In this document: piece after piece, positions 1 through 64,000 of the stretch
Layout: every line of letters starts with the position of its first letter
How positions within the stretch are numbered: the first letter of the stretch is position 1
Assembly (NCBI GenBank): GCA_028693955.1
Contig: JAQUUH010000002.1
Location: forward strand, 9,264-73,263
Reading direction: 5' to 3'
Origin: Bacilli bacterium
Lineage (GTDB): Bacteria; Bacillota_I; Bacilli_A; RFN20; UBA1709
DNA: 64,000 nucleotides
Position numbers and translations under genes: made by a program
Notes under the pieces: generated by a model
The model's input: the letters and a program-made list of their open reading frames with translations, nothing else
Databases searched by the model: none
Told to the model about the DNA's origin: nothing

Positions 1-373
1 ATCTAGTTTTATTGAAGAAAACCTTAAAAATCAAAAAGTAGAAGCCAAAACAGATCCAGAAAATCAAAAAAATATAATTAGTACTTTTGAGAATAAATTT
101 GGAAGACCTCTATCTTTTATTGAAATTGAAACAATTAATAGTTGGCTTGATGAAGGATATGAATTAGATAAAATTAAAATGGCTTTAAATGAAGCAATAA
201 GTATGAAAATCAAAAATGTTCGTTATATTGACAAAATATTATTGGAATGGCGACAACAAGAAGAGAAAGAAAAAGAAGGATATACTACAATTAGTGATAA
301 GTGGAGAAGCGACATTGAAGAAACAAGAAAAATTGCAAGTCTAAATTGGATAGAAAAAAATGACGATAAATAA
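1..373 (+). CDS. dnaD: DnaD-domain replication initiation / membrane attachment protein, 3' end (5'-truncated by window edge)
   Basis: Frame 2 reads through from position 2 as ...FENKFGRPLSFIEIETINSWLDEGYELDKIKMALNEAISMKIKNVRYIDKILLEWRQQ..., the C-terminal DnaD/DnaB_2 domain signature (FxxxFGRPLS...E.E.I..W, ...YI.KIL..W). It is followed by nth as in Bacillus (dnaD-nth). Confidence 0.6.
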   Translation, partial: SSFIEENLKNQKVEAKTDPENQKNIISTFENKFGRPLSFIEIETINSWLDEGYELDKIKMALNEAISMKIKNVRYIDKILLEWRQQEEKEKEGYTTISDKWRSDIEETRKIASLNWIEKNDDK

Positions 374-1001
374 GTCCAGGAAAATTCTAGAATATCTTGA
401 TAAAATACTCCCTGAAGCTAAATGTGAATTAAATTATACTAATATATATGAATTAATGATAAGTGTTATACTATCTGCTCAAACAACAGATAATTCCGTA
501 AACAAAGTAACACCAAATCTTTTTAAAGAATATTCATCATTTAATGATTTGGCCTATGCACCAATAGAAAAGCTAGAAAATCATCTAAAAACACTTGGAC
601 TTTTTAAAATTAAGGCAAATAGAATAAAAGAGGTATCAAATATTATATTAGAAAAATATGGTGGTATTGTTCCAAATAATATTGAAGAGTTAACATCAAT
701 AAAAGGTGTTGGAAGAAAAACTGCTTCTGTTATTCTTGTTGAATATTATAATGTTCAAGCCTTCCCCGTTGATACTCATGTTCATAGAATTGCCATTAGA
801 TTAGAAATTGCAAGTAATAAAGATAGTTTATTTAATGTTGAACAAAAATTGAAGTTATTTTTTAAAGACTACAATTGGAAGAAATTGCATCATCAATTAA
901 TTGCATTTGGAAGATATTATTGCAAAGCAAAAAACCCATTATGTGATAATTGTGAATTAAAAGATTTTTGTTCTTATTATAAAAAAACAAGGAAGTATTA
1001 A
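360..1001 (+). CDS. nth: Endonuclease III (DNA glycosylase / AP lyase)
   Basis: HhH-GPD fold with an LSAQTTD motif, the helix-hairpin-helix SIKGVGRKTASVIL, and a C-terminal C-x6-C-x2-C-x5-C [4Fe-4S] cluster. The ATG overlaps the dnaD stop. Confidence 0.9.
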   Translation: MTINKSRKILEYLDKILPEAKCELNYTNIYELMISVILSAQTTDNSVNKVTPNLFKEYSSFNDLAYAPIEKLENHLKTLGLFKIKANRIKEVSNIILEKYGGIVPNNIEELTSIKGVGRKTASVILVEYYNVQAFPVDTHVHRIAIRLEIASNKDSLFNVEQKLKLFFKDYNWKKLHHQLIAFGRYYCKAKNPLCDNCELKDFCSYYKKTRKY

Positions 1002-1591
1002 TCCTCGTTTTTTTTATTAAAATAAATAGTTTTTATTGTAGATATATAATCTATTGTCAAAATGTAACCTTGTTTTACCAAAAATCCTTTTTCTTCAAAA
1101 ACACTATACGGTATAGATTTTTTAGTAGATTTATAATATTGACCAACAACACTTCCATCTAAAATAAATATTTTATTCAAAAGTTTAAAATTCACTATTA
1201 TAAATCCTATTCCTCCATGTTCAGCAACTCTTAAAAGATGTTCTACTTGATGAGCGTGAATATTTGCTAAAGGAAAAGAAGTTTTATTCATTGTTTCTTT
1301 TGCTTCAAAATCAACATATTTGCCAAGAAATACCCCATTATAATCTGTCGTACTTGGTTGTTCAAAATATGCCTCACAAATTTTGCCAGAAATATTTTTA
1401 TCATTAAACATTTTAACAACTCTTATAGGGGTTGGTTTTTTATAAATTAATGCAATATTATTGTTTTTATAAAATTCATTTGCAATATTTATCTCTTCTT
1501 CAAATTTCATACCCCTATTAATATAGTTGATATTTGAAGAACACTTCTTCCCTTTTACTGTTTCTTTTTTTATCATATTAGGATATTTCAT
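998..1591 (-). CDS. recU: Holliday junction resolvase RecU
   Basis: Near-colinear match to B. subtilis RecU: NRGM..E..IN..N.YY, KKPTPI, AYFEQPSTTDYNGVFLGKYVDFEAKETMNKTSFPLANIHAHQVEHL. The RBS AAGGAG lies 8 nt upstream of the ATG on the minus strand. Confidence 0.9.
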   Translation of the reverse strand: MKYPNMIKKETVKGKKCSSNINYINRGMKFEEEINIANEFYKNNNIALIYKKPTPIRVVKMFNDKNISGKICEAYFEQPSTTDYNGVFLGKYVDFEAKETMNKTSFPLANIHAHQVEHLLRVAEHGGIGFIIVNFKLLNKIFILDGSVVGQYYKSTKKSIPYSVFEEKGFLVKQGYILTIDYISTIKTIYFNKKNED

Positions 1592-1705
1592 TATTTTTAA
1601 GCTCCTTTTTTAATAAAAATCAAAATTACATTACTATTTTATCATAAAAATGATCCAATATTATATCCTATTGTTGCATTTAGATAATGAATGATGCAAA
1701 ATATA

Positions 1706-2052
1706 TATGCGGTTTTGGCAATCGCTGCTTTTATAAGTAGAGGAAAGTCCATGCTCGCACTAACTGAGATGTTAGTAATGATTGTGCTGGTTGAAAAAAT
1801 AAGACCAGGTAAACGGAAGCGTTTAACGGCGGATTGATACCTAAATCTTTATGATATGGTTAAAATCCATAAAGTGCCACAGTGACGTAGCTCTAAGGAA
1901 ACTTAGAGGTGGAACGTTGGTAAACCCCACAAGCGAGAAACCCAAATTTTGGTAGGGGAATTTTTGAGAAAGAAATGAATTTACTCAAAAAATGCTTTGC
2001 ATAGATAAATGATTGCCCGATACAGAACATGGCTTATTAAATCGCAACTTAA
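1706..2052 (+). ncRNA. rnpB: RNase P RNA, type B (Bacillus type)
   Basis: Conserved blocks GAGGAAAGTCCATGCTCGCAC, GTGCCACAGTGACGTAGC, GGTGGAACG, GGTAAACCCCACAAGCGAGAAACCCAAATTTTGGTAGGGGAA, ATGCTTTGCATAGATAAATGATTGCCCGATACAGAACATGGCTTA align with the B. subtilis rnpB P4/P10-P12/P15 regions. A P1 helix GCGGTTT/AAATCGC is plausible. The ends are approximate (+/-10 nt). Confidence 0.85.
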
Positions 2053-2080
2053 CAAAAGAGCTTAGAGCTCTTTTATTTAT
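2053..2080 (+). terminator. Rho-independent terminator after rnpB
   Basis: Hairpin AAAGAGC-TTAGA-GCTCTTT followed by a T run. Confidence 0.5.
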
Positions 2081-2130
2081 TTATCCAATGCTTTATAATA
2101 TTCACATGAGTTATGAGGTGTAATTAATAA

Positions 2131-2730
2131 ATGAAATGGTTTACTAAAATGAATCTTCCAAATAAACTTACTGTTATTCGAATGTTAGCTGTAATTTTAA
2201 TAATAATAATAGCACTTTTTCCTTATCAAGCATTAAATATTAATGTTGTTTCTTTTGCTGTTTTGGGCACAACTTTTTCTCTAACACGTATTTTAATATT
2301 TGTTTTATTCGCATTTGCTTCATTTACAGATTTTCTTGATGGAAATATTGCAAGAAAAAGAGGTATTGTCACTACATTTGGAAAGTTTTTGGATCCAATA
2401 GCCGATAAATTACTTGTTAATGTTTTGTTTATAATACTTACTGTCTGGGGGGAAATTCCAATAATTGTAACTTTAATATTTATTATAAGAGATACAATTG
2501 TTGATGCTATTAGATTAATTGCTATTGATAAACAGGTGGTAATTGCAGCTAGTAAACTTGGAAAATTAAAAACAGTAACTCAAATGATCTCTTTAATATT
2601 TGTTTTACTTTTTATTCCTGGAAAATTAATTATTGTTTATCTTGCTGGAGCCATTTCTTTAATATCTGGAATTGAATATTTTATTAAAAATAGAAAAATT
2701 GTTCTTGAAGGTGCAAATTACAATGGATAA
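2131..2730 (+). CDS. pgsA: CDP-diacylglycerol--glycerol-3-phosphate 3-phosphatidyltransferase
   Basis: CDP-alcohol phosphatidyltransferase motif DFLDGNIARKRGIVTTFGKFLDPIADK within a multi-TM protein. The pgsA-cinA-recA order matches the Bacillus operon. An upstream -10 TATAAT and RBS GAGGTG are present. Confidence 0.85.
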   Translation: MKWFTKMNLPNKLTVIRMLAVILIIIIALFPYQALNINVVSFAVLGTTFSLTRILIFVLFAFASFTDFLDGNIARKRGIVTTFGKFLDPIADKLLVNVLFIILTVWGEIPIIVTLIFIIRDTIVDAIRLIAIDKQVVIAASKLGKLKTVTQMISLIFVLLFIPGKLIIVYLAGAISLISGIEYFIKNRKIVLEGANYNG

Positions 2731-3190
2731 TATTATTAATTTACTTAAATCTAAAAAACTCACTCTTTCTTCTTGTGAAAGCATAACAGGAGGAGGCTTT
2801 GCTAATTATATAACGAATATCCCTGATGCTTCTTGTATCTATAAGGGAGGCTTAGTTACCTACTCTAATGATATTAAAATGCATATAGCTAATATCAAAA
2901 AAGAGACTATACAAAAATATGGAGCCATATCAAAAGAATGTGCCTATGAAATGGCAAAAAATACTAAAGAAATATTTAATAGCGATATTTGTGTATCTTT
3001 TACTGGAAACGCTGGCCCAGCAGCAAGCGAAAGCAAAAAAGTTGGCTTAATATATATTGGATTTGCTTATAAAGATATTGTTGATGTCAAAGAATATTTT
3101 CTAAAAGGATCTAGATCAGATATTAAGAATACTTGTATTAAAATAGCTTTAGAAAAAATTATAAATGAAATTGTTAAGGAATTATCATAA
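2723..3190 (+). CDS. cinA: CinA C-terminal domain protein (PncC-like NMN deamidase, stand-alone)
   Basis: CinA_C signature LSSCESITGGGFANYITNIPDASCIYKGGLVTYSNDIK...FTGNAGP. I place the start at ATG 2723 (ATGGATAA overlapping the pgsA stop) rather than the upstream ATG 2672 in the ORF track. There is no N-terminal MocF/CinA domain. Confidence 0.8.
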   Translation: MDNIINLLKSKKLTLSSCESITGGGFANYITNIPDASCIYKGGLVTYSNDIKMHIANIKKETIQKYGAISKECAYEMAKNTKEIFNSDICVSFTGNAGPAASESKKVGLIYIGFAYKDIVDVKEYFLKGSRSDIKNTCIKIALEKIINEIVKELS

Positions 3191-3239
3191 AATGATATAA
3201 TGATATATAAGATATATATACTTAAGGGGGAGACTGGCT

Positions 3240-4244
3240 TTGGAAAAAAATGTTAATAAAAATAATTTAAATGAAAAATTGGAAGAAACACTAAAAACTA
3301 TTCAAAAACAATTTGGTCAAGGATCAATAATGAAACTCGGAGATAGATCAGAAATTCAGGTTGATTCTGTATCAAGTGGTTCTCTTGCTCTTGATTATGC
3401 TTTAGGGATTGGAGGATATCCAAGAGGAAGAATCGTAGAAATTTATGGTCCTGAGTCTAGTGGTAAAACAACTGTTGCCTTACATGCAATTGCCGAAGCC
3501 CAAAAAGCCGGTGGACGTGCTGCCTTTATTGATGCCGAACACGCCGTTGACCCTGGATATGCAAAAAGACTAGGAGTTAATATTGATGAATTAATTCTTT
3601 CTCAACCAGACTCTGGAGAACAAGCAATGGAAATTGCTGACTTATTGATTAAAAGTAATGCTATTAATTTAATTGTTGTTGATTCTGTTGCGGCTTTAGT
3701 ACCTCAAGCAGAACTTGAAGGAGAAATGATGGATTCGCAAATGGGGTTACAAGCTCGTCTAATGTCAAAGGCCTTAAGAAAAATTGCTGGCAACCTCAAT
3801 AGAACTAATTGCACCATTATTTTTATAAATCAACTTAGAGAAAAAGTTGGTATTATGTTTGGAAATCCTGAAACAACCCCGGGAGGTAGAGCTCTAAAAT
3901 TTTATTCTTCAATTAGATTAGAAGTTAGAAGAAGCGAGGCAATTAAGCAAGGAACAGACATTGTTGGTAATGTTGTTAATATTAAAGTTGTAAAAAATAA
4001 AGTAGCCCCACCATTTAAAACCGCACAAGTAGAAATTATGTATGGTGAAGGGATATCAAAGACTGCTGAAATTCTAGAATTAGCTGTTAACTTTGATATA
4101 ATTAAAAAATCCGGTGCTTGGTATGATTATAATGGTGAAAGAATTGGTCAAGGAAAAGAAAATGTTAAAAAATATTTAAAAGACAATCCATTAATATTCC
4201 AAGAGATATTTCAAAGTGTTAAAGAAAAAATGCTTTCGAAATAA
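3240..4244 (+). CDS. recA: Recombinase RecA
   Basis: Walker [10 protein letters not shown], the L1/L2 loop regions and [25 protein letters not shown]; full-length at 334 aa. A TTG start sits 8 nt downstream of the RBS AAGGGGGAG. Confidence 0.97.
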
Positions 4245-4275
4245 AAGTACCTATAATATGGTACTTTTTTTGTTT
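4244..4275 (+). terminator. Rho-independent terminator after recA
   Basis: Hairpin AAAGTACC-TATAATAT-GGTACTTT followed by TTTTTTGTTTTTTT. Confidence 0.6.
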
Positions 4276-4417
4276 TTTTAACCTTCATAAAAATTATTAT
4301 AGTTTTTATTTATTGTTATTCACTCAAAAATATATTAAAATAAATGTGTATGGAAATATAGGCATTCCATTCCGTATTTACAAAAGTACGTTTATTAATA
4401 TTAATAGGAGGATTTAT

Positions 4418-5989
4418 ATGTTATTAGCAGGATTCGCAAATGAATTCTTGCTTCCTCTTATCATAGGTATATTTGGTATAATTATAGGAATAGCTTTAAT
4501 GTATTTTATCCCACTTTCTGGGATTAAGAAAGCTAAAGGACGCGCATCAAGAATAACAAAAGAAGCAGAAATAAAAGCAGAACAAATTGTAAGAAATTCA
4601 CAACTTGATGCCAAAACCACAGTTTATGAGATGAAAGTTGAAGCAGAAAAAGAAATAAAAGAAAGAAAACAAGAAGCATCTGCTTTAGAAAATAAACTAT
4701 TATTGCGTGAACAAAACATTGATCGTCGTGATTTGGCTTTGCAGACCAAAGAAACGAATCTTGAAACAAAATCCGAACAATTAACCGAAAAAATAAATGA
4801 CCTTGATAAAAAAGAAGCAGAATTGAACAAGAGAATTGATTCAATTATTTTAGAGTTAGAAAAAGTTGCCATGATGACTTCACAAGAAGCAAGAAGTGAA
4901 CTATTAAAACGTGTTGAAGAAAAAATAGCCGTTGAAATAGCTTCTTACATTAAAAACCAAGAAGAAGAAGCAAAACTAGTGGCAAATGATAAAGCTAGAA
5001 ATTTAATCGCTTTGGCGATTCAAAAATATTCACAAGAAGTTACAAACGATAGAACAGTTTCAGTTGTTTCTCTTCCTTCTGATGATTTAAAAGGAAGAAT
5101 TATTGGACGTGAAGGAAGAAATATTAGAGCAATTGAACAATTAACTGGTGTTGATTTAATAATAGATGATACTCCAGAGGTAATCACTGTTTCTTGTTTT
5201 GATCCTATCCGTAGAGAAATAGCTCGTTTAGCATTAGAATATTTAATTAAAGACGGAAGAATTCAACCAGGAAGAATTGAAGAGGTTGTTGAAAAATCAA
5301 AAATAGAAGTTCAAGAATCTATTCAAAAAGCTGGAGAAGAAGCTTTATTTAAATTAGGAATATCAAAAATAAACCATGAACTAATTGAATATATTGGTCG
5401 TTTAAAATATCGAACATCATATGGACAAAATGTTTTACAACATTCACTAGAAGTAGCCTTCCTTGCAGGGATTATGGCTAGTGAACTTGGTGTTGATCAA
5501 CATCTCGCAAGAAGAGCTGGATTACTACACGATATTGGTAAGTCTGTTGACTTTGAAATTGAAGGAAGTCATATTGAAATTGGTGTGCGTTTAGCGAAAA
5601 AATATGGTGAACATAAATATGTTATTAATGCAATAGAGTCTCACCATGGTGATGTTCCTGCAAATAACATCATATCTAATTTAGTTGCTGCTGCCGACAC
5701 CTTAAGTGCTGCAAGACCTGGTGCAAGAAGCGAAACTTTAGAAAAGTATATTCAAAGAATTGAAAAACTTGAAGAAATTTCTAAAGGTTTTGACGGAGTA
5801 CAAAGTGCTTATGCAATACAAGCTGGTAGAGAAATTAGAGTAATGGTAGTTCCAGAAAAAATTGATGATATTAAATCATTTAAACTTGCTCGCGATATTC
5901 GTGAAAAAATTGAAAATGAATTAACATATCCTGGTCAAATTAAAGTTACAGTTATTAGAGAAACTAGAGCAAATGAAATAGCAAAATAG
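4418..5989 (+). CDS. rny: Ribonuclease Y
   Basis: N-terminal TM helix, coiled-coil, KH domain ([28 protein letters not shown]) and HD domain (LLHDIGK...ESHHGD). The start is at ATG 4418 after AGGAGG; the ORF track's upstream extension has no RBS. Confidence 0.93.
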
Positions 5990-6001
5990 AATAGAGATGA
6001 T

Positions 6002-6799
6002 TTGATGAGATTTTTATTTATTGGTGATGTAGTTTCAAAAATTGGTCGTCAAATGATATTTGATAATCTTGAAAAGATTAAGGATAAATATAATATAGAT
6101 TTTGTAATAGCAAATGGAGAAAATGCTGCTCATGGAAGAGGTATATCAGTTAATACCTACAACTCTCTTATTAATATGGGGGTTGATGCAATTACTTTGG
6201 GTAACCATTTTAACTCTTGTAATCAATCAAATAATTTTTATGTTAATGCCACAAAACTAATTAGGCCTCTAAACATTCATCCTAGTGCCACAGGATTAGG
6301 CACTAGGGTCTTTGATTTTAATAACATTTCTTTTAGAATAACTAATATTCTTGGCAGAGTTTTTATTAATGCCTTAAATCCTCAAAACCCTTTTGATGTT
6401 CTTGATGAATTATTGACTAAATGTGAAGAAAAGATTCATATAATTGATTTTCATGGAGAAGCAACTGGAGAAAAAATGGCGTTTGCTTGGAATTTTGATG
6501 GCAAAGTAAGTGCTGTTTTAGGTACACATACTCATGTTCAAACAATGGACAATAGAATACTACCAAATGGGACTGCTTACATTAGTGATGTAGGAATGAC
6601 CGGACCATATGATGGGATAATTGGTGCAAAAAAAGAAGAGATAATTTTTAAAACCCGAACGGGTTTACCTGCAAAGTTTGATGTTGAAATGGGTAGAGGT
6701 CAACTCAACGCCGTCGTTCTTGAAATTGATGATAAAACTGGAAAAGCATTATCAATTAAAAGAATTTATATTTCTCCCGATTATAGCGAAGGAATATAG
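6002..6799 (+). CDS. ymdB: 2',3'-cyclic-nucleotide 2'-phosphodiesterase YmdB (calcineurin-like metallophosphoesterase)
   Basis: Colinear with B. subtilis YmdB: MR.LFIGDVV, IANGENAAHG+G, GNH, FHGEATGEK.A..W..DG+.SAV.GTHTHVQT.DNRILP.GTAYI.DVGMTGPYDGI.G. The rny-ymdB adjacency is conserved. Confidence 0.85.
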   Translation: MMRFLFIGDVVSKIGRQMIFDNLEKIKDKYNIDFVIANGENAAHGRGISVNTYNSLINMGVDAITLGNHFNSCNQSNNFYVNATKLIRPLNIHPSATGLGTRVFDFNNISFRITNILGRVFINALNPQNPFDVLDELLTKCEEKIHIIDFHGEATGEKMAFAWNFDGKVSAVLGTHTHVQTMDNRILPNGTAYISDVGMTGPYDGIIGAKKEEIIFKTRTGLPAKFDVEMGRGQLNAVVLEIDDKTGKALSIKRIYISPDYSEGI

Positions 6800-6812
6800 C
6801 AAATATTTTATC

Positions 6813-6835
6813 TAAAGGGCTATGCCCTTTTTATA
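6813..6835 (+). terminator. Rho-independent terminator after ymdB
   Basis: Hairpin AAGGGC-TAT-GCCCTT followed by TTTTATATT. Confidence 0.55.
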
Positions 6836-6847
6836 TTATTTATTTTG

Positions 6848-6876
6848 TTGACCACTATTGTCTAAGTAGGTATAAT
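6848..6876 (+). promoter_or_regulatory. Sigma-A-type promoter for the ABC transporter operon
   Basis: A -35 TTGACC, a 17-nt spacer and a -10 TATAAT, followed by the RBS AAGGAGGTG 6 nt before ATG 6894. Confidence 0.55.
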
Positions 6877-6893
6877 TTTAAGGAGGTGATTTT

Positions 6894-7619
6894 ATGATAT
6901 TAATTAGCAATGCAACAAAGAGTTATGGATCTGATTTTAAGGCCGTTGACAATTTGTCGTTGGAAATTAGAGATGGTGAAATTTTTGGGTTTATTGGTCC
7001 TAATGGGGCTGGTAAAACAACTACTATAAAAATGATGACCGGAATTACTGGATTTGATACAGGAAACATAACGATCAATAATATTGATATAACAAAAGAA
7101 CCAATTGAAGCAAAAAAACAATTTGGATTTGTTCCTGATAGTCCCGATATGTTTTTAAGACTTAAAGGCGTTGAATACTTAAATTTTATGGCTGATATTT
7201 ACGATGTACCTAAAGACCTAAGAGATACAAGAATTATTGATTTAGCAGAAAAATTTGGTATGAGTGATGCCCTTACAGACACAATACAAAGTTATTCTCA
7301 TGGAATGAGACAAAAAATAGTATTAATGGGTGCTTTAGTTCATGAACCAAAAGTATGGATTCTTGATGAGCCAATGACTGGATTAGATCCAAAGTCTTCT
7401 TTTTTGTTAAAAGAAATGATGAGAGAACACTCAAGAAAAGGAAATGCAGTTTTCTTTTCCACTCACGTCTTAGAAGTTGCCGAAAAACTATGTGATAGAA
7501 TAGGAATAATTAATAAAGGAAAACTAATTTTTAATGGAACAATGGAAGAATTGCGCAATAAATTTGAACCTGGCGATTCACTAGAAAAAATATTTTTGGA
7601 GATGACAAAAGGTGAGTAA
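6894..7619 (+). CDS. ABC transporter ATP-binding protein (ABC-2 exporter type)
   Basis: Walker A GPNGAGKTTT, Q-loop, ABC signature-like SHGMRQK, Walker B ILDEP and an H-loop FSTH. Confidence 0.85.
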   Translation: MILISNATKSYGSDFKAVDNLSLEIRDGEIFGFIGPNGAGKTTTIKMMTGITGFDTGNITINNIDITKEPIEAKKQFGFVPDSPDMFLRLKGVEYLNFMADIYDVPKDLRDTRIIDLAEKFGMSDALTDTIQSYSHGMRQKIVLMGALVHEPKVWILDEPMTGLDPKSSFLLKEMMREHSRKGNAVFFSTHVLEVAEKLCDRIGIINKGKLIFNGTMEELRNKFEPGDSLEKIFLEMTKGE

Positions 7620-9345
7620 AACTTTACATCTTGCCAAAATACTTCTAAAATCAGCATCAAATTTTTCTGCAAATTCCTCTCCTTTATCATTAAATAAAAA
7701 TCGCAAAGCATTAAATGGTAAAAGTAAATTTTTACTTTATGCAGTAATGATTGTTTTGATTGTTTCTTCTGTGTGCGTTCCTTTAGGAATAGCTATGAAA
7801 GAAATGACAACTGCTTTATTGCCACTAGGTATTGCTGATGGCCTATTTTATATAATTTTACCAATAGCAACTATAGCTTTATTAGTAATTTCAATATTTA
7901 CAGTAATAAGTGTCTTATTTTTGTCTACCGACAATGCTGTTTTGCTATCCATGCCCTTAAAACCTAGAGAGATTATTGTCGCTAGATTTTTGAATATTAT
8001 ACTTTATACTTATTTAATTATTGCAATGTTTATAATCCCTGCATTTATTGGCTATGGTATAGCAACGGGCGCTGGGATACTCTTTTATATTATTTCTTTA
8101 ATAGAAATATTATTATTGCCTGTTATTCCCCTTTCTGTTTTGCTTTTGATTTTAGTTTTAATATTACAATATTCAAACTTAACAAAACACAGAGATCTTT
8201 TTACCTATATTTCAATGGGATTGACTCTTGTTATTGCTCTTGGTTTTAACTTCATATTTCAAAAAGCTTTTATGAGTGTAGAAATTGATCCTTCTCAACT
8301 TGCGGAAAATATAAGGGCAATTGTTGATGGTTACGCTGGGGTATTGGTAAAGTTTTTACCACAATTAATACCAGCTATTAATGCTCTTACATCTTCTAGT
8401 GTTTGGTTACAATTACTTAATATTTTAATATATATTGTAGCTTCCATTGCTGTTTTTGTAATTGTAATATTTATTGCAAGTCCAATTTACTTTAAATCTA
8501 TTAAAGGCTCTGATGAAAAGGGAGCAAAAAGAAAGAAAAAGAAAAGCAACGAAACTGTACTACAAAAATCCAAAACAAAAGGACTTTTCAAAAGTTCTGT
8601 TATTGTTGAATGGAAACTCATGGTAAGAAGTCCTATTTATTTTTTAAATTTAATATTTGTAATAATTCTTGTCCCATTAATAATGATAGTATCTATGGTC
8701 TTTAGTCTTGGCGCTGCAGGAGAAAGTATTAACATGAATCAAATTATGGAAGTACTATCCTCATTAGGATTAACACTTAGTTCTCCATTAGGATTCTTGG
8801 TGTTTTTTGGAATTTTGTTATTTTTAACAAGTGTTAATTTAATATCTTCAACTGCAGCATCTAGAATGGGAAAATCAGCCTCATTTGTAAAATATATACC
8901 TTGCAACACATTAACAACTGTAAACATTAAGACTTTTTGGGGAAATGTTTTGGGTATTGGCCCTGCCTTATTAATTGCTATAGCTCTTGGTGCTTTTAAA
9001 ATTATAAGTGTTTTAGACATGGTTGCTTTAATACTTCCAATAGTGCCTTCATTTTTGGTTTTAAACTATTTAGGATTTATCATTGATGCAAAAAATCCAA
9101 AACTAAACTGGGTGAATGAAACGCAAGCCGTTAAGTCAAACTTAAACTCCATGTTCTATCTATTTGGTGTCTGGGGTATAGTTGGAATACTAGTTGCTCT
9201 TGGGTTCTTACTTAATAAAGCCAATATTCCTTATTCTGGATACATTTTATCGTTATTTATCACATTATTAGGAATAGTTGCTATAATAATTATCACAAAA
9301 TATTTTAAAAAGAATGATGATACATTCTTTAATAAATTATCATAG
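7612..9345 (+). CDS. ABC transporter permease, ~12 TM, two 6-TM halves joined by a lysine-rich cytoplasmic loop
   Basis: GTG start overlapping the ATPase stop (translational coupling). Hydrophobic throughout with a central KGAKRKKKKSNETVLQKSKTKG loop. No recognisable substrate-binding or FtsX-type extracytoplasmic domain. Confidence 0.6.
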   Translation: MSKTLHLAKILLKSASNFSANSSPLSLNKNRKALNGKSKFLLYAVMIVLIVSSVCVPLGIAMKEMTTALLPLGIADGLFYIILPIATIALLVISIFTVISVLFLSTDNAVLLSMPLKPREIIVARFLNIILYTYLIIAMFIIPAFIGYGIATGAGILFYIISLIEILLLPVIPLSVLLLILVLILQYSNLTKHRDLFTYISMGLTLVIALGFNFIFQKAFMSVEIDPSQLAENIRAIVDGYAGVLVKFLPQLIPAINALTSSSVWLQLLNILIYIVASIAVFVIVIFIASPIYFKSIKGSDEKGAKRKKKKSNETVLQKSKTKGLFKSSVIVEWKLMVRSPIYFLNLIFVIILVPLIMIVSMVFSLGAAGESINMNQIMEVLSSLGLTLSSPLGFLVFFGILLFLTSVNLISSTAASRMGKSASFVKYIPCNTLTTVNIKTFWGNVLGIGPALLIAIALGAFKIISVLDMVALILPIVPSFLVLNYLGFIIDAKNPKLNWVNETQAVKSNLNSMFYLFGVWGIVGILVALGFLLNKANIPYSGYILSLFITLLGIVAIIIITKYFKKNDDTFFNKLS

Positions 9346-9353
9346 GAGAATAA

Positions 9354-10799
9354 ATGAATAAGAATTACGAAAAATACTTTATTAAACCATCTATTAAAAA
9401 TGCCGCCAAAAGAACTAAAAAGAGAGTTGAAATCATTAGGAAAGATGTAGTTATTCCCGATCGACTCAAACAAATTGCTATTAATAAAACATATTGTGTT
9501 AGAACTTTTGGTTGTCAAGCAAATGAAAGAGATGGAGAAATTATATCGGGTATACTAGAAGAAATAGGATACAAGTTTGAATCTAATCCTGAAAAAGCGG
9601 ATTTAGTTATTTTAAACACATGTGCTGTAAGAGAAAATGCTGAAGAAAAAGTCTTTGGAACAATGGGAGGACTTAAAAAAATAAAAAATGATAATCCGGA
9701 TTTCATTTTTGGAATTTGTGGATGCATGGTCCAACAAGATGATATTGTTGAAAAAATATTAAAAAAATATCCTCAAGTTGACCTCATTTTTGGTACTCAT
9801 AATATTAATAATATACCAGCCTTAATTGATAATGCCTATTTTGATAAAGCAAGGGTTGTTGAAGTATATTCTAAAGAGGGGGAAGTCTATGAAAATCTTC
9901 CTTCTAAAAGAGAAAACAATCTTAAAGCTTGGGTAAATATTATGTATGGTTGTGATAAATTTTGCACCTATTGCATTGTCCCTTATACAAGAGGCAAAGA
10001 ACGCAGCCGATTGATGGAAGATATACTCCAAGAAGTTAATGATTTAAAAAAATCAGGATATAAGGAAATAACCTTACTAGGACAAAATGTTAACGCTTAT
10101 GGTAACGACTTGAATCTAGGATATAATTTTGCTGATTTGCTAAATGAAGTTGCCAAAACTAATATTGATAGAATACGCTTTACAACATCTCATCCTTGGA
10201 ACTTTACCAAAGAAATGATTAATGCTATTGCCAACAATAAAAACATCATGCCCTATGTCCATCTCCCATTACAAAGTGGAGATGATGATATATTAAGAAA
10301 AATGGCAAGAAGATATACAATAAAAGAATATGTGGATTTATACAAAGAAATTAGAAATAAGATTGAAGGAGTATGTATTACTACTGATATAATTGTTGGA
10401 TTTCCAGGAGAAACCCTAGAGCAATTTGAAAATACTCTAAAAATTGTTGATGAGCTAAAGTATGATGGTGCCTTTACTTTTATATATTCTCCAAGATCAG
10501 GGACACCTGCTGCAAAAATGAAAGACGATGTCTCTAACAAAGAAAAACACGAACGCTTTAATAGATTACTTGATATAGTAAACAAACATGCTTTAGATAG
10601 AAATAAAGAATATGAGGGGAAAATACTAAAAGTGTTAGTTGAAGGCCCTTCAAAAAGAAATCCTAATATTTTTTCTGGATACAGCGAAAATAATAAACTT
10701 GTAAATTTTGTAGGTAATCCTAATATGATTTCTAAAATAGTAAAAGTAAAAATTAAAAAAGCAAAATCTTTCACATTAGAAGGTGAAGCAATTGGATAA
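9354..10799 (+). CDS. miaB: tRNA-2-methylthio-N6-dimethylallyladenosine synthase (radical-SAM methylthiotransferase)
   Basis: MTTase N-domain RTFGCQANERD...LNTCAVRENAE...GICGCM, a radical SAM CDKFCTYCIVP and a C-terminal TRAM domain. The N-terminal extension (KYFIKPSIKNAAKR) matches B. subtilis YmcB/MiaB rather than RimO/MtaB. Confidence 0.9.
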   Translation: MNKNYEKYFIKPSIKNAAKRTKKRVEIIRKDVVIPDRLKQIAINKTYCVRTFGCQANERDGEIISGILEEIGYKFESNPEKADLVILNTCAVRENAEEKVFGTMGGLKKIKNDNPDFIFGICGCMVQQDDIVEKILKKYPQVDLIFGTHNINNIPALIDNAYFDKARVVEVYSKEGEVYENLPSKRENNLKAWVNIMYGCDKFCTYCIVPYTRGKERSRLMEDILQEVNDLKKSGYKEITLLGQNVNAYGNDLNLGYNFADLLNEVAKTNIDRIRFTTSHPWNFTKEMINAIANNKNIMPYVHLPLQSGDDDILRKMARRYTIKEYVDLYKEIRNKIEGVCITTDIIVGFPGETLEQFENTLKIVDELKYDGAFTFIYSPRSGTPAAKMKDDVSNKEKHERFNRLLDIVNKHALDRNKEYEGKILKVLVEGPSKRNPNIFSGYSENNKLVNFVGNPNMISKIVKVKIKKAKSFTLEGEAIG

Positions 10800-11118
10800 A
10801 AAAACAAAATTGATAATAGAGGAATTACGAAACTTAATTTCACATTACCCTTTAGTAAAAGAATTTAATATTCTTTCTAAAGACATTAAAAAAAATGATG
10901 AGTTAGAAAAATATGAAGAAAAACTCAAAAATTATCAAATGGAAATGGTACACTCATTAAACAACAATGATGATGATAAATATAACTCTATATTAAAAAA
11001 ATATGAATGTTTAAAAAATGATTATTACAACAATCCATTGCATATGAATTATTTGTCTTTAAAAGAAGAAATAAATTCTTTTATCCAAGAAATTGTTGAA
11101 ATATTAAATAATCCATAA
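10783..11118 (+). CDS. ricA: YlbF/YmcA-family protein (RicA-like regulator)
   Basis: An all-helical 111-aa protein with the YmcA-like pattern (..I..Y......F......+..ND.L..YEEKL.NYQ ... NPLHMNYLSLKEEINSFIQEIVEIL versus B. subtilis IPVIQEFRDSQMEVNDLLQLV). It sits immediately after miaB, exactly as ymcB-ymcA in Bacillus. The call rests on weak similarity plus synteny. Confidence 0.45.
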   Translation: MKQLDKKTKLIIEELRNLISHYPLVKEFNILSKDIKKNDELEKYEEKLKNYQMEMVHSLNNNDDDKYNSILKKYECLKNDYYNNPLHMNYLSLKEEINSFIQEIVEILNNP

Positions 11119-11148
11119 AAGAATGATTTATTTCATTCTTTTTTTTCA
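11117..11148 (+). terminator. Rho-independent terminator after the ricA-like gene
   Basis: Hairpin AAGAATGA-TTTAT-TCATTCTT followed by TTTTTTTC. Confidence 0.5.
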
Positions 11149-11277
11149 TTAAATCTTTTAAAAAGTGTATAATTTAGTAAATTGCAACCAATAGTTGTCA
11201 ATTTTCAAACTACAATAGATAGTGCAACCAAGTATTTTAATGATAATATTTGATTGCAAAACAAGGAGGTGTAATCT

Positions 11278-12003
11278 ATGAACATTGAAATTGCAAATAG
11301 ATTATTAGAACTTAGAAAAAAAGCTGGTCTTAGCCAAGAAGAGCTTGCTAACAAATTAGGAATTAGCAGACAATCTGTATCCAAATGGGAGCGCGCAGAA
11401 TCATCGCCTGACACAGATAATTTAATATGCCTAGCAAAGATTTACAATGTATCTTTAGATGAAATATTAAATACCGATGAAACAATCGAAGAAATAGCCA
11501 AAAGTGCTAAAAAAAGAGCTGATGAAAAAATACAAATTATAAAAGGGGATAAATGCATGATTATAAATGGGAAAGGAACGACATATGTCCCAAGATTTAG
11601 TCAAAGACAAAAAAGAAAAGTTTCTAAAATGCATAAATTCCCATACCCAATTTTTGTAATTATAATCTACCTAATTCTTGGTAGTTTATTTAACTGGTGG
11701 CACCCTGGTTGGTTATTGTTTTTAACAATCCCTTTATACTACACACTAGTTGAAGCAATTGCAAAAAAATCAGCATTAATATTTGCTTATCCAGTTCTTG
11801 TGACAATTGTATTTTTCATCCTTGGATTTTATTATAATTGGTGGCATCCTGGCTGGGTAATATTTGCAACTATACCATTATATTATTCATTAATTTCTTT
11901 TGGAAAAGATAGAAATAGTAAAAAACATCAAGAAGTTAATGATATTGATGACGATGATGATGAAGAGGATGATATTGACGATGAAAAAGATAATATGGAG
12001 TAG
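11278..12003 (+). CDS. Membrane-anchored XRE-family HTH transcriptional regulator with a duplicated 2-TM module and an acidic C-terminal tail
   Basis: N-terminal Cro/C1 HTH (LRKKAGLSQEELANKLGISRQSVSKWERAESSPDTDNLICLAKIYNVSLDEIL). Two tandem copies of [TM]-(F/Y)NWWHPGW-[TM]-IPLYY follow, then a tail DIDDDDDEEDDIDDEKDNME. The RBS AAGGAGGTG lies 7 nt upstream. Confidence 0.7.
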   Translation: MNIEIANRLLELRKKAGLSQEELANKLGISRQSVSKWERAESSPDTDNLICLAKIYNVSLDEILNTDETIEEIAKSAKKRADEKIQIIKGDKCMIINGKGTTYVPRFSQRQKRKVSKMHKFPYPIFVIIIYLILGSLFNWWHPGWLLFLTIPLYYTLVEAIAKKSALIFAYPVLVTIVFFILGFYYNWWHPGWVIFATIPLYYSLISFGKDRNSKKHQEVNDIDDDDDEEDDIDDEKDNME

Positions 12004-12961
12004 TATCTTACTATTAGCAGCAATTGGAGTTGCAATATGGTCATCATTTGATTTTAAAGGGTTCCCAACAATTACGGAGGAAGGTAATACTATGAATAAA
12101 ATAATCAATGAGGAAGTTAATAAAATATACTTAGAAATAGATAATAGAGCAATAGAAATAACTGCTAGCGAAGATGAAAATTATTATCTAGACTATACAG
12201 AATCCAAATTTTTAAACACAACTTATAGTTTTAAAGACGGAGAGTTATCTCTTATGCAAAAACAAAAAAAGGTTTTATCATTTTTTAACTGGGGATTTCA
12301 AAATCATGATAAAGTTATATTGAAAATTCCAGCAAGCTTTAATGGAAAACTTATTGGTATAGCAAGCAATGCTTCAATTAATACATCATTAGAAAATACA
12401 ATGGAAAAAATTGAGTTAAAAACTTCTAATGCTAAAATAAATGCTAAAGATTTTATAGCAACTAATTGCTTTTTCCAAAGCAGCAATGGAGATGTAACTA
12501 TTCATAACACTTCTTGTTTAGAGGGGGTATTACATGTTGAAACAAGCAATAGCGATGTAACTGTTTCAGATACAAACTGTCCCGAACTTGTAGCAGAATC
12601 TTCAAATGGAAATATAATTATAAGTCATGTTAAAGCAAATGAAATAACTGCTGAGACTTCTAACTCAAGTATAGAATATTACTATAATACTGCAAATAAG
12701 ATTATTGCTGAAACTTCTAATGGTAGAATTAATGGTAGTAGTAATGAAATTGACATTATGCAACTAACAACAAGCAATTCTAGAGTTGAAGTATCAATAT
12801 TGGGTGAAATTGAAGATTATAAACTTTATGCCAAGACTTCTAATGGTTCTATTGAAATTGGAAATTCACGTTTTGGAGATGAAGTAATAATTGAAAATGA
12901 TGCAACAAAAATTGTAGATATAGAAACAAGTAATGGATCTGTAGTAATTGATTTTAATTAA
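11981..12961 (+). CDS. DUF4097-family beta-repeat protein (LiaG/YvlB-like putative adhesin domain) with an N-terminal TM anchor
   Basis: N-terminal TM helix IIWSSILLLAAIGVAIWSS. At least 6 repeats of the ~20-aa beta-strand unit (A/V)ETSN(G/S)x(I/V)... follow (VETSNSDVTV, AESSNGNIII, AETSNSSIEY, AETSNGRING, TTSNSRVEVS, AKTSNGSIEI, IETSNGSVVI). The start could be any Met between 11900 and 11981. It overlaps the 3' end of the XRE gene in another frame. Confidence 0.65.
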   Translation: MKKIIWSSILLLAAIGVAIWSSFDFKGFPTITEEGNTMNKIINEEVNKIYLEIDNRAIEITASEDENYYLDYTESKFLNTTYSFKDGELSLMQKQKKVLSFFNWGFQNHDKVILKIPASFNGKLIGIASNASINTSLENTMEKIELKTSNAKINAKDFIATNCFFQSSNGDVTIHNTSCLEGVLHVETSNSDVTVSDTNCPELVAESSNGNIIISHVKANEITAETSNSSIEYYYNTANKIIAETSNGRINGSSNEIDIMQLTTSNSRVEVSILGEIEDYKLYAKTSNGSIEIGNSRFGDEVIIENDATKIVDIETSNGSVVIDFN

Positions 12962-12999
12962 CAATTCAATTTCATAAATCTTAAAAATAATAATTTAAT

Positions 13000-13032
13000 A
13001 AAAAAACCAAGACTTAATTGTCTTGGTTTTTA
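13000..13032. terminator. Bidirectional rho-independent terminator at the convergence of the DUF4097 gene (+) and mfd (-)
   Basis: A-run, then CCAAGAC-TTAATT-GTCTTGG, then a T-run. The mfd stop codon lies inside the loop. Confidence 0.5.
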
Positions 13033-16000
13033 ACATAAGATTTAATTTTTTCTAATATAATTATTAAATTATTTAACCACATTTTGTCTTTTTTATATAA
13101 CTTCATTTTTATTTTTTTATTTCTAAATGTTAAATTTATATTTCTAGATATTTCTTGAGTAATTTTGAAAAGAAAAATACCAACACCATTTATATCCATA
13201 ACTTTTGAACTGAATGTTATCTCATAATATTCTTTACTATCTTGACTACTCTCAACAATATCATTAGATTTAAGAATTTCTAACCTTCGCTTTTCTAATA
13301 ACAATTTTACATTAGTCGGAAGTTTACCATATATATCCGTCATTTCATCTTCTAAATCTTTTAATTCTTTTAAATTCTTTGCTTCATCAATTTTTTGATA
13401 AAGATTTATCTTATCCATATCATCATTAGTAAATTCTTTATTTATATAAGCATCAATGGCAATTGGATTATTAATTTCGGGTTCTGGTGTTTTGATTCCT
13501 GTTTTTCTTTCTTCAATTGCTTCGTGTAAAAGTCTGATATACATATCAATACCCACCATGTCTATAAAACCAGATTGTTCTGCTCCCAAAATATCTCCGG
13601 CTCCTCTTATAGATAAGTCTCTCATGGCTATTCTATATCCACTACCAAGTTCTGCAAACTCTTTTATTGCCCTTAGCCTTTTTGTAGCTATTTCACTTAA
13701 TTGTTTTTGTGGCCTATAAAGCAAGTATGCATATGCTAATCTATCTCCTCTACCAACTCTTCCTTTTATTTGATAAAGCTGACTAAGTCCAAAATGATCT
13801 GCATCTTCAATTATTATTGTATTAGCATTTGGAATATCTATACCATTTTCAATTATTGTTGTACAAACCATTACATTTGCTTCTTTATTATTAAATCTAT
13901 ACATTGCTTCTTCAGTATCTTCCTTACTCATTCTTCCATGAATTACTATGACTTTTGCTCCTCTAATTCTACTTTCTATGTCTTTTGCCACTGAATATAT
14001 ATTAGAAATTTTGTTATACAAATAAAATACTTGTCCTTCTCTTGCAAGTTCTCTTTCAATTATTTCCTTTATTAATTTACTGTTTTTTTCAATTACATAT
14101 GTTTGAATTGGCATTCTTTGCAAAGGAGGTGTATCAATCTGGGATAAACTTCTTACTCCAATAAGAGCCATTTGAAGTGTCCTTGGAATTGGAGTTGCAG
14201 ATAAAGTTAATACATCCACTGATTTCTTCAATTCTTTTATTTTTTCCTTATGCTCAACTCCAAATCTTTGTTCTTCATCAACAATAAGCAATCCCAAATC
14301 TTTAAATTTAATGTCATTAGACAAAAGTCGGTGAGTTCCCACAACAAAATGCATTGAGCCATTTTCCAACTCTCTTAAATATTTATTTTGTTCTCTTAAA
14401 CTTATGAAGCGATTTAATATTCCAACATTTATTGGAAAATTTTGAAATCTTTGTTTAGCATTTTCATAATGTTGATAAGACAACAATGTAGTAGGGCATA
14501 ATAACGCAACTTGTTTCCCACTCATTATTGCTTTAAAAGAGGCTATAAATGCTACTTCTGTTTTACCAAAGCCCACATCACCACATAGTAATCTATCCAT
14601 TGGATAAGGACTTTCCATATCTTTTTTTATTTCCACCACAGAGCGCTTTTGATCTGGGGTAAGTTCAAATGGAAAAGAATTTTCAAATTCTTTTTGCCAT
14701 TCATCGTCTTTCCCAAATGCAAACCCAGTATTATTAACTCTTTCAGAATATAAATTCATTAATCTATCGGCAATATCAGCAATTCTACCTTTTATTCTGC
14801 TTTTTGTTTTTTGCCATTCTTCGCCACCCAATTTATTCAATTTAGGTTCTATTCCCTCTTTAGAAACAAATTTACGAATTAATCTAAATTGCTCTAATGG
14901 AACATAAAGAACATCATTGCCTTTATATCCTATATGCAAGTAGTCTCTATGTATACCATCCATTTCTATTGTTTCTATTCCCAAAAATTTGCCTATACCA
15001 TGAGTTTCATGAATGACATAATCACCAATTTTTAAATTCTCATAAGATTGTAAAGGTATCCCTTGTTTATAACGAGAAATACTCCTATAACTTACTCCAC
15101 CATTGCCAAAAAGTTCTCTAGCACTTATATAAACTAATGAATCTTCTTTAATATAAAACCCTTCTTTTAAAACAAATTCAGTATAATTTAATTTATTTTT
15201 AGGCAATACATTATAATCTATATATTTTAAATCAAGTCCCCATTCTTTTACCCATGATTTTATGTAATCTATTTGATTTTTATTTTCTAAACATAAAACA
15301 ACTTTATTGTTTTTTAAATAATTCTCAATAATTTGTCTTGCTACTATTGAATTACCATTAGAACTTTCAACGCTTGTTATTCCACTATATATATCACTAT
15401 CTTTTTTCTTGAATTCATTCAAATATGTTTTTGAATTTAATAAATTTAAAATTTCACTTAACTCATGGTGTAACTTTAAATTAATATTATTTTCTTCTTC
15501 TAAATATTCAAAAGTCTCCTTAAGCAAAATATTATAATTTTCTTTTATATAATCATAATTGGATACTATTAATATTGCATCTTTGGAAAAATAATTTATT
15601 AATGATTCTGGATTGTTTTGTAATAATTTATAATACTTATATAACAAAGAATAGTTTCTTGTATCTAATAATTCTTTTAAATCCTCTTTTTGGATTTCTA
15701 AAATATCTGGATTATTTATCAAACCATTTATTTTATTAAATAAAGTTGATTCTGATGCAATTAAATCTGTTGCAGGAATTATTTTTACTTCTTTTGTAAT
15801 TTCTATTGTTTTTTGAGTATCTAAGTCAAAAAATCTCAAACTATCAACATTATTTCCAAAAAACTCTATCCTTATTGGATTATCATAATTAAGACTAAAA
15901 ATATCTAGAACTCCTCCTCTTTGAGCATATTGTAAAGAGTGTTCAATCATATTAACTTTTTCATACCCACAATTTGAAAGAAAATTACATAGTTGATTAA

Positions 16001-16436
16001 TATCCATTTCACTATTTAATTTAATATTTTTGATATTATCAATAAATTCTTGTTTGGGAGGAATATAACGAACTATTGCTGCAGTATGAGTTATAACAAT
16101 TGTTTTTTCTTTTTCAATTAATTTATTAAGAACATATACTCTTTGTGCTAACAATTCCTTTGAACTCGCAATTGCCTCTATTCTAAATGATTCATCACTT
16201 GGGAAAAAAAGACAAGAATCATCATTATTTAAAAGATTTATTAATCTATCGTATAATCTTTGTGCTGCATAAAGACTATTTTTTACAACAACAATTGTTT
16301 TATCTCCATGAGCAAAAGCACTAGCAATAACTAATGCTTCTTCTTCATTTTCACTACAAATTATAGTTTTGCCTTTTCCTTGTAGAAAAGCATCTACTAC
16401 TTTTTTCTTTCCAATAAGGTCAAGAATTGCTTTCAT
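13014..16436 (-). CDS. mfd: Transcription-repair coupling factor
   Basis: 1140 aa, with UvrB-homology N-terminal domains, a CarD/TRCF RNAP-interacting domain (IGDYVIHETHGIGKF), an SF2 helicase core (GDVGFGKTEVA, DEEQRFGV, TATPIPRTL) and a TRG motif. The pth-mfd order is conserved. Confidence 0.95.
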   Translation of the reverse strand: MKAILDLIGKKKVVDAFLQGKGKTIICSENEEEALVIASAFAHGDKTIVVVKNSLYAAQRLYDRLINLLNNDDSCLFFPSDESFRIEAIASSKELLAQRVYVLNKLIEKEKTIVITHTAAIVRYIPPKQEFIDNIKNIKLNSEMDINQLCNFLSNCGYEKVNMIEHSLQYAQRGGVLDIFSLNYDNPIRIEFFGNNVDSLRFFDLDTQKTIEITKEVKIIPATDLIASESTLFNKINGLINNPDILEIQKEDLKELLDTRNYSLLYKYYKLLQNNPESLINYFSKDAILIVSNYDYIKENYNILLKETFEYLEEENNINLKLHHELSEILNLLNSKTYLNEFKKKDSDIYSGITSVESSNGNSIVARQIIENYLKNNKVVLCLENKNQIDYIKSWVKEWGLDLKYIDYNVLPKNKLNYTEFVLKEGFYIKEDSLVYISARELFGNGGVSYRSISRYKQGIPLQSYENLKIGDYVIHETHGIGKFLGIETIEMDGIHRDYLHIGYKGNDVLYVPLEQFRLIRKFVSKEGIEPKLNKLGGEEWQKTKSRIKGRIADIADRLMNLYSERVNNTGFAFGKDDEWQKEFENSFPFELTPDQKRSVVEIKKDMESPYPMDRLLCGDVGFGKTEVAFIASFKAIMSGKQVALLCPTTLLSYQHYENAKQRFQNFPINVGILNRFISLREQNKYLRELENGSMHFVVGTHRLLSNDIKFKDLGLLIVDEEQRFGVEHKEKIKELKKSVDVLTLSATPIPRTLQMALIGVRSLSQIDTPPLQRMPIQTYVIEKNSKLIKEIIERELAREGQVFYLYNKISNIYSVAKDIESRIRGAKVIVIHGRMSKEDTEEAMYRFNNKEANVMVCTTIIENGIDIPNANTIIIEDADHFGLSQLYQIKGRVGRGDRLAYAYLLYRPQKQLSEIATKRLRAIKEFAELGSGYRIAMRDLSIRGAGDILGAEQSGFIDMVGIDMYIRLLHEAIEERKTGIKTPEPEINNPIAIDAYINKEFTNDDMDKINLYQKIDEAKNLKELKDLEDEMTDIYGKLPTNVKLLLEKRRLEILKSNDIVESSQDSKEYYEITFSSKVMDINGVGIFLFKITQEISRNINLTFRNKKIKMKLYKKDKMWLNNLIIILEKIKSYVKNQDN

Positions 16437-17007
16437 TATTATCCCTCTTATTGTACTTTGTCATTAACTTATTAAAATCTATTTTTGTAAAATCTATAAG
16501 GGCATCTACTATTGTAAATGCAATATCTTTTATTATTTCCATTTCTTCATTATTAAGTTTTCCTAGAACATAATTTGCTTTATTTGCTAATGTTGTTCTT
16601 CCAATACCAATTCTTATTCTTTTAAATTCTTGTGTTCCTAATTTTTGAATAATATCTTTAATACCATTATGTCCGGCTTCACTGCCTTTTTCTTTTAATT
16701 TGAACTTACCAAGTTCAAAATCCATATCATCATGAATAACAACAATATCTTCAATCGGTATTTTATAATAATTCACTATCTCTTTTACTGCTTGTCCTGA
16801 TAAATTCATAAAAGTTAAGGGCTTAAAAATAAATATATCCTCATTATTTATCTTAGTCTTGCAAACCAAACCTTTAAATTGAGCTTTTTGCTCATTAGGA
16901 CTAATGTTAAGTTTTCCTAAAAGAGTATCTATAATCATAAACCCTATATTGTGTCTAGTATATTTATATTCTGGACCAGGATTTCCTAAGCCAACATATA
17001 GTTTCAT
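16420..17007 (-). CDS. pth: Peptidyl-tRNA hydrolase
   Basis: MKLYVGLGNPGPEYKYTRHNIGF...HNGIKDI. Its stop overlaps the mfd start. Confidence 0.93.
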   Translation of the reverse strand: MKLYVGLGNPGPEYKYTRHNIGFMIIDTLLGKLNISPNEQKAQFKGLVCKTKINNEDIFIFKPLTFMNLSGQAVKEIVNYYKIPIEDIVVIHDDMDFELGKFKLKEKGSEAGHNGIKDIIQKLGTQEFKRIRIGIGRTTLANKANYVLGKLNNEEMEIIKDIAFTIVDALIDFTKIDFNKLMTKYNKRDNNESNS

Positions 17008-17027
17008 ACAAATACCCCCTTTTTTAT

Positions 17028-17738
17028 TTATAAATCTTTTAATTTTTTTATTTCATCAATTGTTAGTTTTCTAAATTGTCCTTCTTTTAATCCATTGGCA
17101 ACAATTCCTCCAAAAGACTCACGATTTAATTTAATTACTTCATATCCTATAGCTTCAAACATCTTTTTTATTTGACGATTTTTACCTTCATGTATCTTAA
17201 GAGAAATAATTGATCTATTTTGTTTACTATTATATTTTAAAAAATCAACACTTGCCTTGCTAGTTTTATAGTCTTCTATGTTTATCCCATTTCTTAAAGT
17301 TTCAAGTCTATTTTCATCAACCTTGCCGGCAACACTTGCAATATAAACTTTGTCTATTTCATTTTTAGGATGTGTTAATTTATTTGTTAAATCTCCATCG
17401 TTAGTAAACAATAAAACGCCAGTTGTATCAAAATCTAACCTTCCTATTGGATAAACTCTCTTATCAACATTTCTAATATAATCCATAACAGTCGGTCTTC
17501 CTCTATCATCTTTTACAGTAGATACACAATTTCTTGGTTTATTTAAAATATAGTAAACCTTCTCTTCAAAATTAATTTGTTTTCCATCAACTTCAATAAT
17601 AGCGTTTTCATCAACTGTTGTTCCAAGTTTAGTTACAATCTCATCATTAACTTTTACTTTTCCTTCTACAATTAAATTCTCGGCTTTTCTTCTAGAACAA
17701 AAACCTGAATTTGCTATAACTTTTTGTAATCTTTCCAA
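17028..17738 (-). CDS. rRNA pseudouridine synthase (RsuA/RluB family) with an N-terminal S4 domain
   Basis: S4 domain RLQKVIANSGFCSRRKAENLIVEGKVKVN and a catalytic PIGRLDFDTTGVLLFTNDGDL motif. Confidence 0.8.
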   Translation of the reverse strand: MERLQKVIANSGFCSRRKAENLIVEGKVKVNDEIVTKLGTTVDENAIIEVDGKQINFEEKVYYILNKPRNCVSTVKDDRGRPTVMDYIRNVDKRVYPIGRLDFDTTGVLLFTNDGDLTNKLTHPKNEIDKVYIASVAGKVDENRLETLRNGINIEDYKTSKASVDFLKYNSKQNRSIISLKIHEGKNRQIKKMFEAIGYEVIKLNRESFGGIVANGLKEGQFRKLTIDEIKKLKDL

Positions 17739-17749
17739 AATATCACCAC

Positions 17750-18589
17750 TTACTTTTTAATAATTGCTTCAATTATATCTTCTAGTTCACTTGAGTTAGA
17801 AAATTTTATTTTTATAGACTTATTACTTATTGATACTTTCTTTTTAAAATAATCTTTAAGCATTTGCTCTTCTTTTATATATTTGTTCTTCTCGTGTTTT
17901 TTTATAGCATTTACTCTTTGTTCTGTTTCTCTGACATTTAATTTATTTCTTTTTATATCACTCAATAATTCCAACATATCATCTTTATTTAGACCAACAA
18001 GTGAACGAGCATGACTCATACTTATTTGATCTTCAGCAATTTCTTTTTGAACTTCTGAAGGTAGTGTTAATAGGCGCAATACATTAGCAATATAAGGACG
18101 AGTTTTACCAAGTTTTTTTGCTAATTCCTCTTGAGTTATTTTTAAAGATTTTTGCAAATTTATGTATGCTTGAGCTTCCTCAATAACATTTAAATCTTCT
18201 CTTTGAATATTTTCTATAAGTGCAATTTCCATCATTTGCTCATTATCGAATTCTTCAACAATTGCTGGAATTTCTTTTAATCCTATCATTAAAGCTGCTC
18301 GATATCTTCTTTCACCTGCAACTATTTCATATCCGCTTTCAGACTGTCTAAGTAAAATAGGTGTTAGAATACCTTGTTCTTTAATTGAGTTTGCTAATTC
18401 TTGAAGTTTGTCTTTATTAAACATTACTCTAGGTTGATAGGGATTTGGAGAAACTAAATCTATATCAACATAACTTCGAGCTCTGCTAGAATCTTTTTGT
18501 AATAATTCTATTTGATTTGGAAGTTCTGATTTTAAAAGTTGTTCTAAATTCTTGCCAAGTTTTTTAAATTCATTTTTGCTTTCTTTCAC
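17750..18589 (-). CDS. parB: Chromosome partitioning protein ParB/Spo0J
   Basis: ParB box [20 protein letters not shown] and an HTH. It lies immediately downstream of parA. Confidence 0.9.
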
Positions 18590-19352
18590 TTTTTATAACC
18601 TCCTTTGCTATTTCTAAATATGCTTTAGCTCCTGAGGCCTGAATATCATATTCCAAAATACTTTTTCCTCTTGAAGATGCCTCTACAAGTTTAATATTAC
18701 GAGGTATTCCTATTTTATAAACTTTGTCTTTAAAAGTTTGTCTAACATCTTGTTGCACCTCTACAGCAAATTTAGTTCTAAAATCACACATTGTTAAAAG
18801 AATCCCTTCTATTTGTATATCTTTATTTGAAGTTTGCTGAATTTTTCTAATGGTATTCAGCAACATTACTAACCCCTCCATTGAATAATATTCACACTGC
18901 ATTGGAATTAAAACTGTATTTGCTGCATTTAAAGCATTAACATTTAATAATCCTAAAGAAGGCGGACAATCTATAAGAATATAATTATAATCATTTTTTA
19001 TTTCTTTTATGACCTCTTTCAAAAGCATTGTAGCATTGGGGTATTTATACAAATCCAATTCAGCTCCAGCCATATTCAAAGAACCAGATAATAAAAACAT
19101 CTTTGGAAGAGCAGTCTGAAGAATAGCATCTTTAATATTGCATTCTTTAGTAAAAACTTCATATATTGTATTATTAGATAACGATGCATCAAACCCAACC
19201 CCTCTAGAAGAATTGCTCTGGGGATCAATATCTATTATTAAAACTTTTCTACCATAATATGCTAACCCTGCAGCAAGATTAACAGCGGTGGTTGTTTTAC
19301 CAACTCCACCTTTTTGATTACAAATCGCAATAACTCTTCCCATTTTCATCAC
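18570..19352 (-). CDS. parA: Chromosome partitioning ATPase ParA/Soj
   Basis: Deviant Walker [19 protein letters not shown]; 260 aa. Confidence 0.9.
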
Positions 19353-19355
19353 TTC

Positions 19356-20051
19356 CTATAAGGGATGCGCTTTTATTTTTGCATAACTTCTTGGATATAT
19401 TCTATCATGTTTGTTTACCTTTTTAAAAAATAAATTATAATGAATTATATTTGAAAAGGGAAGTTTAACTTCTTGAATATCCTGTAAAATAAATCCTAAT
19501 ATCTTCATAGCATTTTGAGATTCATTCAACTCATCTTTATAAGAAGATCCTTTCATTGCTACAAAAATTGCATCATCTTTAATTAAATCAGCAATAATTT
19601 CTAATAAGACATTCAACTTTGCTACTCCTCTTGTTAGCACTAAATCATATTTTTTATCTTTATATTCTTCTGCACGTGAAATAATTGTTTTAACACCGTC
19701 TAATTTTAATCGTTTAGCCAATTGTTCTATAAATAACATTTTTTTGCTTGTAGAATCCAAAATATCTAATTTTATAGACTCATTAAATATCTTTAAAGGC
19801 ATAGAAGGAAATCCTGCTCCAGAACCGACATCTAGGACTTTCAAATCACTTATATTGTAATTAAACATTATAGATAAACTATCATAAAAATGCTTTTCAA
19901 AAACATCATCAAAAGAAACTAAAGAAGTTAAATTATATTTGTTATTTTCTTGCACCAAAAAATTATAATAAAGCAAAAATTTTTCTTCTTTACTTTTATT
20001 GAGTTCTAATCCTTTTTCTTTAAGTATTTTTTTAAAATCCAAAATATCCAT
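19356..20051 (-). CDS. rsmG: 16S rRNA (guanine527-N7)-methyltransferase
   Basis: GidB family with a SAM-binding VLDVGSGAGFP motif. It follows mnmG as in all Firmicutes. Confidence 0.85.
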   Translation of the reverse strand: MDILDFKKILKEKGLELNKSKEEKFLLYYNFLVQENNKYNLTSLVSFDDVFEKHFYDSLSIMFNYNISDLKVLDVGSGAGFPSMPLKIFNESIKLDILDSTSKKMLFIEQLAKRLKLDGVKTIISRAEEYKDKKYDLVLTRGVAKLNVLLEIIADLIKDDAIFVAMKGSSYKDELNESQNAMKILGFILQDIQEVKLPFSNIIHYNLFFKKVNKHDRIYPRSYAKIKAHPL

Positions 20052-21913
20052 TATTTCTTTCCTCTAATTTTTAAATTCATTAAAAGAATACCGATATCTG
20101 AGGGGTTAACTCCTGATATTCTTGATGCTTGTCCTATTGTCATTGGTCTTATCTTTTTTAATTTCTGTCTAGCTTCAATTGCTAAATTATCTATTTTATC
20201 ATAATCAATATTTTCATCTATTTGATATTTTTCTAAATGCTCTCTTTCCTTTGCTTCTTCAACTTGTTTCTTTATATATCCTTCATATTTTATGAATATT
20301 TCTACCTGTTGATGTATTTCTTTAGAATATTTTTTATCAATATTCATGTAATTCAAAACATCCTCAAGGTTTATATGGGGTCTTTTAATAATATCATATG
20401 CACTTACTGCATTTGTTAATCTTGCCCCGGTTACTTTTTCTAAATATTCATTTATTTTATGATTTTGGTTAAATTTCTCTTCTTTTAGTTTCTTTATTAG
20501 TTCATCTATCAATTCTATCTTTTTATTAAATTCTTTATAATCGTCATCGCTTATAAGACCTAAATCATGCCCATATTTTTTTAATCTTATATCTGCATTA
20601 TCGTGTCTTAACAAAAGACGATATTCTGATCTTGAAGTTAAAAGTCTATATGGTTCTTGAGTTCCTTTTATTACTAAATCATCTATCATTAATCCAATGT
20701 ATGCTTCATCTCTTCTAAGAATTAATGGCTTTTTACTATTTAATTTCTGAACAGCATTAATTCCAGCAATCAATCCTTGACCTGCAGCCTCTTCATATCC
20801 TGATGTGCCATTAATTTGCCCAGCACAAAAAAGATTTTCAATAAGCTTTGTTTCTAAACTTAATTTTAGTTGTAATGGACTTATTGCGTCATATTCTATT
20901 GCATATGCATATTTAACAACTTCACAATTAGCAAATCCAGGCAAAGAACGAATCATTTTATCTTGAATTTCTACTGGCATGGAGGTAGAAAATCCTTGTA
21001 AATATATCGTATCAAGATGAATAGACTCTGGCTCAATGAATAGTTGATGTCTTTCTTTGTCAGCAAATTTCACTATCTTATCTTCAATTGAAGGGCAATA
21101 TCTTGGCCCGACCCCCTCTACCATTCCTCCATACATTGCTGATTCTTTTAGGTTTTCTTTTATAAGATTATGTGTCAATGGTGTTGTATGTATTAAATAA
21201 CATATATGCTGTTTTTCTAAAGGTATAAATGTTTTTGTTGAATATGAAAAAGCCAACTCTCCTGGGGTTCCTGGTTGAACTTCCATATTAGAATAATCTA
21301 CAGAATCTTTTTTTATTCTAGGAGGTGTCCCTGTTTTAAGCCTCATTATTTCAAATCCATTTTTTCTTAAACTCTCACTTAAGCCAACAGCAGACCTTTG
21401 ATGATCTGGCCCTTCTTTAAAAAAGTCATGACCCCTCAAAATCTTTCCATTCAAATATGTTCCAGTTGTTAATATAACTGCATCAGAAAATAATCTATCA
21501 CCATTTTCTATCATAACTCCAATACATTTTTGGTTTTCAACAATTAATTCTACAGCCATCTTTTCAATTATTTCTACATTTTTAGTAGACATAAGTTTTC
21601 TTTGCATATATCTAGCATATTCAATTTTATCAGACTGAGCTCTTAAGCACTGAACTCCAGGTCCTTTTGCTGTATTAAGCATTTTCATTTGTAAATATGT
21701 TGCATCTGTTGCCTTTGCCATTTCTCCACCTAGAGCATCTATTTCTCTAACAACAACACCTTTTGCTGGCCCCCCAATTGAAGGATTGCAGGGCATACTT
21801 CCAATATTATTTATATCTAGTGTAATTAGGGTAGCCTTAAAACCCAACCTAGCTACTGCTAAAGTTGCTTCTATTCCAGCATGTCCTCCTCCTACTATAA
21901 TTATTCTTTTCAT
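20051..21913 (-). CDS. mnmG: tRNA uridine 5-carboxymethylaminomethyl modification enzyme MnmG (GidA)
   Basis: FAD-binding IIVGGGHAGIEA; a full-length 620-aa GidA. Confidence 0.95.
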   Translation of the reverse strand: MKRIIIVGGGHAGIEATLAVARLGFKATLITLDINNIGSMPCNPSIGGPAKGVVVREIDALGGEMAKATDATYLQMKMLNTAKGPGVQCLRAQSDKIEYARYMQRKLMSTKNVEIIEKMAVELIVENQKCIGVMIENGDRLFSDAVILTTGTYLNGKILRGHDFFKEGPDHQRSAVGLSESLRKNGFEIMRLKTGTPPRIKKDSVDYSNMEVQPGTPGELAFSYSTKTFIPLEKQHICYLIHTTPLTHNLIKENLKESAMYGGMVEGVGPRYCPSIEDKIVKFADKERHQLFIEPESIHLDTIYLQGFSTSMPVEIQDKMIRSLPGFANCEVVKYAYAIEYDAISPLQLKLSLETKLIENLFCAGQINGTSGYEEAAGQGLIAGINAVQKLNSKKPLILRRDEAYIGLMIDDLVIKGTQEPYRLLTSRSEYRLLLRHDNADIRLKKYGHDLGLISDDDYKEFNKKIELIDELIKKLKEEKFNQNHKINEYLEKVTGARLTNAVSAYDIIKRPHINLEDVLNYMNIDKKYSKEIHQQVEIFIKYEGYIKKQVEEAKEREHLEKYQIDENIDYDKIDNLAIEARQKLKKIRPMTIGQASRISGVNPSDIGILLMNLKIRGKK

Positions 21914-21928
21914 TAACCATTCCTTATT

Positions 21929-23533
21929 TCATTTTGAATTTAGATATTCTATTTCTATTTTAGGATTTAATCTTGGAAATAAATTATCTTTTTTATTAAC
22001 TTTCACATTATCTACACCTTTAAAATCTAAAATATTACTATATGAATCATTAGTTATTCCAAGTTGTTCTAAAGCTTTATAAGATGTTTCAACAAGGAAA
22101 CAACTTAGCATTATTGTTGATTCTTTAAGAACTAAAACTAAGTGATTTAAAACTGAGGCTAATTCATCATTTTTACTTTCATCTTTTGCAAGCACCCAAG
22201 GTTCAGTATCATCAATATATTTATTGGCTTTAGATAAAAGATTAAATACTTCTCTTATTGCTTCATTAACATAAAACTTATCCATCTTTTGTTCATATAT
22301 TCTTTTTGTTTCAATCATATCTTTTTCTAGTTGTTCATCATATTTTGTAACATGTCCTTTATAACTAGGAACTTTGCTTGAAAAATATTTTTCAACCATT
22401 GTTATTGTTCTACTTAATAAGTTCCCGTAATTATTTACTAAATCATTATTAAAATTATCTACAAAAATTTCTGGAGTAAATAATCCATCTTGTCCAAAAG
22501 GTATACAAGAAACTGAAAAATATCTTAATGCATCAAGACCATATCTATTTATTATAGTATCAGGATAAACAACATTACCTACTGATTTTGCCATTTTCCC
22601 ACCCTTCATTACAATCCATCCATGTCCAAAAACTTTGGTTGGTAAAGGTAGTCCTAATGCTAAAAGTATTATTGGCCAGTATATTACATGGAAACGCATT
22701 ATTTCTTTGCCAACAACATGCAATATTTCATGATCTTCATCATTATGCCAAAATTTATCAAATAGTTTTGTATCATTAGTATTATATCCTAAAGCTGTAA
22801 TATAATTACTCAAAGCATCTATCCACACATAAATAACATGCTTAGGATCTTCTTTTACTTTTATGCCCCAATCAAAAGAAGTTCTTGATACACAAAGATC
22901 TTCCAATCCTGGTTTTATAAAAGTATTTATCATTTCATTTTTTCTAGATTCTGGTTCAATAAATTCTGGATTGTTATCATAATATTGTACTAATTTTTCT
23001 GCATATTTTGACATTTTAAAAAAATATGCTTCTTCTTTAGCTTCGTGAACAGGTCTTCCACAATCTGGACAAAGATGTCCTTCTTTTAATTGACTCTCAG
23101 TCCAAAATGCCTCACAAGGAGTACAATACCATCCTTTATATTCTCCTTTATATATATCGCCTTTTTTTAGTAAATAAGAAAATATTTTAGATACACTTTC
23201 TTCGTGATAATCATCAGTTGTTCTAATAAATTTATCATAATCTATATTTAGTCTTTTCCATAAATCTTTTATTCCTATTACTAAATCATCAACAAATTGT
23301 TGAGGGGTTTTGCCTTCTTGTTCAGCTTTCTTTTGAACTTTTTCTCCATGTTCATCTGTCCCTGTTAAAAAATAAACATCATATCCTAACATTTTTTTAT
23401 AACGAGCTATAGAATCACACACTATTGTCGTATAGGCATTACCTATATGTAAATTCCCACTTGTGTAATATATTGGGGTTGTAATATAAAAAGTTTTATT
23501 TGCCATAAAAAAATCACTCTCCAGTTTTAACAT
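21929..23533 (-). CDS. metG: Methionine--tRNA ligase
   Basis: Class I HIGH motif (HIGNAYTT), a Zn knuckle CxxC...CPDC and KMSKS (KMAKSVGN); 534 aa with no C-terminal tRNA-binding extension. Confidence 0.93.
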   Translation of the reverse strand: MLKLESDFFMANKTFYITTPIYYTSGNLHIGNAYTTIVCDSIARYKKMLGYDVYFLTGTDEHGEKVQKKAEQEGKTPQQFVDDLVIGIKDLWKRLNIDYDKFIRTTDDYHEESVSKIFSYLLKKGDIYKGEYKGWYCTPCEAFWTESQLKEGHLCPDCGRPVHEAKEEAYFFKMSKYAEKLVQYYDNNPEFIEPESRKNEMINTFIKPGLEDLCVSRTSFDWGIKVKEDPKHVIYVWIDALSNYITALGYNTNDTKLFDKFWHNDEDHEILHVVGKEIMRFHVIYWPIILLALGLPLPTKVFGHGWIVMKGGKMAKSVGNVVYPDTIINRYGLDALRYFSVSCIPFGQDGLFTPEIFVDNFNNDLVNNYGNLLSRTITMVEKYFSSKVPSYKGHVTKYDEQLEKDMIETKRIYEQKMDKFYVNEAIREVFNLLSKANKYIDDTEPWVLAKDESKNDELASVLNHLVLVLKESTIMLSCFLVETSYKALEQLGITNDSYSNILDFKGVDNVKVNKKDNLFPRLNPKIEIEYLNSK

Positions 23534-23584
23534 TTTAGCATTTTTATACTATAAATACTAGATTAAGTATATTATTTATAAATA

Positions 23585-23615
23585 AAAACCCCTCATTTAA
23601 TGAGGAGCTTTTTAT
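23585..23615. terminator. Bidirectional terminator hairpin between the hydrolase gene and the metG promoter region
   Basis: AAAAACC-CCTCA-TTTAA-TGAGG-AGCTTTTTATT. Confidence 0.45.
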
Positions 23616-23630
23616 TAAGATAGATTTCGA

Positions 23631-24521
23631 TTATTTACAAAAGTCTGCAATGTCTTTTGATAATTTATCTGGTATATCTACCAAAGGTGAATGTCCAGAA
23701 TCTGGATTTACAATTTTTGCTGCCTTAGAAAAAATTCTTGCTGTTTCATCAAACATATATTTGTTAACAGTTATATCTTTTTCACCCCAAATTATTAAAA
23801 TTGGTGCCACTATTTTATCTACTAATCCATCACCTTGTGTTTGAAATCCAGGCTCATTTGTAATATTAAATGTTGTTAGTGCCCAATCAGTATCAACTAA
23901 ACACCTTTCCTTAAAAGTCTCTTCTATATAAATCTTGTTATCTTCTGGAGTTGGTTTATTCCCAGCTGTATATATAGCAACATTCCATAAATAATCCATG
24001 AAATCAAAATTTTTATTTTCTATTGTTGCTACTGCAGGAGCAATTTGTACTGGATCTTTGGCCATTTCCTGCTTGCTTTCATATACTTTACCAAGAATAA
24101 TCTGATTCTTTTCATCCTTTTTAAATACTGGATATCCTTTAGGAGAGCATGATTCAATAAGTACAATTTTCTTAACTACATCTGGTGCTTTTGCCGCCAT
24201 AACTTGAGCAACTGCTCCTCCTGTTGACCAACCTGCAACATATGCTTTATCTATTCCTAATTTTTTTAAAAATAAAATTACATCATCTGCTAATTCATGA
24301 ATTGAATTGAAAGCATTATTATAAGTTGAATCACCAAATCCTCTCAAATCTGGTGCAATTATTTTATATTGATTTTTCAATCTTTCAATCATTGGTAAAT
24401 AATGAACTGAAGATGACATGTTTCCATGTATTAAAAGTAATATTTCTTTTCCTTCACCCTCTTCAAGATAAGCTATTTTTTCCTTACCTATGTCTACAAA
24501 CTTCTTATTAAATTTTAACAT
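23631..24521 (-). CDS. Alpha/beta hydrolase (S33 proline-iminopeptidase-like fold)
   Basis: HGNMSS in an oxyanion region, the nucleophile elbow GWSTGG and a C-terminal His (GHSP). Confidence 0.7.
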   Translation of the reverse strand: MLKFNKKFVDIGKEKIAYLEEGEGKEILLLIHGNMSSSVHYLPMIERLKNQYKIIAPDLRGFGDSTYNNAFNSIHELADDVILFLKKLGIDKAYVAGWSTGGAVAQVMAAKAPDVVKKIVLIESCSPKGYPVFKKDEKNQIILGKVYESKQEMAKDPVQIAPAVATIENKNFDFMDYLWNVAIYTAGNKPTPEDNKIYIEETFKERCLVDTDWALTTFNITNEPGFQTQGDGLVDKIVAPILIIWGEKDITVNKYMFDETARIFSKAAKIVNPDSGHSPLVDIPDKLSKDIADFCK

Positions 24522-24554
24522 TGGATTTTTCCTCCTTTATTAATAAACCCCTAA

Positions 24555-25796
24555 CTAAAAAACAAAATTTCCGTTTTTAAATATTTGAACTTTGCTACCA
24601 TCGTGTTTAGTACCAACTATATCTAAATCTTTATTTCCAATCATAAAGTCAACATGAGTGAATGAAGAATTTGCTCCCGCTTCTTTAAGTTGATCGCGAC
24701 TCATTGATATTCCACCTTTTACATTCATTGGATAGGCATTCCCTAATGCTAAGTGGCATGAAGCATTTTCATCAAATAGAGTATTATAAAATAGAATTCC
24801 ACTATTTGAAATAGGAGAATCATATTGAACTAAAGCAACCTCTCCAAGATAACTACTACCTGGGTCATTTTCTACCAAGGTCTTCAAGGTTTCATATTCT
24901 TTTTTTGCTCCAAAATCTATCACTTTACCATTTTTAAATTCAAACCAAAAATCTTCAATTAATTTTCCGTTATAAAATAGTGGTTTAGTTGAAAATACTT
25001 TTCCATTAACTCCAGTTTTTAATGGCATCGTGAATACTTCTTCTGTTGGAATATTTGGATTAAAAATAATTCCTTTAGTAGTGTGCTCACTCCCGCCGGC
25101 CCAAATATGATTATTTACAAGCTCAATATCAAGGTCTGTTCCTAAAGAATTTTTATAATGAAGACTCTTAAAATTGTGCTCATTCATTATTTTACTTCTT
25201 CTACTTATATTACCATTGTGTTCTTCCCATGCTGTAACTGGGTTGTTATCTTCACTAACACGACTTGCCTTTAAAATTGCTAACCAAAGTCTTTCATATG
25301 CTTCTTTTATAGGTAAAGAAGGGAATACTTTTTTAGCCCATTCATCACTTGGCATTGCTACTACACACCATTGTCCACGATTTCCCATTGTATAGGCCAT
25401 AATATCTTGAAATTTTGGATGTGCTTGAACAGCTTGTTGAGAGATTTTCATTTTCTCAGGATTAACCCCTTCCATCGCCTTAGGATTTGGTGATGTTATT
25501 GAAACCATTGCAGCACCTTTTTCAATAGCATACAACCTTTCATCAATAAACCATTCAGGAACTTCTTTTAGTGTCTCATCAGCTTGATATAATAAAGCAT
25601 ATCTAGCAAGAATATCATCATTATATTTAACTTGAACTTTGCTAGCCCCAGCTTTATAAGCTTCTAGTGCAATCTCTCTTGCTAAGTCCATAGATGTTAC
25701 ACTTCCATTAACTACTAGCATTTGTCCTTTTTGAATATTGACTCCAACATTTACAATCAATTTTGCATATTTATTTAATAATTCTTTAAACTCCAT
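24555..25796 (-). CDS. Aminopeptidase, M29 (AmpS/PepS) family
   Basis: A 413-aa protein whose N-terminal region (ELLNKYAKLIVNVGVNIQKGQMLVV...ALEAYKAGA) and overall length resemble thermophilic/AmpS-type aminopeptidases. Family-level call only. Confidence 0.6.
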   Translation of the reverse strand: MEFKELLNKYAKLIVNVGVNIQKGQMLVVNGSVTSMDLAREIALEAYKAGASKVQVKYNDDILARYALLYQADETLKEVPEWFIDERLYAIEKGAAMVSITSPNPKAMEGVNPEKMKISQQAVQAHPKFQDIMAYTMGNRGQWCVVAMPSDEWAKKVFPSLPIKEAYERLWLAILKASRVSEDNNPVTAWEEHNGNISRRSKIMNEHNFKSLHYKNSLGTDLDIELVNNHIWAGGSEHTTKGIIFNPNIPTEEVFTMPLKTGVNGKVFSTKPLFYNGKLIEDFWFEFKNGKVIDFGAKKEYETLKTLVENDPGSSYLGEVALVQYDSPISNSGILFYNTLFDENASCHLALGNAYPMNVKGGISMSRDQLKEAGANSSFTHVDFMIGNKDLDIVGTKHDGSKVQIFKNGNFVF

Positions 25797-25842
25797 AGTT
25801 TTTTTCCCTCCAATTATCTAATAATAATTATACATTCATTAA

Positions 25843-25878
25843 ATAAAAAAGTGAACGTTTTTACTCGTTCACTTTAAA
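25843..25878 (-). terminator. Rho-independent terminator downstream of the EF-G-like gene
   Basis: On the minus strand, AAAGTGAACG-AGTAAAAA-CGTTCACTTTTTTATTT. Confidence 0.5.
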
Positions 25879-25884
25879 TATACT

Positions 25885-27948
25885 TTATTGTTCTACTTTA
25901 TTTTCTTTAATTATTTTATCAATTAAATTACCAGGAACCTCATCATATCTTAAAAACTTCATCGTAAATGTTGCTTGCCCCTGAGTCATAGTTTTTAAAT
26001 CTATAATATATTTTTGAAGCTCAACTTGTGGACACTCTGCAGTAATATATTGCTCATCTCCAATAGGTTCAATTCCCATTATCAAACCCCTGCGTTTGCT
26101 TAAATCTCCCATAATATCTCCTACATAATCATTAGGAGCTACTACTACAATTTCCATTATTGGCTCTAATATTGTTGGTTTAGCAGCCCTACACCCATCC
26201 TTGAAAGCAAATGAAGCCGCCATTTTGAAAGCTAATTCACTAGAATCAACTGGATGATATTTACCATCATGCAAAGTTGCTCTTATTCCTATGACAGGAA
26301 AACCTGCTAGTACTCCTGTTTTCATAGCGTCTTCTAATCCTTTTTGAACAGCAGGTATAAAGTTTGTTGGAACTGCTCCTCCAAATATATCATCGACAAA
26401 TTCGAAAGATTCTTTGCTTGGTTCAAATTTTATATTTACAATACCATATTGCCCTGATCCACCAGATTGCTTAACATATCGACCTTCAACATCAGCACTA
26501 CCTTTAATAGTTTCGCGATATGATATTTTAGCATCACTTAGTTCTGCTTCAATATTATAAATGTTTTTTAGTTTATACATGACATTATCGATTTGTGATT
26601 GTCCCTGACAACCAACTAGTAATTGCTTTGTTTCGGCATTTCTTTCAGCCGTTATTGAAACATCTTCATAACATATCTTGCGTAATGACTCTGTAATTTT
26701 ACCTTCATCATTTTTATTTTTAACCGATAGAGCATAGTATATTGTAGGTTGAACTTTTTCTATTTCCATATATTTTATTGGCTTTGTTGGATCACAAATT
26801 GTATCTCCAGTTTCTAAAGAATTAACCTTAATTAATACTCCAATATCTCCAGCCAAAACCTTGCTTGTTTCAAGTTGTTCTTTGCCTCTAATAAAAGAGA
26901 TATTATTAATTTTTTCTTTTTCATCTTTATTAACATTTAATATTGTTTGATCCTTACTCATAATTCCAGATCTAACAGCAACATAAGATATCTTTCCAAT
27001 AAATGGATCAACAACTGTTTTAAAAACAAAACCAGAGAAAGGCTCATTTACATCAACCTTGCGCTCAATTATTTCTAGTTCATCTGTTGCCTCTCCAAAC
27101 GGTGTTCTTAAATCTGCTTCAGATGGGAAATAATCTCTAATTGATCTTAAAAGAGTTCTTACACCAACATCTTTTGAGGCTGATCCAACAATTACTGGAA
27201 CTAAATTACCTGATAATATTCCTTTTCTCAAACCTTTTTTAATCTCATCATAAGTTACTTCTTGATCTTCTAATACTTTCATCATGACATCATCATCAAC
27301 GTTAGCAACAGATTCAACTATCATATCATGAAGTTTTTTAACTTGATCTAACCTTTCAGGCCAAATTTCATCATCATGTGATTCCTTACCATCATATATT
27401 CTAGCTTTCATATCAACAACATTGACAAAACCCTCAAATTTTTCACCATGACCTATTGGCCAACAAAAGGGAACTGCTCTTTTTCCTAGTTGAGATCTTA
27501 TAGAATCAATTAACTTATCAAAATCCACATTTTCTTTATCCATTTTATTGATAAAAACAATGGAAGGAATAGATTTTGATCTAACATATTTCCAATGCTT
27601 TCTAGTTCCCACTTCAACACCTTTTTGAGCATCTATTATTATTAAAGCTGTTCTAGCAACTCTACTAGCACAAATTATCTCTTGCTGAAAATCAAAAAAA
27701 CCAGGAGTATCAATAAAATTGTATTTTATCTCTTCCCATTCTACTGGTATTAAACTATTATAAATTGAAATCTTCGCATTTTTTTCCTCTTTTGTATAAT
27801 CAGAGACTGTATTCCCATTTTCAATTGTTCCTTTTTGGGTAATTGCTCCACTTACTTTTAACAATGATTCTACTAGCGTTGTTTTACCGCTACCTTGATG
27901 TCCTAGCACTACCACATTACGGAGTTGACTAGGGGTATAGTCCTTCAT
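25885..27948 (-). CDS. Elongation factor G family translational GTPase paralogue (divergent)
   Basis: Five-domain EF-G architecture (G domain with NKMD and SA motifs; domain IV KQSGGSGQYG; domain V GDLSKRRG). G1 is GHQGSGKT instead of AHxDAGKT. Switch II is DTPGFFDF instead of DTPGHVDF. Confidence 0.8.
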   Translation of the reverse strand: MKDYTPSQLRNVVVLGHQGSGKTTLVESLLKVSGAITQKGTIENGNTVSDYTKEEKNAKISIYNSLIPVEWEEIKYNFIDTPGFFDFQQEIICASRVARTALIIIDAQKGVEVGTRKHWKYVRSKSIPSIVFINKMDKENVDFDKLIDSIRSQLGKRAVPFCWPIGHGEKFEGFVNVVDMKARIYDGKESHDDEIWPERLDQVKKLHDMIVESVANVDDDVMMKVLEDQEVTYDEIKKGLRKGILSGNLVPVIVGSASKDVGVRTLLRSIRDYFPSEADLRTPFGEATDELEIIERKVDVNEPFSGFVFKTVVDPFIGKISYVAVRSGIMSKDQTILNVNKDEKEKINNISFIRGKEQLETSKVLAGDIGVLIKVNSLETGDTICDPTKPIKYMEIEKVQPTIYYALSVKNKNDEGKITESLRKICYEDVSITAERNAETKQLLVGCQGQSQIDNVMYKLKNIYNIEAELSDAKISYRETIKGSADVEGRYVKQSGGSGQYGIVNIKFEPSKESFEFVDDIFGGAVPTNFIPAVQKGLEDAMKTGVLAGFPVIGIRATLHDGKYHPVDSSELAFKMAASFAFKDGCRAAKPTILEPIMEIVVVAPNDYVGDIMGDLSKRRGLIMGIEPIGDEQYITAECPQVELQKYIIDLKTMTQGQATFTMKFLRYDEVPGNLIDKIIKENKVEQ

Positions 27949-28052
27949 AAAAATTCCCTCCTATTTAATAATATTTTAATATTTCAACGACCACGATTAT
28001 ATTTTAACATTAAGTGGTGTATAAGTGTATAACTTATTTATCTTTTTTGAGT

Positions 28053-28892
28053 CTATTGGTGAAATAAACGATAAACATCATTCTTTTTTACTTTAAATGT
28101 CAAAGAAACATGCCTAATTGCCTCACTAGCCGACATCCCTTTTTCAATTAAATTATTTACCTTATCGATTATTTCTAAATCAGTAAGTGTCTCGACATCT
28201 TCTTTTTTACTTCCTTCAACTATTATAACAATTTCTCCTTTTAAAGGATTTGCAGTTATTCGCTCAATAATTTCTTCAATTGTTCCCCTTAAATATTCTT
28301 CAAACTTTTTGGTTAATTCTCTAGCAATACAAATTTTTCGATTATGAAGTTCTTTTTTCATATCTTGAAGAGTTTCTAAAATCCTATGAGGCGCCTCATA
28401 AAAGATGAGTGTATTTTCATTTTTAGCTAGTTTTGTTAATTCTTTAGTTCGTTCTCCTTTTTTAGAAGGCAAAAATCCATAAAACAAAAAATGAGAAGTA
28501 TCGAGTCCTGACCCAACAAGTGCATTAACAAATGCACAAGGTCCTGAAATAACGACAACATTAAAACTTCTTTCTATGCATTTTGCTATAACTTTTTCTC
28601 CAGGATCAGATATACCAGGATATCCTGCATCACTAACAAGTGCTATATCTTTTCCTTCTTGCAAATATTCTATTATTTTATTAACCACATAATACTCGTT
28701 ATGTTCATGGCAAGAAATAAGAGGTTTAGAAATACCAAAATGCTTGCAAAGTTTTAGTGTTTGTCTTGTGTCTTCACACGCTATTATTTCAACTTCGCTT
28801 AATATCCTTATTGCTCTTGGTGTCATCTCCTCAAGGTTTCCTATAGGAGTCGCCACAACATATAAAGTAGAATTATACGCCATTATTATCAC
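28053..28892 (-). CDS. rsmI: 16S rRNA (cytidine1402-2'-O)-methyltransferase
   Basis: Tetrapyrrole-methylase fold with LYVVATPIGNLEEMTPRAIRIL...IACEDTR. It is the YabC homologue, downstream of ricT as in Bacillus. Confidence 0.85.
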   Translation of the reverse strand: MIIMAYNSTLYVVATPIGNLEEMTPRAIRILSEVEIIACEDTRQTLKLCKHFGISKPLISCHEHNEYYVVNKIIEYLQEGKDIALVSDAGYPGISDPGEKVIAKCIERSFNVVVISGPCAFVNALVGSGLDTSHFLFYGFLPSKKGERTKELTKLAKNENTLIFYEAPHRILETLQDMKKELHNRKICIARELTKKFEEYLRGTIEEIIERITANPLKGEIVIIVEGSKKEDVETLTDLEIIDKVNNLIEKGMSASEAIRHVSLTFKVKKNDVYRLFHQ

Positions 28893-29803
28893 CTGTTTTT
28901 CTGACTATTTACTATATCCATTAATTCTTTCAAATTAATAGTCTGAACATTCTCTTTATTTTCTAATCTAACTTGCTTTGTAAGAATGTTAATACTAGTG
29001 ACCTTAAATTGCTCTTTTTGATAAAAAACTTTTTGGCCTATTTTTGGCAATCCTTTTCTTTGTTCACTATAATTATCATCTTCATACTTTAAACAACAAA
29101 TTAATTTACCACAATGACCAGATAATTTTTGAATATTCAATACTAAAAATTGATTTTTAGCCATATTTATACTTATACCATCAAAGGTACCTAAAAAAGT
29201 ATTGCAACATAAAGGCAATCCACAAACACCCAAACCACCAATTATTTTCGAACGATCCCTTGTTCCAATTTGTCTTAATTCAATTCTACATTTTAATTTT
29301 GAAGCTAAATCTTTTAATAATTCTCTAAAATCTACACGATTTTCTGAAGAATAAACAATTATTATTTTAGAAGCATCTAAGGTATAATCTGCTTTTAACA
29401 AACGCATATCTAGTCCTAATTTTTCAACAGACTCTTTACAAACTTCTAAAGCTTTACTGGCATTTATGATGTTTTCTTCATAATTTTTTATATCTTTTTC
29501 TTCACTTTTCCGTATTATTGGTCGTAAAACTAAATCACCAGAAAATTCTTTTATACTTTTGGGCTCTTTAGTAACACTACCAAGTTCAATTCCTCTTACT
29601 GTTTCTACAACGACTTTTTCTCCATTCAAAAAATCATTATTATATGAATGGAAAAAATACGACTTTGCATTACCCGCAAAACTAACCCCAACAATATATC
29701 CTTCTGTATAATGCTTACCACTTTCTTCATTATCAAATATGGATTTACTATCATCTTCTAAATGAGATAAATTTTCATCCACTTCATTAACTTCATGAAC
29801 CAT
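28889..29803 (-). CDS. ricT: PSP1-domain protein RicT (YaaT)
   Basis: Strong colinear match to B. subtilis YaaT: VETVRGIELGSV, RVDFRELLKDLASKLKCRIELRQIG, and the Cys cluster GGLGVCGLPLCCNTFLG...CGKLICCLKYE. It has a ~30-aa acidic N-terminal extension. Confidence 0.85.
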   Translation of the reverse strand: MVHEVNEVDENLSHLEDDSKSIFDNEESGKHYTEGYIVGVSFAGNAKSYFFHSYNNDFLNGEKVVVETVRGIELGSVTKEPKSIKEFSGDLVLRPIIRKSEEKDIKNYEENIINASKALEVCKESVEKLGLDMRLLKADYTLDASKIIIVYSSENRVDFRELLKDLASKLKCRIELRQIGTRDRSKIIGGLGVCGLPLCCNTFLGTFDGISINMAKNQFLVLNIQKLSGHCGKLICCLKYEDDNYSEQRKGLPKIGQKVFYQKEQFKVTSINILTKQVRLENKENVQTINLKELMDIVNSQKNR

Positions 29804-29807
29804 ATAA

Positions 29808-30794
29808 TCACTCTCCTTTATTGTAAACTATCTTATAAAATAAACTATCTAAAAGTAAATTTACTTCACAATTAAGAAATATTTTATTTTTTTCTATCAT
29901 AATATGCTCAATCATTTTTTGAACATTAACTTTTTCCATAACTAACTTTGTTAAAATATCCTTTTGATTAACAAATAGAATTTCTTGACCTAGTGATAAT
30001 TTTAACACATCTTGTAATAATGTTTCCAATAAATCAAGATAAATAAAACAATTGTTTTTATCTTTTTTGATTTTAGGCATAACTTCTTTTTGAATAAAGT
30101 AATTTAATCCTAAAATATCTTTTTCAATTTGGATTACTGTTTCAATTACTAAATCTTTAATCATTACAAATTCTTGATTATTATATATTTCCATAATTTC
30201 TTCAATATCACTATATTTTGAAGATAAAATTAAAGCATCTTCATGGTCCACACCTTTTCCTTGTATCTCATTTATAATCTCTTGTTTAGAAAATGTCATC
30301 AATCGAAGTAATTGACATCTTGAAATTATTGTATCTAATACCATATTTATATTTTCTGTAGTTAAAATAGCCACAACATCATCAGTCGGATCCTCCAAAA
30401 ATTTTAACAAAGAATTTATTGCACCCGCAGTTGCTTTTTCAATCATATGAATAACATATATTTTTAAGCCTTTATTTTCTAATGCTGTTTTAGAAAATGC
30501 TGATTGTATATATTCTACATCTTCTTTTTTAATTGTTGCTTTTGAGCCATCAACCAAAATGAAATCACTATAACTTCCATCAGCAACTCTTATACATGTT
30601 AAGCATTCTTCACAAGCAAGAGGGGAAGGATTCTCACATAAAAAACTTTGAGCAAGAAAAATTGCCATTTCTTTTGTGGGAGCTCCTTTGCTCGCACTAA
30701 TTAAATAAGCATGACTTTTTTTATCATGTAAAAAAGCATTCTGTATGGTTTTATACGCAACTTTTTGCGAGGTTTCAAGAATATTCTTAATCAT
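29808..30794 (-). CDS. holB: DNA polymerase III delta' subunit
   Basis: AAA+ clamp-loader fold with a degenerate P-loop ([13 protein letters not shown]) and a Zn module CEECLTC. The tmk-holB-yaaT synteny is conserved. Confidence 0.8.
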
Positions 30795-31428
30795 CTTTTT
30801 GGCTTTCCCTTATTTTTTTATAAACTAGTTCTTCTAATTGTTCATAAACTTCATCAAAACTTAATGATGCATCAATTGCTTTAATTCTTTGAGGATACTT
30901 TTTAAGTAATATTTCATATCCTTCACAAACTTTTTGATGAAATTCTATCTTTTCTAAATCTAATCTATTTATTTCTCTATTTATATCTTTATTTATTCTT
31001 TTTAATCCTTCAAAAGCATCTATTTTAAAATAAACTGTTAAATCCGGTAATTTACCTTTTGTAGCAAAAAGATTAACATTTAATACTTCATCAATACCTA
31101 AACCTCTTGCATATCCTTGATAGGCAAGAGAACTGTCTATAAAACGATCACATATTACTATTTTTCCTTCATTAAGGGCTGGAAGTACTTTTTCCACAAG
31201 GTGTTGTCTTCTTGCTGCGGCATATAAAAGTGCTTCAGTATTTTTATCCATAGCTGTATTTTTTTTATTTAATATTATTTGTCTTATTTCTTCAGCTATT
31301 TCACTGCCTCCTGGTTCTCTAGTATATAAAACATTTATGCCCTTTTCTTTCATGTTTTTTATAAGACGCAAACACGTTGTGGTTTTGCCACTTCCTTCTG
31401 GTCCTTCTATTGTAATAAATAAAGCCAT
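30787..31428 (-). CDS. tmk: Thymidylate kinase
   Basis: P-loop [13 protein letters not shown], a DRF/DRY motif ([13 protein letters not shown]) and a LID region. Confidence 0.9.
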
Positions 31429-31552
31429 ATTTTCACCTCAAATAAGTATTCATATCTATAAAATATTATATATTAATTGTACCATTATTTCTATAAATAA
31501 TAAGTCATATATAAAAGAAGAGACATCCATAAAATTATCTCTTCTTAAATAA

Positions 31553-32149
31553 TTATATTTTCTTTCTACCTTCTATTGCTTTTAATAAAGTAAATTCATC
31601 AGTATAATCTAAATTTCCTCCAACTGGTAATCCATATGCAAGTCTTGTAACAATAACATCATATTTCTCAAGTACTTTTGCAATATAATGAGCTGTGGTT
31701 TCTCCTTCAATGTTAGGGTTGGTCGCAATTATAATTTCTTTTATATTGCCCTTGGAGATTCTTTCTATTAAAGTCGATATATTTATATCACTTGGTCCTG
31801 TCCCATTTGTGACTGAAATAACTCCGTGTAATATATGATATTTCCCTTTATATTCTTTGGCTCTTTCTAAAGCAAATGCATCTTTAGGTGTTTGTACAAC
31901 ACAAATAATTGAATCATCCCTAGATTCATCTAAACAGACATCACAAAATTCATTTTCAGTTATTTGTCCACATATTTTACAATGATGTATTTTAGTTTTA
32001 GAATCTATAAGACTTGAAGCAAATTCTTGAATATCCTTCATATCCATATCAATTATTTGATATGCCATTCTTTCTGCAGATTTTGTCCCTATTCCTGGTA
32101 ATCTTGTTAAAGATTCTACTAATTTTTCAAATGATACTGGATATTTCAT
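31553..32149 (-). CDS. recR: Recombination protein RecR
   Basis: HhH, a C4 zinc finger CKICGQITENEFCDVC, a Toprim domain and the Walker-B-like IIATNPNIEGE. Confidence 0.93.
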   Translation of the reverse strand: MKYPVSFEKLVESLTRLPGIGTKSAERMAYQIIDMDMKDIQEFASSLIDSKTKIHHCKICGQITENEFCDVCLDESRDDSIICVVQTPKDAFALERAKEYKGKYHILHGVISVTNGTGPSDINISTLIERISKGNIKEIIIATNPNIEGETTAHYIAKVLEKYDVIVTRLAYGLPVGGNLDYTDEFTLLKAIEGRKKI

Positions 32150-32150
32150 T

Positions 32151-33995
32151 TTACTTATCCTCTACTTTCAAAAATGAACCAAATAAAGATTCCCCAAGTT
32201 CCAAAGCCTTATTAGAATCTTCCTTAACCTCTAAACTCTCTTTTTTATCTTCAGCTATATTTTCATTTATTTTTGGTTGCTTTATTTCTTGAGGCAATGG
32301 CAACTTATTAGAACTACGCTTCAACAAAAAATCTTGCCTATGTCTTTTAAAATCAGCATCTGTTATTGCATAAAAAACAAAATTCTTTCCAAGTAATTCA
32401 ACCAAAAAATCTTGAACAAGTAAATAATTAGCAACTTTATTGACTAAATTAGCTTGTGGCCTATCTAAGTAACTAAGTATGATTCCTGATGGTGCTACTG
32501 CCTCTGGCTTACCATCTAATATCAAACTTACAGCTCCAGCATATTTTGATTGTGTCATATAACTTTTTAATAATCTCCATCTGCTAACTACAAATTCTTT
32601 ATCACTTTTTGTGGCTTGAACCAAAACATTTAAGATATCATCGTCTGAAAAAACTATACTTTCTTGTGATTTAATATTTATTGATGGTTCACTAACTTTT
32701 TCTTTATTTTCTTTACTTTTTTCTTCTTCTTTCTTTTCGGGTTCTTTTATTTGTTCTTCTTCTTTATTCAAAATATTATCGATTTCTACTATTACTTCTT
32801 CTTTTTCTACTTCAACACTTTTTTGCTTTGAAGATTCTTTTTCTACCTCAACAACTTTAATTTCTTCTTTTATGTTTATAAAATCATTAATAATATTTTG
32901 TTGTTTTTTAGAAACTTCACATAATTTTAATATTGCTAATTCAAAAAATGAACGAGGACTATTAACTCTACGATAATTATCTAGTGCTTCTATTAAAATA
33001 TTAATATAATCAAAAGCTAAATTAACTCCAACTATTTCTGCCTCTTTAATTATGCTTTCTTTGTTAGTCAATGTTAAAAAATTAGAATCTTTGGTATTAT
33101 TAAAAACAATTATTTCTTTAAGTATATCTATTAATGATGAAGTAAAACGAGCAATATCTATTCCCCGATAATCAAAATCATTAATTTTTTCTAAACTCGA
33201 TGCTGTATCTCCTTTATGAAATAATTCAATAAATTCAACTATTTCTGCCGTAGATGCTACTCCATATATATCTCTAACATGTTGAGCTTTTAAATCATTC
33301 CCTGCATAAGCAATAGCTTGGTCTAATATTCCTATTGCGTCTCTTACTCCTCCATCTGCTAACTCCGCAATTAACTCAATTGCTTCATCTTCATAATTAA
33401 CTCCTTCTTGATTTAAAATCTCCACAATTTTCTTTTTAATATCTTCAATTGAAACTTTTCCAAAATCAAATCTTTGACATCTAGAAATTATTGTTGGCAA
33501 AACTTTATGAACTTCAGTTGTTGCTAATATAAATATTACATGAGCAGGCGGTTCTTCTAAAGTCTTGAGTAGAGCATTAAATGCTCCTTGAGACATCATA
33601 TGTACCTCATCAATTATATAAACTTTATATTTTCCTTCAATTGGTGCATACTTTACTTTATCAATTAAATCTCTTACCTCATCAACACCATTATTGCTTG
33701 CAGCATCAATTTCTATTACGTCTGGATGTATGCCTTCAGCAATAGCAGTGCAATTATCACATTCATTGCATGGCTTATCATCAAATTTACTTGTACAATT
33801 TACTCCTTTTGCAAGTAATTTTGCTAAAGTGGTTTTACCTGTGCCTCTTGGACCAGTAAAAAGATAGGCATGTGCTATCTTATTTTGATTAATTGCATTT
33901 TTTAATGTTTGCAAAATATATTTTTGTCCTACGACCTCATCAAATGTTTGAGGTCTATATATTCTATATAATGCTTTATACGCCACTATAACCAC
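32151..33995 (-). CDS. dnaX: DNA polymerase III subunits tau/gamma
   Basis: AAA+ GPRGTGKTT, a Zn module CxxC..C..C, the SRC motif (ISRCQRF), and a long Lys/Glu-rich linker plus C-terminal domain. Confidence 0.93.
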   Translation of the reverse strand: MVIVAYKALYRIYRPQTFDEVVGQKYILQTLKNAINQNKIAHAYLFTGPRGTGKTTLAKLLAKGVNCTSKFDDKPCNECDNCTAIAEGIHPDVIEIDAASNNGVDEVRDLIDKVKYAPIEGKYKVYIIDEVHMMSQGAFNALLKTLEEPPAHVIFILATTEVHKVLPTIISRCQRFDFGKVSIEDIKKKIVEILNQEGVNYEDEAIELIAELADGGVRDAIGILDQAIAYAGNDLKAQHVRDIYGVASTAEIVEFIELFHKGDTASSLEKINDFDYRGIDIARFTSSLIDILKEIIVFNNTKDSNFLTLTNKESIIKEAEIVGVNLAFDYINILIEALDNYRRVNSPRSFFELAILKLCEVSKKQQNIINDFINIKEEIKVVEVEKESSKQKSVEVEKEEVIVEIDNILNKEEEQIKEPEKKEEEKSKENKEKVSEPSINIKSQESIVFSDDDILNVLVQATKSDKEFVVSRWRLLKSYMTQSKYAGAVSLILDGKPEAVAPSGIILSYLDRPQANLVNKVANYLLVQDFLVELLGKNFVFYAITDADFKRHRQDFLLKRSSNKLPLPQEIKQPKINENIAEDKKESLEVKEDSNKALELGESLFGSFLKVEDK

Positions 33996-34062
33996 CTACT
34001 TGTAAGATTATTATACTATAAATAGAGGGGTTTTGTTGATAAAAAAAGGAAAAATAATTTAA

Positions 34063-34512
34063 CTATTTTTCTCTTTTATTTTTAAAATAATCTTTTAATA
34101 TTTGAGAACACTCTTTCTCCATTATTCCTCCTTGAAAATTAGGGTAATGATTTAGCCCCTTTGTGTCCAAAATTTTTATGTTTGAAGATAAAGCTCCACC
34201 TTTAAAATCATATGCTCCAAAATAAATATTAGAAATACGATAATTTATCATAGCACCAACACACATTATACAAGGCTCTAAAGTAACATAGATATCACAT
34301 CCATCAAGTCTCCAATCTCCAATAACCTTAGCCGCTTTTATTAAACAATTTATTTCAGCATGAAAAATAGATGATTTCTTTTCTTCTTTTAAGTTTGTTG
34401 CTCTTGCAATTATTTTTTCATCTTTTACTATCACACAGCCAACAGGAACCTCATCCTTATTAAATCCTTTTTGTGCCATTTTTAAGGCTTCTTTCATATA
34501 TTTTATATTCAT
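34063..34512 (-). CDS. tadA: tRNA-specific adenosine deaminase
   Basis: CDA fold with HAEINCL and PCIMCVGAM zinc ligands. Confidence 0.9.
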   Translation of the reverse strand: MNIKYMKEALKMAQKGFNKDEVPVGCVIVKDEKIIARATNLKEEKKSSIFHAEINCLIKAAKVIGDWRLDGCDIYVTLEPCIMCVGAMINYRISNIYFGAYDFKGGALSSNIKILDTKGLNHYPNFQGGIMEKECSQILKDYFKNKREK

Positions 34513-34517
34513 TAAAC

Positions 34518-34610
34518 TCTCCTAATAAAAGTGCCATATCACATATTTAAACTACTTAAGGCTGCTACCTTCCGATCCTGACCTGGTTCATAGACAAACA
34601 TTGATATGGC
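34518..34610 (-). ncRNA. ffs: Signal recognition particle RNA, small (4.5S-type, no Alu domain)
   Basis: The minus-strand transcript contains the domain IV core AACCAGGUCAGGAUCGGAAGGUAGCAGCCUUAAG (cf. E. coli CCAGGUCAGGUCCGGAAGGAAGCAGCCAAGG). A closing helix GCCAUAUCA...UGAUAUGGC is followed by a U-run. The ends are approximate. Confidence 0.8.
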
Positions 34611-34641
34611 ATAAATAGTATAATGTAAAAACTTAATTTTA

Positions 34642-35859
34642 TCAACTTAAACTCTTTGTTTTTTCTTTGTATATTTGTTCTACTGCAATTGACCACTTAA
34701 CTGCCTCTTGTCCATTTTCTAAAACAAATTTATATATATTCATATTTCTAGCAATCTCAAAATTTTCTCCAGCTCTATATGGTAAGGATTCAATATTTTT
34801 CAAATCAAATTCTAAATTATTTTTATCTAAAGAATCAATGAAAATTATTTTTTCATTTTTACTTAATTCTACAATTCCTTCTCCAATTAATTCTATTTTT
34901 TGAGTTTTTAAATTTGGTGAATAAACCTTAGTCCTAGATTTAAGAGAAATTTTATTATTTTTTATTTCTTCATTAACTTTTCTTTCTTGATAGCTATACC
35001 AATCTAGTGGACTTTCAAAAAAACTATTTTCTTTAAAAAATCCATAATCATCTATTGTTAAGTCTATTCTACATTTACAGCATTGGATATGGTTATTATA
35101 ACTCTTTGTCATAAATTCACTTTCACAATTTGGACACTTATACAATATATTCTCTAGTTTTTCTGCTAGATTTTTACCTTTATATGGTATCATATTTTTC
35201 TTTTGCCAATCATACTCATTGTAATATATTTTTTTATTTATCAATCTTGTTAAAAAATCAAGATTTTCATTAATTAATTTTTCTTTTGGAATTAGTAAAC
35301 AAAGCGATGAATGTACTTCGCCTTTTCTTTTATTTATTGCCCATTTAGGAGATGATAAATACGCTCCTTCTATATTTAAAAAATAAACCGGTACTTTCAT
35401 TTTAATTAATAATTTTGTAAGAGATTTAGTGGTTTCTTGCCCAACTCCACAGCTTGGAAGTCTTCCTGTAGGAAAAAGTCCAATTATTCCTCCTTTTTCA
35501 ATTACCTTTAATATTTTTTTCATAGCTAAAATATCATTTTGATATTGAAATTTTGGAATTACTTGGAGTAATTTAAACAATATACGCAAAAAACTATTAT
35601 AAAAATATGAATATCCACCTACAAAATTAACTCTACGTGGATATGATGAAACCCCCATTATTAAAGGATCATAAATTGATTGGTGTTTACCTAAAATTAC
35701 ACAAGGTCCTTCTATTTTTCTAAAATTTGAATTTTCATTTTTAAGTCTTAATTTAAATTTCAAAAAAATTTTAACTAAAAAATATCCTAAATGCCAAAAC
35801 AAGAAATTAGGCAATTTTATGGATTCATTATTTTTCATGAATTCACCTCTTTTAAGCAA
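34642..35859 (-). CDS. Lysophospholipid acyltransferase (PlsC/LPLAT family) with a C-terminal Cys-rich extension
   Basis: HX4D motif GKHQSIYDP and an FPTGR-like FPTGRLP block. A ~180-aa C-terminal extension contains CPNC...CCKC. Confidence 0.6.
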   Translation of the reverse strand: MLKRGEFMKNNESIKLPNFLFWHLGYFLVKIFLKFKLRLKNENSNFRKIEGPCVILGKHQSIYDPLIMGVSSYPRRVNFVGGYSYFYNSFLRILFKLLQVIPKFQYQNDILAMKKILKVIEKGGIIGLFPTGRLPSCGVGQETTKSLTKLLIKMKVPVYFLNIEGAYLSSPKWAINKRKGEVHSSLCLLIPKEKLINENLDFLTRLINKKIYYNEYDWQKKNMIPYKGKNLAEKLENILYKCPNCESEFMTKSYNNHIQCCKCRIDLTIDDYGFFKENSFFESPLDWYSYQERKVNEEIKNNKISLKSRTKVYSPNLKTQKIELIGEGIVELSKNEKIIFIDSLDKNNLEFDLKNIESLPYRAGENFEIARNMNIYKFVLENGQEAVKWSIAVEQIYKEKTKSLS

Positions 35860-35883
35860 TAAAAAGGGCAGAACCCTTTTTAT

Positions 35884-36840
35884 TTAGATATTATATAAAT
35901 CGTATACTATGCTTAACGGCAATCCAAGTTCAATATGTTCTATTGCTTTTGCTATCATTGGAGCAACAGAAAGAACTTTAATCTTACTTATTTTTTTATC
36001 TTCACTTAAAGGTATTGTATTTGTTATTACAATCTCATCAAATACTGAACATTCTAACTTTTTAATTGCATCTCCAGAAAATATACCATGAGAACAAGCA
36101 GCATAAACCCTACTTGCACCAGCATCCATAAGAGCTTTTGCACCAGCACAAATCGTACCCCCAGTATCAATAATATCGTCTATCATTATTGCTACTTTTC
36201 CTTTAACATCACCAATAATACCCATTACTTCAGCAACATTAGGTTTTGGTCTTCTTTTATCAATAATAGCTATTGGTGCATTTAATATTGTTCCCAATTT
36301 TCTTGCTCTTGTTGTCCCTCCATGATCTGGCGAAACAACAACTATTTCTTCATCTTTATTTATAACTTTCTTAAAATATCTACCAAACAATGGTATCGCC
36401 GACAAGTCATCAACAGGGCAATCAAAAAAGCCTTGAATTTGTGGAGCATGTAAGTCCATTGTTATAACTCTATGAATTCCAGAAACTTGTAGTAAATCAG
36501 CAACTAATTTTGCTGAAATAGGCTCTCTAGCTTTTGCTTTTCTATCTTGTCTTGCATATCCATAATAAGGAATAACTGCATTAATTTCTCTTGCAGAACC
36601 TCTTTTCAAGCCATCAGCAAATACTAATACTTCCATTAATCTTTCAGTAACTGGTGAACAAGTGGATTGAATTATATAAACATTTTTGCCTCTTACCGAT
36701 TGGAGTGTCTCTACCATAACTTCGCCATCAGCAAAATGTTTTACTTCAACATCACCTAGTTCTAACCCTAATTGATTAACAACCTCAAGTGCCATATCCT
36801 TGTTGGCTGTTAAAGCAAATACGACAGTTTTTTCTAGCAT
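35884..36840 (-). CDS. prs: Ribose-phosphate pyrophosphokinase
   Basis: PRPP synthetase motifs (FADGEV, DLHAPQIQGFF, the PRPP-binding loop DDIIDTGGT). The start is at Met 36840 (MLEKTVV...) preceded by AGGGGGAAG. The upstream ATG 36873 in the ORF track (MILKGRLGGRV...) lacks an RBS. Confidence 0.92.
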   Translation of the reverse strand: MLEKTVVFALTANKDMALEVVNQLGLELGDVEVKHFADGEVMVETLQSVRGKNVYIIQSTCSPVTERLMEVLVFADGLKRGSAREINAVIPYYGYARQDRKAKAREPISAKLVADLLQVSGIHRVITMDLHAPQIQGFFDCPVDDLSAIPLFGRYFKKVINKDEEIVVVSPDHGGTTRARKLGTILNAPIAIIDKRRPKPNVAEVMGIIGDVKGKVAIMIDDIIDTGGTICAGAKALMDAGASRVYAACSHGIFSGDAIKKLECSVFDEIVITNTIPLSEDKKISKIKVLSVAPMIAKAIEHIELGLPLSIVYDLYNI

Positions 36841-36915
36841 AACTCTTCCCCCTAAACGCCCTTTTAGAATCAACTACTATATTATAATATCGCAAAAAAG
36901 TTTATAAATCTATAT

Positions 36916-37770
36916 TCAATAGACTTTTTGACAAGACTTTACAAAATAAATTTTATTATCAAATTGAGTTAGAGTAGTATTTATTAATTTTTTGTCTTTA
37001 GTAAAAGCAAAAACAGAAGAACCACTTCCACTTACCATCACAAAATCAAATCCTAAATTCAATAATTTTTCTTTTATTTTGCCTATTTCTGGGCATAACT
37101 TAATAGCAGGATATTCTAAATCATTATACATATTATTAATAACTTCTTCATAATTTCCGCTTTCTAAACTATTAATTAATTTATTATTAAATTTATTATT
37201 ATTGGTTTTTTTATCATATTCTTTATAAACATCTTTAGTGTTTAACCCATTTTTTTTAATTTTTATAATTAAAATATAGGGATTTATTTTGTTTTTTATA
37301 GGTTTAATAATGTTTCCTGTTCCTTCTATATAAACAGAAGATTGATAAAAAAACAAAGGGATGTCTGACCCTAAACCTAAAACTATCTTTTTAAAATCTT
37401 CAATACCATAATTTAAACCTAAAACCTTACAAGCTAAAAGTAAACAATACGCTGCATTTGAACTACCGCCACCTAGACCTGCTTTAATAGGAATATTTTT
37501 TTCAATATGAACTTTAAAGCCACATTCTAGATCTGCATATTTTTGCAAAGATTCAAGAACTTTATATACTGTATTTTTATTGTCACATGGTACTTCTTCA
37601 TTATCACAAAAAATATTAATTTTCTTATTATCTTTAATTATATTTAAACTCACCATATCATATAAATCAATTTGTGATGCTATAGACTTTATATTATGTA
37701 AAATACTATTATTGACTAATGGCTCTACAATCAAAGAAAGATTTATTTTGGCATAACTTTTTATTTTCAT
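36916..37770 (-). CDS. ispE: 4-diphosphocytidyl-2-C-methyl-D-erythritol kinase (MEP pathway)
   Basis: GHMP kinase fold: AKINLSL and the ATP-binding PIKAGLGGGSSNAA. Confidence 0.8.
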   Translation of the reverse strand: MKIKSYAKINLSLIVEPLVNNSILHNIKSIASQIDLYDMVSLNIIKDNKKINIFCDNEEVPCDNKNTVYKVLESLQKYADLECGFKVHIEKNIPIKAGLGGGSSNAAYCLLLACKVLGLNYGIEDFKKIVLGLGSDIPLFFYQSSVYIEGTGNIIKPIKNKINPYILIIKIKKNGLNTKDVYKEYDKKTNNNKFNNKLINSLESGNYEEVINNMYNDLEYPAIKLCPEIGKIKEKLLNLGFDFVMVSGSGSSVFAFTKDKKLINTTLTQFDNKIYFVKSCQKVY

Positions 37771-38630
37771 AATAAGTTCACCTCTTTATATGTATTTATT
37801 TTTTTAGACAATTCTATAAATTTATAAATATCTAAATTCTCGGCTCTTTGTGATAAATCAATATTGCATTCTTTTAAAACTTTTTCACTAATCTCTTTAT
37901 TATTTATTTTTTGGTTAAGATTATTATAAATCGTTTTTCTTCTTTGCAAAAATATAGTTTTAATAACTTTAGTAAATATTTTTTTGTCTATTTCATTAAT
38001 GTTTTTAAACAAAAATTCAATAACAATAGAATCTATTTTGGGTCTTGGTAAAAAATCATTTTTAGAGACATATTTTATTATCTTATTATCAGTAAAAACA
38101 TTAGCCAAAATAGCCAACTCACTTTGATTTTTGCCCTTTTCATTTTTTACTATCTTATTTCCAACTTCTTTTTGCATCATTGTTATAACTTTTTTTATTT
38201 TACCACTTTCATCTTGGAATATTTTAAATAATATTTCACTCGTAATATAATAAGGCAAATTTGAAATTATAATTATTTCATTAGAATCTATTTCGTTTAT
38301 TACTTTTTTAAAATCCACCTTTAAAAAATCCTTATTTCTTATGTCAATATTAGTAAAGTTTGTTAATTCTTTTTTTAAAATAGGAATTAGAGAAGAATCT
38401 ATTTCATAACATATTAGTTTTTCAACTAAAGGTGCTATTTTTTCACTTAAGGCCCCAAGTCCTGGTCCAATTTCTATAACGACACTTTTGTTATTTAAGT
38501 TTGATTTTTGAACTATATCTTTTGCTGTTAAAGGGTTAATCAAAAAATTTTGCCCTAAAGATTTTTTAGGAGACAAATTATTTAATTTTAATAAAGCATC
38601 TGTCTTTTTTAATGTCGCTATTTCTAACAT
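37767..38630 (-). CDS. rsmA: 16S rRNA (adenine1518/1519-N6)-dimethyltransferase
   Basis: KsgA family: LGQNFLINP, a SAM site VIEIGPGLGALS and NLPY. Confidence 0.88.
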   Translation of the reverse strand: MLEIATLKKTDALLKLNNLSPKKSLGQNFLINPLTAKDIVQKSNLNNKSVVIEIGPGLGALSEKIAPLVEKLICYEIDSSLIPILKKELTNFTNIDIRNKDFLKVDFKKVINEIDSNEIIIISNLPYYITSEILFKIFQDESGKIKKVITMMQKEVGNKIVKNEKGKNQSELAILANVFTDNKIIKYVSKNDFLPRPKIDSIVIEFLFKNINEIDKKIFTKVIKTIFLQRRKTIYNNLNQKINNKEISEKVLKECNIDLSQRAENLDIYKFIELSKKINTYKEVNLL

Positions 38631-38641
38631 TTATTTTCTCC

Positions 38642-39190
38642 TTAACTATTTAATAATTCTTTTATTTTTTCTTTGTTAATTCCTAACATATTTAGCCTTT
38701 TTAATAATGTTTTAGCACTTCCATGTCCCAAATGAATTTTTTCTTCTAAACAAATTCTTTTTGCCTTTGCTTCTTTTGCTCCTATAAGACCTAATTCATA
38801 TAATTCTTGAATAGTTATCGTATTTTGCACTTCTTTAAATTCTATTATATTTTCTAAAGCTTCTAAAATTGTTTTCTTATCAGCATGTTCTACTCCTACT
38901 TTATTATTCTTTCTGCTATTTCTAGGACTAATAAAAGCATGTTTGCTTGTTGGTATTGATGTTTGTATTAATTTTCTTATTCTTTCTCCTGGAGCATCAG
39001 GATCTGTTAAAACTATAATTTCTCTTCCTGAAGATGCGATTTCTTTCAACATATCTAGTGTTTCTTTAGGTAGTGAAGTCCCATCCGTTTTTATAAAGTC
39101 AGCATCTAGAAATGAAGAAAGCAAATCAATATCATGCTTGCCCTCTACCACAATAACTTGTTTTACTTTTTTAATCATTTTTGACTCCAA
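38642..39190 (-). CDS. rnmV: Ribonuclease M5 (5S rRNA maturase, Toprim domain)
   Basis: Toprim VIVVEGKHDIDLL...IIVLTDPDAPGERIRK. The tatD-rnmV-ksgA order matches Bacillus yabD-rnmV-ksgA. Confidence 0.8.
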   Translation of the reverse strand: MESKMIKKVKQVIVVEGKHDIDLLSSFLDADFIKTDGTSLPKETLDMLKEIASSGREIIVLTDPDAPGERIRKLIQTSIPTSKHAFISPRNSRKNNKVGVEHADKKTILEALENIIEFKEVQNTITIQELYELGLIGAKEAKAKRICLEEKIHLGHGSAKTLLKRLNMLGINKEKIKELLNS

Positions 39191-39944
39191 AAAACTTTAT
39201 TGCATTATTATAGGTAACATCGGCAATTTCTTCATAACTCTTATTAAGCAACTGGGCAATGTTTTCAACAATTATCTTTACAAAAGCAGGCTCATTTTTT
39301 TGGCCTCTATATGGATGAGGCGCAAGATAGGGACTATCTGTTTCTACTAATAATTTATCTAATGGTATATTTGCAACAACTCTTTTTGGTTCTTTTGCAT
39401 TTTTAAATGTTACTGGTCCTCCTAAAGAAATATAGAAACCAAGATCTATAAATTTTTTTGCCATTTCAAGACTTGAAGAATAGCAATGCATTACACCTGT
39501 TGTTAAATATTCTTCATTTTTTTTCAAAATTTCATATGTATCTTCAATGGCTTCTCGTGAATGTATAACTAAAGGTTTTTTATATTTTTTTGATAATTTA
39601 ATGAAATATTCAAAATATTCTTGTTGAACTTTCTTATCTACATCTTTCCAATAATAATCTAATCCAACTTCACCTAAAGCTACAACTTTGGGATTTAATA
39701 AAAGAGTATTTAAATTTTCATAATCTTCTTTTGTTGCTTTTAATAATTCGCAAGGGTGTATACCAACACTAGCGTATATAAAGTTATACTTTTCTGCTAT
39801 TTCAACTGCTTTTTTTGATGAACTATAGTCATATCCAACCACTAACATTTTTTTAACATTTGCTGCTAATGCATTATTAACGTATTTATCTAAATCATCA
39901 AGTAATTCAGGATCATTCAAATGACAATGTGTATCAAATAACAT
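39171..39944 (-). CDS. tatD: TatD-family metal-dependent hydrolase / DNase
   Basis: MLFDTHCHLND, EVGLDY and an HSR motif (LVIHSREA). It overlaps rnmV by 20 nt. Confidence 0.85.
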   Translation of the reverse strand: MLFDTHCHLNDPELLDDLDKYVNNALAANVKKMLVVGYDYSSSKKAVEIAEKYNFIYASVGIHPCELLKATKEDYENLNTLLLNPKVVALGEVGLDYYWKDVDKKVQQEYFEYFIKLSKKYKKPLVIHSREAIEDTYEILKKNEEYLTTGVMHCYSSSLEMAKKFIDLGFYISLGGPVTFKNAKEPKRVVANIPLDKLLVETDSPYLAPHPYRGQKNEPAFVKIIVENIAQLLNKSYEEIADVTYNNAIKFFGVKND

Positions 39945-39953
39945 AACATATTC

Positions 39954-41309
39954 CTACTTTCCTAAACAAAACTTAGAAAATATTTCATCTTCTAGATTTT
40001 CTTTATATACTTCTCCGAGTAATTCTTGAATTGCTCTTAAAGATTCTCTAACGTCTATTTCAATAATATCACTAGGAGCCTGATTATTACATGCTTGTAA
40101 AGCATCTTGTAAAGCTTTTAAAGCTTTATTTATTTGTCCTTTTTGTCTAGCATTTGATAAAAGTGGTTTATTTTCATAATCTTCTAATTTAAATCCAACA
40201 ATTTTTAACATACTGTCAATTAATGGCTGAATTTCTTGATTTTTAGCAGATACTACAATTTCTTTGTTTGATTTATAACTTGTTTTATCTTTTTTGTTAT
40301 ATACAATTATTTTTTTCTTATTAATTATTGAACTCAATAATTCGTTGTCTTGTTTTGTTAATTCTCCATTAGTATCTGTTACAAATATTATTAAATCTGC
40401 TTTATCTATAACTTCTTTTGACTTTTTTATTCCTATTTTCTCTACAAAATCATGACTATCTCTTATTCCTGCAGTATCTAAAAAATTAAAATTTAGACCA
40501 GATAAATTTATTTGTCCTTCTACAACATCTCTTGTTGTTCCCTCATATTCACTAACAATAGCTTTATCTTCTTTTATTAATGCATTTAATATTGATGATT
40601 TACCAACATTTGGCCTGCCAACAATAGCGACATTTATACCATTTTTTATGATTTTGCCAAATTCAGTTTCTTTACTTATTAAAGTAAGTTTCAAAATTAA
40701 TTCCTCTATTTTAGGTTTAAGTATTTTTGATGTTAATTGCTCTATATCATCATATTCTGGGTAGTCTATATTAACATCTATATGACTTATTATTTCAACA
40801 ATTTCTGATTTCAATTTTTTTATATTATTAGAGATATTGCCATTTATTCCACTAAGAGCTAATTTAACAGCTGCATTAGATTTTGAAGTTATCAAATCAT
40901 TAATTGATTCTGCTTGCAACAAGTCTAATTTACCATTATAAAATGCCTTTTTAGTAAACTCTCCTTTTTCTGCTAGACGTGCCCCTAAGGAAATGGCGAT
41001 TTCTATTATTTTATTAATTATTAATAAACTTCCATGACAAGATATTTCAACAACATCATCTCCTGTAAAAGAAAATGGTGCTTTATATGCAAAAACAACA
41101 CAATCATCAATTTGTTGTCTATTTTCATCTATTATTTTACCGTGAAATATAGCATTATTAGTCTTTAATTCTATTTCCCTTGAAAACATTTTATTAATTA
41201 TAGAAAAACTTTTAGAACCGCTTATTCTTATAATGGCTAGAGCACTTTCAAGTGGAGGAGTAGCTAGTGCAATTATTGTGTCATCTATTAAGGACATAAT
41301 ACTAATCAC
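39954..41309 (-). CDS. mnmE: tRNA modification GTPase MnmE (TrmE)
   Basis: N-terminal THF-binding domain, a G domain GRPNVGKSSILN...DTAG, and a C-terminal C(I/L)GK tetrapeptide (FCLGK). Confidence 0.93.
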   Translation of the reverse strand: MISIMSLIDDTIIALATPPLESALAIIRISGSKSFSIINKMFSREIELKTNNAIFHGKIIDENRQQIDDCVVFAYKAPFSFTGDDVVEISCHGSLLIINKIIEIAISLGARLAEKGEFTKKAFYNGKLDLLQAESINDLITSKSNAAVKLALSGINGNISNNIKKLKSEIVEIISHIDVNIDYPEYDDIEQLTSKILKPKIEELILKLTLISKETEFGKIIKNGINVAIVGRPNVGKSSILNALIKEDKAIVSEYEGTTRDVVEGQINLSGLNFNFLDTAGIRDSHDFVEKIGIKKSKEVIDKADLIIFVTDTNGELTKQDNELLSSIINKKKIIVYNKKDKTSYKSNKEIVVSAKNQEIQPLIDSMLKIVGFKLEDYENKPLLSNARQKGQINKALKALQDALQACNNQAPSDIIEIDVRESLRAIQELLGEVYKENLEDEIFSKFCLGK

Positions 41310-41337
41310 CTCTTTTTAATCATTATATCATAATAGC

Positions 41338-41366
41338 ATAAAAAAACTGCGTTACCGCAGTTTTAT
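41338..41366 (-). terminator. Terminator hairpin between jag and mnmE
   Basis: On the minus strand, AAAACTGCGGTAACGCAGTTTTTTT. Confidence 0.5.
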
Positions 41367-41962
41367 TCTACATAATATATAGTTATCTGTCTTTTATATC
41401 CTTGTCCACTACTTTCAGTCTTAATATTTTTCATTTTACTTAAAGCATTATGAATTATTCTTCTTTCATCTGAAGTCATAGGATCAAGTACTGCGTTAAC
41501 TTTAGTTTTTTGAACTTCTCTAGCAATTCTTGTTGCCATTCTTATAAGTTTTTCATATTTTTCGTCTTTATAAGAATTTATATCTAGAAGTATACTATAA
41601 TGACGCTTAAATTGATGACTTACAGCTTGACGAACAACACTATTTAAGGCCTGTAATGTTTGACCATTTTTACCAATTAAAACAGCATTATGAGATGTAT
41701 TCAAAGCAATTCTTATTACGCCATCGTCTAGTGTAGATTTTACCTCATCTTCTAAACTCAAATCATTCAAAACTTTTTTTACATAATTTTCTGAAAATTC
41801 AATTACATCTGCAATTGTAAAAACCATTATTTCTATTTTTTTAGAAAAAAGTTTCTTTTCTTCTTTAATAATCTCATAACTAATTTCTTCTACTGGTATA
41901 CTTAACTCTTCACTTGCAATATTTAAAACTTCTTCTAAAGATTTACCTACATAACTCTTCAT
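41363..41962 (-). CDS. jag: Jag/KhpB RNA-binding protein (SpoIIIJ-associated; Jag_N, KH and R3H domains)
   Basis: Jag_N MKSYVGKSLEEVLNIASEELSIPVEEI, a KH-like GKNGQTLQALNSVV and a C-terminal R3H domain. The yidC-jag synteny is conserved. Confidence 0.8.
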   Translation of the reverse strand: MKSYVGKSLEEVLNIASEELSIPVEEISYEIIKEEKKLFSKKIEIMVFTIADVIEFSENYVKKVLNDLSLEDEVKSTLDDGVIRIALNTSHNAVLIGKNGQTLQALNSVVRQAVSHQFKRHYSILLDINSYKDEKYEKLIRMATRIAREVQKTKVNAVLDPMTSDERRIIHNALSKMKNIKTESSGQGYKRQITIYYVE

Positions 41963-43021
41963 TTAATATTCCCTTCTTGCATTTTTTTTATCAACAATTT
42001 TTTTCATAATTATTGCTTGGAAAACAGAGAAGAGTGAAGAAGCAATCCAGTAAACAGACATTGCAGAAGGAAGCATCCATCCAATTACTACTACCATTAT
42101 TAACATAATATATGTAAATGATTGTGTTTGATTTTGAGCTTTCCTTGATTTTTCATCTAAATGACTTATCTTATTACGATTTAGTAATTGTGGTATTTTC
42201 ATCGATAAGAATTGGCTACCAACCATCACTAAGAAGACTATTATTGCCATAATATTTATAGACAAAATTCCTGAACTAAGTGTTTGCCCTAAATTAAGTC
42301 CTAAAACAGATCCTTCGCGCAATAACATTGTATCTTTTACTGCACCATAAACTGCCAAAAATATTGGTAGAGTTAAGAAAGGTGAAATAATAGCAGTTAA
42401 TGGGTTAACTTTATTTTTCTTATAAAAAGCCATCATTTCTTGTGCTTGTTTTTGTTTTTGTACAGGATCTTTTGTTTGCCCATATTTTGCATTTATTGCT
42501 GAAATTTCTGGTTGCAATAAAGTAAGTTTTTGAGAAGCCAAACTAGGCTTTAAAGTTATCAAAGTAACAAATGCTCTTACTAAAAATGTAACAATAAATA
42601 TTGCTAAAACTTGACCCCATCCGCCTGTTCCTATCATTTCAGTAAAATTAATCATTAGCCAAGCAATAGGGAAAACAAATATCCCTTCAATTAAACCCCT
42701 TGAAATTGCAAAAGAGAAATTCTTAGGCTCAATAGTTACACCCGTAATTGGATCTTGTTTTTCCTCAATTGTCAAACAAGCTTTAGGGTGAGAAGTCTTA
42801 TAAAGATTATCAACATAACTTTGTTTGTCGGTTTCGCTTTTAGTAAGCCAATCATCTGGTGTAGCATAGGCATCTGTACCTGTACTATTATCCAACATTA
42901 CTCTTAATTCAGTTTTAATTTCGGCTGTTTCTTCATCACTACAAAAATCACTAGTACATGATGTTGTAGAAAGAACCATAAACGCTAATAAAAACACTGC
43001 TAACGCCTTAAGTAATTTCAT
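41963..43021 (-). CDS. yidC: Membrane protein insertase YidC/SpoIIIJ (lipoprotein type)
   Basis: Lipobox LSTTSC with 5 TM helices of the 60-kDa inner-membrane insertase family. The rnpA-yidC order is conserved. Confidence 0.85.
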   Translation of the reverse strand: MKLLKALAVFLLAFMVLSTTSCTSDFCSDEETAEIKTELRVMLDNSTGTDAYATPDDWLTKSETDKQSYVDNLYKTSHPKACLTIEEKQDPITGVTIEPKNFSFAISRGLIEGIFVFPIAWLMINFTEMIGTGGWGQVLAIFIVTFLVRAFVTLITLKPSLASQKLTLLQPEISAINAKYGQTKDPVQKQKQAQEMMAFYKKNKVNPLTAIISPFLTLPIFLAVYGAVKDTMLLREGSVLGLNLGQTLSSGILSINIMAIIVFLVMVGSQFLSMKIPQLLNRNKISHLDEKSRKAQNQTQSFTYIMLIMVVVIGWMLPSAMSVYWIASSLFSVFQAIIMKKIVDKKNARREY

Positions 43022-43025
43022 ATTT

Positions 43026-43358
43026 TCACCTCTTTTTTATTAATTTTTTGTAAATATAGTCTAATTCTATTTTATTCTCTTCGTACTTTTTTTGTTTGAA
43101 TCCTTCTCTAATAATAATGACAATATCGATTTGGTGCGTAAGGTCAAATATTTCTTTAATCATCATTCTAACTTGCCTTTTTGCTTTATTTCTTAAAACA
43201 GCAATTCCATATTTCGAACCAACTGAAATTCCTATTCTAGAATGTTCTAGCTTATTGCTATCATAAAAAATTACAAAACTACGATTAGAAAAGCTCTGTC
43301 TTTTTTCAATAACTCTCTTAAAATCCTCATTCTTAGCAAGGCGATATTGTTTTTGCAT
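43026..43358 (-). CDS. rnpA: Ribonuclease P protein component
   Basis: A basic 110-aa protein with the RNR-like motif KAKRQVRMMIKE, immediately downstream of rpmH. Confidence 0.85.
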   Translation of the reverse strand: MQKQYRLAKNEDFKRVIEKRQSFSNRSFVIFYDSNKLEHSRIGISVGSKYGIAVLRNKAKRQVRMMIKEIFDLTHQIDIVIIIREGFKQKKYEENKIELDYIYKKLIKKR

Positions 43359-43382
43359 AAACTATTTCACATTTTGAGAAAA

Positions 43383-43407
43383 AACCACTAGTTCAGCTAG
43401 TGGTTGT
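43383..43407 (-). terminator. Hairpin between rpmH and rnpA (attenuator or partial terminator)
   Basis: AACCACTAG-TTCAG-CTAGTGGTT. Confidence 0.45.
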
Positions 43408-43542
43408 TTAAGCAGATAGTACTTTTCTACCTTTTCTACGTCTTCTTGCTAAGACTTTTCTCCCACTTGGGGTAGACATTCTTGCACGAAATCCATGTAC
43501 TGCAGAATGTTTCCTTTTACTTGGTTGATACGTTCTTTTCAT
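43408..43542 (-). CDS. rpmH: 50S ribosomal protein L34
   Basis: The minus-strand translation [44 protein letters not shown] is the canonical L34, with the RBS GGAGGTG upstream. It is missing from the ORF track because of its small size. Confidence 0.9.
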
Positions 43543-43675
43543 TCTATACACCTCCACGAAATAGATTAATACGCGATACAATTATAAAGCCCACTTGTAG
43601 AGTTGTCAATAAAATATATTATATTATAATATGTTTTTCGCTTTTGGGGATAATGGGGAAAATTAGAAATAACTA

Positions 43676-43890
43676 TGTGGAAAATTTATAAAAACCCTTA
43701 TCAATATTAAGGTTTTCGTTGTGGAAAATTTATAGTTATCCACATATTTTATCCACATATCAACACCAATCCACACCATTGTGACTTTTCCACACAGTTT
43801 CCACATTTTTTATTTGTGGATAACTCCTGTTTTACCCGCTTTTTCAAAGTATTTTTAAATATTATGTGTGTTGATAAAGTGTGGAAAACA
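43676..43890. promoter_or_regulatory. oriC upstream module (DnaA-box cluster, incA/incB-like) and dnaA promoter region
   Basis: At least 9 DnaA boxes matching TTATCCACA with at most 2 mismatches, in both orientations. Plus orientation: TTATCCACA x2 (43736-44, 43749-57), AATCCACAC, TTTTCCACAC, TTTCCACAT. Minus orientation: TGTGGAAAA x3, TGTGGATAA. Confidence 0.8.
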
Positions 43891-43967
43891 TTTTTTTGAT
43901 GATTTTTGTATTTATTTTACTAATTCCATATGTTAAAATATATGAACAAAGTTGGGAGAGAGTACAT

Positions 43968-45326
43968 ATGGTTCTTAATGCCTCGCGTTTTGAGGATGTT
44001 TGGGATAAGGTATTATCTAGGTTTGAGAGAGAGACCGATGATAAAATTATCTATAACACTTATTTTTTGGGTTCTAAAATTATTGGTATAAATGAGGGCG
44101 TTGTGACAATTGTTGCCCCTTCACGTTTTGCTTGTCAAATGTTAAATAACAGGTTTTTTGATAAGATTGTAAATTATTTGCGTGATATTACGCAAACAAA
44201 TTTTGATTGCCAAATAATTGATCCAGAATCCGCTGAAAATTTTTCTAATTTGCAAATTGATAATAATATGTCGCAAAATGAAAAGGTTTTTGTATCAAAT
44301 TTAAATCAAAGATTTACTTTTGAAAATTTTGTTGTTGGTCACTCCAATAGAGAGTGCTACACTGCTGCTTTATCAACAGCAATGGACCCAGGTAATTTTT
44401 ATAATCCTTTATTCATGTATGGTAAATCTGGTCTTGGAAAAACTCATTTACTACATGCTATTGGAAATTTCATTAAAAATAAAAACAATTTAACAAAAGT
44501 TCTTTATCTTACTGCAGATGATTTTTTCGAAGATTATATAAAAACCGTAAAAAAAGAAGGAACAGAAAACCTAAAAGATAAATATCGCGGAATAGATGTT
44601 TTATTACTCGATGATATTCAATTTTTAAGAGCAAAAAATGCTACGCAAGAAACATTTTTTAACATTTTTAATCTTCTAGTAAACTCTGGAAAACAAATCG
44701 TTATCACTGCAGATAAACCACCTCAAGAACTAGAAAAAATAGAAACTAGATTAGTAGGGAGATTTTCTTCAGGATTAAGTGTTGAAATTCAAGCGCTAGA
44801 ATTTGAAACGGCCTTAGCTATATTAAAAAAGAAAGTAGAAGCCCAAGATATTAATAGAGGACTAATAGATGATGACGTTCTTAAATATATTGCTCAAAAC
44901 TATTCTACAGATGTAAGGCAATTAGAAGGAGCCTTAAATAAATTGTTATTCTATGCTATTACTTATAACAAGAAAGACGAAATTGATATGACAACAGCAC
45001 TAGAAACATTTAAATCCTTTGCAAAAATAAGAGAAAACACAATTAATTTTGAAAAAATAAAAGTTACAGTAGCAGAATACTATAATATTTCTATAAACCA
45101 ACTTACTTCTAAAATAAGACAAACAAACTTAACTGTTCCTAGACACATTGCTATGTATCTTTGTAAAACTATGTTAAATGCTCCTTATAAAAAAATAGGA
45201 GAAGAGTTTGGGGGAAAAGATCATTCAACTGTGATTAGTGCATGTGAAAAAGTTAATAGATTGTTGAAAGAAAACGAAGAATATGTTGTCGTTATAGAAG
45301 AGCTAAAAAAACTAATAAAATCTTAG
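43968..45326 (+). CDS. dnaA: Chromosomal replication initiator DnaA
   Basis: N-terminal domain (W..V...F...........I.....G.VTIVAPSRFA...L..RF), an AAA+ module GKSGLGKTHLLHAIGN, sensor motifs, and a C-terminal DNA-binding domain. The start is at ATG 43968 after GGAGAG; the ORF track's 43881 extension is a hydrophobic read-through artefact. Confidence 0.95.
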   Translation: MVLNASRFEDVWDKVLSRFERETDDKIIYNTYFLGSKIIGINEGVVTIVAPSRFACQMLNNRFFDKIVNYLRDITQTNFDCQIIDPESAENFSNLQIDNNMSQNEKVFVSNLNQRFTFENFVVGHSNRECYTAALSTAMDPGNFYNPLFMYGKSGLGKTHLLHAIGNFIKNKNNLTKVLYLTADDFFEDYIKTVKKEGTENLKDKYRGIDVLLLDDIQFLRAKNATQETFFNIFNLLVNSGKQIVITADKPPQELEKIETRLVGRFSSGLSVEIQALEFETALAILKKKVEAQDINRGLIDDDVLKYIAQNYSTDVRQLEGALNKLLFYAITYNKKDEIDMTTALETFKSFAKIRENTINFEKIKVTVAEYYNISINQLTSKIRQTNLTVPRHIAMYLCKTMLNAPYKKIGEEFGGKDHSTVISACEKVNRLLKENEEYVVVIEELKKLIKS

Positions 45327-45394
45327 ATAAAATGGACTGATTTTTGTTTATTTAATTACTACTATATGATATAATTTAGTTAGGAAAATTGATA

Positions 45395-45445
45395 TTATCC
45401 ACATTATCCACAAAGCTTATTATTATTATTATATTTTTTAAAAAA
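45395..45445. promoter_or_regulatory. oriC downstream module: two tandem perfect DnaA boxes plus an AT-rich DNA unwinding element (incC/DUE-like)
   Basis: TTATCCACA at 45395-45403 and 45404-45412, then AAGCTTATTATTATTATTATATTTTTTAAAAAAG immediately upstream of the dnaN RBS. Confidence 0.7.
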
Positions 45446-45463
45446 GAAAAGAGGTAAATAATT

Positions 45464-46591
45464 ATGAAATTTGTTATTTCGAAATTACACTTAACAGTTG
45501 CCCTTAATAATGTTTCTAGAGCAGTTTCAAGTAGAAATCCTAATCCTGTTTTAACTGGTTTAAAATTTGAATTAAACAAAAATGGATTATTCATAACAGG
45601 AAGTGATTCGGATTTATCTATTGTTACTAAAATACCATTAGAAGAAAATGAAGAAAAAATAATTGATGCTTTTAGTGATGGTATTGTTGTATTGTCATCC
45701 AAATTAATAACTGAAATAATAAGAAAATTAGATTCTCAAAATGAAAGATTAGAATTTGAATTAATTGATAACACAACAGTTAAAATAAAAAATGATAATT
45801 CTGAATATTCATTAACATGTATGAATGCAGATGATTATCCTTCAATAGATTTAACAAATGGATCAAATATATTCTCTGTTTCTACTGAAGAGTTAAAATT
45901 ACTCATTCAACAAACAAGTTTTGCAGCTTCAGATAGAGAAAATAGACCTGTTTTAACAGGTGTAAATTTTAAAGCTACTGGTAATAGGTTAGAATGTGTT
46001 GCTACAGATTCATATAGACTTGCAAGAAAAGTTGTTGAATTACCAACAAACCAAAATTTTAATATAACTATACCAGCAAGGACTCTTAACGAAATTATAA
46101 GAATAATAGAAAACGAGAAAAATGTTGAAATATCTGTTTCAGATAAAAAAGTAATTTTCAAGTTAAAAAATACTTTAATAATTTCTCGTTTAATAAGTGG
46201 TGCTTATCCTGAAACTTCAAAATTAATACCAGATACATTTGAATACGAACTTGAAACAATTTCTCAAAATTTTATTTCAGCAATAGATAGAGCGCAAGTA
46301 TTTTCTGTTGATCGTTTTAATATTGTGAAATTGACTATGAGTCCTGGCCAAGTTCAAATTATTTCAAAAAGTCAGCAAATAGGATCTGCTGTAGAAAATA
46401 TTACCTCATTTAGATATAATGGAGAAAATTTAGAAATATCTTTTACTGCAAAATATGTGATAGAAGCTATTAGAGCAATAGGTACAGAAAATATTAGTAT
46501 TCTTTTTAACGGAGACATGAAACCATTTATCATTAAAAATAAAGATGATAATACCATAACTCAGTTAGTTTTACCTGTTAGAACCTATTAA
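45464..46591 (+). CDS. dnaN: DNA polymerase III beta subunit (sliding clamp)
   Basis: MKF.I.K..L......V.RAVS.RN..P.L.G......N.L..TG.D..LSI; three-domain, 375 aa. The RBS is AAGAGG. Confidence 0.93.
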   Translation: MKFVISKLHLTVALNNVSRAVSSRNPNPVLTGLKFELNKNGLFITGSDSDLSIVTKIPLEENEEKIIDAFSDGIVVLSSKLITEIIRKLDSQNERLEFELIDNTTVKIKNDNSEYSLTCMNADDYPSIDLTNGSNIFSVSTEELKLLIQQTSFAASDRENRPVLTGVNFKATGNRLECVATDSYRLARKVVELPTNQNFNITIPARTLNEIIRIIENEKNVEISVSDKKVIFKLKNTLIISRLISGAYPETSKLIPDTFEYELETISQNFISAIDRAQVFSVDRFNIVKLTMSPGQVQIISKSQQIGSAVENITSFRYNGENLEISFTAKYVIEAIRAIGTENISILFNGDMKPFIIKNKDDNTITQLVLPVRTY

Positions 46592-46780
46592 TTGAGTTCT
46601 AAAAGATTTTTTAAAACCCTTGACCTCTTATTCTAGAGAAGGGTTTTTATTTGATAAAGAGCCAAAAAAAGTTAAATAAGAGCATTTGGAGCAAAATTAA
46701 GCCTCCTAAATGCTTTTATTTTTTGCTTATTTGTGGTAAAATATACATAGAATGCTATAGGCATTTTATGAGGTGATATC

Positions 46781-46988
46781 TTGAAAAAAATCCCAATAAA
46801 AACAGAATACATAAAATTAGGACAATTGTTAAAATATGCAAACGTCATTCAAAGTGGTGGAGAAGAAAAGAATTTCATAAATTCTCATAAAATTTTTGTA
46901 AATAAAATTTTAGAAAATAGGCGCGGCAGAAAAATAGTTCCTGGTGATGTAATACAAATAAATGGAGATATCATCCAAGTAACTAGTT

Positions 46989-46999
<11 letters not shown>
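46781..46999 (+). CDS. yaaA: S4-domain RNA-binding protein YaaA
   Basis: A 72-aa S4-like fold (IKLGQLLKYANVIQSGGE...V.GDVI) in the conserved dnaN-yaaA-recF position. It has a TTG start and a TG-extended -10 (TGTGGTAAAAT) upstream. Confidence 0.7.
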
Positions 47000-50005
<3,006 letters not shown>

Positions 50006-50019
50006 GAAGGAGGGGTAAA

Positions 50020-52503
50020 ATGAGTAACATAATTGATAATGAAAAAGATAATTTTAATTCTGATATAAAAGAAGATAGAATAGAACACATTAATATATCA
50101 AAAGAAGTTAAGTCATCCTTCTTAGATTATGCAATGTCTGTTATTGTAGCAAGGGCACTTCCTGATGTTAGAGATGGATTAAAGCCAGTTCATAGAAGAA
50201 TTATTTATGGAATGAATGAGCAAGGATTTGCCTATAATACACCTCATAAAAAATCAGCAAAAATTGTTGGTGATGTTATGGGAAAATATCATCCACATGG
50301 GGACTCAGCAATCTATGAATCTATGGTTAGACTTGCCCAAGAATTTTCAACAAGATATGTTTTGATTGATGGTCATGGTAATTTTGGATCAATAGATGGA
50401 GATTCAGCAGCTGCAATGCGTTATACTGAGGCTAGAATGTCTAAAATAGCCTCTGAAATGGTAAGAGATATTAATAAAGATACTGTAAATTTTGTTCCTA
50501 ATTATGATGGAGAAGAATTAGAGCCAGAAGTTTTGCCGGCAAGAATTCCTAATTTATTAATCAATGGTTCAACAGGAATTGCGGTAGGTATGGCAACTAA
50601 TATTCCTCCTCATAATCTTGGGGAAGTTATAGATGCAACTCTTGCATTAATTGAAGATAAAGAAATGTCAGTAATTGAATTAATGAATTACATTCAAGGA
50701 CCAGACTTTCCTACAGCAGGAATTATTTTAGGAAAAGCGGGAATCAAAAAAGCTTATGAGACAGGTAATGGCTCAATTGTATTACGTTCAAAATGTGAAA
50801 TACATGAAGCAGAACACGGGAAAAGCAAAATAATAGTTACGGAAATACCATATCAAGTTAATAAATCAGCTATGATTGAAAGAATTGCTGATCTTGTTAA
50901 AAATAAAGTAGTTGAAGGTATTACAGATTTAAGAGATGAATCTTCAAGAGAAGGAATTAGAATTGTAATAGAATTAAAAAAAGAAGCAATTCCAGAGGTA
51001 ATATTAAATAATTTATTTAAATATTCTCAATTACAAACATCATATAGTATAAATATGCTAGCTCTTGTTAATGGAGAACCTAAAATTTTGCCTTTAAAAG
51101 ATGTTTTAAATGCTTTTATAGATCACCAGGTTGAAGTTTTAACAAGAAGAAGTCAATTTGATTTAAATAAAGCAAAAGAAAGAGAACACATTTTACAAGG
51201 TTTGAGTATTGCTAGCCGTAATATTGATGAGATAATTAAAATTATTCGTCAATCAAAAAATAATGAAATTGCCCAAAAAGCTTTGGTAGATAATTTTCAA
51301 TTAAGCGAACGCCAATCAAAAGCAGTTTTGGAAATGCAACTTCAAAGGTTGACAGGAATTCAACAAGAAAAAATAGATTTAGAAATAGTGGATATTGGAA
51401 GTGTAATTGAGAATTTAACAGGAATTCTTGAACAACATGAACGCTTGATGGAAGTAATAAAGAATGATTTAATAGAGATAAAAAATAAATATAAAGATGA
51501 AAGAAGAACAACATTTTCTAATGATTCTTCACAAATAGAAGATGAAGAACTCATACCAGTTGAAGATATAATAATAACTTTAACAACAAATGGTTATATA
51601 AAAAGAGTAAATTTAGACACTTACCGCCTACAAAATAGAGGTGGCAAAGGTATTAAGGGTATGACAACACATAATGATGATGTTGTTGATAAGATGCTTA
51701 TAACTTCTACTCACACAGACATTCTTTTCTTTACAAATTATGGGAAAGTTTATCGGATGAGAGGTTATCAAATACCTGAATATTCTCGACAAGGCAAAGG
51801 ATTACCAATCGTTAATTTGTTAAAAAATGAAAAAGATGAAAAAGTCAGAGCAATAATAAGTGTAGATGAATATGGTAGCGATCGTAATTTAGTGTTTGTA
51901 ACTAAAAATGGTGTTGTCAAAAGAGTTAGTTTGAATCAATTTGAAAATATAAGACAAAGCGGTAAAATTGCTATTACTTTAAGAGAAGGAGATCAATTAT
52001 TTGATGTTAAAAACACCTCCGGAGATGAAGAGATTTTGATAGCATCTTCAAAAGGTAAAGTAGTTAGATTTAATGAAGATGATGTAAGAGTAATGGGAAG
52101 AAATGCTGCTGGTGTTAATGGTATTAACACTGATAAGGGAGAAGTTGTTGGAGTTACTACATCTAAAGAAGGTCAATATATTTTATCAATAACTCAAAAG
52201 GGATTTGGTAAATTGTCAAGTAAAGAGGATTATCGTTTGACAAAAAGAGGCGGTAAAGGCGTAAAAACAATAAATATTACCGAGAAAAATGGTAATCTTG
52301 TTGCGATGAGAGCTGTTAATGGAGATGAGGATTTATTAATAACAACGACAAGAGGTATTGTTATTAGGCTTCCATTAAATCAAGTAAAAGTTTATAGCAG
52401 GAACACTCAAGGAGTTACTATAATACGTCTTGATGATGATCAAGAAGTTGCTTCAATAGCCGTTACAGATCACGAAGAAGAAAATCAAGAAGAAGTTGAA
52501 TAA
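50020..52503 (+). CDS. gyrA: DNA gyrase subunit A
   Basis: The active-site region [10 protein letters not shown], the QRDR (HPHGDSAIY), a C-terminal beta-pinwheel with GyrA-box-like repeats, and an acidic tail. Confidence 0.97.
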
Positions 52504-52512
52504 AAAAATTAA

Positions 52513-52548
52513 AAGGCAAAGTAAAACAAACTTTGTCTTTTTTTTGTT
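52513..52548 (+). terminator. Rho-independent terminator after gyrA
   Basis: GGCAAAGT-AAAACAA-ACTTTGTC followed by TTTTTTTTG. Confidence 0.55.
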
Positions 52549-52584
52549 GATTTTATTTAAAATAAAAGTATATAATTATATAAA

Positions 52585-52812
52585 TCAATGAGCAAGAATA
52601 GTAATCTTTTATTGATATTGTAGAGAGTTGCTGCTTGGTGAAAGGCAATTATTGATATTTGATGAATCCACTTGTAAGAGGGATGGCGAAACTTCCCCGG
52701 TTGAAAACCGTTATCATGGAGAGAACATTGTTTCACGTGAAACAATTGAAATAGGGTGGCACCACGATTAATTCGTCCCTTACTAAGGAGCCTTTTTATT
52801 TATTTTTAGAAG
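52585..52812 (+). promoter_or_regulatory. T-box riboswitch leader (probable Ser specificity) upstream of serS
   Basis: The conserved T-box sequence AATAGGGTGGCACCACG (consensus AAUUAGGGUGGNACCGCG) lies ~45 nt before the RBS. The stem I region has AGAGAG and a GNUGA-like motif. A candidate terminator helix and T-run (AAGGAGCCTTTTTATTTATTTTT) sit just upstream of the serS RBS GGAGG. Confidence 0.6.
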
Positions 52813-52826
52813 ATGGAGGAAATAAT

Positions 52827-54104
52827 ATGTTAGATATTAAGTTAATACGTGAAAACCCCGAAAAAATAATTCAAAGATTGAATACTAGAGGTAAGGATTA
52901 TTCTATTTTTGTAAAAGAAATAGTGAATTTTGATGAGTTAAGAAGAGAGAAATTGCAAAAAGTAGAAGAACTAAAACAATTTAGAAATCAACAATCTAAA
53001 CTTATAGGAATTTATAAGAAAAACAATGAAGATACAACAAAACTTTTTCAAGAGATTGCTGGTATAGGTGAAGAAATTTCAAAATTAGATTTAGAAGTTG
53101 CAAATTATGAAGAAAAAATTCAGAAGAATATGTATGAATTGCCTAACCTTCCTAACGAAAAAGTTTTTATAGGAAAAGATGAAACTCAAAATAAAGAAGT
53201 TCGTCGTTGGGGAAATCCAAGAAAATTTGATTTTGAATTTAAAGCACATTGGGATTTGGGCGTTGATTTAGACATTTTAGATTTTGATAGAGCAGCAAAA
53301 ATCACAGGTGCAAGATTTGTGGTTAATAAGGGATTAGGAGCAAGATTAGAAAGAGCTGTTATGAATTTTATGCTAGATATTCACACTTACGAACATGGTA
53401 TAAAAGAAATAATTCCTCCTTTTATGGTTAATGCTACTTCGATGTATGGTACTGGTCAATTACCAAAGTTTGAAGAGGATTTATTTAAGATTGAAAAAGA
53501 AGGGTTTTATTTGATTCCAACAGCGGAGGTTCCTGTAACTAATTTACATGCTAATGAGATACTTGATATCAAGCAACTTCCAATAAAATACTGTGCTTAT
53601 ACGCCTTGTTTTAGAAGTGAAGCAGGTTCTGCAGGAAGAGATACAAGAGGAATTATAAGATTACATCAATTTAATAAAGTTGAATTAGTAAGATTTGCAA
53701 CACCAGAAACTTCCTACCAAAATTTAGAGGAATTAACTCATGATGCTGAAGAAATATTGCAAAAACTTGAATTGCCATATAGAGTAATTCAATTATGTAC
53801 TGGAGATATGGGATTTGGGTCTGCGATGACTTATGATATTGAAGTATGGTTACCATCTTACAATGCCTATAAAGAAATAAGTTCTTGTTCAAATTATGAA
53901 GACTTTCAAGCAAGAAGAGCTAATATCAAATTTAGAAGGGATCCTAAAGGGAAAGCCGAACTTGTTCACACATTAAATGGTTCGGGACTAGCAATAGGAA
54001 GAACAGTTGCAGCAATTATAGAAAATTATCAAAATGAAGATGGTTCAATTACTATTCCCCAAGCTTTAAGAAAATACTTTAATGGCGAGGAAGTTATAAA
54101 ATAA
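52827..54104 (+). CDS. serS: Serine--tRNA ligase
   Basis: N-terminal coiled-coil arm and a class II core with motif 2 ([21 protein letters not shown]) and motif 3 (GSGLAIGR); 425 aa. Confidence 0.95.
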
Positions 54105-54114
54105 AAATTTGTTT

Positions 54115-54150
54115 TTAAAACTTAGAATATATTCTAAGTTTTATTTTTTC
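54115..54150 (+). terminator. Rho-independent terminator after serS
   Basis: AAAACTTAGAAT-AT-ATTCTAAGTTTT followed by ATTTTTT. Confidence 0.6.
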
Positions 54151-54236
54151 AAATATATCTAGTTAAAAAAGAGGTATATTTTTGTTTTTCGTTACCCAAA
54201 CTTATGGTATAATAAAATAAATTTAGGAGCAAAATA

Positions 54237-56768
54237 ATGAGTAAAATAAAGTATACCCCAATGATGTCTCAATATCTAAAAATAAAGGAAAATTATCAAG
54301 ATACCTTGATTCTTTTTAGGCTTGGAGATTTCTATGAATTATTTTTTGATGATGCAGTGGTTGCTTCTAAAGAATTAGAACTTGTGCTTACAGGTAGAGA
54401 TGCAGGTGTAAAAGATAAGGTTCCTATGTGTGGAGTTCCCTATCATGCTATCGATTCATACATTGATAAACTAATAAAAAGAGGATATAAAGTAGGAATT
54501 GTTGAACAACTTGAAGATCCAGCTTTAGCAAAGGGAATAGTTAAAAGAGATGTAGTGCAAATTATATCACCAGGCACACTTATAGGTGTTGGACTAAAAG
54601 ATAAGGAAAATAATTATATTTTAGCTATTCATGATTATGAATTATTTTATACTATTGCTTTTTGCGATATATCAACAGGAGAACTTGGCGTTTTAAATGT
54701 TGAGCACAACGATGATAGATTAATAAATGAAGTTATGACATTTGAGAGCAAGGAATTACTTGTTAATAATACTTTCAATATTAAAGTTTTTTCTGATATA
54801 AAAGAAAGATTAGGAATTACTATATCACGATATAATGATGTAGAGTTAACTTTAGATTATGAAAACTTAATTAATGATGTTAAGGATTTACATCAGATAG
54901 AAACTCTTAAATTTTTGATTGATTATTTGGTAAACACTCAAAAAAGAAGTTTAGATTATTTGCAAAATGCTAAAATAATAAAAACTAATCAATATTTAAA
55001 AATGGATTCTTTTACAAGAAATAATTTAGAACTAACAAGAACTTTAAGAAGTGAAGATAGATATGGATCTTTACTTTGGGTAATAGATAAAACAAAAACA
55101 GCAATGGGTTCAAGATTGTTAAAAAGTTGGATTCAAAGACCACTAGTATTGCAAGATGAAATAGAAGAACGTCTACTAGTAGTAGATTCTTTAATCATCA
55201 ACTTCATAGTAAGAGAAGAACTTGTTAAGCAATTAGATTTAGTATATGACCTTCCAAGACTTATAGCTAAGATTAGTTATGGCAATGCTAATGGAAGAGA
55301 TTTAATACAATTATCTAATTCTTTATCTGCTCTACCTAAAATTAAAGAAGTTTTGAAATCTAGTAATGATAAAGTACTAATCCAATTAGCAAATAAAATA
55401 GAATTAATGGATGACATAGTTAATTTAATTGGAATTAGCATTGTTGATAATCCTCCTATTTCAGTAAAAGAGGGAGGACTAATAAAGACAAAGTACAATA
55501 AAGATTTAGATGGTATAAGAGAACTTAGTAAAGGTGGCAAAGAATGGATTGCTAACTTTGAAAAAACAGAAAAAGAAAGAACGGGTATTAAAGGCTTAAA
55601 AGTAGGATTTAATAAGGTTTTTGGATTTTATATTGATATAACAAATTCTTATTTAAATCAAGTTAAAGATGAATTTGGATATATTAGAAAGCAAACTTTA
55701 ACAGGATCTGAAAGATTTATTACAAAAGAATTAAAAGAGAAAGAAGATTTGGTTCTTAATGCTGAAGAGAAAATGATAAAATTAGAATATGAAATCTTTC
55801 TTTCAATTAGAGAAGAGATAAAAAAATATACAAGTATAATTCAAAAAAATTCTGATATTTTAGCAAATATTGATGTTTTTTGTTCTTATTCTAGAGTTAG
55901 CGTTGAAAATAATTATGTAAAGCCATTTTTTTCTTGTAAAAAAGAAATGTTAGTTAAAAGTGGGAGACATCCTGTTATTGAAAAAGTATTAAAAGATACA
56001 CTTTATGTACCTAATGATATAAATATGGATAGTAATAATTTCTTGCAAATAATTACAGGACCAAATATGGGAGGGAAAAGCACTTATATGAGGCAAAATG
56101 CAATAATTGCAATACTTGCCCAAATTGGATGCTATGTTCCTGCAAGTGAAGCAAAACTTCCAATTTTTGATGCAATATTTACAAGAATAGGAGCAAGTGA
56201 TGATTTGGTATCTGGGCAATCAACATTTATGGTTGAAATGTTAGAAGTGAATAACGCTATAATAAATGCTACTGAAAAATCTTTAATAGTATTTGATGAA
56301 ATCGGAAGGGGAACCTCAACATTTGATGGTATGGCAATTGCTCAATCAATAATAGAGCATATAGCCATTAATGTAAAAGCAATGACTTTATTTTCGACGC
56401 ATTACCATGAACTTGTAAAAGTCGCAGAATCATTGCCAGGTGTTACAAATGTTAATACAGAAGTTCATGAAGAAAATGATAAAGTTACTTTTTTATATAA
56501 AATAAAACCAGGATCTGCCAATAAATCTTATGGGATTAATGTTGCTCGACTTGCTCACATCCCTAGCCCCATACTTGATAGAGCAAAAGATATATTAGAA
56601 GATTTAGAAAATAAAAATCAAGTTATTAATGGCGTAAAATATGTGGTTAAAGAAGTGATTAAAAAAAGTGAAATAGAAAAAGAAATTCAAGAGTTAGATC
56701 CCTTGAACCTAACTCCCCTTGAAGCATTAAATTATTTGTATAATTTAAAAAAGAAGTTAGGTGAATAA
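54237..56768 (+). CDS. mutS: DNA mismatch repair protein MutS
   Basis: Mismatch-binding domain I (F.RLGDFYELF.DDA), Walker A GPNMGGKST, ABC signature STF and a C-terminal HTH; 843 aa. Confidence 0.95.
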   Translation: MSKIKYTPMMSQYLKIKENYQDTLILFRLGDFYELFFDDAVVASKELELVLTGRDAGVKDKVPMCGVPYHAIDSYIDKLIKRGYKVGIVEQLEDPALAKGIVKRDVVQIISPGTLIGVGLKDKENNYILAIHDYELFYTIAFCDISTGELGVLNVEHNDDRLINEVMTFESKELLVNNTFNIKVFSDIKERLGITISRYNDVELTLDYENLINDVKDLHQIETLKFLIDYLVNTQKRSLDYLQNAKIIKTNQYLKMDSFTRNNLELTRTLRSEDRYGSLLWVIDKTKTAMGSRLLKSWIQRPLVLQDEIEERLLVVDSLIINFIVREELVKQLDLVYDLPRLIAKISYGNANGRDLIQLSNSLSALPKIKEVLKSSNDKVLIQLANKIELMDDIVNLIGISIVDNPPISVKEGGLIKTKYNKDLDGIRELSKGGKEWIANFEKTEKERTGIKGLKVGFNKVFGFYIDITNSYLNQVKDEFGYIRKQTLTGSERFITKELKEKEDLVLNAEEKMIKLEYEIFLSIREEIKKYTSIIQKNSDILANIDVFCSYSRVSVENNYVKPFFSCKKEMLVKSGRHPVIEKVLKDTLYVPNDINMDSNNFLQIITGPNMGGKSTYMRQNAIIAILAQIGCYVPASEAKLPIFDAIFTRIGASDDLVSGQSTFMVEMLEVNNAIINATEKSLIVFDEIGRGTSTFDGMAIAQSIIEHIAINVKAMTLFSTHYHELVKVAESLPGVTNVNTEVHEENDKVTFLYKIKPGSANKSYGINVARLAHIPSPILDRAKDILEDLENKNQVINGVKYVVKEVIKKSEIEKEIQELDPLNLTPLEALNYLYNLKKKLGE

Positions 56769-56771
56769 ATT

Positions 56772-58520
56772 ATGAGTAAAATACATATTATGGATGTTTC
56801 CTTGTCAAATATGATAGCAGCAGGAGAAGTTGTTGAAAGACCTGCTAGTGTTGTAAAAGAATTAATTGAAAATTCTTTAGATGCAAAGGCAACAGAAATA
56901 GAAATAAAAATAAAAGATTCTGGAAGGACATTAATTCAAGTGACCGATAATGGAGTTGGGATGGATAATACTGATGCAAAATTGGCCTTTGTTCGTCATG
57001 CAACTAGCAAAATAATTAATGAAAGAGATCTTTTTAGAATAAAAACTATGGGTTTTAGAGGAGAAGCATTACCATCTATAGCAGCTGTTAGTAAAGTTAT
57101 TATGGAGACATCAACAGGTATTGATTCAGGAACAAAAATAGTTATCGAAAATAATGATATTATTTCTATCGAGCCTTCTGCTTCTAGAAAAGGAACAGTG
57201 ATAAAGGTTGAAGAATTGTTTTATAATACCCCTGCTCGCTTGAAGTATTTAAAATCAGATAGTACAGAATACTATAATGTTCTTGATGTTATCACTAAAT
57301 TATCATTAGCTAATCCCAAAGTGCGTTTTAAATTTATCTCTAATGATAAAAAGATATATTTAAGTAGTGGAAGAGGAGATGTTTTAGAAGTAATTAAAGA
57401 TGTTTATGGATTAGAAACTGCTAAAAATATAATATCTTTTAAAACAGAAGATAATGATTTTGAAGTTGAAGGCTTTATTGGGAAATTTATAATATCTAAA
57501 TCAAGTAGAAACTATATTATATGTATTGTTAATGGTAGATATGTAAGATTACCATTTATTCAAAATGCAGTTATTGAAAGCTATACACATTATCTTCCAA
57601 ATAATAGATATCCACTAGCAATTATTAATATAAATGTTGATCCAAGTTTTGTAGATGTCAATGTTCATCCTTCAAAAAGCGAAATAAGATTGTCTAAAAT
57701 TGATAAGTTGGTATCGTTAGTTAAAAAGCAAATTACTTCAACATTGGAAACAGCATATATGATTCCTGAAATTAATGTTAATTTAAAAAACAATATTGAA
57801 AAGCCCGCATTAAATTTGGAAAGTAATTATGAATATACCGATATTGTAAATGATAATTTGTATGTTAATAAAAATGATGTTATGGAAAATCACGAACAAG
57901 AAGAGACATATTCTTTTTCTGAAAAAATTAATAAAACTAAAGAAAGTATAAGTTTGTATCCAATTGGACAAATTCATGGGACATATATTGTTGCAGAATC
58001 GATAGATGGATTTTATTTAATTGATCAACATGCTGCAATGGAAAGAATAAATTTTGAAAAGTTTTCAAAATTACTAATGGAAAATACAGATTTATATGAT
58101 TTATTAGTTCCTGTTGTAGTTGAATTATCTTTAAGTTCAATGAATATTGTCAAAGAAAAACTAACAATATTGGAAACAGTTGGTATATATGCAGAAGTCT
58201 TTGGTAATAATGCTTTGAAAATTAATTCTGTTCCTTTATGGATGAAAGATTTAGATATTAAAGAATATGTTTTAGATATAGTAGAGCAAATTATCAATAA
58301 TTCAAATATTAATATTTATTCTTTAAGATCTCATGCAATCGCTACAATAAGTTGCAAAGCGTCATTAAAAGCCAATAAAAGACTTTCTTTTGAAGAAATG
58401 GAAATATTAATTAATACTCTTCAAAAATGTAGTAACCCTTATACATGTCCACACGGGAGACCTACAATGATTTTCTATTCTAAATATGAAATAGAAAAAA
58501 TGTTTAAAAGAGTAGGATAA
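56772..58520 (+). CDS. mutL: DNA mismatch repair protein MutL
   Basis: GHKL ATPase (ELIENSLDA, DNGVGM), a dimerisation domain, and the C-terminal endonuclease motif region (CPHGRP at the end). Confidence 0.93.
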   Translation: MSKIHIMDVSLSNMIAAGEVVERPASVVKELIENSLDAKATEIEIKIKDSGRTLIQVTDNGVGMDNTDAKLAFVRHATSKIINERDLFRIKTMGFRGEALPSIAAVSKVIMETSTGIDSGTKIVIENNDIISIEPSASRKGTVIKVEELFYNTPARLKYLKSDSTEYYNVLDVITKLSLANPKVRFKFISNDKKIYLSSGRGDVLEVIKDVYGLETAKNIISFKTEDNDFEVEGFIGKFIISKSSRNYIICIVNGRYVRLPFIQNAVIESYTHYLPNNRYPLAIININVDPSFVDVNVHPSKSEIRLSKIDKLVSLVKKQITSTLETAYMIPEINVNLKNNIEKPALNLESNYEYTDIVNDNLYVNKNDVMENHEQEETYSFSEKINKTKESISLYPIGQIHGTYIVAESIDGFYLIDQHAAMERINFEKFSKLLMENTDLYDLLVPVVVELSLSSMNIVKEKLTILETVGIYAEVFGNNALKINSVPLWMKDLDIKEYVLDIVEQIINNSNINIYSLRSHAIATISCKASLKANKRLSFEEMEILINTLQKCSNPYTCPHGRPTMIFYSKYEIEKMFKRVG

Positions 58521-58523
58521 AAT

Positions 58524-59441
58524 ATGTCAAAGATAATAGTAATTGGTGGACAAACAGCAACAGGGAAAAGTAAATTGGCAGTTGAACTTGCAAAAAAGAT
58601 AAATGGAATAATTATTAATGGAGATTCTATGCAAGTATATAAGGAAATGAATATAGGTACTGCTAAAATAAAAGAAGAGGGAAAAGGAGGAATTTCTCAT
58701 TATTTGTTTGATATTGTAAGCGTTAAAGATAGTTTTTCTGTGGCAGAGTATAAAGAACTAGCTACAAAAAAGATAAATGAAATTATTGAGCAAAAAAGAG
58801 TCCCTATTATAGTAGGAGGAACAGGATTATACTTAAGAAGCGTTTTATATGATTATGATTTTAACAAAGAAATTAAAAATGATTCTTTAGCAAAATATGG
58901 TGATAAAACAAATCAAGAATTATATGATTTATTAAAAAAATATGATTTAGACTCTGCTCTTCAAATCCACCCCAATAATAGAAAAAGAGTCTTAAGAGCA
59001 ATATCTATTTATGAATCAAGTGGTAAAACAAAAACTTATTGGCTATCTAAACAAAAGCATAAACTAGCTTATGATTGTTTATTTATAGGATTAACAATGG
59101 ATAGAAAAAATTTATATAATTCGATAAACAAAAGAGTTGATGAAATGTTTTTAGAAGGATTAGAAGCAGAAGTTCGAACAATAATAAAATCAGCAAGTCC
59201 TAACTCTACTTGTTTACAAGCAATTGGATATAAAGAATTTATTCCTTATTTTTCTGGTCTTATAAATAAAGAGCAATTAGTAGAATTGATAAAGAAAAAT
59301 ACCAGAAGATATGCTAAAAGACAATATACATTTTTTAATAACCAATTTAAAGTAACTTGGTATGATACCAATACCCATAGTTTGACTGATATAGTCAATA
59401 AAATTATTATTGACTATCAAGGAGGCAAAAATGATAAATAA
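58524..59441 (+). CDS. miaA: tRNA dimethylallyltransferase
   Basis: P-loop GGQTATGKSKLA...INGDSMQVY..M.IGTAK; 305 aa. The mutS-mutL-miaA order is conserved. Confidence 0.9.
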   Translation: MSKIIVIGGQTATGKSKLAVELAKKINGIIINGDSMQVYKEMNIGTAKIKEEGKGGISHYLFDIVSVKDSFSVAEYKELATKKINEIIEQKRVPIIVGGTGLYLRSVLYDYDFNKEIKNDSLAKYGDKTNQELYDLLKKYDLDSALQIHPNNRKRVLRAISIYESSGKTKTYWLSKQKHKLAYDCLFIGLTMDRKNLYNSINKRVDEMFLEGLEAEVRTIIKSASPNSTCLQAIGYKEFIPYFSGLINKEQLVELIKKNTRRYAKRQYTFFNNQFKVTWYDTNTHSLTDIVNKIIIDYQGGKNDK

Positions 59442-60198
59442 CAATCAATTTATAAGAAACGAAATGCTACTTGGGAAAGATATTACTACTGATTTGAGTA
59501 AGACAACAATAATGGTTATAGGACTTGGGGGTGTTGGATCATATAGTGTTGAAACCTTAGCCAGATTAGGAATTGGACATTTTGTTTTAATTGATAAAGA
59601 TAAAGTAGAAATTAGTAATATAAATAGACAAATAATAGCAACTTTTGAAACTCTTAATGAAGACAAAGTAGAGGTAGCCAAAAATAGAATTCTTTCAATT
59701 AATCCTAGAGCAGTAGTTGATATTGAAAAAGTGTTTCTAGGTGAGGATTCATTAAATATATTGAATAATTATAAAGTTGATTATGTTGTAGATGCAATAG
59801 ATACTATAACCTCAAAGGTTTTATTAATAGAATATTGTTTAAAAAATAACATACCAATAATATCATGTACTGGTATGGCAAATAAAATTGATCCAACGCA
59901 AATAAAAATAACAACTCTTGATAAGACAAGTGTAGATCCAATTTGTAGAAAAATGAGAGAACTTTGTAAAAAAAGAGGTTTAGATTTTAAAAAAATTAAT
60001 GTAGTATATTCTATAGAGACTCCACATTCACAAAATATACAAGAAAGAACAAGCGGGACAACAAAAGAAAAGTTTCCCCCATCCAGTATAGTGATACCTC
60101 CAGCCATAGCAGGAATACTTATGACTTATCATATATTAAAAGAAATTATGAAAAAGGAGCACAAAAAAGATGGAAGCTACAACGAAAAGCAGGTTTAA
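59410..60198 (+). CDS. tcdA: ThiF/MoeB-family E1-like enzyme, probable tRNA threonylcarbamoyladenosine dehydratase (TcdA/CsdL)
   Basis: Rossmann GLGGVGSYSVETLARLGIGHFVLIDKDKVEISNINRQ with no rhodanese or CxxC C-terminus; ~255 aa. The start is ambiguous between 59410 and 59431 and overlaps the miaA 3' end. Confidence 0.65.
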   Translation: MTIKEAKMINNNQFIRNEMLLGKDITTDLSKTTIMVIGLGGVGSYSVETLARLGIGHFVLIDKDKVEISNINRQIIATFETLNEDKVEVAKNRILSINPRAVVDIEKVFLGEDSLNILNNYKVDYVVDAIDTITSKVLLIEYCLKNNIPIISCTGMANKIDPTQIKITTLDKTSVDPICRKMRELCKKRGLDFKKINVVYSIETPHSQNIQERTSGTTKEKFPPSSIVIPPAIAGILMTYHILKEIMKKEHKKDGSYNEKQV

Positions 60199-61468
60199 AA
60201 ATTATTTGTTTATCATAGTTTTAGGCATAATTTTTATAGTGTTTGGACTAGTTAAAACAGGTGTTAAAGAATCATTTGAAGGATTAATACGAATATTGAC
60301 AACTCCAGATGGATTAATTACAGACTTTTTTGTTCAAGGTAATATAGGAGGAGCTTTTTTAAATTCGGGTTTATTAATAATAATAGCTACTTTATTATTT
60401 TTAGTATTTAAAAAAGATATGAGTGGGCAAGTGTTGGCTTCTTTGTTCCTTTTTGGAGGATTTTCTCTTTTTGGGAAAAATTTAATAAATGTATGGCCAA
60501 TAATTATAGGAGTTTTCATTTTTTCTTTAATAAAAAAAGAAGATTTTAAGGATTTAATCGCAACTGCATTAATGGGGTGTACAATGGCTCCAGCTGTTTC
60601 AGAAGTTTTATTTTATCCAGGACTTAATTTAGGGATTGCAGTTATTGCTAGTTTGGTTTTAGGTTTATTTATAGGACTAGTTTTACCTTTAGTTTCTAGA
60701 GTTGCTTTTAACTTCCATGATGGATTCAATCTTTATAATATAGGGTTTACGGGCGGAATAATATTAACTGTAGTAGTTTCCATATTGAAGGTTTTTGGTT
60801 TCAATGTGAAAACTAGAGAGTTATGGAGTACCGGAAACAACGAACTTTTTGCTTGGTTTTTAATAATTATTTTTATAGGATTGATAATATATGGATTTAC
60901 TTGTGAAAAAGAAATAAGGAAGAAATTAAAACAAATAACGATAAGTACAGGAACTGCTCCTAGTGATTTTTACACAAATTATGGTAGAGGTGCAACTCTT
61001 GTTAATATGGGACTATTAGGAATTCTTTCTGTTGTTTTTATTTTGATAGTGGGAGCTTCTCTTAATGGACCAACAATAGGTGGAGTTTTAACAATAGTTG
61101 GTTTTGGAGCTGCTGGCAAACACATTAGGAGTGTTTCATATATTTTGATTGGAGCTTTACTAGGGCAGATTTTCCACATGTGGGATTTAACAAGGCCGAC
61201 AATTATATTAGGAGCACTTTTTGCTACAGGGCTAGCACCAATTGCAGGAGCATATGGACCTATATTTGGTATTATGGCAGCTATAGTCCATATATCTGTT
61301 GTGCAAAATACTGGTGAATTACACTTCGGATTAAACTTGTATAATAATGGTTTTGCAGAAGGTATGGTTGCTTTGTTTATGAATGGGTTTGTTAAGATAT
61401 TGGGATTTAAACACCAGACCGATCCATTAATAAGAAAAATAGTTGAAAAAGAGGAAGGTATCAGATGA
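60170..61468 (+). CDS. Integral membrane protein of unknown function with an internal two-fold repeat
   Basis: About 12 predicted TM segments. Each half carries the motif H-x-G-(F/L)-N-L-Y-N-x-G-F (HDGFNLYNIGFTGG / HFGLNLYNNGFAEG) and Gly-rich helices. It overlaps the tcdA 3' end. Confidence 0.5.
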   Translation: MEATTKSRFKNYLFIIVLGIIFIVFGLVKTGVKESFEGLIRILTTPDGLITDFFVQGNIGGAFLNSGLLIIIATLLFLVFKKDMSGQVLASLFLFGGFSLFGKNLINVWPIIIGVFIFSLIKKEDFKDLIATALMGCTMAPAVSEVLFYPGLNLGIAVIASLVLGLFIGLVLPLVSRVAFNFHDGFNLYNIGFTGGIILTVVVSILKVFGFNVKTRELWSTGNNELFAWFLIIIFIGLIIYGFTCEKEIRKKLKQITISTGTAPSDFYTNYGRGATLVNMGLLGILSVVFILIVGASLNGPTIGGVLTIVGFGAAGKHIRSVSYILIGALLGQIFHMWDLTRPTIILGALFATGLAPIAGAYGPIFGIMAAIVHISVVQNTGELHFGLNLYNNGFAEGMVALFMNGFVKILGFKHQTDPLIRKIVEKEEGIR

Positions 61469-61487
61469 TGCTTCCTCTTTTTTTATC
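61447..61487. terminator. Bidirectional terminator at the convergence of the membrane-protein gene (+) and the MFS gene (-)
   Basis: GAGGAAG-GTATCAGATGATG-CTTCCTC flanked by an A-run and a T-run. Confidence 0.5.
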
Positions 61488-62952
61488 ATTTATATAGATT
61501 TTTATATTCTATACCAGTAATTTCTTCACAAATAATCTTAGTATTATTATCAACAGTTTCTTTGCTTCCATTATTTTTAAGTCTTTCAATTTCTTTTTGC
61601 ATTATATCAAAATTTTTAGGATTGATTGGATATTTAAAGGTAAAATATAATGCTATTAATAATAAAATAGTAGGACAAAAAGAATAAAATAATTTGATTC
61701 CTAGAGCAGTTTCAATAGTTTGAAGAATCTCTTCATTGGGATTATTAGCTATTTGATAACCAATTATATCTATATATACACCTGTTAAAAATAAAGCGAC
61801 TGCTTGAGATAATTGACGGATAAATGTCATAAATCCTGAATATATACCTTCTCTTCTTTTTGAAGATATTAACTCTTCAACATCCATTGTTTCTGGCAGT
61901 ATCCCCCAAGGGGTAACTGCGACACCGCTTGCTCCTATTCCCATAAGTAAACTAGCAATATACATAAAATAAATTGAACTACCAGGTTTTATTAATAGCA
62001 TTAAAAGAAGTGTTCCAGCCCATAAAGAAATTCCCGTAATTAAAGAAATCTTTTTTCCTTTTTTCGAAGATATTTTGATAAATAAAGGAACCGATAATAT
62101 TTGTGCAATAATAAATATTCCTAGAAATATCGTGTAAGAACCTTTCATATTTAGATAGTCTTTTATGAAATAAATGCTAATTGCCATAAAGGTATCTATT
62201 GCAGTATAAGCAGCAATATATATTCCCAATAATAACCTATAAGATTTATTTTTAAATACAATTTTTGCGTTTTCCCATAATGATTTTAAAAAATAATCGT
62301 TCTCCTTATATGAAACTATTGGAGGGTCCTCTTTAATATTTTTAGTTCCTAAAAAAACAAATATCCAAGGAATAGCATAGAAAATTCCAAATATTATTCC
62401 CATTCCAAACCAGCCATTTTGAGCATCAGAAAATAATTTTATTATCATCATAGGAACAACTCCAGCAATTAAATTGGAAATATTTGAGAAAATTGCTCTA
62501 ACGCCAACTAGTTTATTGCGTTCATTATAACTTTTTGTCATTTCGGCTAAAAGAGCATGATATGGGACCATTGTCATAGAAAAAGAAGTTGCAAAAAGAA
62601 TATATGCCAAAGTGTAATAAATAACTTTTACCCAAATTACAGAATTTAATGGGACCCATAACATTGAAAAACAGGCAGAAATATGAAAGATTCCCGTTAG
62701 AAAAAAGACTCTTCTTTTCCCATATTTAGATTTTGTTTTATCAGAAAGGTTACCAATAAAAGGATCAATTATTGCATCCCATATTTTTCCAATTAATAGC
62801 ATTGAGCCAGCAATTGTTCCAGATATAAGAGCAGAATCAGTAAGAAAATTTAGGAAAAGTAGACCTATTAATGTAAAGGCTCCTCCCCCAAATATATCTC
62901 CAGATGCATAAGAAATTATACTTTTTGTAGAAAGTTTATTGTTTTTATCCAT
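61486..62952 (-). CDS. MFS transporter, glycoside-pentoside-hexuronide (GPH):cation symporter family
   Basis: N-terminal GPH signature YASGDIFGGGAFTLIGLLFLNFLTD, ~12 TM helices and a 488-aa length typical of MelB/YihO-like symporters. Confidence 0.75.
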   Translation of the reverse strand: MDKNNKLSTKSIISYASGDIFGGGAFTLIGLLFLNFLTDSALISGTIAGSMLLIGKIWDAIIDPFIGNLSDKTKSKYGKRRVFFLTGIFHISACFSMLWVPLNSVIWVKVIYYTLAYILFATSFSMTMVPYHALLAEMTKSYNERNKLVGVRAIFSNISNLIAGVVPMMIIKLFSDAQNGWFGMGIIFGIFYAIPWIFVFLGTKNIKEDPPIVSYKENDYFLKSLWENAKIVFKNKSYRLLLGIYIAAYTAIDTFMAISIYFIKDYLNMKGSYTIFLGIFIIAQILSVPLFIKISSKKGKKISLITGISLWAGTLLLMLLIKPGSSIYFMYIASLLMGIGASGVAVTPWGILPETMDVEELISSKRREGIYSGFMTFIRQLSQAVALFLTGVYIDIIGYQIANNPNEEILQTIETALGIKLFYSFCPTILLLIALYFTFKYPINPKNFDIMQKEIERLKNNGSKETVDNNTKIICEEITGIEYKNLYK

Positions 62953-63128
62953 AAATGATCCTCCACATATAAATAGTATATTATATAGGAAAGTTAAAAT
63001 GTAAAAAATAAGAAAAATTTATTGTATAGGAACTTCTTTGTCCATTTTTTGCTTCTATAAAAATACTATGAAATACTAATATAAAAAGTTATAATATTAT
63101 TGTGTCTTTTGAAAGAGTGGAGAAAGTA

Positions 63129-64000
63129 ATGATTTTTGTTTATATTTTACTTTGTGCATTATTAATAACAATATTATTTTTTGGGGTTTTTAGTTATATC
63201 ATTTTTTTGTCTTCATTAAAAAGAAAAGAAATTTCATCAATTCAATTAAAAGAAGATTTTAAAAATAATGATAAAGAAAGTCTTGAGTATCTATTAGATA
63301 AAGAATATCAAAATGTTTTTATTAAGGCTCAAGATGAAACTAGACTTCATGGAATGTATATAAAAAATTCTAGCAAAACTCTAAATATAGCAGTAATTGC
63401 TCATCGTTATAGAGCGGACGCAACAACATTAGGTCTTATTGCAAAAATATATATAGAAAAAGGATTTGATGTACTACTTATAGATTCAAGAGCACATGGA
63501 TTAAGTGGCGGTAAATATTGTGGCATGGGGGCTCTAGAAAAAGATGACATCAAAGAATGGATTAATTATGTAAATGATAGATTTATGAATAAATGTAACA
63601 TAATCCTTCATGGGGTATCCTTAGGAGCTGCCAGCTGTTTGGGAAGTTTATATAAAAATGATAATGAATCTGTTAAAATGGTTTTTGCGGATAGTACTTT
63701 TACTAAAGTATATGATATTTATGTCCGCGTAGGGACTAAAAGATATGGGAAAATTTTAGCTTCAATATTAATGGTATTTACTTGTTTATTAACAAGGATG
63801 ATTGCAAAATTTTCTTTAAGAAAGATATCAACATCAGAATGGATTAAAGAATCGAAAATACCAATTATGTTTATTATCGGTAGTGAAGATAAAATGATTA
63901 ATCAAGATAAATTTTTACTATTATATGATGGTTATAAAGGGCCAAAAGAATTAAAAGTTATTGAAGGGGCTCATCACGCTTTAGGGCATTATGTAGATAA
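63129..64000 (+). CDS. Alpha/beta hydrolase (COG1073-like, N-terminal TM anchor), 3'-truncated by the window edge
   Basis: The frame is open from ATG 63129 to the window end: MIFVYILLCALL...(TM)...HGMYIKN...AVIAHRYRADA...LLIDSRAHGLSGG...the nucleophile elbow HGVSLGA...GSEDKMI...EGAHHA (Ser-Asp-His triad order). Confidence 0.6.
   Translation, partial: MIFVYILLCALLITILFFGVFSYIIFLSSLKRKEISSIQLKEDFKNNDKESLEYLLDKEYQNVFIKAQDETRLHGMYIKNSSKTLNIAVIAHRYRADATTLGLIAKIYIEKGFDVLLIDSRAHGLSGGKYCGMGALEKDDIKEWINYVNDRFMNKCNIILHGVSLGAASCLGSLYKNDNESVKMVFADSTFTKVYDIYVRVGTKRYGKILASILMVFTCLLTRMIAKFSLRKISTSEWIKESKIPIMFIIGSEDKMINQDKFLLLYDGYKGPKELKVIEGAHHALGHYVD

Follow-up and report, generated by a model that had tools for sequence, protein, structure and literature searches.

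An XRE-type regulator fused to a WHPGW transmembrane module and its overlapping Toastrack (DUF4097) gene: a candidate one-component membrane signalling unit

Two overlapping genes, ORF A and ORF B, were analyzed in the window (the whole stretch of DNA under study, 64,000 nt). They probably form an insulated, autoregulated and translationally coupled bicistronic membrane signalling unit of the one-component type, with the Toastrack protein ORF B as accessory input or modulator, and would be the XRE-fused counterpart of the PadR / HAAS-(WHPGW)-Toastrack systems. Judged by sequence, the WHPGW hairpin module which makes up the membrane part of ORF A is a previously undescribed, unannotated domain family. 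The operon and its borders are as follows.

11278-12961, + strand: ORF A and ORF B bicistron, between two terminator-like hairpins
11117..11149, + strand: upstream terminator-like hairpin AAAAGAATGA / TCATTCTTTT with U-run (inverted repeat I5; RNA fold -9.5 kcal/mol, z -4.8)
13002..13031, no strand: bidirectional terminator, hairpin arms CCAAGAC / GTCTTGG between an A-run and a U-run (RNA fold -16 kcal/mol, z -6.3)

The upstream hairpin terminates a ylbF-like gene and insulates the 5' side of the operon, while the downstream hairpin is common to the operon and to the convergent mfd gene. Both were missed by a consensus promoter and terminator scan and were confirmed by folding. The scan was uninformative for promoters (18 promoter-like sites vs 18.5 expected), and the putative -10 element described below was not listed. 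The genes recA, rny, ymdB, ABC, miaB and ylbF are located upstream and mfd downstream, in a core chromosomal region which also carries gyrA/gyrB, recF and mutS/mutL. The nearest ABC genes (6894-9345) are set apart from the operon by miaB and ylbF; no ABC transporter or UppP gene was found within the operon, and no kinase or response-regulator genes flank it. The locus is syntenic, over a 4.5-kb alignment, with that of an 84%-identical relative (L001). A near-identity DNA search of plasmids returned a single irrelevant 196-nt match.

The following features were located in the first gene.

11278..12003, + strand: ORF A, XRE regulator with TM segments, 241 aa (publicly named 'helix-turn-helix transcriptional regulator')
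11305..11466, + strand: HTH_3 DNA-binding domain, aa 10-63 (Pfam PF01381, E 1e-18)
11638..11766, + strand: WHPGW hairpin 1, aa 121-163, FPYP-TM1-NWWHPGW-TM2-IPLYY (motif and TM prediction)
11782..11910, + strand: WHPGW hairpin 2, aa 169-211 (23/38 residues identical to hairpin 1)
11923..12000, + strand: acidic C-terminal tail, aa 216-241, 16 D/E of 26 (composition)

The first-pass annotation had described ORF A as a 241-residue membrane-tethered XRE regulator with two tandem hairpin units and an acidic tail, and all of these parts were recovered at the positions listed. The HTH is of the XRE / Cro-C1 type, with a significant HTH_3 profile match and a five-helix lambda-repressor-like fold; in combination with four predicted TM helices it makes ORF A a transmembrane transcription regulator (TTR) by definition. 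The four-helix TM module was confidently predicted using AlphaFold2, and is joined to the HTH by a long linker of low prediction confidence (aa about 65-118, ~55 aa). The topology is probably N-in/C-in, in which case the outer leaflet would hold the invariant W-H-P-G-W turns; the predicted extracellular loops are only ~3 residues long. When the full model was used in a fold search the HTH dominated, resembling the phage/ICE repressors ImmR, P22 c2 and 434, and PADLOC likewise matched ORF A to regulator models by its HTH alone. Neither PadR nor HAAS was found among the best 25 of the 26 Pfam families matching ORF A at E<=0.1, nor among the listed Pfam matches of the three other ORFs scanned, ORF B included.

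The acidic tails are longer and more acidic in Toastrack-paired members of the family than in solo members. The last acidic residues are partly forced by the gene overlap, DEE(Q/K)-stop in the frame of ORF A being encoded by the same bases as MK(N/K)NK in the frame of ORF B. The tail as a by-product of the overlap alone was rejected: ORF B shares no more than the final 7 codons of it, and poly-Asp tails also occur in some solo members.

The WHPGW unit was defined here as P-x-P / TM with LG / W-H-P-G-W / TM with (I/V)P(L/I)YY, in tandem. ORF A carries two units with a profile score of 160 bits, and its invariant residues are G135, W141, P143 and W145 in hairpin 1 and G183, W189, P191, W193 and P200 in hairpin 2. 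The family comprises about 1,700 clusters at 50% identity, throughout which W-H-P-G-W is strictly invariant, including proteins with no DNA-binding domain. The module occurs by itself or joined to one of two domains, an XRE HTH or the PadR-partner domain HAAS; the 139 family representatives included 75 XRE fusions and about 30 HAAS fusions. Members are frequent among Lachnospiraceae and Oscillospiraceae of the gut, and inheritance of the family is vertical, in clades.

The NWWHPGW motif had been noted as belonging to no characterized family, and the searches bear this out. No above-threshold match for the module was obtained in Pfam or NCBIfam. When 26 module sequences were run against these databases at E<=1, all matches fell below threshold: hydrophobic-segment noise (ACR_tran, lactate permease) and the WxxxWxxW model. 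A total of 31 Pfam families were matched, and neither LiaF-TM nor PspC was among the 25 matched most often. The TM-module profile gave nothing below E 0.3 against PDB sequences. NCBIfam NF047451 ('WxxxWxxW domain-containing protein'), which models a hydrophobic Trp motif over just 37 positions, weakly matched 18/26 stand-alone module sequences, every score being below the cut-off (9-27 bits vs 40), and did not match the module of ORF A. The name of this model is a description of the motif, with no function attached. A literature search returned nothing relevant on WHPGW, WxxxWxxW or XRE plus Toastrack.

The following features were located in and around the second gene.

11981..12961, + strand: ORF B, TM-anchored Toastrack (DUF4097), 326 aa (Pfam PF13349 E 3.4e-18, 66.4 bits vs 22.9 gathering score)
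11963..11970, + strand: Shine-Dalgarno-like GAAGAGGA for ORF B, inside the acidic-tail codons (read from sequence)
11981..12003, + strand: overlap of ORF A and ORF B, 23 nt, ORF B reading in the +1 frame (identical in L001)
11990..12046, + strand: N-terminal TM anchor of ORF B, aa 4-22 (MKK ahead; hydrophobic segment 1-25)
12416..12949, + strand: nine xxTSNGxIxI beta-strand repeats, aa 146-323 (regular-expression matches)

ORF B, publicly named 'DUF4097 family beta strand repeat-containing protein', has 795 homologues, and its repeats start at aa 146, 165, 186, 205, 224, 243, 262, 284 and 314. The annotation of the second gene as a TM-anchored DUF4097 protein with at least six repeats, starting in another frame inside the acidic-tail codons, thus held with nine repeats and a 23-nt overlap. 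The overlap lies in a 27-nt run (11980-12006) identical in the window and L001, and GGAGG/AAGGGA stretches analogous to GAAGAGGA precede the partner-gene starts in other loci. A programmed frameshift fusion of ORF A and ORF B was considered since the ORF B frame is open from 11900; it was rejected as no slippery site was found, and the +1 frame is left open by composition because the codons are GAT/GAA-rich. The Toastrack of ORF B would be located outside the cell on a single N-in anchor, as suggested by the positive-inside rule and by the five TM segments of the fused protein P0341 described below; this conflicts with the argument of Ravi et al. that Toastrack is generally intracellular.

Identity with two known Toastrack proteins was rejected by model scores. 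ORF B scored 55 bits against the LiaG model (NCBIfam NF049997; cut-off 285), so that its suggested likeness to LiaG does not extend to equivalence, and 38.3 bits against the LiaX model (NF038025; cut-off 350).

The promoter region of ORF A contains the elements listed below.

11157..11271, + strand: non-coding promoter/operator block (115-nt perfect match to L001)
11184..11198, no strand: putative operator O1, palindrome GCAACCAATAGTTGT (9/10 positions of the family consensus GCAAC-N5-GTTGC)
11206..11220, no strand: second conserved block, CAAACTACAATAGAT in the window, TCAAACyAGAATTGGT in the family (positional consensus, 76 promoters aligned on O1)
11222..11231, + strand: second TGCAACCAA copy, with the putative operator half-site GCAACC (direct repeat D1)
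11241..11249, + strand: putative extended -10 element TGATAATAT (read from sequence; in the place of the family's conserved TATAAT)
11263..11269, + strand: Shine-Dalgarno AAGGAGG for ORF A (read from sequence)

The 115-nt block is the longest identical run of the alignment with L001, and 100-nt windows within it gave identities of 0.96-0.99 vs 0.73-0.91 elsewhere. An Rfam scan of 10700-13200 gave no RNA element that would account for it. Palindromes matching GCAAC-N5-GTTGC at 9/10 positions or better were located at most 250 nt upstream of 75 of the 80 family genes, 64 of them perfect. Elsewhere in the 841 kb flanking the same loci there were three perfect copies, all ahead of XRE-family genes, and no independent site. 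O1 sits 94 nt upstream of the ORF A start, within the 90-220 nt range of the WHPGW-XRE subfamily. The order in the aligned family promoters is O1, the second block, then the family-wide conserved GyGCAACC, 16 nt and TATAAT; in the window the GCAACC half-site overlaps a putative -35 element, GTGCAA. The second block is possibly a weaker operator. Since the palindrome precedes nearly all family genes in a conserved promoter layout, autoregulation of ORF A via GCAAC-N5-GTTGC is implied by the sequences, and ORF A would be expected to bind O1. Activation and repression by ORF A are indistinguishable here because the -35 element is poor.

The pairing of the two genes was followed in a census of the 80 closest of the 503 family loci found. 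A Toastrack gene is situated immediately downstream on the same strand in 29, mostly overlapping and in two separate clades; in most of these, if the start codon closest to the TM anchor is taken, the Toastrack gene shares 4-23 nt with the XRE gene. One paired locus, L026, comes from the cultured strain 'Lachnospiraceae bacterium 10-1'. The remaining 51 have no Toastrack within 6 kb, and their operator and promoter are unchanged. Toastrack is therefore at most an accessory input or modulator, and the earlier proposal that the DUF4097 partner gates the regulator does not hold in the form of an obligatory gate. These 51 members and the existence of true stand-alone WHPGW proteins with no regulator gene nearby also argue that the module has a function of its own. 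The Toastrack of the window scored 121 and 94 bits against PadR-context Toastracks vs less than 66 bits against the partners of Lachnospiraceae XRE genes, and this suggests that XRE branches may have recruited Toastrack independently. The HAAS branch holds the protein P0341, in which HAAS, a WHPGW 4TM module, TM5 and Toastrack form one chain encoded downstream of a PadR gene, and P0359, a split version of the same architecture with a 4-nt overlap. A TM-anchored Toastrack gene at the end of an operon, overlapping a membrane-protein gene, is seen in the window (23 nt) and also in L083, L087 and L095.

The mechanism proposed for the operon begins with the cytoplasmic XRE HTH, presumably dimeric, which would bind GCAAC-N5-GTTGC and the neighboring half-sites in its own promoter. 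The flexible linker would join it to the two WHPGW hairpins, serving as anchor and sensing element both. ORF B would be made in step with ORF A and placed beside it in the membrane with its beta-helix outside the cell, where it may act on the WHPGW module. A membrane or envelope cue could then shift the TM module into another conformation or oligomeric state, altering HTH operator occupancy or RNA polymerase contact and, with it, expression of the operon. Physical contact between the two proteins, the kind of signal and the direction of regulation are what we infer in this scheme, and envelope sensing by ORF A and ORF B is suggested by analogy.

The rather unlikely but most serious alternative is that ORF A senses and regulates alone, as BcrR does, and that ORF B is a regulated output, a surface or envelope-protective protein outside the signalling path. 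Most family members work without a Toastrack behind an unchanged operator, ORF B is the sole cargo of the autoregulated operon here, and the DUF1700 and DUF4097 genes of the Listeria lltR operon are regulated cargo. However, the single-chain fusion of WHPGW and Toastrack in P0341 argues for one physical complex rather than a free effector, a gene serving purely as output would seldom overlap that of its regulator, an arrangement that suggests coupled translation of the two, and the Toastrack proteins LiaF, LiaX and YvlB modulate signalling according to the literature. Less probable still is a tether from which the regulator is released, the hairpins only sequestering the HTH until signal-triggered proteolysis in the linker or the membrane frees a soluble XRE repressor or activator. 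The long, low-confidence linker and the invariant Pro and Gly within the TM helices would suit such a route, and these residues are common within TM helices of intramembrane-protease substrates. No protease gene is conserved in the family neighborhood, however; the invariance of W-H-P-G-W even without a DNA-binding domain suggests a specific function beyond that of a cleavable tether, and BcrR is an example of an XRE regulator that is active in the membrane-bound state.

An origin of the pair in a mobile element, prophage or anti-phage defence system, as a cI-like repressor plus cargo, is very improbable. It would fit the resemblance of the HTH to ImmR, P22 c2 and 434 and the HTH-only matches to PADLOC regulator models, but ORF B had no PADLOC match, the locus is flanked by miaB/ylbF and mfd in the core chromosome with synteny in L001, no integrase or phage genes are near the operon, and the family is inherited vertically, clade by clade. 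Chance adjacency of two unrelated genes, for which the missing partner in 64% of family members might speak, was refuted by the census, since the partner when present is always directly downstream on the same strand and mostly overlapping; perfect conservation of the 27 nt around the overlap and the fused and split versions in the HAAS branch are further points against it. The pair was found to be a conserved cassette, a point that the first-pass annotation had put up for checking, with co-occurrence in related genomes and no characterized domain behind the motif.

The proposed signalling unit of regulator plus accessory Toastrack bears on a wider question, as responses to daptomycin and to cell-envelope stress appear to involve Toastrack (DUF4097/LiaF/LiaX-type) proteins. 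The family offers an unusually complete package for its study: a short regulator, a family-wide operator, a conserved promoter and a defined TM domain whose invariant residues are few. Its Toastrack is optional, as sister clades differ in having it and others carry it as a fusion, and the shared WHPGW module ties XRE-type regulators to the HAAS-PadR network. The XRE-WHPGW-Toastrack arrangement looks like a widespread and uncharacterized route by which signals from the membrane or envelope reach transcription in gut Firmicutes. It is conceivable, if somewhat on the doubtful side, that the WHPGW repeat is an unrecognized membrane-embedded sensor domain of Clostridia and related Firmicutes, wired to transcription interchangeably by XRE HTH fusion with the family-wide operator or via HAAS to a PadR repressor. 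It would recruit an extracytoplasmic Toastrack co-receptor, either fused or as an overlapping downstream gene, with the invariant Trp-His-Pro-Gly-Trp turn, on the outer-leaflet side, as the sensing site for a ligand or lipid headgroup (or pH/metal). If true, the operon of the window would be a minimal, fully specified and kinase-free model for the passage of envelope information from a Toastrack protein to gene expression.

Among known systems, the Lia proteins (LiaF, LiaG, LiaX and YvlB of Bacillus and Enterococcus) are similar in that membrane-associated members of the Toastrack superfamily are tied to transcriptional signalling of the envelope state. LiaF combines a LiaI-LiaF-TM 4TM domain and a C-terminal DUF2154 in one protein and acts on the LiaS kinase, whereas ORF B has one TM and DUF4097; LiaF is tied to a LiaSR-type two-component system, and there is no such system near the operon. 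The LiaF-like logic once suggested for the pair accordingly found no counterpart in either architecture or two-component link.

BcrR of Enterococcus faecalis, an XRE plus 4TM one-component bacitracin sensor and regulator, senses without extracellular domains (PMC3968067). ORF A resembles it in that an XRE-type HTH at the N-terminus leads into four predicted TM helices, any extracellular domain of notable size is lacking, and regulation would take place at the membrane (PMC3968067, PMC10269533). BcrR activates the neighboring bcrABD transporter operon, whereas ORF A appears to control its own bicistron with a Toastrack partner, and no bcrAB-type ABC transporter or bcrD (UppP) target operon is adjacent to it. 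An XRE plus TM regulator encoded beside a PAP2 phosphatase gene on an E. faecium plasmid, which is not an authenticated BcrR, is 26% identical to ORF A over aa 1-191; it lacks WHPGW and IPLYY, and the similarity seems to lie mainly in the HTH. The plasmid protein search for BcrR-type kin gave XRE plus TM regulators of Enterococcus and Leuconostoc, whose TM parts were likewise without the motif and whose likeness seems mostly HTH-level.

The HAAS-PadR-Toastrack systems, proposed as an alternative to two-component systems (PMC11237479), include the Listeria lltR-lmo0600-lmo0601 operon; the lltR-DUF1700-DUF4097 operon is autorepressed (PMC6624303). Here too a transcription factor gene comes first and an overlapping gene for a TM-anchored DUF4097 protein last. 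These operons house the closest non-orthologous relatives of ORF B, and WHPGW itself is HAAS-fused in about 30 of the 139 representatives, with or without Toastrack. The window differs from them in having neither a stand-alone PadR nor HAAS, the XRE HTH being fused straight to the TM module, so that one protein (ORF A) stands in for two (PadR plus HAAS-TM). Neither the main text nor one supplementary file of Ravi et al. 2024 describes the XRE version. In the TTR class as surveyed, a DNA-binding domain, most commonly an HTH, is combined with at least one TM, and about 57% of members have no other recognizable domain (PMC10269533). That survey set no TM-domain families, operators or partners, to which the WHPGW family, its operator and the Toastrack link are additions.

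The first-pass annotation had described a membrane-tethered XRE regulator overlapping the gene of a DUF4097 protein; its coordinates and every feature it described for the pair were upheld. The elements of the locus are as follows.

11117-11142, hairpin with U-run on the 5' flank of the pair (folding z-score -4.8)
11184-11198, palindrome O1 (GCAAC-N5-GTTGC)
11206-11220, window equivalent of the TCAAACyAGAATTGGT block of promoters aligned on O1
11222-11229, window equivalent of GyGCAACC in the same alignment, GTGCAACC
11241-11249, window equivalent of TATAAT in the same alignment, TGATAATAT
11278-12003, forward strand, ORF A, 241 aa, XRE regulator
11981-12961, forward strand, ORF B, 326 aa, DUF4097 (Toastrack) protein
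13002-13031, hairpin on the 3' flank of the pair (folding z-score -6.3)

Residues ~120-211 of ORF A form two tandem FPYP-TM-NWWHPGW-TM-IPLYY units (WHPGW hairpins) with 23 of 38 residues identical between them. In an AlphaFold2 model built with 74 homologues, pLDDT exceeded 90 in the HTH and four helices (123-138, 143-163, 171-186 and 191-229), and the linker (aa 65-118) had low confidence. Many family members (e.g. P0013, P0045, P0067) have short beta-hairpin repeats matching DG(I/V)HV.D..G..V.(I/V) in the HTH-TM linker; a degenerate copy, IQIIKGDKCMIINGKG, lies at 11533-11586 (ORF A aa 86-103). The ORF B frame is open from TTG 11900. GAAGAGGA stands before the ATG at 11981 (MKKIIWSS...); with this start the gene shares 23 nt with ORF A and encodes the 326-aa protein given in public annotation. 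ORF B scored 66 bits against the DUF4097 'Toastrack' model (cut-off 22.9 bits), with a single N-terminal hydrophobic anchor and nine xxTSNGxIxI repeats. Public annotation calls ORF A 'helix-turn-helix transcriptional regulator' and ORF B 'DUF4097 family beta strand repeat-containing protein', nothing more.

The pair stands between a ylbF-like gene and a convergent mfd gene, and the strong hairpins on both flanks make it an insulated bicistron. Two genes further upstream, at 6894-9345, come an ABC ATPase gene and a gene for an ABC_tran_2-type multi-TM protein; with miaB and the ylbF-like gene in between, there is no evidence tying them to the cassette. Core replication and repair genes (dnaN-, recF-, gyrB-, gyrA-, serS-, mutS- and mutL-like ORFs) occupy 43881-58520, GC content is 28.6%, and ORFs are intact under the standard bacterial code (table 11). 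The window comes from the low-GC chromosome of a 'Bacilli bacterium' and is no mobile element; for the cassette itself, both a mobile and a defence origin were rejected.

Searching with ORF A aa ~100-222 returned at least 481 significant proteins, many of them HTH_3 fusions of 190-215 aa and others without any Pfam domain. Aligned sequences carry between two and five copies of the repeat unit YP..v..YL.LGF...WHPGW.IFLTIPLYY, in which G, W, P, W and P are invariant. Among 1.84 billion cluster representatives the profile matched 1,710 clusters at E<=1e-3; at E<=1e-10 the number was 1,062. No Pfam or NCBIfam model scored above threshold (a motif-named 'WxxxWxxW' model appeared sub-threshold only and did not match the window's own module), no PDB sequence matched the profile, and nothing on the module was found in the literature. 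The TM module is thus a genuine, unannotated domain family, and the first-pass annotation, which recognised NWWHPGW from no characterised family, is borne out. Stand-alone WHPGW proteins of 118-126 aa (P0088 at L100; P0107 and P0111 at L097-L099) bear an N-terminal PEGSY(Y/F)E motif; their genes adjoin a hibernation-factor gene or DUF4342 genes and have no adjacent regulator, and the module therefore has a role independent of transcription factors.

Relatives were located by a single back-translated pattern in 503 species-representative genomes. The best 80 of the 503, mostly Lachnospiraceae, Oscillospiraceae and Ruminococcus, were analysed, and the DUF4097 HMM was run on all ORFs of these loci. 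Nearest among them was a 'Bacilli bacterium' MAG (L001; 92% amino-acid identity, syntenic at 84.4% nucleotide identity). A Toastrack gene was present in 29/80 loci, always immediately downstream on the same strand; in the other 51 the HMM found none within about 6 kb, and neighbours vary. XRE-TM and DUF4097 genes therefore do co-occur, and chance adjacency was rejected by this census, but the pair proposed as a conserved cassette characterises only part of the family. Taking the start codon closest to the TM anchor, most pairs show an overlap of 4-23 nt with the XRE gene and a Shine-Dalgarno-like stretch ahead of the start; in two pairs the genes are instead 75-86 nt apart. In a rough neighbour-joining tree the pairs formed two clades, one large and from Lachnospiraceae, the other small and containing the window, L001 and L002; solo clades separated them. 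The window Toastrack scored 121 and 94 bits against PadR-context Toastracks and <66 bits against any Lachnospiraceae XRE partner, which suggests, as far as so rough a tree allows, independent recruitment.

Asp and Glu make up 16 of the final 26 residues of ORF A. The last of these are constrained by the overlap, where frame A reads DEE(Q/K)* and frame B reads MK(N/K)NK from the same bases. Tails are longer and more acidic in paired members (mean length 33 aa, of which 9 D/E) than in solo members (mean length 16 aa, of which 2.3 D/E). Some solo members, like other cytoplasmic linkers in the family, also have poly-Asp stretches, so selection has probably favoured acidity, which is not only forced by the overlap.

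The longest perfect match between window and L001 in 4.5 kb was 115 nt of non-coding sequence upstream of ORF A (11157-11271), against 73-91% identity in coding regions (100-nt windows). The block is conserved above any coding stretch of this synteny, in a relative only 84% identical overall. It contains operator and promoter, its invariance exceeds what recognisable motifs explain, and Rfam gave no RNA family there. K-mer enrichment in the 160-nt upstream regions of all family genes picked out TGCAACC (47/80 regions versus 0/77 controls). The underlying element is the palindrome GCAAC-N5-GTTGC (consensus GCAACCAATAGTTGC), matched at >=9/10 positions within 250 nt upstream of 75/80 family genes and perfectly in 64. 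Only three perfect copies occurred in the remaining 841 kb of locus sequence: two upstream of a family gene just past the 250-nt limit, and one preceding another XRE-family gene. Elsewhere in the 64 kb a 9/10 match like that of O1 recurs just once, at 58341-58355 within the mutL-like ORF, probably by chance.

Promoters aligned on O1 read O1, about 7 nt, TCAAACyAGAATTGGT, GyGCAACC, 16 nt, TATAAT. By position, the 'TGCAACCAA repeats' of the first-pass annotation correspond to O1's left half and to a half-site that overlaps the -35 element. The TCAAACyAGAATTGGT block, seen in 76 aligned family promoters between operator and -35 region, may be another operator, an UP-like element or a site for a further factor. 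From this family-wide layout the XRE domain of solo as well as paired members is predicted to bind its own promoter; the weak -35 makes both repression and activation possible.

All three of the closest non-orthologous ORF B relatives examined lie within PadR-(HAAS)-DUF4097 operons, a system put forward by Ravi et al. as an alternative to two-component signalling (PMC11237479). Among the top 139 WHPGW-module representatives, Pfam assigned HTH_3 to 75, HAAS to 26 (about 30 with a local HAAS profile) and HAAS plus DUF4097 to one. That one, P0341, is encoded after a PadR gene and joins in a single chain HAAS (9-58), an acidic linker, the WHPGW 4TM region, a Lys-rich linker, a fifth TM and Toastrack (332-560). 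P0359 has the same architecture as two genes overlapping by 4 nt, and P0244 and P0290 are PadR|HAAS-WHPGW pairs with no Toastrack. The module thus occurs with two different transcriptional outputs, and with each of them Toastrack is optional: fused, overlapping or absent. In four PadR|HAAS-WHPGW-Toastrack operons (L089, L090, L091, L095) the gene after Toastrack encodes a Colicin_V (CvpA-like) membrane protein. With HAAS or the HTH cytoplasmic, four TMs return the chain to the cytoplasm and a fifth, as in P0341, crosses again, which would place Toastrack outside; the MKK-anchor of ORF B points the same way under the positive-inside rule. Such a topology would run counter to PMC11237479, where Toastrack is said in general to be intracellular.

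In the best explanation ORF A would be a transmembrane transcription regulator that controls its own expression and senses through membrane-embedded WHPGW hairpins, with ORF B, made together with it and kept alongside by its TM anchor, as an accessory input or modulator. In the main rival reading, Toastrack may be only the regulated output. The strongest argument that module and Toastrack may act together physically lies in the architectures, two outputs each with an optional fused, overlapping or absent Toastrack. Tether-and-release of ORF A by proteolysis is possible but unsupported. The cassette is a real, conserved, uncharacterised signalling unit, of interest chiefly because operator, TM domain and optional partner make it directly testable.

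The pair belongs with XRE HTH proteins, transmembrane transcription regulators and Toastrack/DUF4097 proteins. It is neither LiaG nor LiaX, whose model cut-offs ORF B does not reach, nor LiaF, from which architecture and genomic linkage differ. An unrelated XRE+TM regulator directly upstream of a PAP2-family phosphatase gene (L081 4007-5368, linear E. faecium plasmid pELF_USZ) shows a BcrR/BcrD-like arrangement. The proposed mechanism has precedents in BcrR, which combines XRE with 4TM and does its sensing with no extracellular domain, in transmembrane transcription regulators as a class, and in the Listeria lltR-DUF1700-DUF4097 operon, which is autorepressed. No PadR or HAAS domain was detected in the cassette, which is thus not a HAAS-PadR system, and the main text and one supplementary file of PMC11237479 do not describe the XRE-fused version. 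Compared with HAAS-PadR systems, ORF A would work like the PadR and HAAS-TM roles fused in one protein.

Follow-up and report, generated by a model that had tools for sequence, protein, structure and literature searches.

Members of the EFG II family, the largest group of elongation factor G (EF-G) duplicates, do not all behave alike: the three that have been studied biochemically gave three answers, the Thermus protein being an active GTPase, the Bacteroides protein a GTPase-free slow translocase and the Mycobacterium protein a ribosome trap. For Thermus thermophilus EF-G-2, intrinsic and ribosome-dependent GTPase activity as well as translocation activity have been reported (PMC3150367; bioRxiv 10.64898/2026.05.25.727771). 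Mycobacterium smegmatis EF-G2, in which the catalytic His is replaced by Tyr98, is without ribosome-dependent GTPase activity; its proposed role is that of a stress factor that traps ribosomes after translocation. In EF-G1 of the same organism H88Y nearly abolishes GTPase activity and R62Q reduces it (bioRxiv 10.64898/2026.05.25.727771). Bacteroides thetaiotaomicron EF-G2 is reported to translocate slowly without GTP hydrolysis and to be induced by carbon starvation (PMC12775393, PMC10994844). Six so-called type-I positions separate EFG II from EFG I, namely Gly16(19), Leu25(28), Ser61(64), Thr291(316), Gly333(360) and Lys/Arg352(379) (PMC3150367), and in the EFG II P-loop a Gly replaces the Asp that binds a monovalent cation (PMC4342817).

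The EFG II sub-subgroups described in 2011 do not mention Mollicutes/Tenericutes, and Acholeplasma, Izemoplasmatales and Haloplasmataceae types are not named there (PMC3150367). We find that the Firmicutes/Mollicutes branch of the family is large and includes 80 GTDB species, some of them cultured: Acholeplasma oculi, A. granularum, Maledivibacter and Caloranaerobacter. Our literature search found no experimental study of an EF-G2 from Firmicutes/Mollicutes (including Acholeplasma); its one lead was C. difficile “fusA2”, the argyrin target. EFG II relatives carry the plain label “elongation factor G”, and some exceed the canonical equivalog cutoff; such labelling can lead conclusions on metabolism or essential genes astray when they are drawn from metagenome-assembled genomes (MAGs). 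The case analysed here is of only modest importance.

An EF-G paralogue gene outside the str operon

The window, by which we mean the whole 64-kb stretch of Bacilli bacterium DNA that was analysed, carries one EF-G-like gene with the following features:

25885..27948, minus strand: coding sequence of an EFG II-type elongation factor G paralogue, 687 aa (ORF with ATG start and TAA stop)
27956..27962, minus strand: strong Shine-Dalgarno sequence AGGAGGG, 7 nt 5' of the ATG
27996..28023, minus strand: promoter-like site TATACA-16 nt-TATAAT (consensus match only), inside the 104-bp gap after rsmI
25838..25875, minus strand: terminator-like hairpin (25848..25875; 10 bp stem with 4 GC pairs) plus T tract, TTTTATTTAAT, 10 nt past the stop codon

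An exact-sequence look-up identified the 687-aa protein as MDD3383342.1 and MFA7156291.1, labelled “elongation factor G [Bacilli bacterium]” by NCBI. Pfam places the five EF-G domains on it in order (GTP_EFTU 8–276, EF-G_D2 303–386, EFG_III 400–471, EFG_IV 474–590 and EFG_C 593–678), and its AlphaFold2 model (mean pLDDT 92.1) has the EF-G fold, with TM-scores of 0.95 to 7pjv (EF-G on the ribosome), 0.93 to 9k0z, 0.92 to 8dmf and 0.86 to 1wdt. The five-domain architecture, including the G' insertion, is thus present by Pfam and by a model that reaches TM 0.86–0.95 to EF-G and EF-G2 structures. A sequence-only reading of this DNA had described a five-domain EF-G homologue of this length with its own terminator, lying apart from ribosomal operons and without a canonical fusA in the window, and all of this stands: every motif that it quoted is in the ORF translation, the hairpin and T tract come right after the stop codon, and the neighbours are tmk-holB-ricT(PSP1)-rsmI upstream and pepS(M29)-hydrolase-metG downstream. 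The gene is outside the rpsL-rpsG-fusA-tuf (str) operon, which the window does not approach at either end (nth/recU/recA on one side, mutS/mutL/miaA on the other). In a tblastn search of the 64-kb window with the paralogue, nothing else reached significance (E = 0.13 for the runner-up), which leaves it without a second EF-G-like gene, and no canonical EF-G was found in the 84 flanks or loci that were fetched.

We infer from these signals that the gene, which lies about 16 kb from oriC, forms a transcription unit by itself. An Rfam scan of the window gave no leader or riboswitch near it, and its effective number of codons (ENC), 36.4 where the median for the window is 36.7, says little about expression because the genome is AT-rich. 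No partner gene is conserved between lineages among 80 loci; synteny is lineage-specific: rsmI lies upstream in the window's own clade, Clostridia have ctsR-mcsAB-clpC downstream, and Acholeplasmataceae have a small CxxC ORF and hpf there. Stress and hibernation neighbours were considered as functional evidence and set aside; they are suggestive, but they lie 120–1100 nt or one gene away and look positional.

Nucleotide-binding and ribosome-contacting motifs

The motifs of the protein lie as follows:

27880..27903, minus strand: G1/P-loop GHQGSGKT, aa 16–23; first position Ala→Gly, monovalent-cation position Asp→Gly (Gly19), and L25 next to it replaces Thr
27763..27777, minus strand: G2/switch I AKISI, aa 58–62 (RGITI in canonical EF-G); Arg→Ala58 and Thr→Ser61
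27688..27711, minus strand: G3/switch II DTPGFFDF, aa 80–87; catalytic His replaced by Phe84, codon TTT at 27697..27699
27538..27549, minus strand: G4 NKMD, aa 134–137, guanine specificity; intact, and NKMD in 82/82 loci
27175..27186, minus strand: G5 GSAS, aa 255–258; intact
26437..26463, minus strand: domain IV loop I GGSGQYGIV, aa 496–504; Gln500 kept, position 503 (Ile) variable in canonical EF-G and EFG II
26239..26265, minus strand: domain IV loop II GKYHPVDSS, aa 562–570; His565, equivalent to T. thermophilus H573 by alignment, kept

The switch I Thr→Ser change is typical of EFG II, while Arg→Ala is unusual even there, the Arg being kept in 116 of 145 paralogue representatives. This double alteration of RGITI to AKISI was absent from the earlier reading, as was the well-studied loop II His (GKYH565PVDSS). 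That reading had instead taken the His of GQYGHV in loop I, Ile in this protein, as one implicated in translocation, and here it does not hold: the position is H, E or Y among the five canonical representatives, and the His studied in translocation is T. thermophilus H573 (compare PDB 1FNM, “EF-G H573A”), which is retained as H565. Every one of the 145 paralogue representatives has His at the place of H565. We take this position to be E. coli H583. The acidic G' region of the protein is intact as well.

Assignment to the EFG II family

Judged by its sequence features, the gene is a divergent second type of elongation factor G that belongs to the already described EFG II / EF-G2 family. When the type-I positions are mapped through an alignment with T. 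thermophilus EF-G, all six EFG II residues of Table 1 in PMC3150367 are present (G16, L25, S61, T311, G355 and K374). Among the 145 non-canonical representatives the same residues occur 116 (G), 119 (L), 111 (S), 118 (T), 138 (G) and 143 (K) times, whose counterparts in the five canonical representatives are for the most part A, T (2/5), T, I/V, A and G. The G-motif pattern published for EFG II (PMC3150367) is likewise found (GHQGSGKT, AKISI, DTPG, NKMD and GSAS), and the canonical set is not, GHQGSGKT, AKISI and DTPGF standing in place of AHxDAGKT, RGITI and DTPGH. At the cation site of the P-loop, Gly19 of our protein agrees with 97 of the 145 representatives, and all five canonical proteins have Asp.

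Profile ranking gives the same result. The top model is NCBIfam NF009381 (PRK12740.1-5, an “elongation factor G” subfamily) at 841.8 bits, well over its cutoff of 583 bits, and the canonical TIGR00484 reaches 625.5 bits, below its trusted cutoff of 659.4; for the canonical Dictyoglomus EF-G the ranking is reversed (TIGR00484 1148.8, NF009381 869.6). NF009381 is also the top model for eight relatives, from Clostridia, Haloplasmataceae, Acholeplasma, Izemoplasmatales, Anaeroplasma and RF39. In a neighbor-joining tree of the G domain, a distance tree of 76 sequences with few canonical members (five) and no spdEFG or Tet outgroups, the five canonical EF-Gs split from all other sequences, including our protein and T. 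thermophilus EF-G-2 (1WDT), with 100/100 bootstrap support. Family membership is thus established in the present analysis, and the sequence-only proposal of an EF-G2-type paralogue rather than a housekeeping translocase, for which HMM comparison and a phylogeny had been named as the check, is confirmed by the six signature residues, the preference for NF009381 over TIGR00484, the tree and the lack of a str operon. Within EFG II its probable place is the slowly evolving Firmicutes (“Clostridia-type”) branch.

The protein scores 549.7 bits on the actinobacterial EF-G2 model NF009377 (cutoff 890) and 564.5 bits on the Bacteroidetes EF-G2 model NF058620 (cutoff 1000), the latter with its best stretch covering only residues 1–515; since it is below the cutoffs of both characterised groups, it is not an orthologue of the EF-G2s whose mechanism is known. 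Classification through overall similarity was tried and rejected: the protein and a profile of 77 relatives both score higher on canonical EF-G structures than on the T. thermophilus, M. smegmatis or B. thetaiotaomicron EF-G2s. Such similarity fails to discriminate because the solved EF-G2s are long-branch members, and signature residues, HMM ranking and the tree were therefore used in its place.

Loss of the catalytic histidine across the family

The missing catalytic His is a hallmark of the whole EFG II / EF-G2 family, so the observation that drew attention to this gene is real but ordinary. His occupies the catalytic position in none of the 120 nearest homologues; across 82 genomic loci the residues are Y32, N18, S14, A9, F6, T3 and H1, and among the 145 non-canonical cluster representatives Tyr (66) and Phe (32) are accompanied by others, with His in three. 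The best relative in a search of genome contigs is 82% identical, and identity to Clostridia and Tissierellia members, which have RxxSI in switch I, is 50–53%. The dN/dS of the gene, measured against a 97%-identical orthologue (GCA_053526135.1), is 0.018. Sequence comparison across the family indicates that the loss of the His is ancestral and selected.

Proposed mode of action and alternatives

We favour, as the probable reading, a Firmicutes-branch EFG II member with an accessory function, turning GTP over slowly or not at all. The protein would bind GTP, because G1, G4 and G5 are intact, and would dock in the ribosomal factor site as EF-G does, given that its model fits onto EF-G in the ribosome-bound state and that it conserves domains II–V and the two tip loops of domain IV with His565. 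The canonical GTPase-activation machinery appears to be missing (His→Phe84, Arg→Ala58, Thr→Ser61 and P-loop Asp→Gly19), from which slow or no GTP turnover and a putative accessory role, beside a canonical FusA encoded elsewhere, would follow. Loss of the His is by itself no proof of inactivity, since T. thermophilus EF-G-2 has His→Tyr and is reported to be GTPase-active; with the His→Phe, switch I Arg→Ala and P-loop Asp→Gly changes all applying, impaired hydrolysis, which the earlier reading predicted, is plausible. The physiological role could be slow, GTP-sparing translocation, as for B. thetaiotaomicron EF-G2, or the holding of ribosomes in the post-translocation state under stress, as for M. 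smegmatis EF-G2. Nucleotide binding, GTPase loss and physiological role are all predictions here. A stronger version, in which this uncultured Bacilli / Erysipelotrichales-like clade has a translocation or ribosome-parking factor that senses GTP but never hydrolyses it, is suggested by the loss of three GTPase-activation elements with the nucleotide pocket and translocation tip kept at a dN/dS of 0.018, and we put it forward tentatively, as somewhat less than an even chance. If true, it would be the first such factor in Firmicutes/Mollicutes, and it would hint that GTPase-independent EF-G2 function is widespread, beyond Bacteroides and mycobacteria. A member that has Phe here, and whose nucleotide pocket is otherwise intact, would offer a clean test of whether the switch II residue decides GTPase competence.

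The alternative with the most in its favour is that the paralogue, like the Thermus protein, has kept its competence in ribosome-dependent GTP hydrolysis and in translocation, with His-independent catalysis, and serves as a condition-tuned alternative translocase. T. thermophilus EF-G-2 is reported to be active in both respects with GHAGSGKT and DAPGYGDF in the corresponding motifs, and the intact G1, G4 and G5, acidic G' region and domain IV loops of our protein, together with very strong purifying selection (dN/dS as above), also speak for it. We nonetheless judge this unlikely: Phe has no polar group with which to position or activate water, where Thermus has Tyr; the switch I Arg that most relatives keep is lost too; mutation of the equivalent Arg, or His→Tyr, cripples the GTPase of M. 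smegmatis EF-G1; and Gly has taken the place of the P-loop Asp that serves the monovalent cation.

Three further explanations are much less probable than this. That the gene is a divergent housekeeping translocase and the sole EF-G of its organism would agree with the pipeline annotation “elongation factor G” and with the lack of a canonical fusA in the 64-kb window and the 84 fetched flanks, but the window is a small part of the genome, the full EFG II signature set is present, the score is below the TIGR00484 equivalog cutoff and best on NF009381, and there is no rpsL-rpsG-fusA-tuf context. Moreover, among 590 genomes EFG II was “always accompanied by another EFG”, usually EFG I (PMC3150367), and C. 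difficile has more than one fusA gene (PMC13392398), its family, the Peptostreptococcaceae, being the one to which two uncultured MAGs (L015 and L017) with the paralogue are assigned; we consider a sole EF-G very improbable. Slightly more doubtful still is membership of the Tet(M)/Tet(O) ribosomal protection proteins or of the EF-Gs specialised in recycling (spdEFG2 / mtEF-G2 type). These families share the EF-G architecture and are easily confused, since PDB 7uvp, identical in sequence to 8dmf (ribosome-bound B. thetaiotaomicron EF-G2), was deposited as “TetQ”; the score on tet_protect NF012153, however, is 295.2 bits against a cutoff of 775, the Tet(M)/(Q) models are far lower, and full-length identity to EF-G is much above that to TetM. 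An artefact, whether a misread His codon or a pseudogene in decay, is scarcely credible and has nothing in its favour except that it is possible a priori: the ORF of 687 codons is intact under the selection noted above, and His→Phe takes two base changes (CAY→TTY). The earlier reading had held that CAT misread as TTT might overturn it, and this is refuted because the substitution is family-wide, common to the whole clade with His in 0/120 nearest homologues, and because ENA and JGI contigs, which are independent, and two NCBI records all carry the identical protein. Tet proteins and mtEF-G2 retain the catalytic His (His145 in mtEF-G2), which counts further against a Tet or recycling type.

Comparison with known EF-G systems

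Canonical EF-G (FusA, EFG I) has about 35–40% full-length identity to our protein, the same five domains and the same domain IV tip His, and the best PDB sequence matches are canonical EF-Gs (E~1e-155); AHxDAGKT, RGITI and DTPGH, on the other hand, are all changed in our protein, and the str operon is lacking. B. thetaiotaomicron EF-G2 (fusA2, BT_2167; 7UVP / 8DMF) is likewise an accessory EF-G paralogue, one that binds the ribosome, and it superposes on our model with TM 0.92. Its group differs in the G2 motif, which is YGYSV in Bacteroidetes EF-G2 (PMC3150367) and AKISI here, and Cur regulation, on the B. thetaiotaomicron side, is Bacteroidetes-specific. M. smegmatis EF-G2 (9K0Z / 9K10; TM 0.93) shares the replaced catalytic His and the unconserved switch I Arg, but it is 33% identical and has degenerate G1 (GPSGG), G4 (TKLD-like) and G5 motifs that are intact in our protein. 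T. thermophilus EF-G-2 (1WDT / 2DY1; TM 0.86) is also EFG II and is similar in its P-loop (GHAGSGKTTL) and in the replacement of His by an aromatic residue (DAPGYGDF), and it differs in having Tyr and not Phe, TKLD at G4 and about 34% identity; because the Thermus protein is reported to be active in GTP hydrolysis and translocation, its function is not simply transferable to ours.

The closest described system is the Clostridia sub-subgroup of EFG II (Margus, Remm and Tenson 2011, PMC3150367; Atkinson 2015, PMC4342817), with which our protein shares the six type-I residues, G1 as GhxxxGKT with the cation-site Gly, a relaxed G2 (xxxSx), G3 DxPG, G4 NKxD and G5 SA. The Clostridia branch has few indels and evolves slowly, and our protein is alike in this. 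The small clade to which the window belongs, an uncultured Bacilli / Erysipelotrichales-like lineage, differs from Clostridia EFG II in AKISI, where the Arg is gone, and in having Phe at the catalytic position in place of the commoner Tyr.

The gene and its product

The paralogue gene, which runs from ATG to TAA, encodes a 687-aa protein in which Pfam recognizes the five EF-G domains in order, and its translation contains all of the motifs quoted in the sequence-only reading. The gene, its motifs (positions in the translation) and its predicted signals are as follows:

25885..27948, − strand: EFG II gene, by ORF call
aa 16-23: GHQGSGKT
aa 80-87: DTPGFFDF (Phe84 codon TTT at 27697..27699)
aa 134-137: NKMD
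aa 255-258: GSAS
aa 496-504: GGSGQYGIV
27996..28023: promoter-like TATACA-16-TATAAT, inside the 104-bp gap after rsmI
27956..27962: strong Shine-Dalgarno sequence, AGGAGGG
25848..25875: hairpin plus T tract, immediately past the stop codon

The last three elements suggest that the gene has expression signals of its own, and the hairpin and T tract directly 3′ of it agree with the terminator previously assigned to it. No second EF-G-like gene was found in the 64-kb window, as had been said of canonical fusA.

The protein corresponds to NCBI records MDD3383342.1 and MFA7156291.1 (“elongation factor G [Bacilli bacterium]”), and independent metagenome contigs from ENA and JGI also encode it, identical and with unchanged neighbours. 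An Erysipelotrichales MAG orthologue is 97% identical in protein but just 89% identical in DNA; the dN/dS of this pair is 0.018 (208.5 synonymous and 22.5 non-synonymous differences), and purifying selection on the gene is therefore very strong. The EFG II gene is genuine and well conserved, neither an error nor a relic.

Family assignment

The EFG II subfamily was defined by Margus et al., who reported six positions with different conserved residues in EFG II and EFG I (PMC3150367). We mapped these positions through an alignment with T. thermophilus EF-G and counted them on an alignment of representatives, the best 150 of the 50%-identity cluster representatives drawn from 1.84 billion proteins. 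The window protein has all six EFG II residues (G16, L25, S61, T311, G355 and K374), which occur in 116, 119, 111, 118, 138 and 143 of the 145 non-canonical representatives, respectively, whereas the canonical ones have mostly A, T, T, I/V, A and G. Its P-loop monovalent-cation site is Gly, in agreement with the EFGII of Atkinson (PMC4342817). NCBIfam model NF009381 scores 841.8 against it and the canonical equivalog TIGR00484 only 625.5, under the 659.4 cutoff; eight relatives from Clostridia, Tissierellia, Haloplasmataceae, Acholeplasma, Izemoplasmatales, Anaeroplasma and RF39 give the same ranking, and Dictyoglomus canonical EF-G the reverse (TIGR00484 1148.8, NF009381 869.6). In a G-domain neighbour-joining tree, five canonical proteins are split from all others, including the window protein and T. 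thermophilus EF-G-2 (bootstrap 100/100). Clostridia members of its clade carry RxxSI, the G2 motif of the “Clostridia sub-subgroup” (PMC3150367). The protein thus very probably belongs to EFG II, and the six residues, model ranking and tree bear out its earlier description as an EF-G2-type paralogue and not a housekeeping translocase. It falls under the cutoffs of the actinobacterial NF009377 and Bacteroidetes NF058620 EF-G2 models, so it is no orthologue of the characterised EF-G2 proteins, and also under that of the Tet protection model.

Four His-less EFG II proteins (L006, L011, L022 and P0136) exceed the TIGR00484 “EF-G equivalog” cutoff (675-815 versus 659.4 bits), so annotation pipelines can name such proteins as the canonical factor.

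The catalytic position in homologues

None of the best 120 homologues has His at the catalytic position, which is F, L or Y instead. Among the 150 closest cluster representatives, 145 are non-canonical (Y66, F32, S8, D8, L7, N7, ...) and only 5 have canonical AHIDAGKT / RGITI / DTPGH, for example Dictyoglomus and Gluconobacter EF-G; across 82 genomic loci of 80 GTDB species the residues are Y32, N18, S14, A9, F6, T3 and H1. A sequencing error at the His codon, raised earlier as a possible explanation of Phe84, is refuted by this prevalence of non-His residues and by the same protein on independent contigs. An Izimaplasma homologue (L064:1974-4049) reads DTIGHKEF, with the His kept and a conserved Pro lost, and one canonical representative (P0232, 1040 aa) is extended at its N-terminus by ~340 aa.

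Distribution, neighbourhoods and the putative origin region

The clade occurs only in Firmicutes-type lineages (82 loci, 80 GTDB species): Clostridia, Tissierellia, Peptostreptococcaceae, Haloplasmataceae, Izemoplasmatales, Anaeroplasma, RF39, Erysipelotrichaceae and Acholeplasma, including cultured A. oculi and A. granularum. The best relative among the genome contigs searched is 82% identical. Two MAG records with Firmicutes-type EFG II loci, L076 (JAMPDF010000001.1, “Prevotella sp.”; syntenic with Anaeroplasma L074 and L075) and L021 (LQBE01000038.1, “delta proteobacterium ML8_F1”), probably have wrong taxon labels or come from contaminated bins.

Gene order differs by lineage:

Window’s clade: holB-ricT-rsmI-[EFG II]-pepS
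Clostridia: NIF3-[EFG II]-ctsR-mcsA-mcsB-clpC-radA
Acholeplasmataceae: Fic-CvfB-ProS-[EFG II]-small CxxC ORF-long HPF

Clostridia, Tissierellia and Peptostreptococcaceae share the arrangement in which EFG II is flanked by a NIF3-family gene on one side and the class III heat-shock operon on the other (L009, L015, L017, L018, L022, L024, L038, L053, L067 and others). In Acholeplasmataceae a long-form HPF (Pfam S30AE + S30AE_C) follows EFG II at a conserved spacing of 389-477 nt (L023, L027, L031, L036, L037, L049, L058, L061, L065, L066, L070, L071 and L077; e.g. L049:12061-13071). The intervening ORF, at most of these loci ~110-125 aa with an N-terminal CxxC...CxxC and in four shorter and motif-less, is possibly a ComFC-like remnant. 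These stress and hibernation neighbours fit a stress role but were not counted, since gaps of 120-1100 nt or a gene intervene and no partner gene common to different lineages was found around the fetched loci.

No canonical EF-G was found in the 84 fetched loci. A survey of 590 genomes found EFG II always with another EF-G (PMC3150367), and C. difficile has more than one fusA gene (PMC13392398); these reports indirectly favour co-occurrence with another EF-G. Argyrin B resistance mutations in C. difficile map to a gene named fusA2, in a paper that mentions fusA paralogues (PMC13392398). In Clostridia, EFG II is located upstream of ctsR; should this put it closer to the origin than the str operon, as in B. 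subtilis, the number “2” may belong to the essential canonical gene, a numbering that could cause confusion.

Other features of the window are:

41363..41962, −: jag
41963..43021, −: yidC
43881..45326, +: dnaA
1710..2041, +: RNase P RNA class B (Rfam, over gathering score)
34521..34617, −: small SRP RNA (likewise)
52579..52783, +: T-box leader (likewise), directly upstream of serS (52827..54104)

The genes jag and yidC (−) face dnaA, dnaN, recF, gyrB and gyrA (+), and cumulative GC skew has its minimum at ~43 kb. The chromosomal oriC appears to lie between these groups at ~43-44 kb, which would place the EFG II gene ~16 kb from it on the leading strand. At ~11000..13000, just ~31 kb from the putative origin, gene orientation and the sign of the GC skew switch a second time, convergently; this is odd for a replichore and could be an inversion or a MAG assembly join.

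Probable action and comparison with known EF-G2 proteins

The nucleotide-binding elements (GxxxxGKT, NKMD, SA) are undamaged, as is the domain IV tip. The argument from its loop was mistaken: position 503 is H, E or Y even in canonical EF-G, and the His implicated in translocation is kept. Gln500 is retained, and His565, in a loop II (GKYH565PVDSS) overlooked earlier, aligns with Tth H573, which is mutated in PDB 1FNM, and is invariant across 145/145 paralogue representatives. Three hydrolysis-activating elements of canonical EF-G are replaced: the switch-II His by Phe84, the P-loop Asp by Gly19 and, in switch I (AKISI versus RGITI, also overlooked), Arg by Ala58 and Thr by Ser61. The switch-I Arg is kept in 116/145 relatives, so its loss is specific to this small clade.

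Such a protein would bind GTP and the ribosomal factor site, turn GTP over slowly or not at all, and work as an accessory factor beside canonical FusA; we consider this whole reading, EFG II membership included, fairly probable. GTPase deficiency as such, the “hydrolysis-impaired” of the sequence-only reading, is a reasonable inference with slightly better than even chances. The chief reservation comes from T. thermophilus EF-G-2, which likewise lacks the catalytic His (GHAGSGKT / DAPGYGDF in 1WDT) and yet is reported to be active in translocation and to have GTPase activity, both intrinsic and ribosome-dependent (PMC3150367; bioRxiv 10.64898/2026.05.25.727771). In M. smegmatis EF-G1, ribosome-dependent GTPase is nearly lost in H88Y and lowered in R62Q; EF-G2 of that species, naturally Tyr98, has no GTPase, and its proposed role under stress is to trap ribosomes in the post-translocation state (bioRxiv 10.64898/2026.05.25.727771). 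B. thetaiotaomicron EF-G2 catalyses translocation without hydrolysing GTP, and carbon starvation induces it (PMC12775393, PMC10994844).

The closest solved-structure sequence matches are canonical EF-Gs (E~1e-155, full length). The AlphaFold2 model (pLDDT 92.1, pTM 0.86) superposes best on ribosome-bound EF-G (7pjv, TM 0.95) and on EF-G2 of M. smegmatis (9k0z, 0.93) and B. thetaiotaomicron (8dmf, 0.92), followed by 1wdt (0.86), and just 0.66-0.72 is reached with free canonical EF-G crystals. The protein is chiefly of value as a warning for annotation, and it may offer a clean test of GTPase-independent EF-G2 function. The family was described in 2011, and the family-wide absence of the catalytic His has been documented before in Thermus and mycobacterial members; what is new is an uncharacterised Firmicutes-branch member, a Phe variant that has additionally lost the switch-I Arg.
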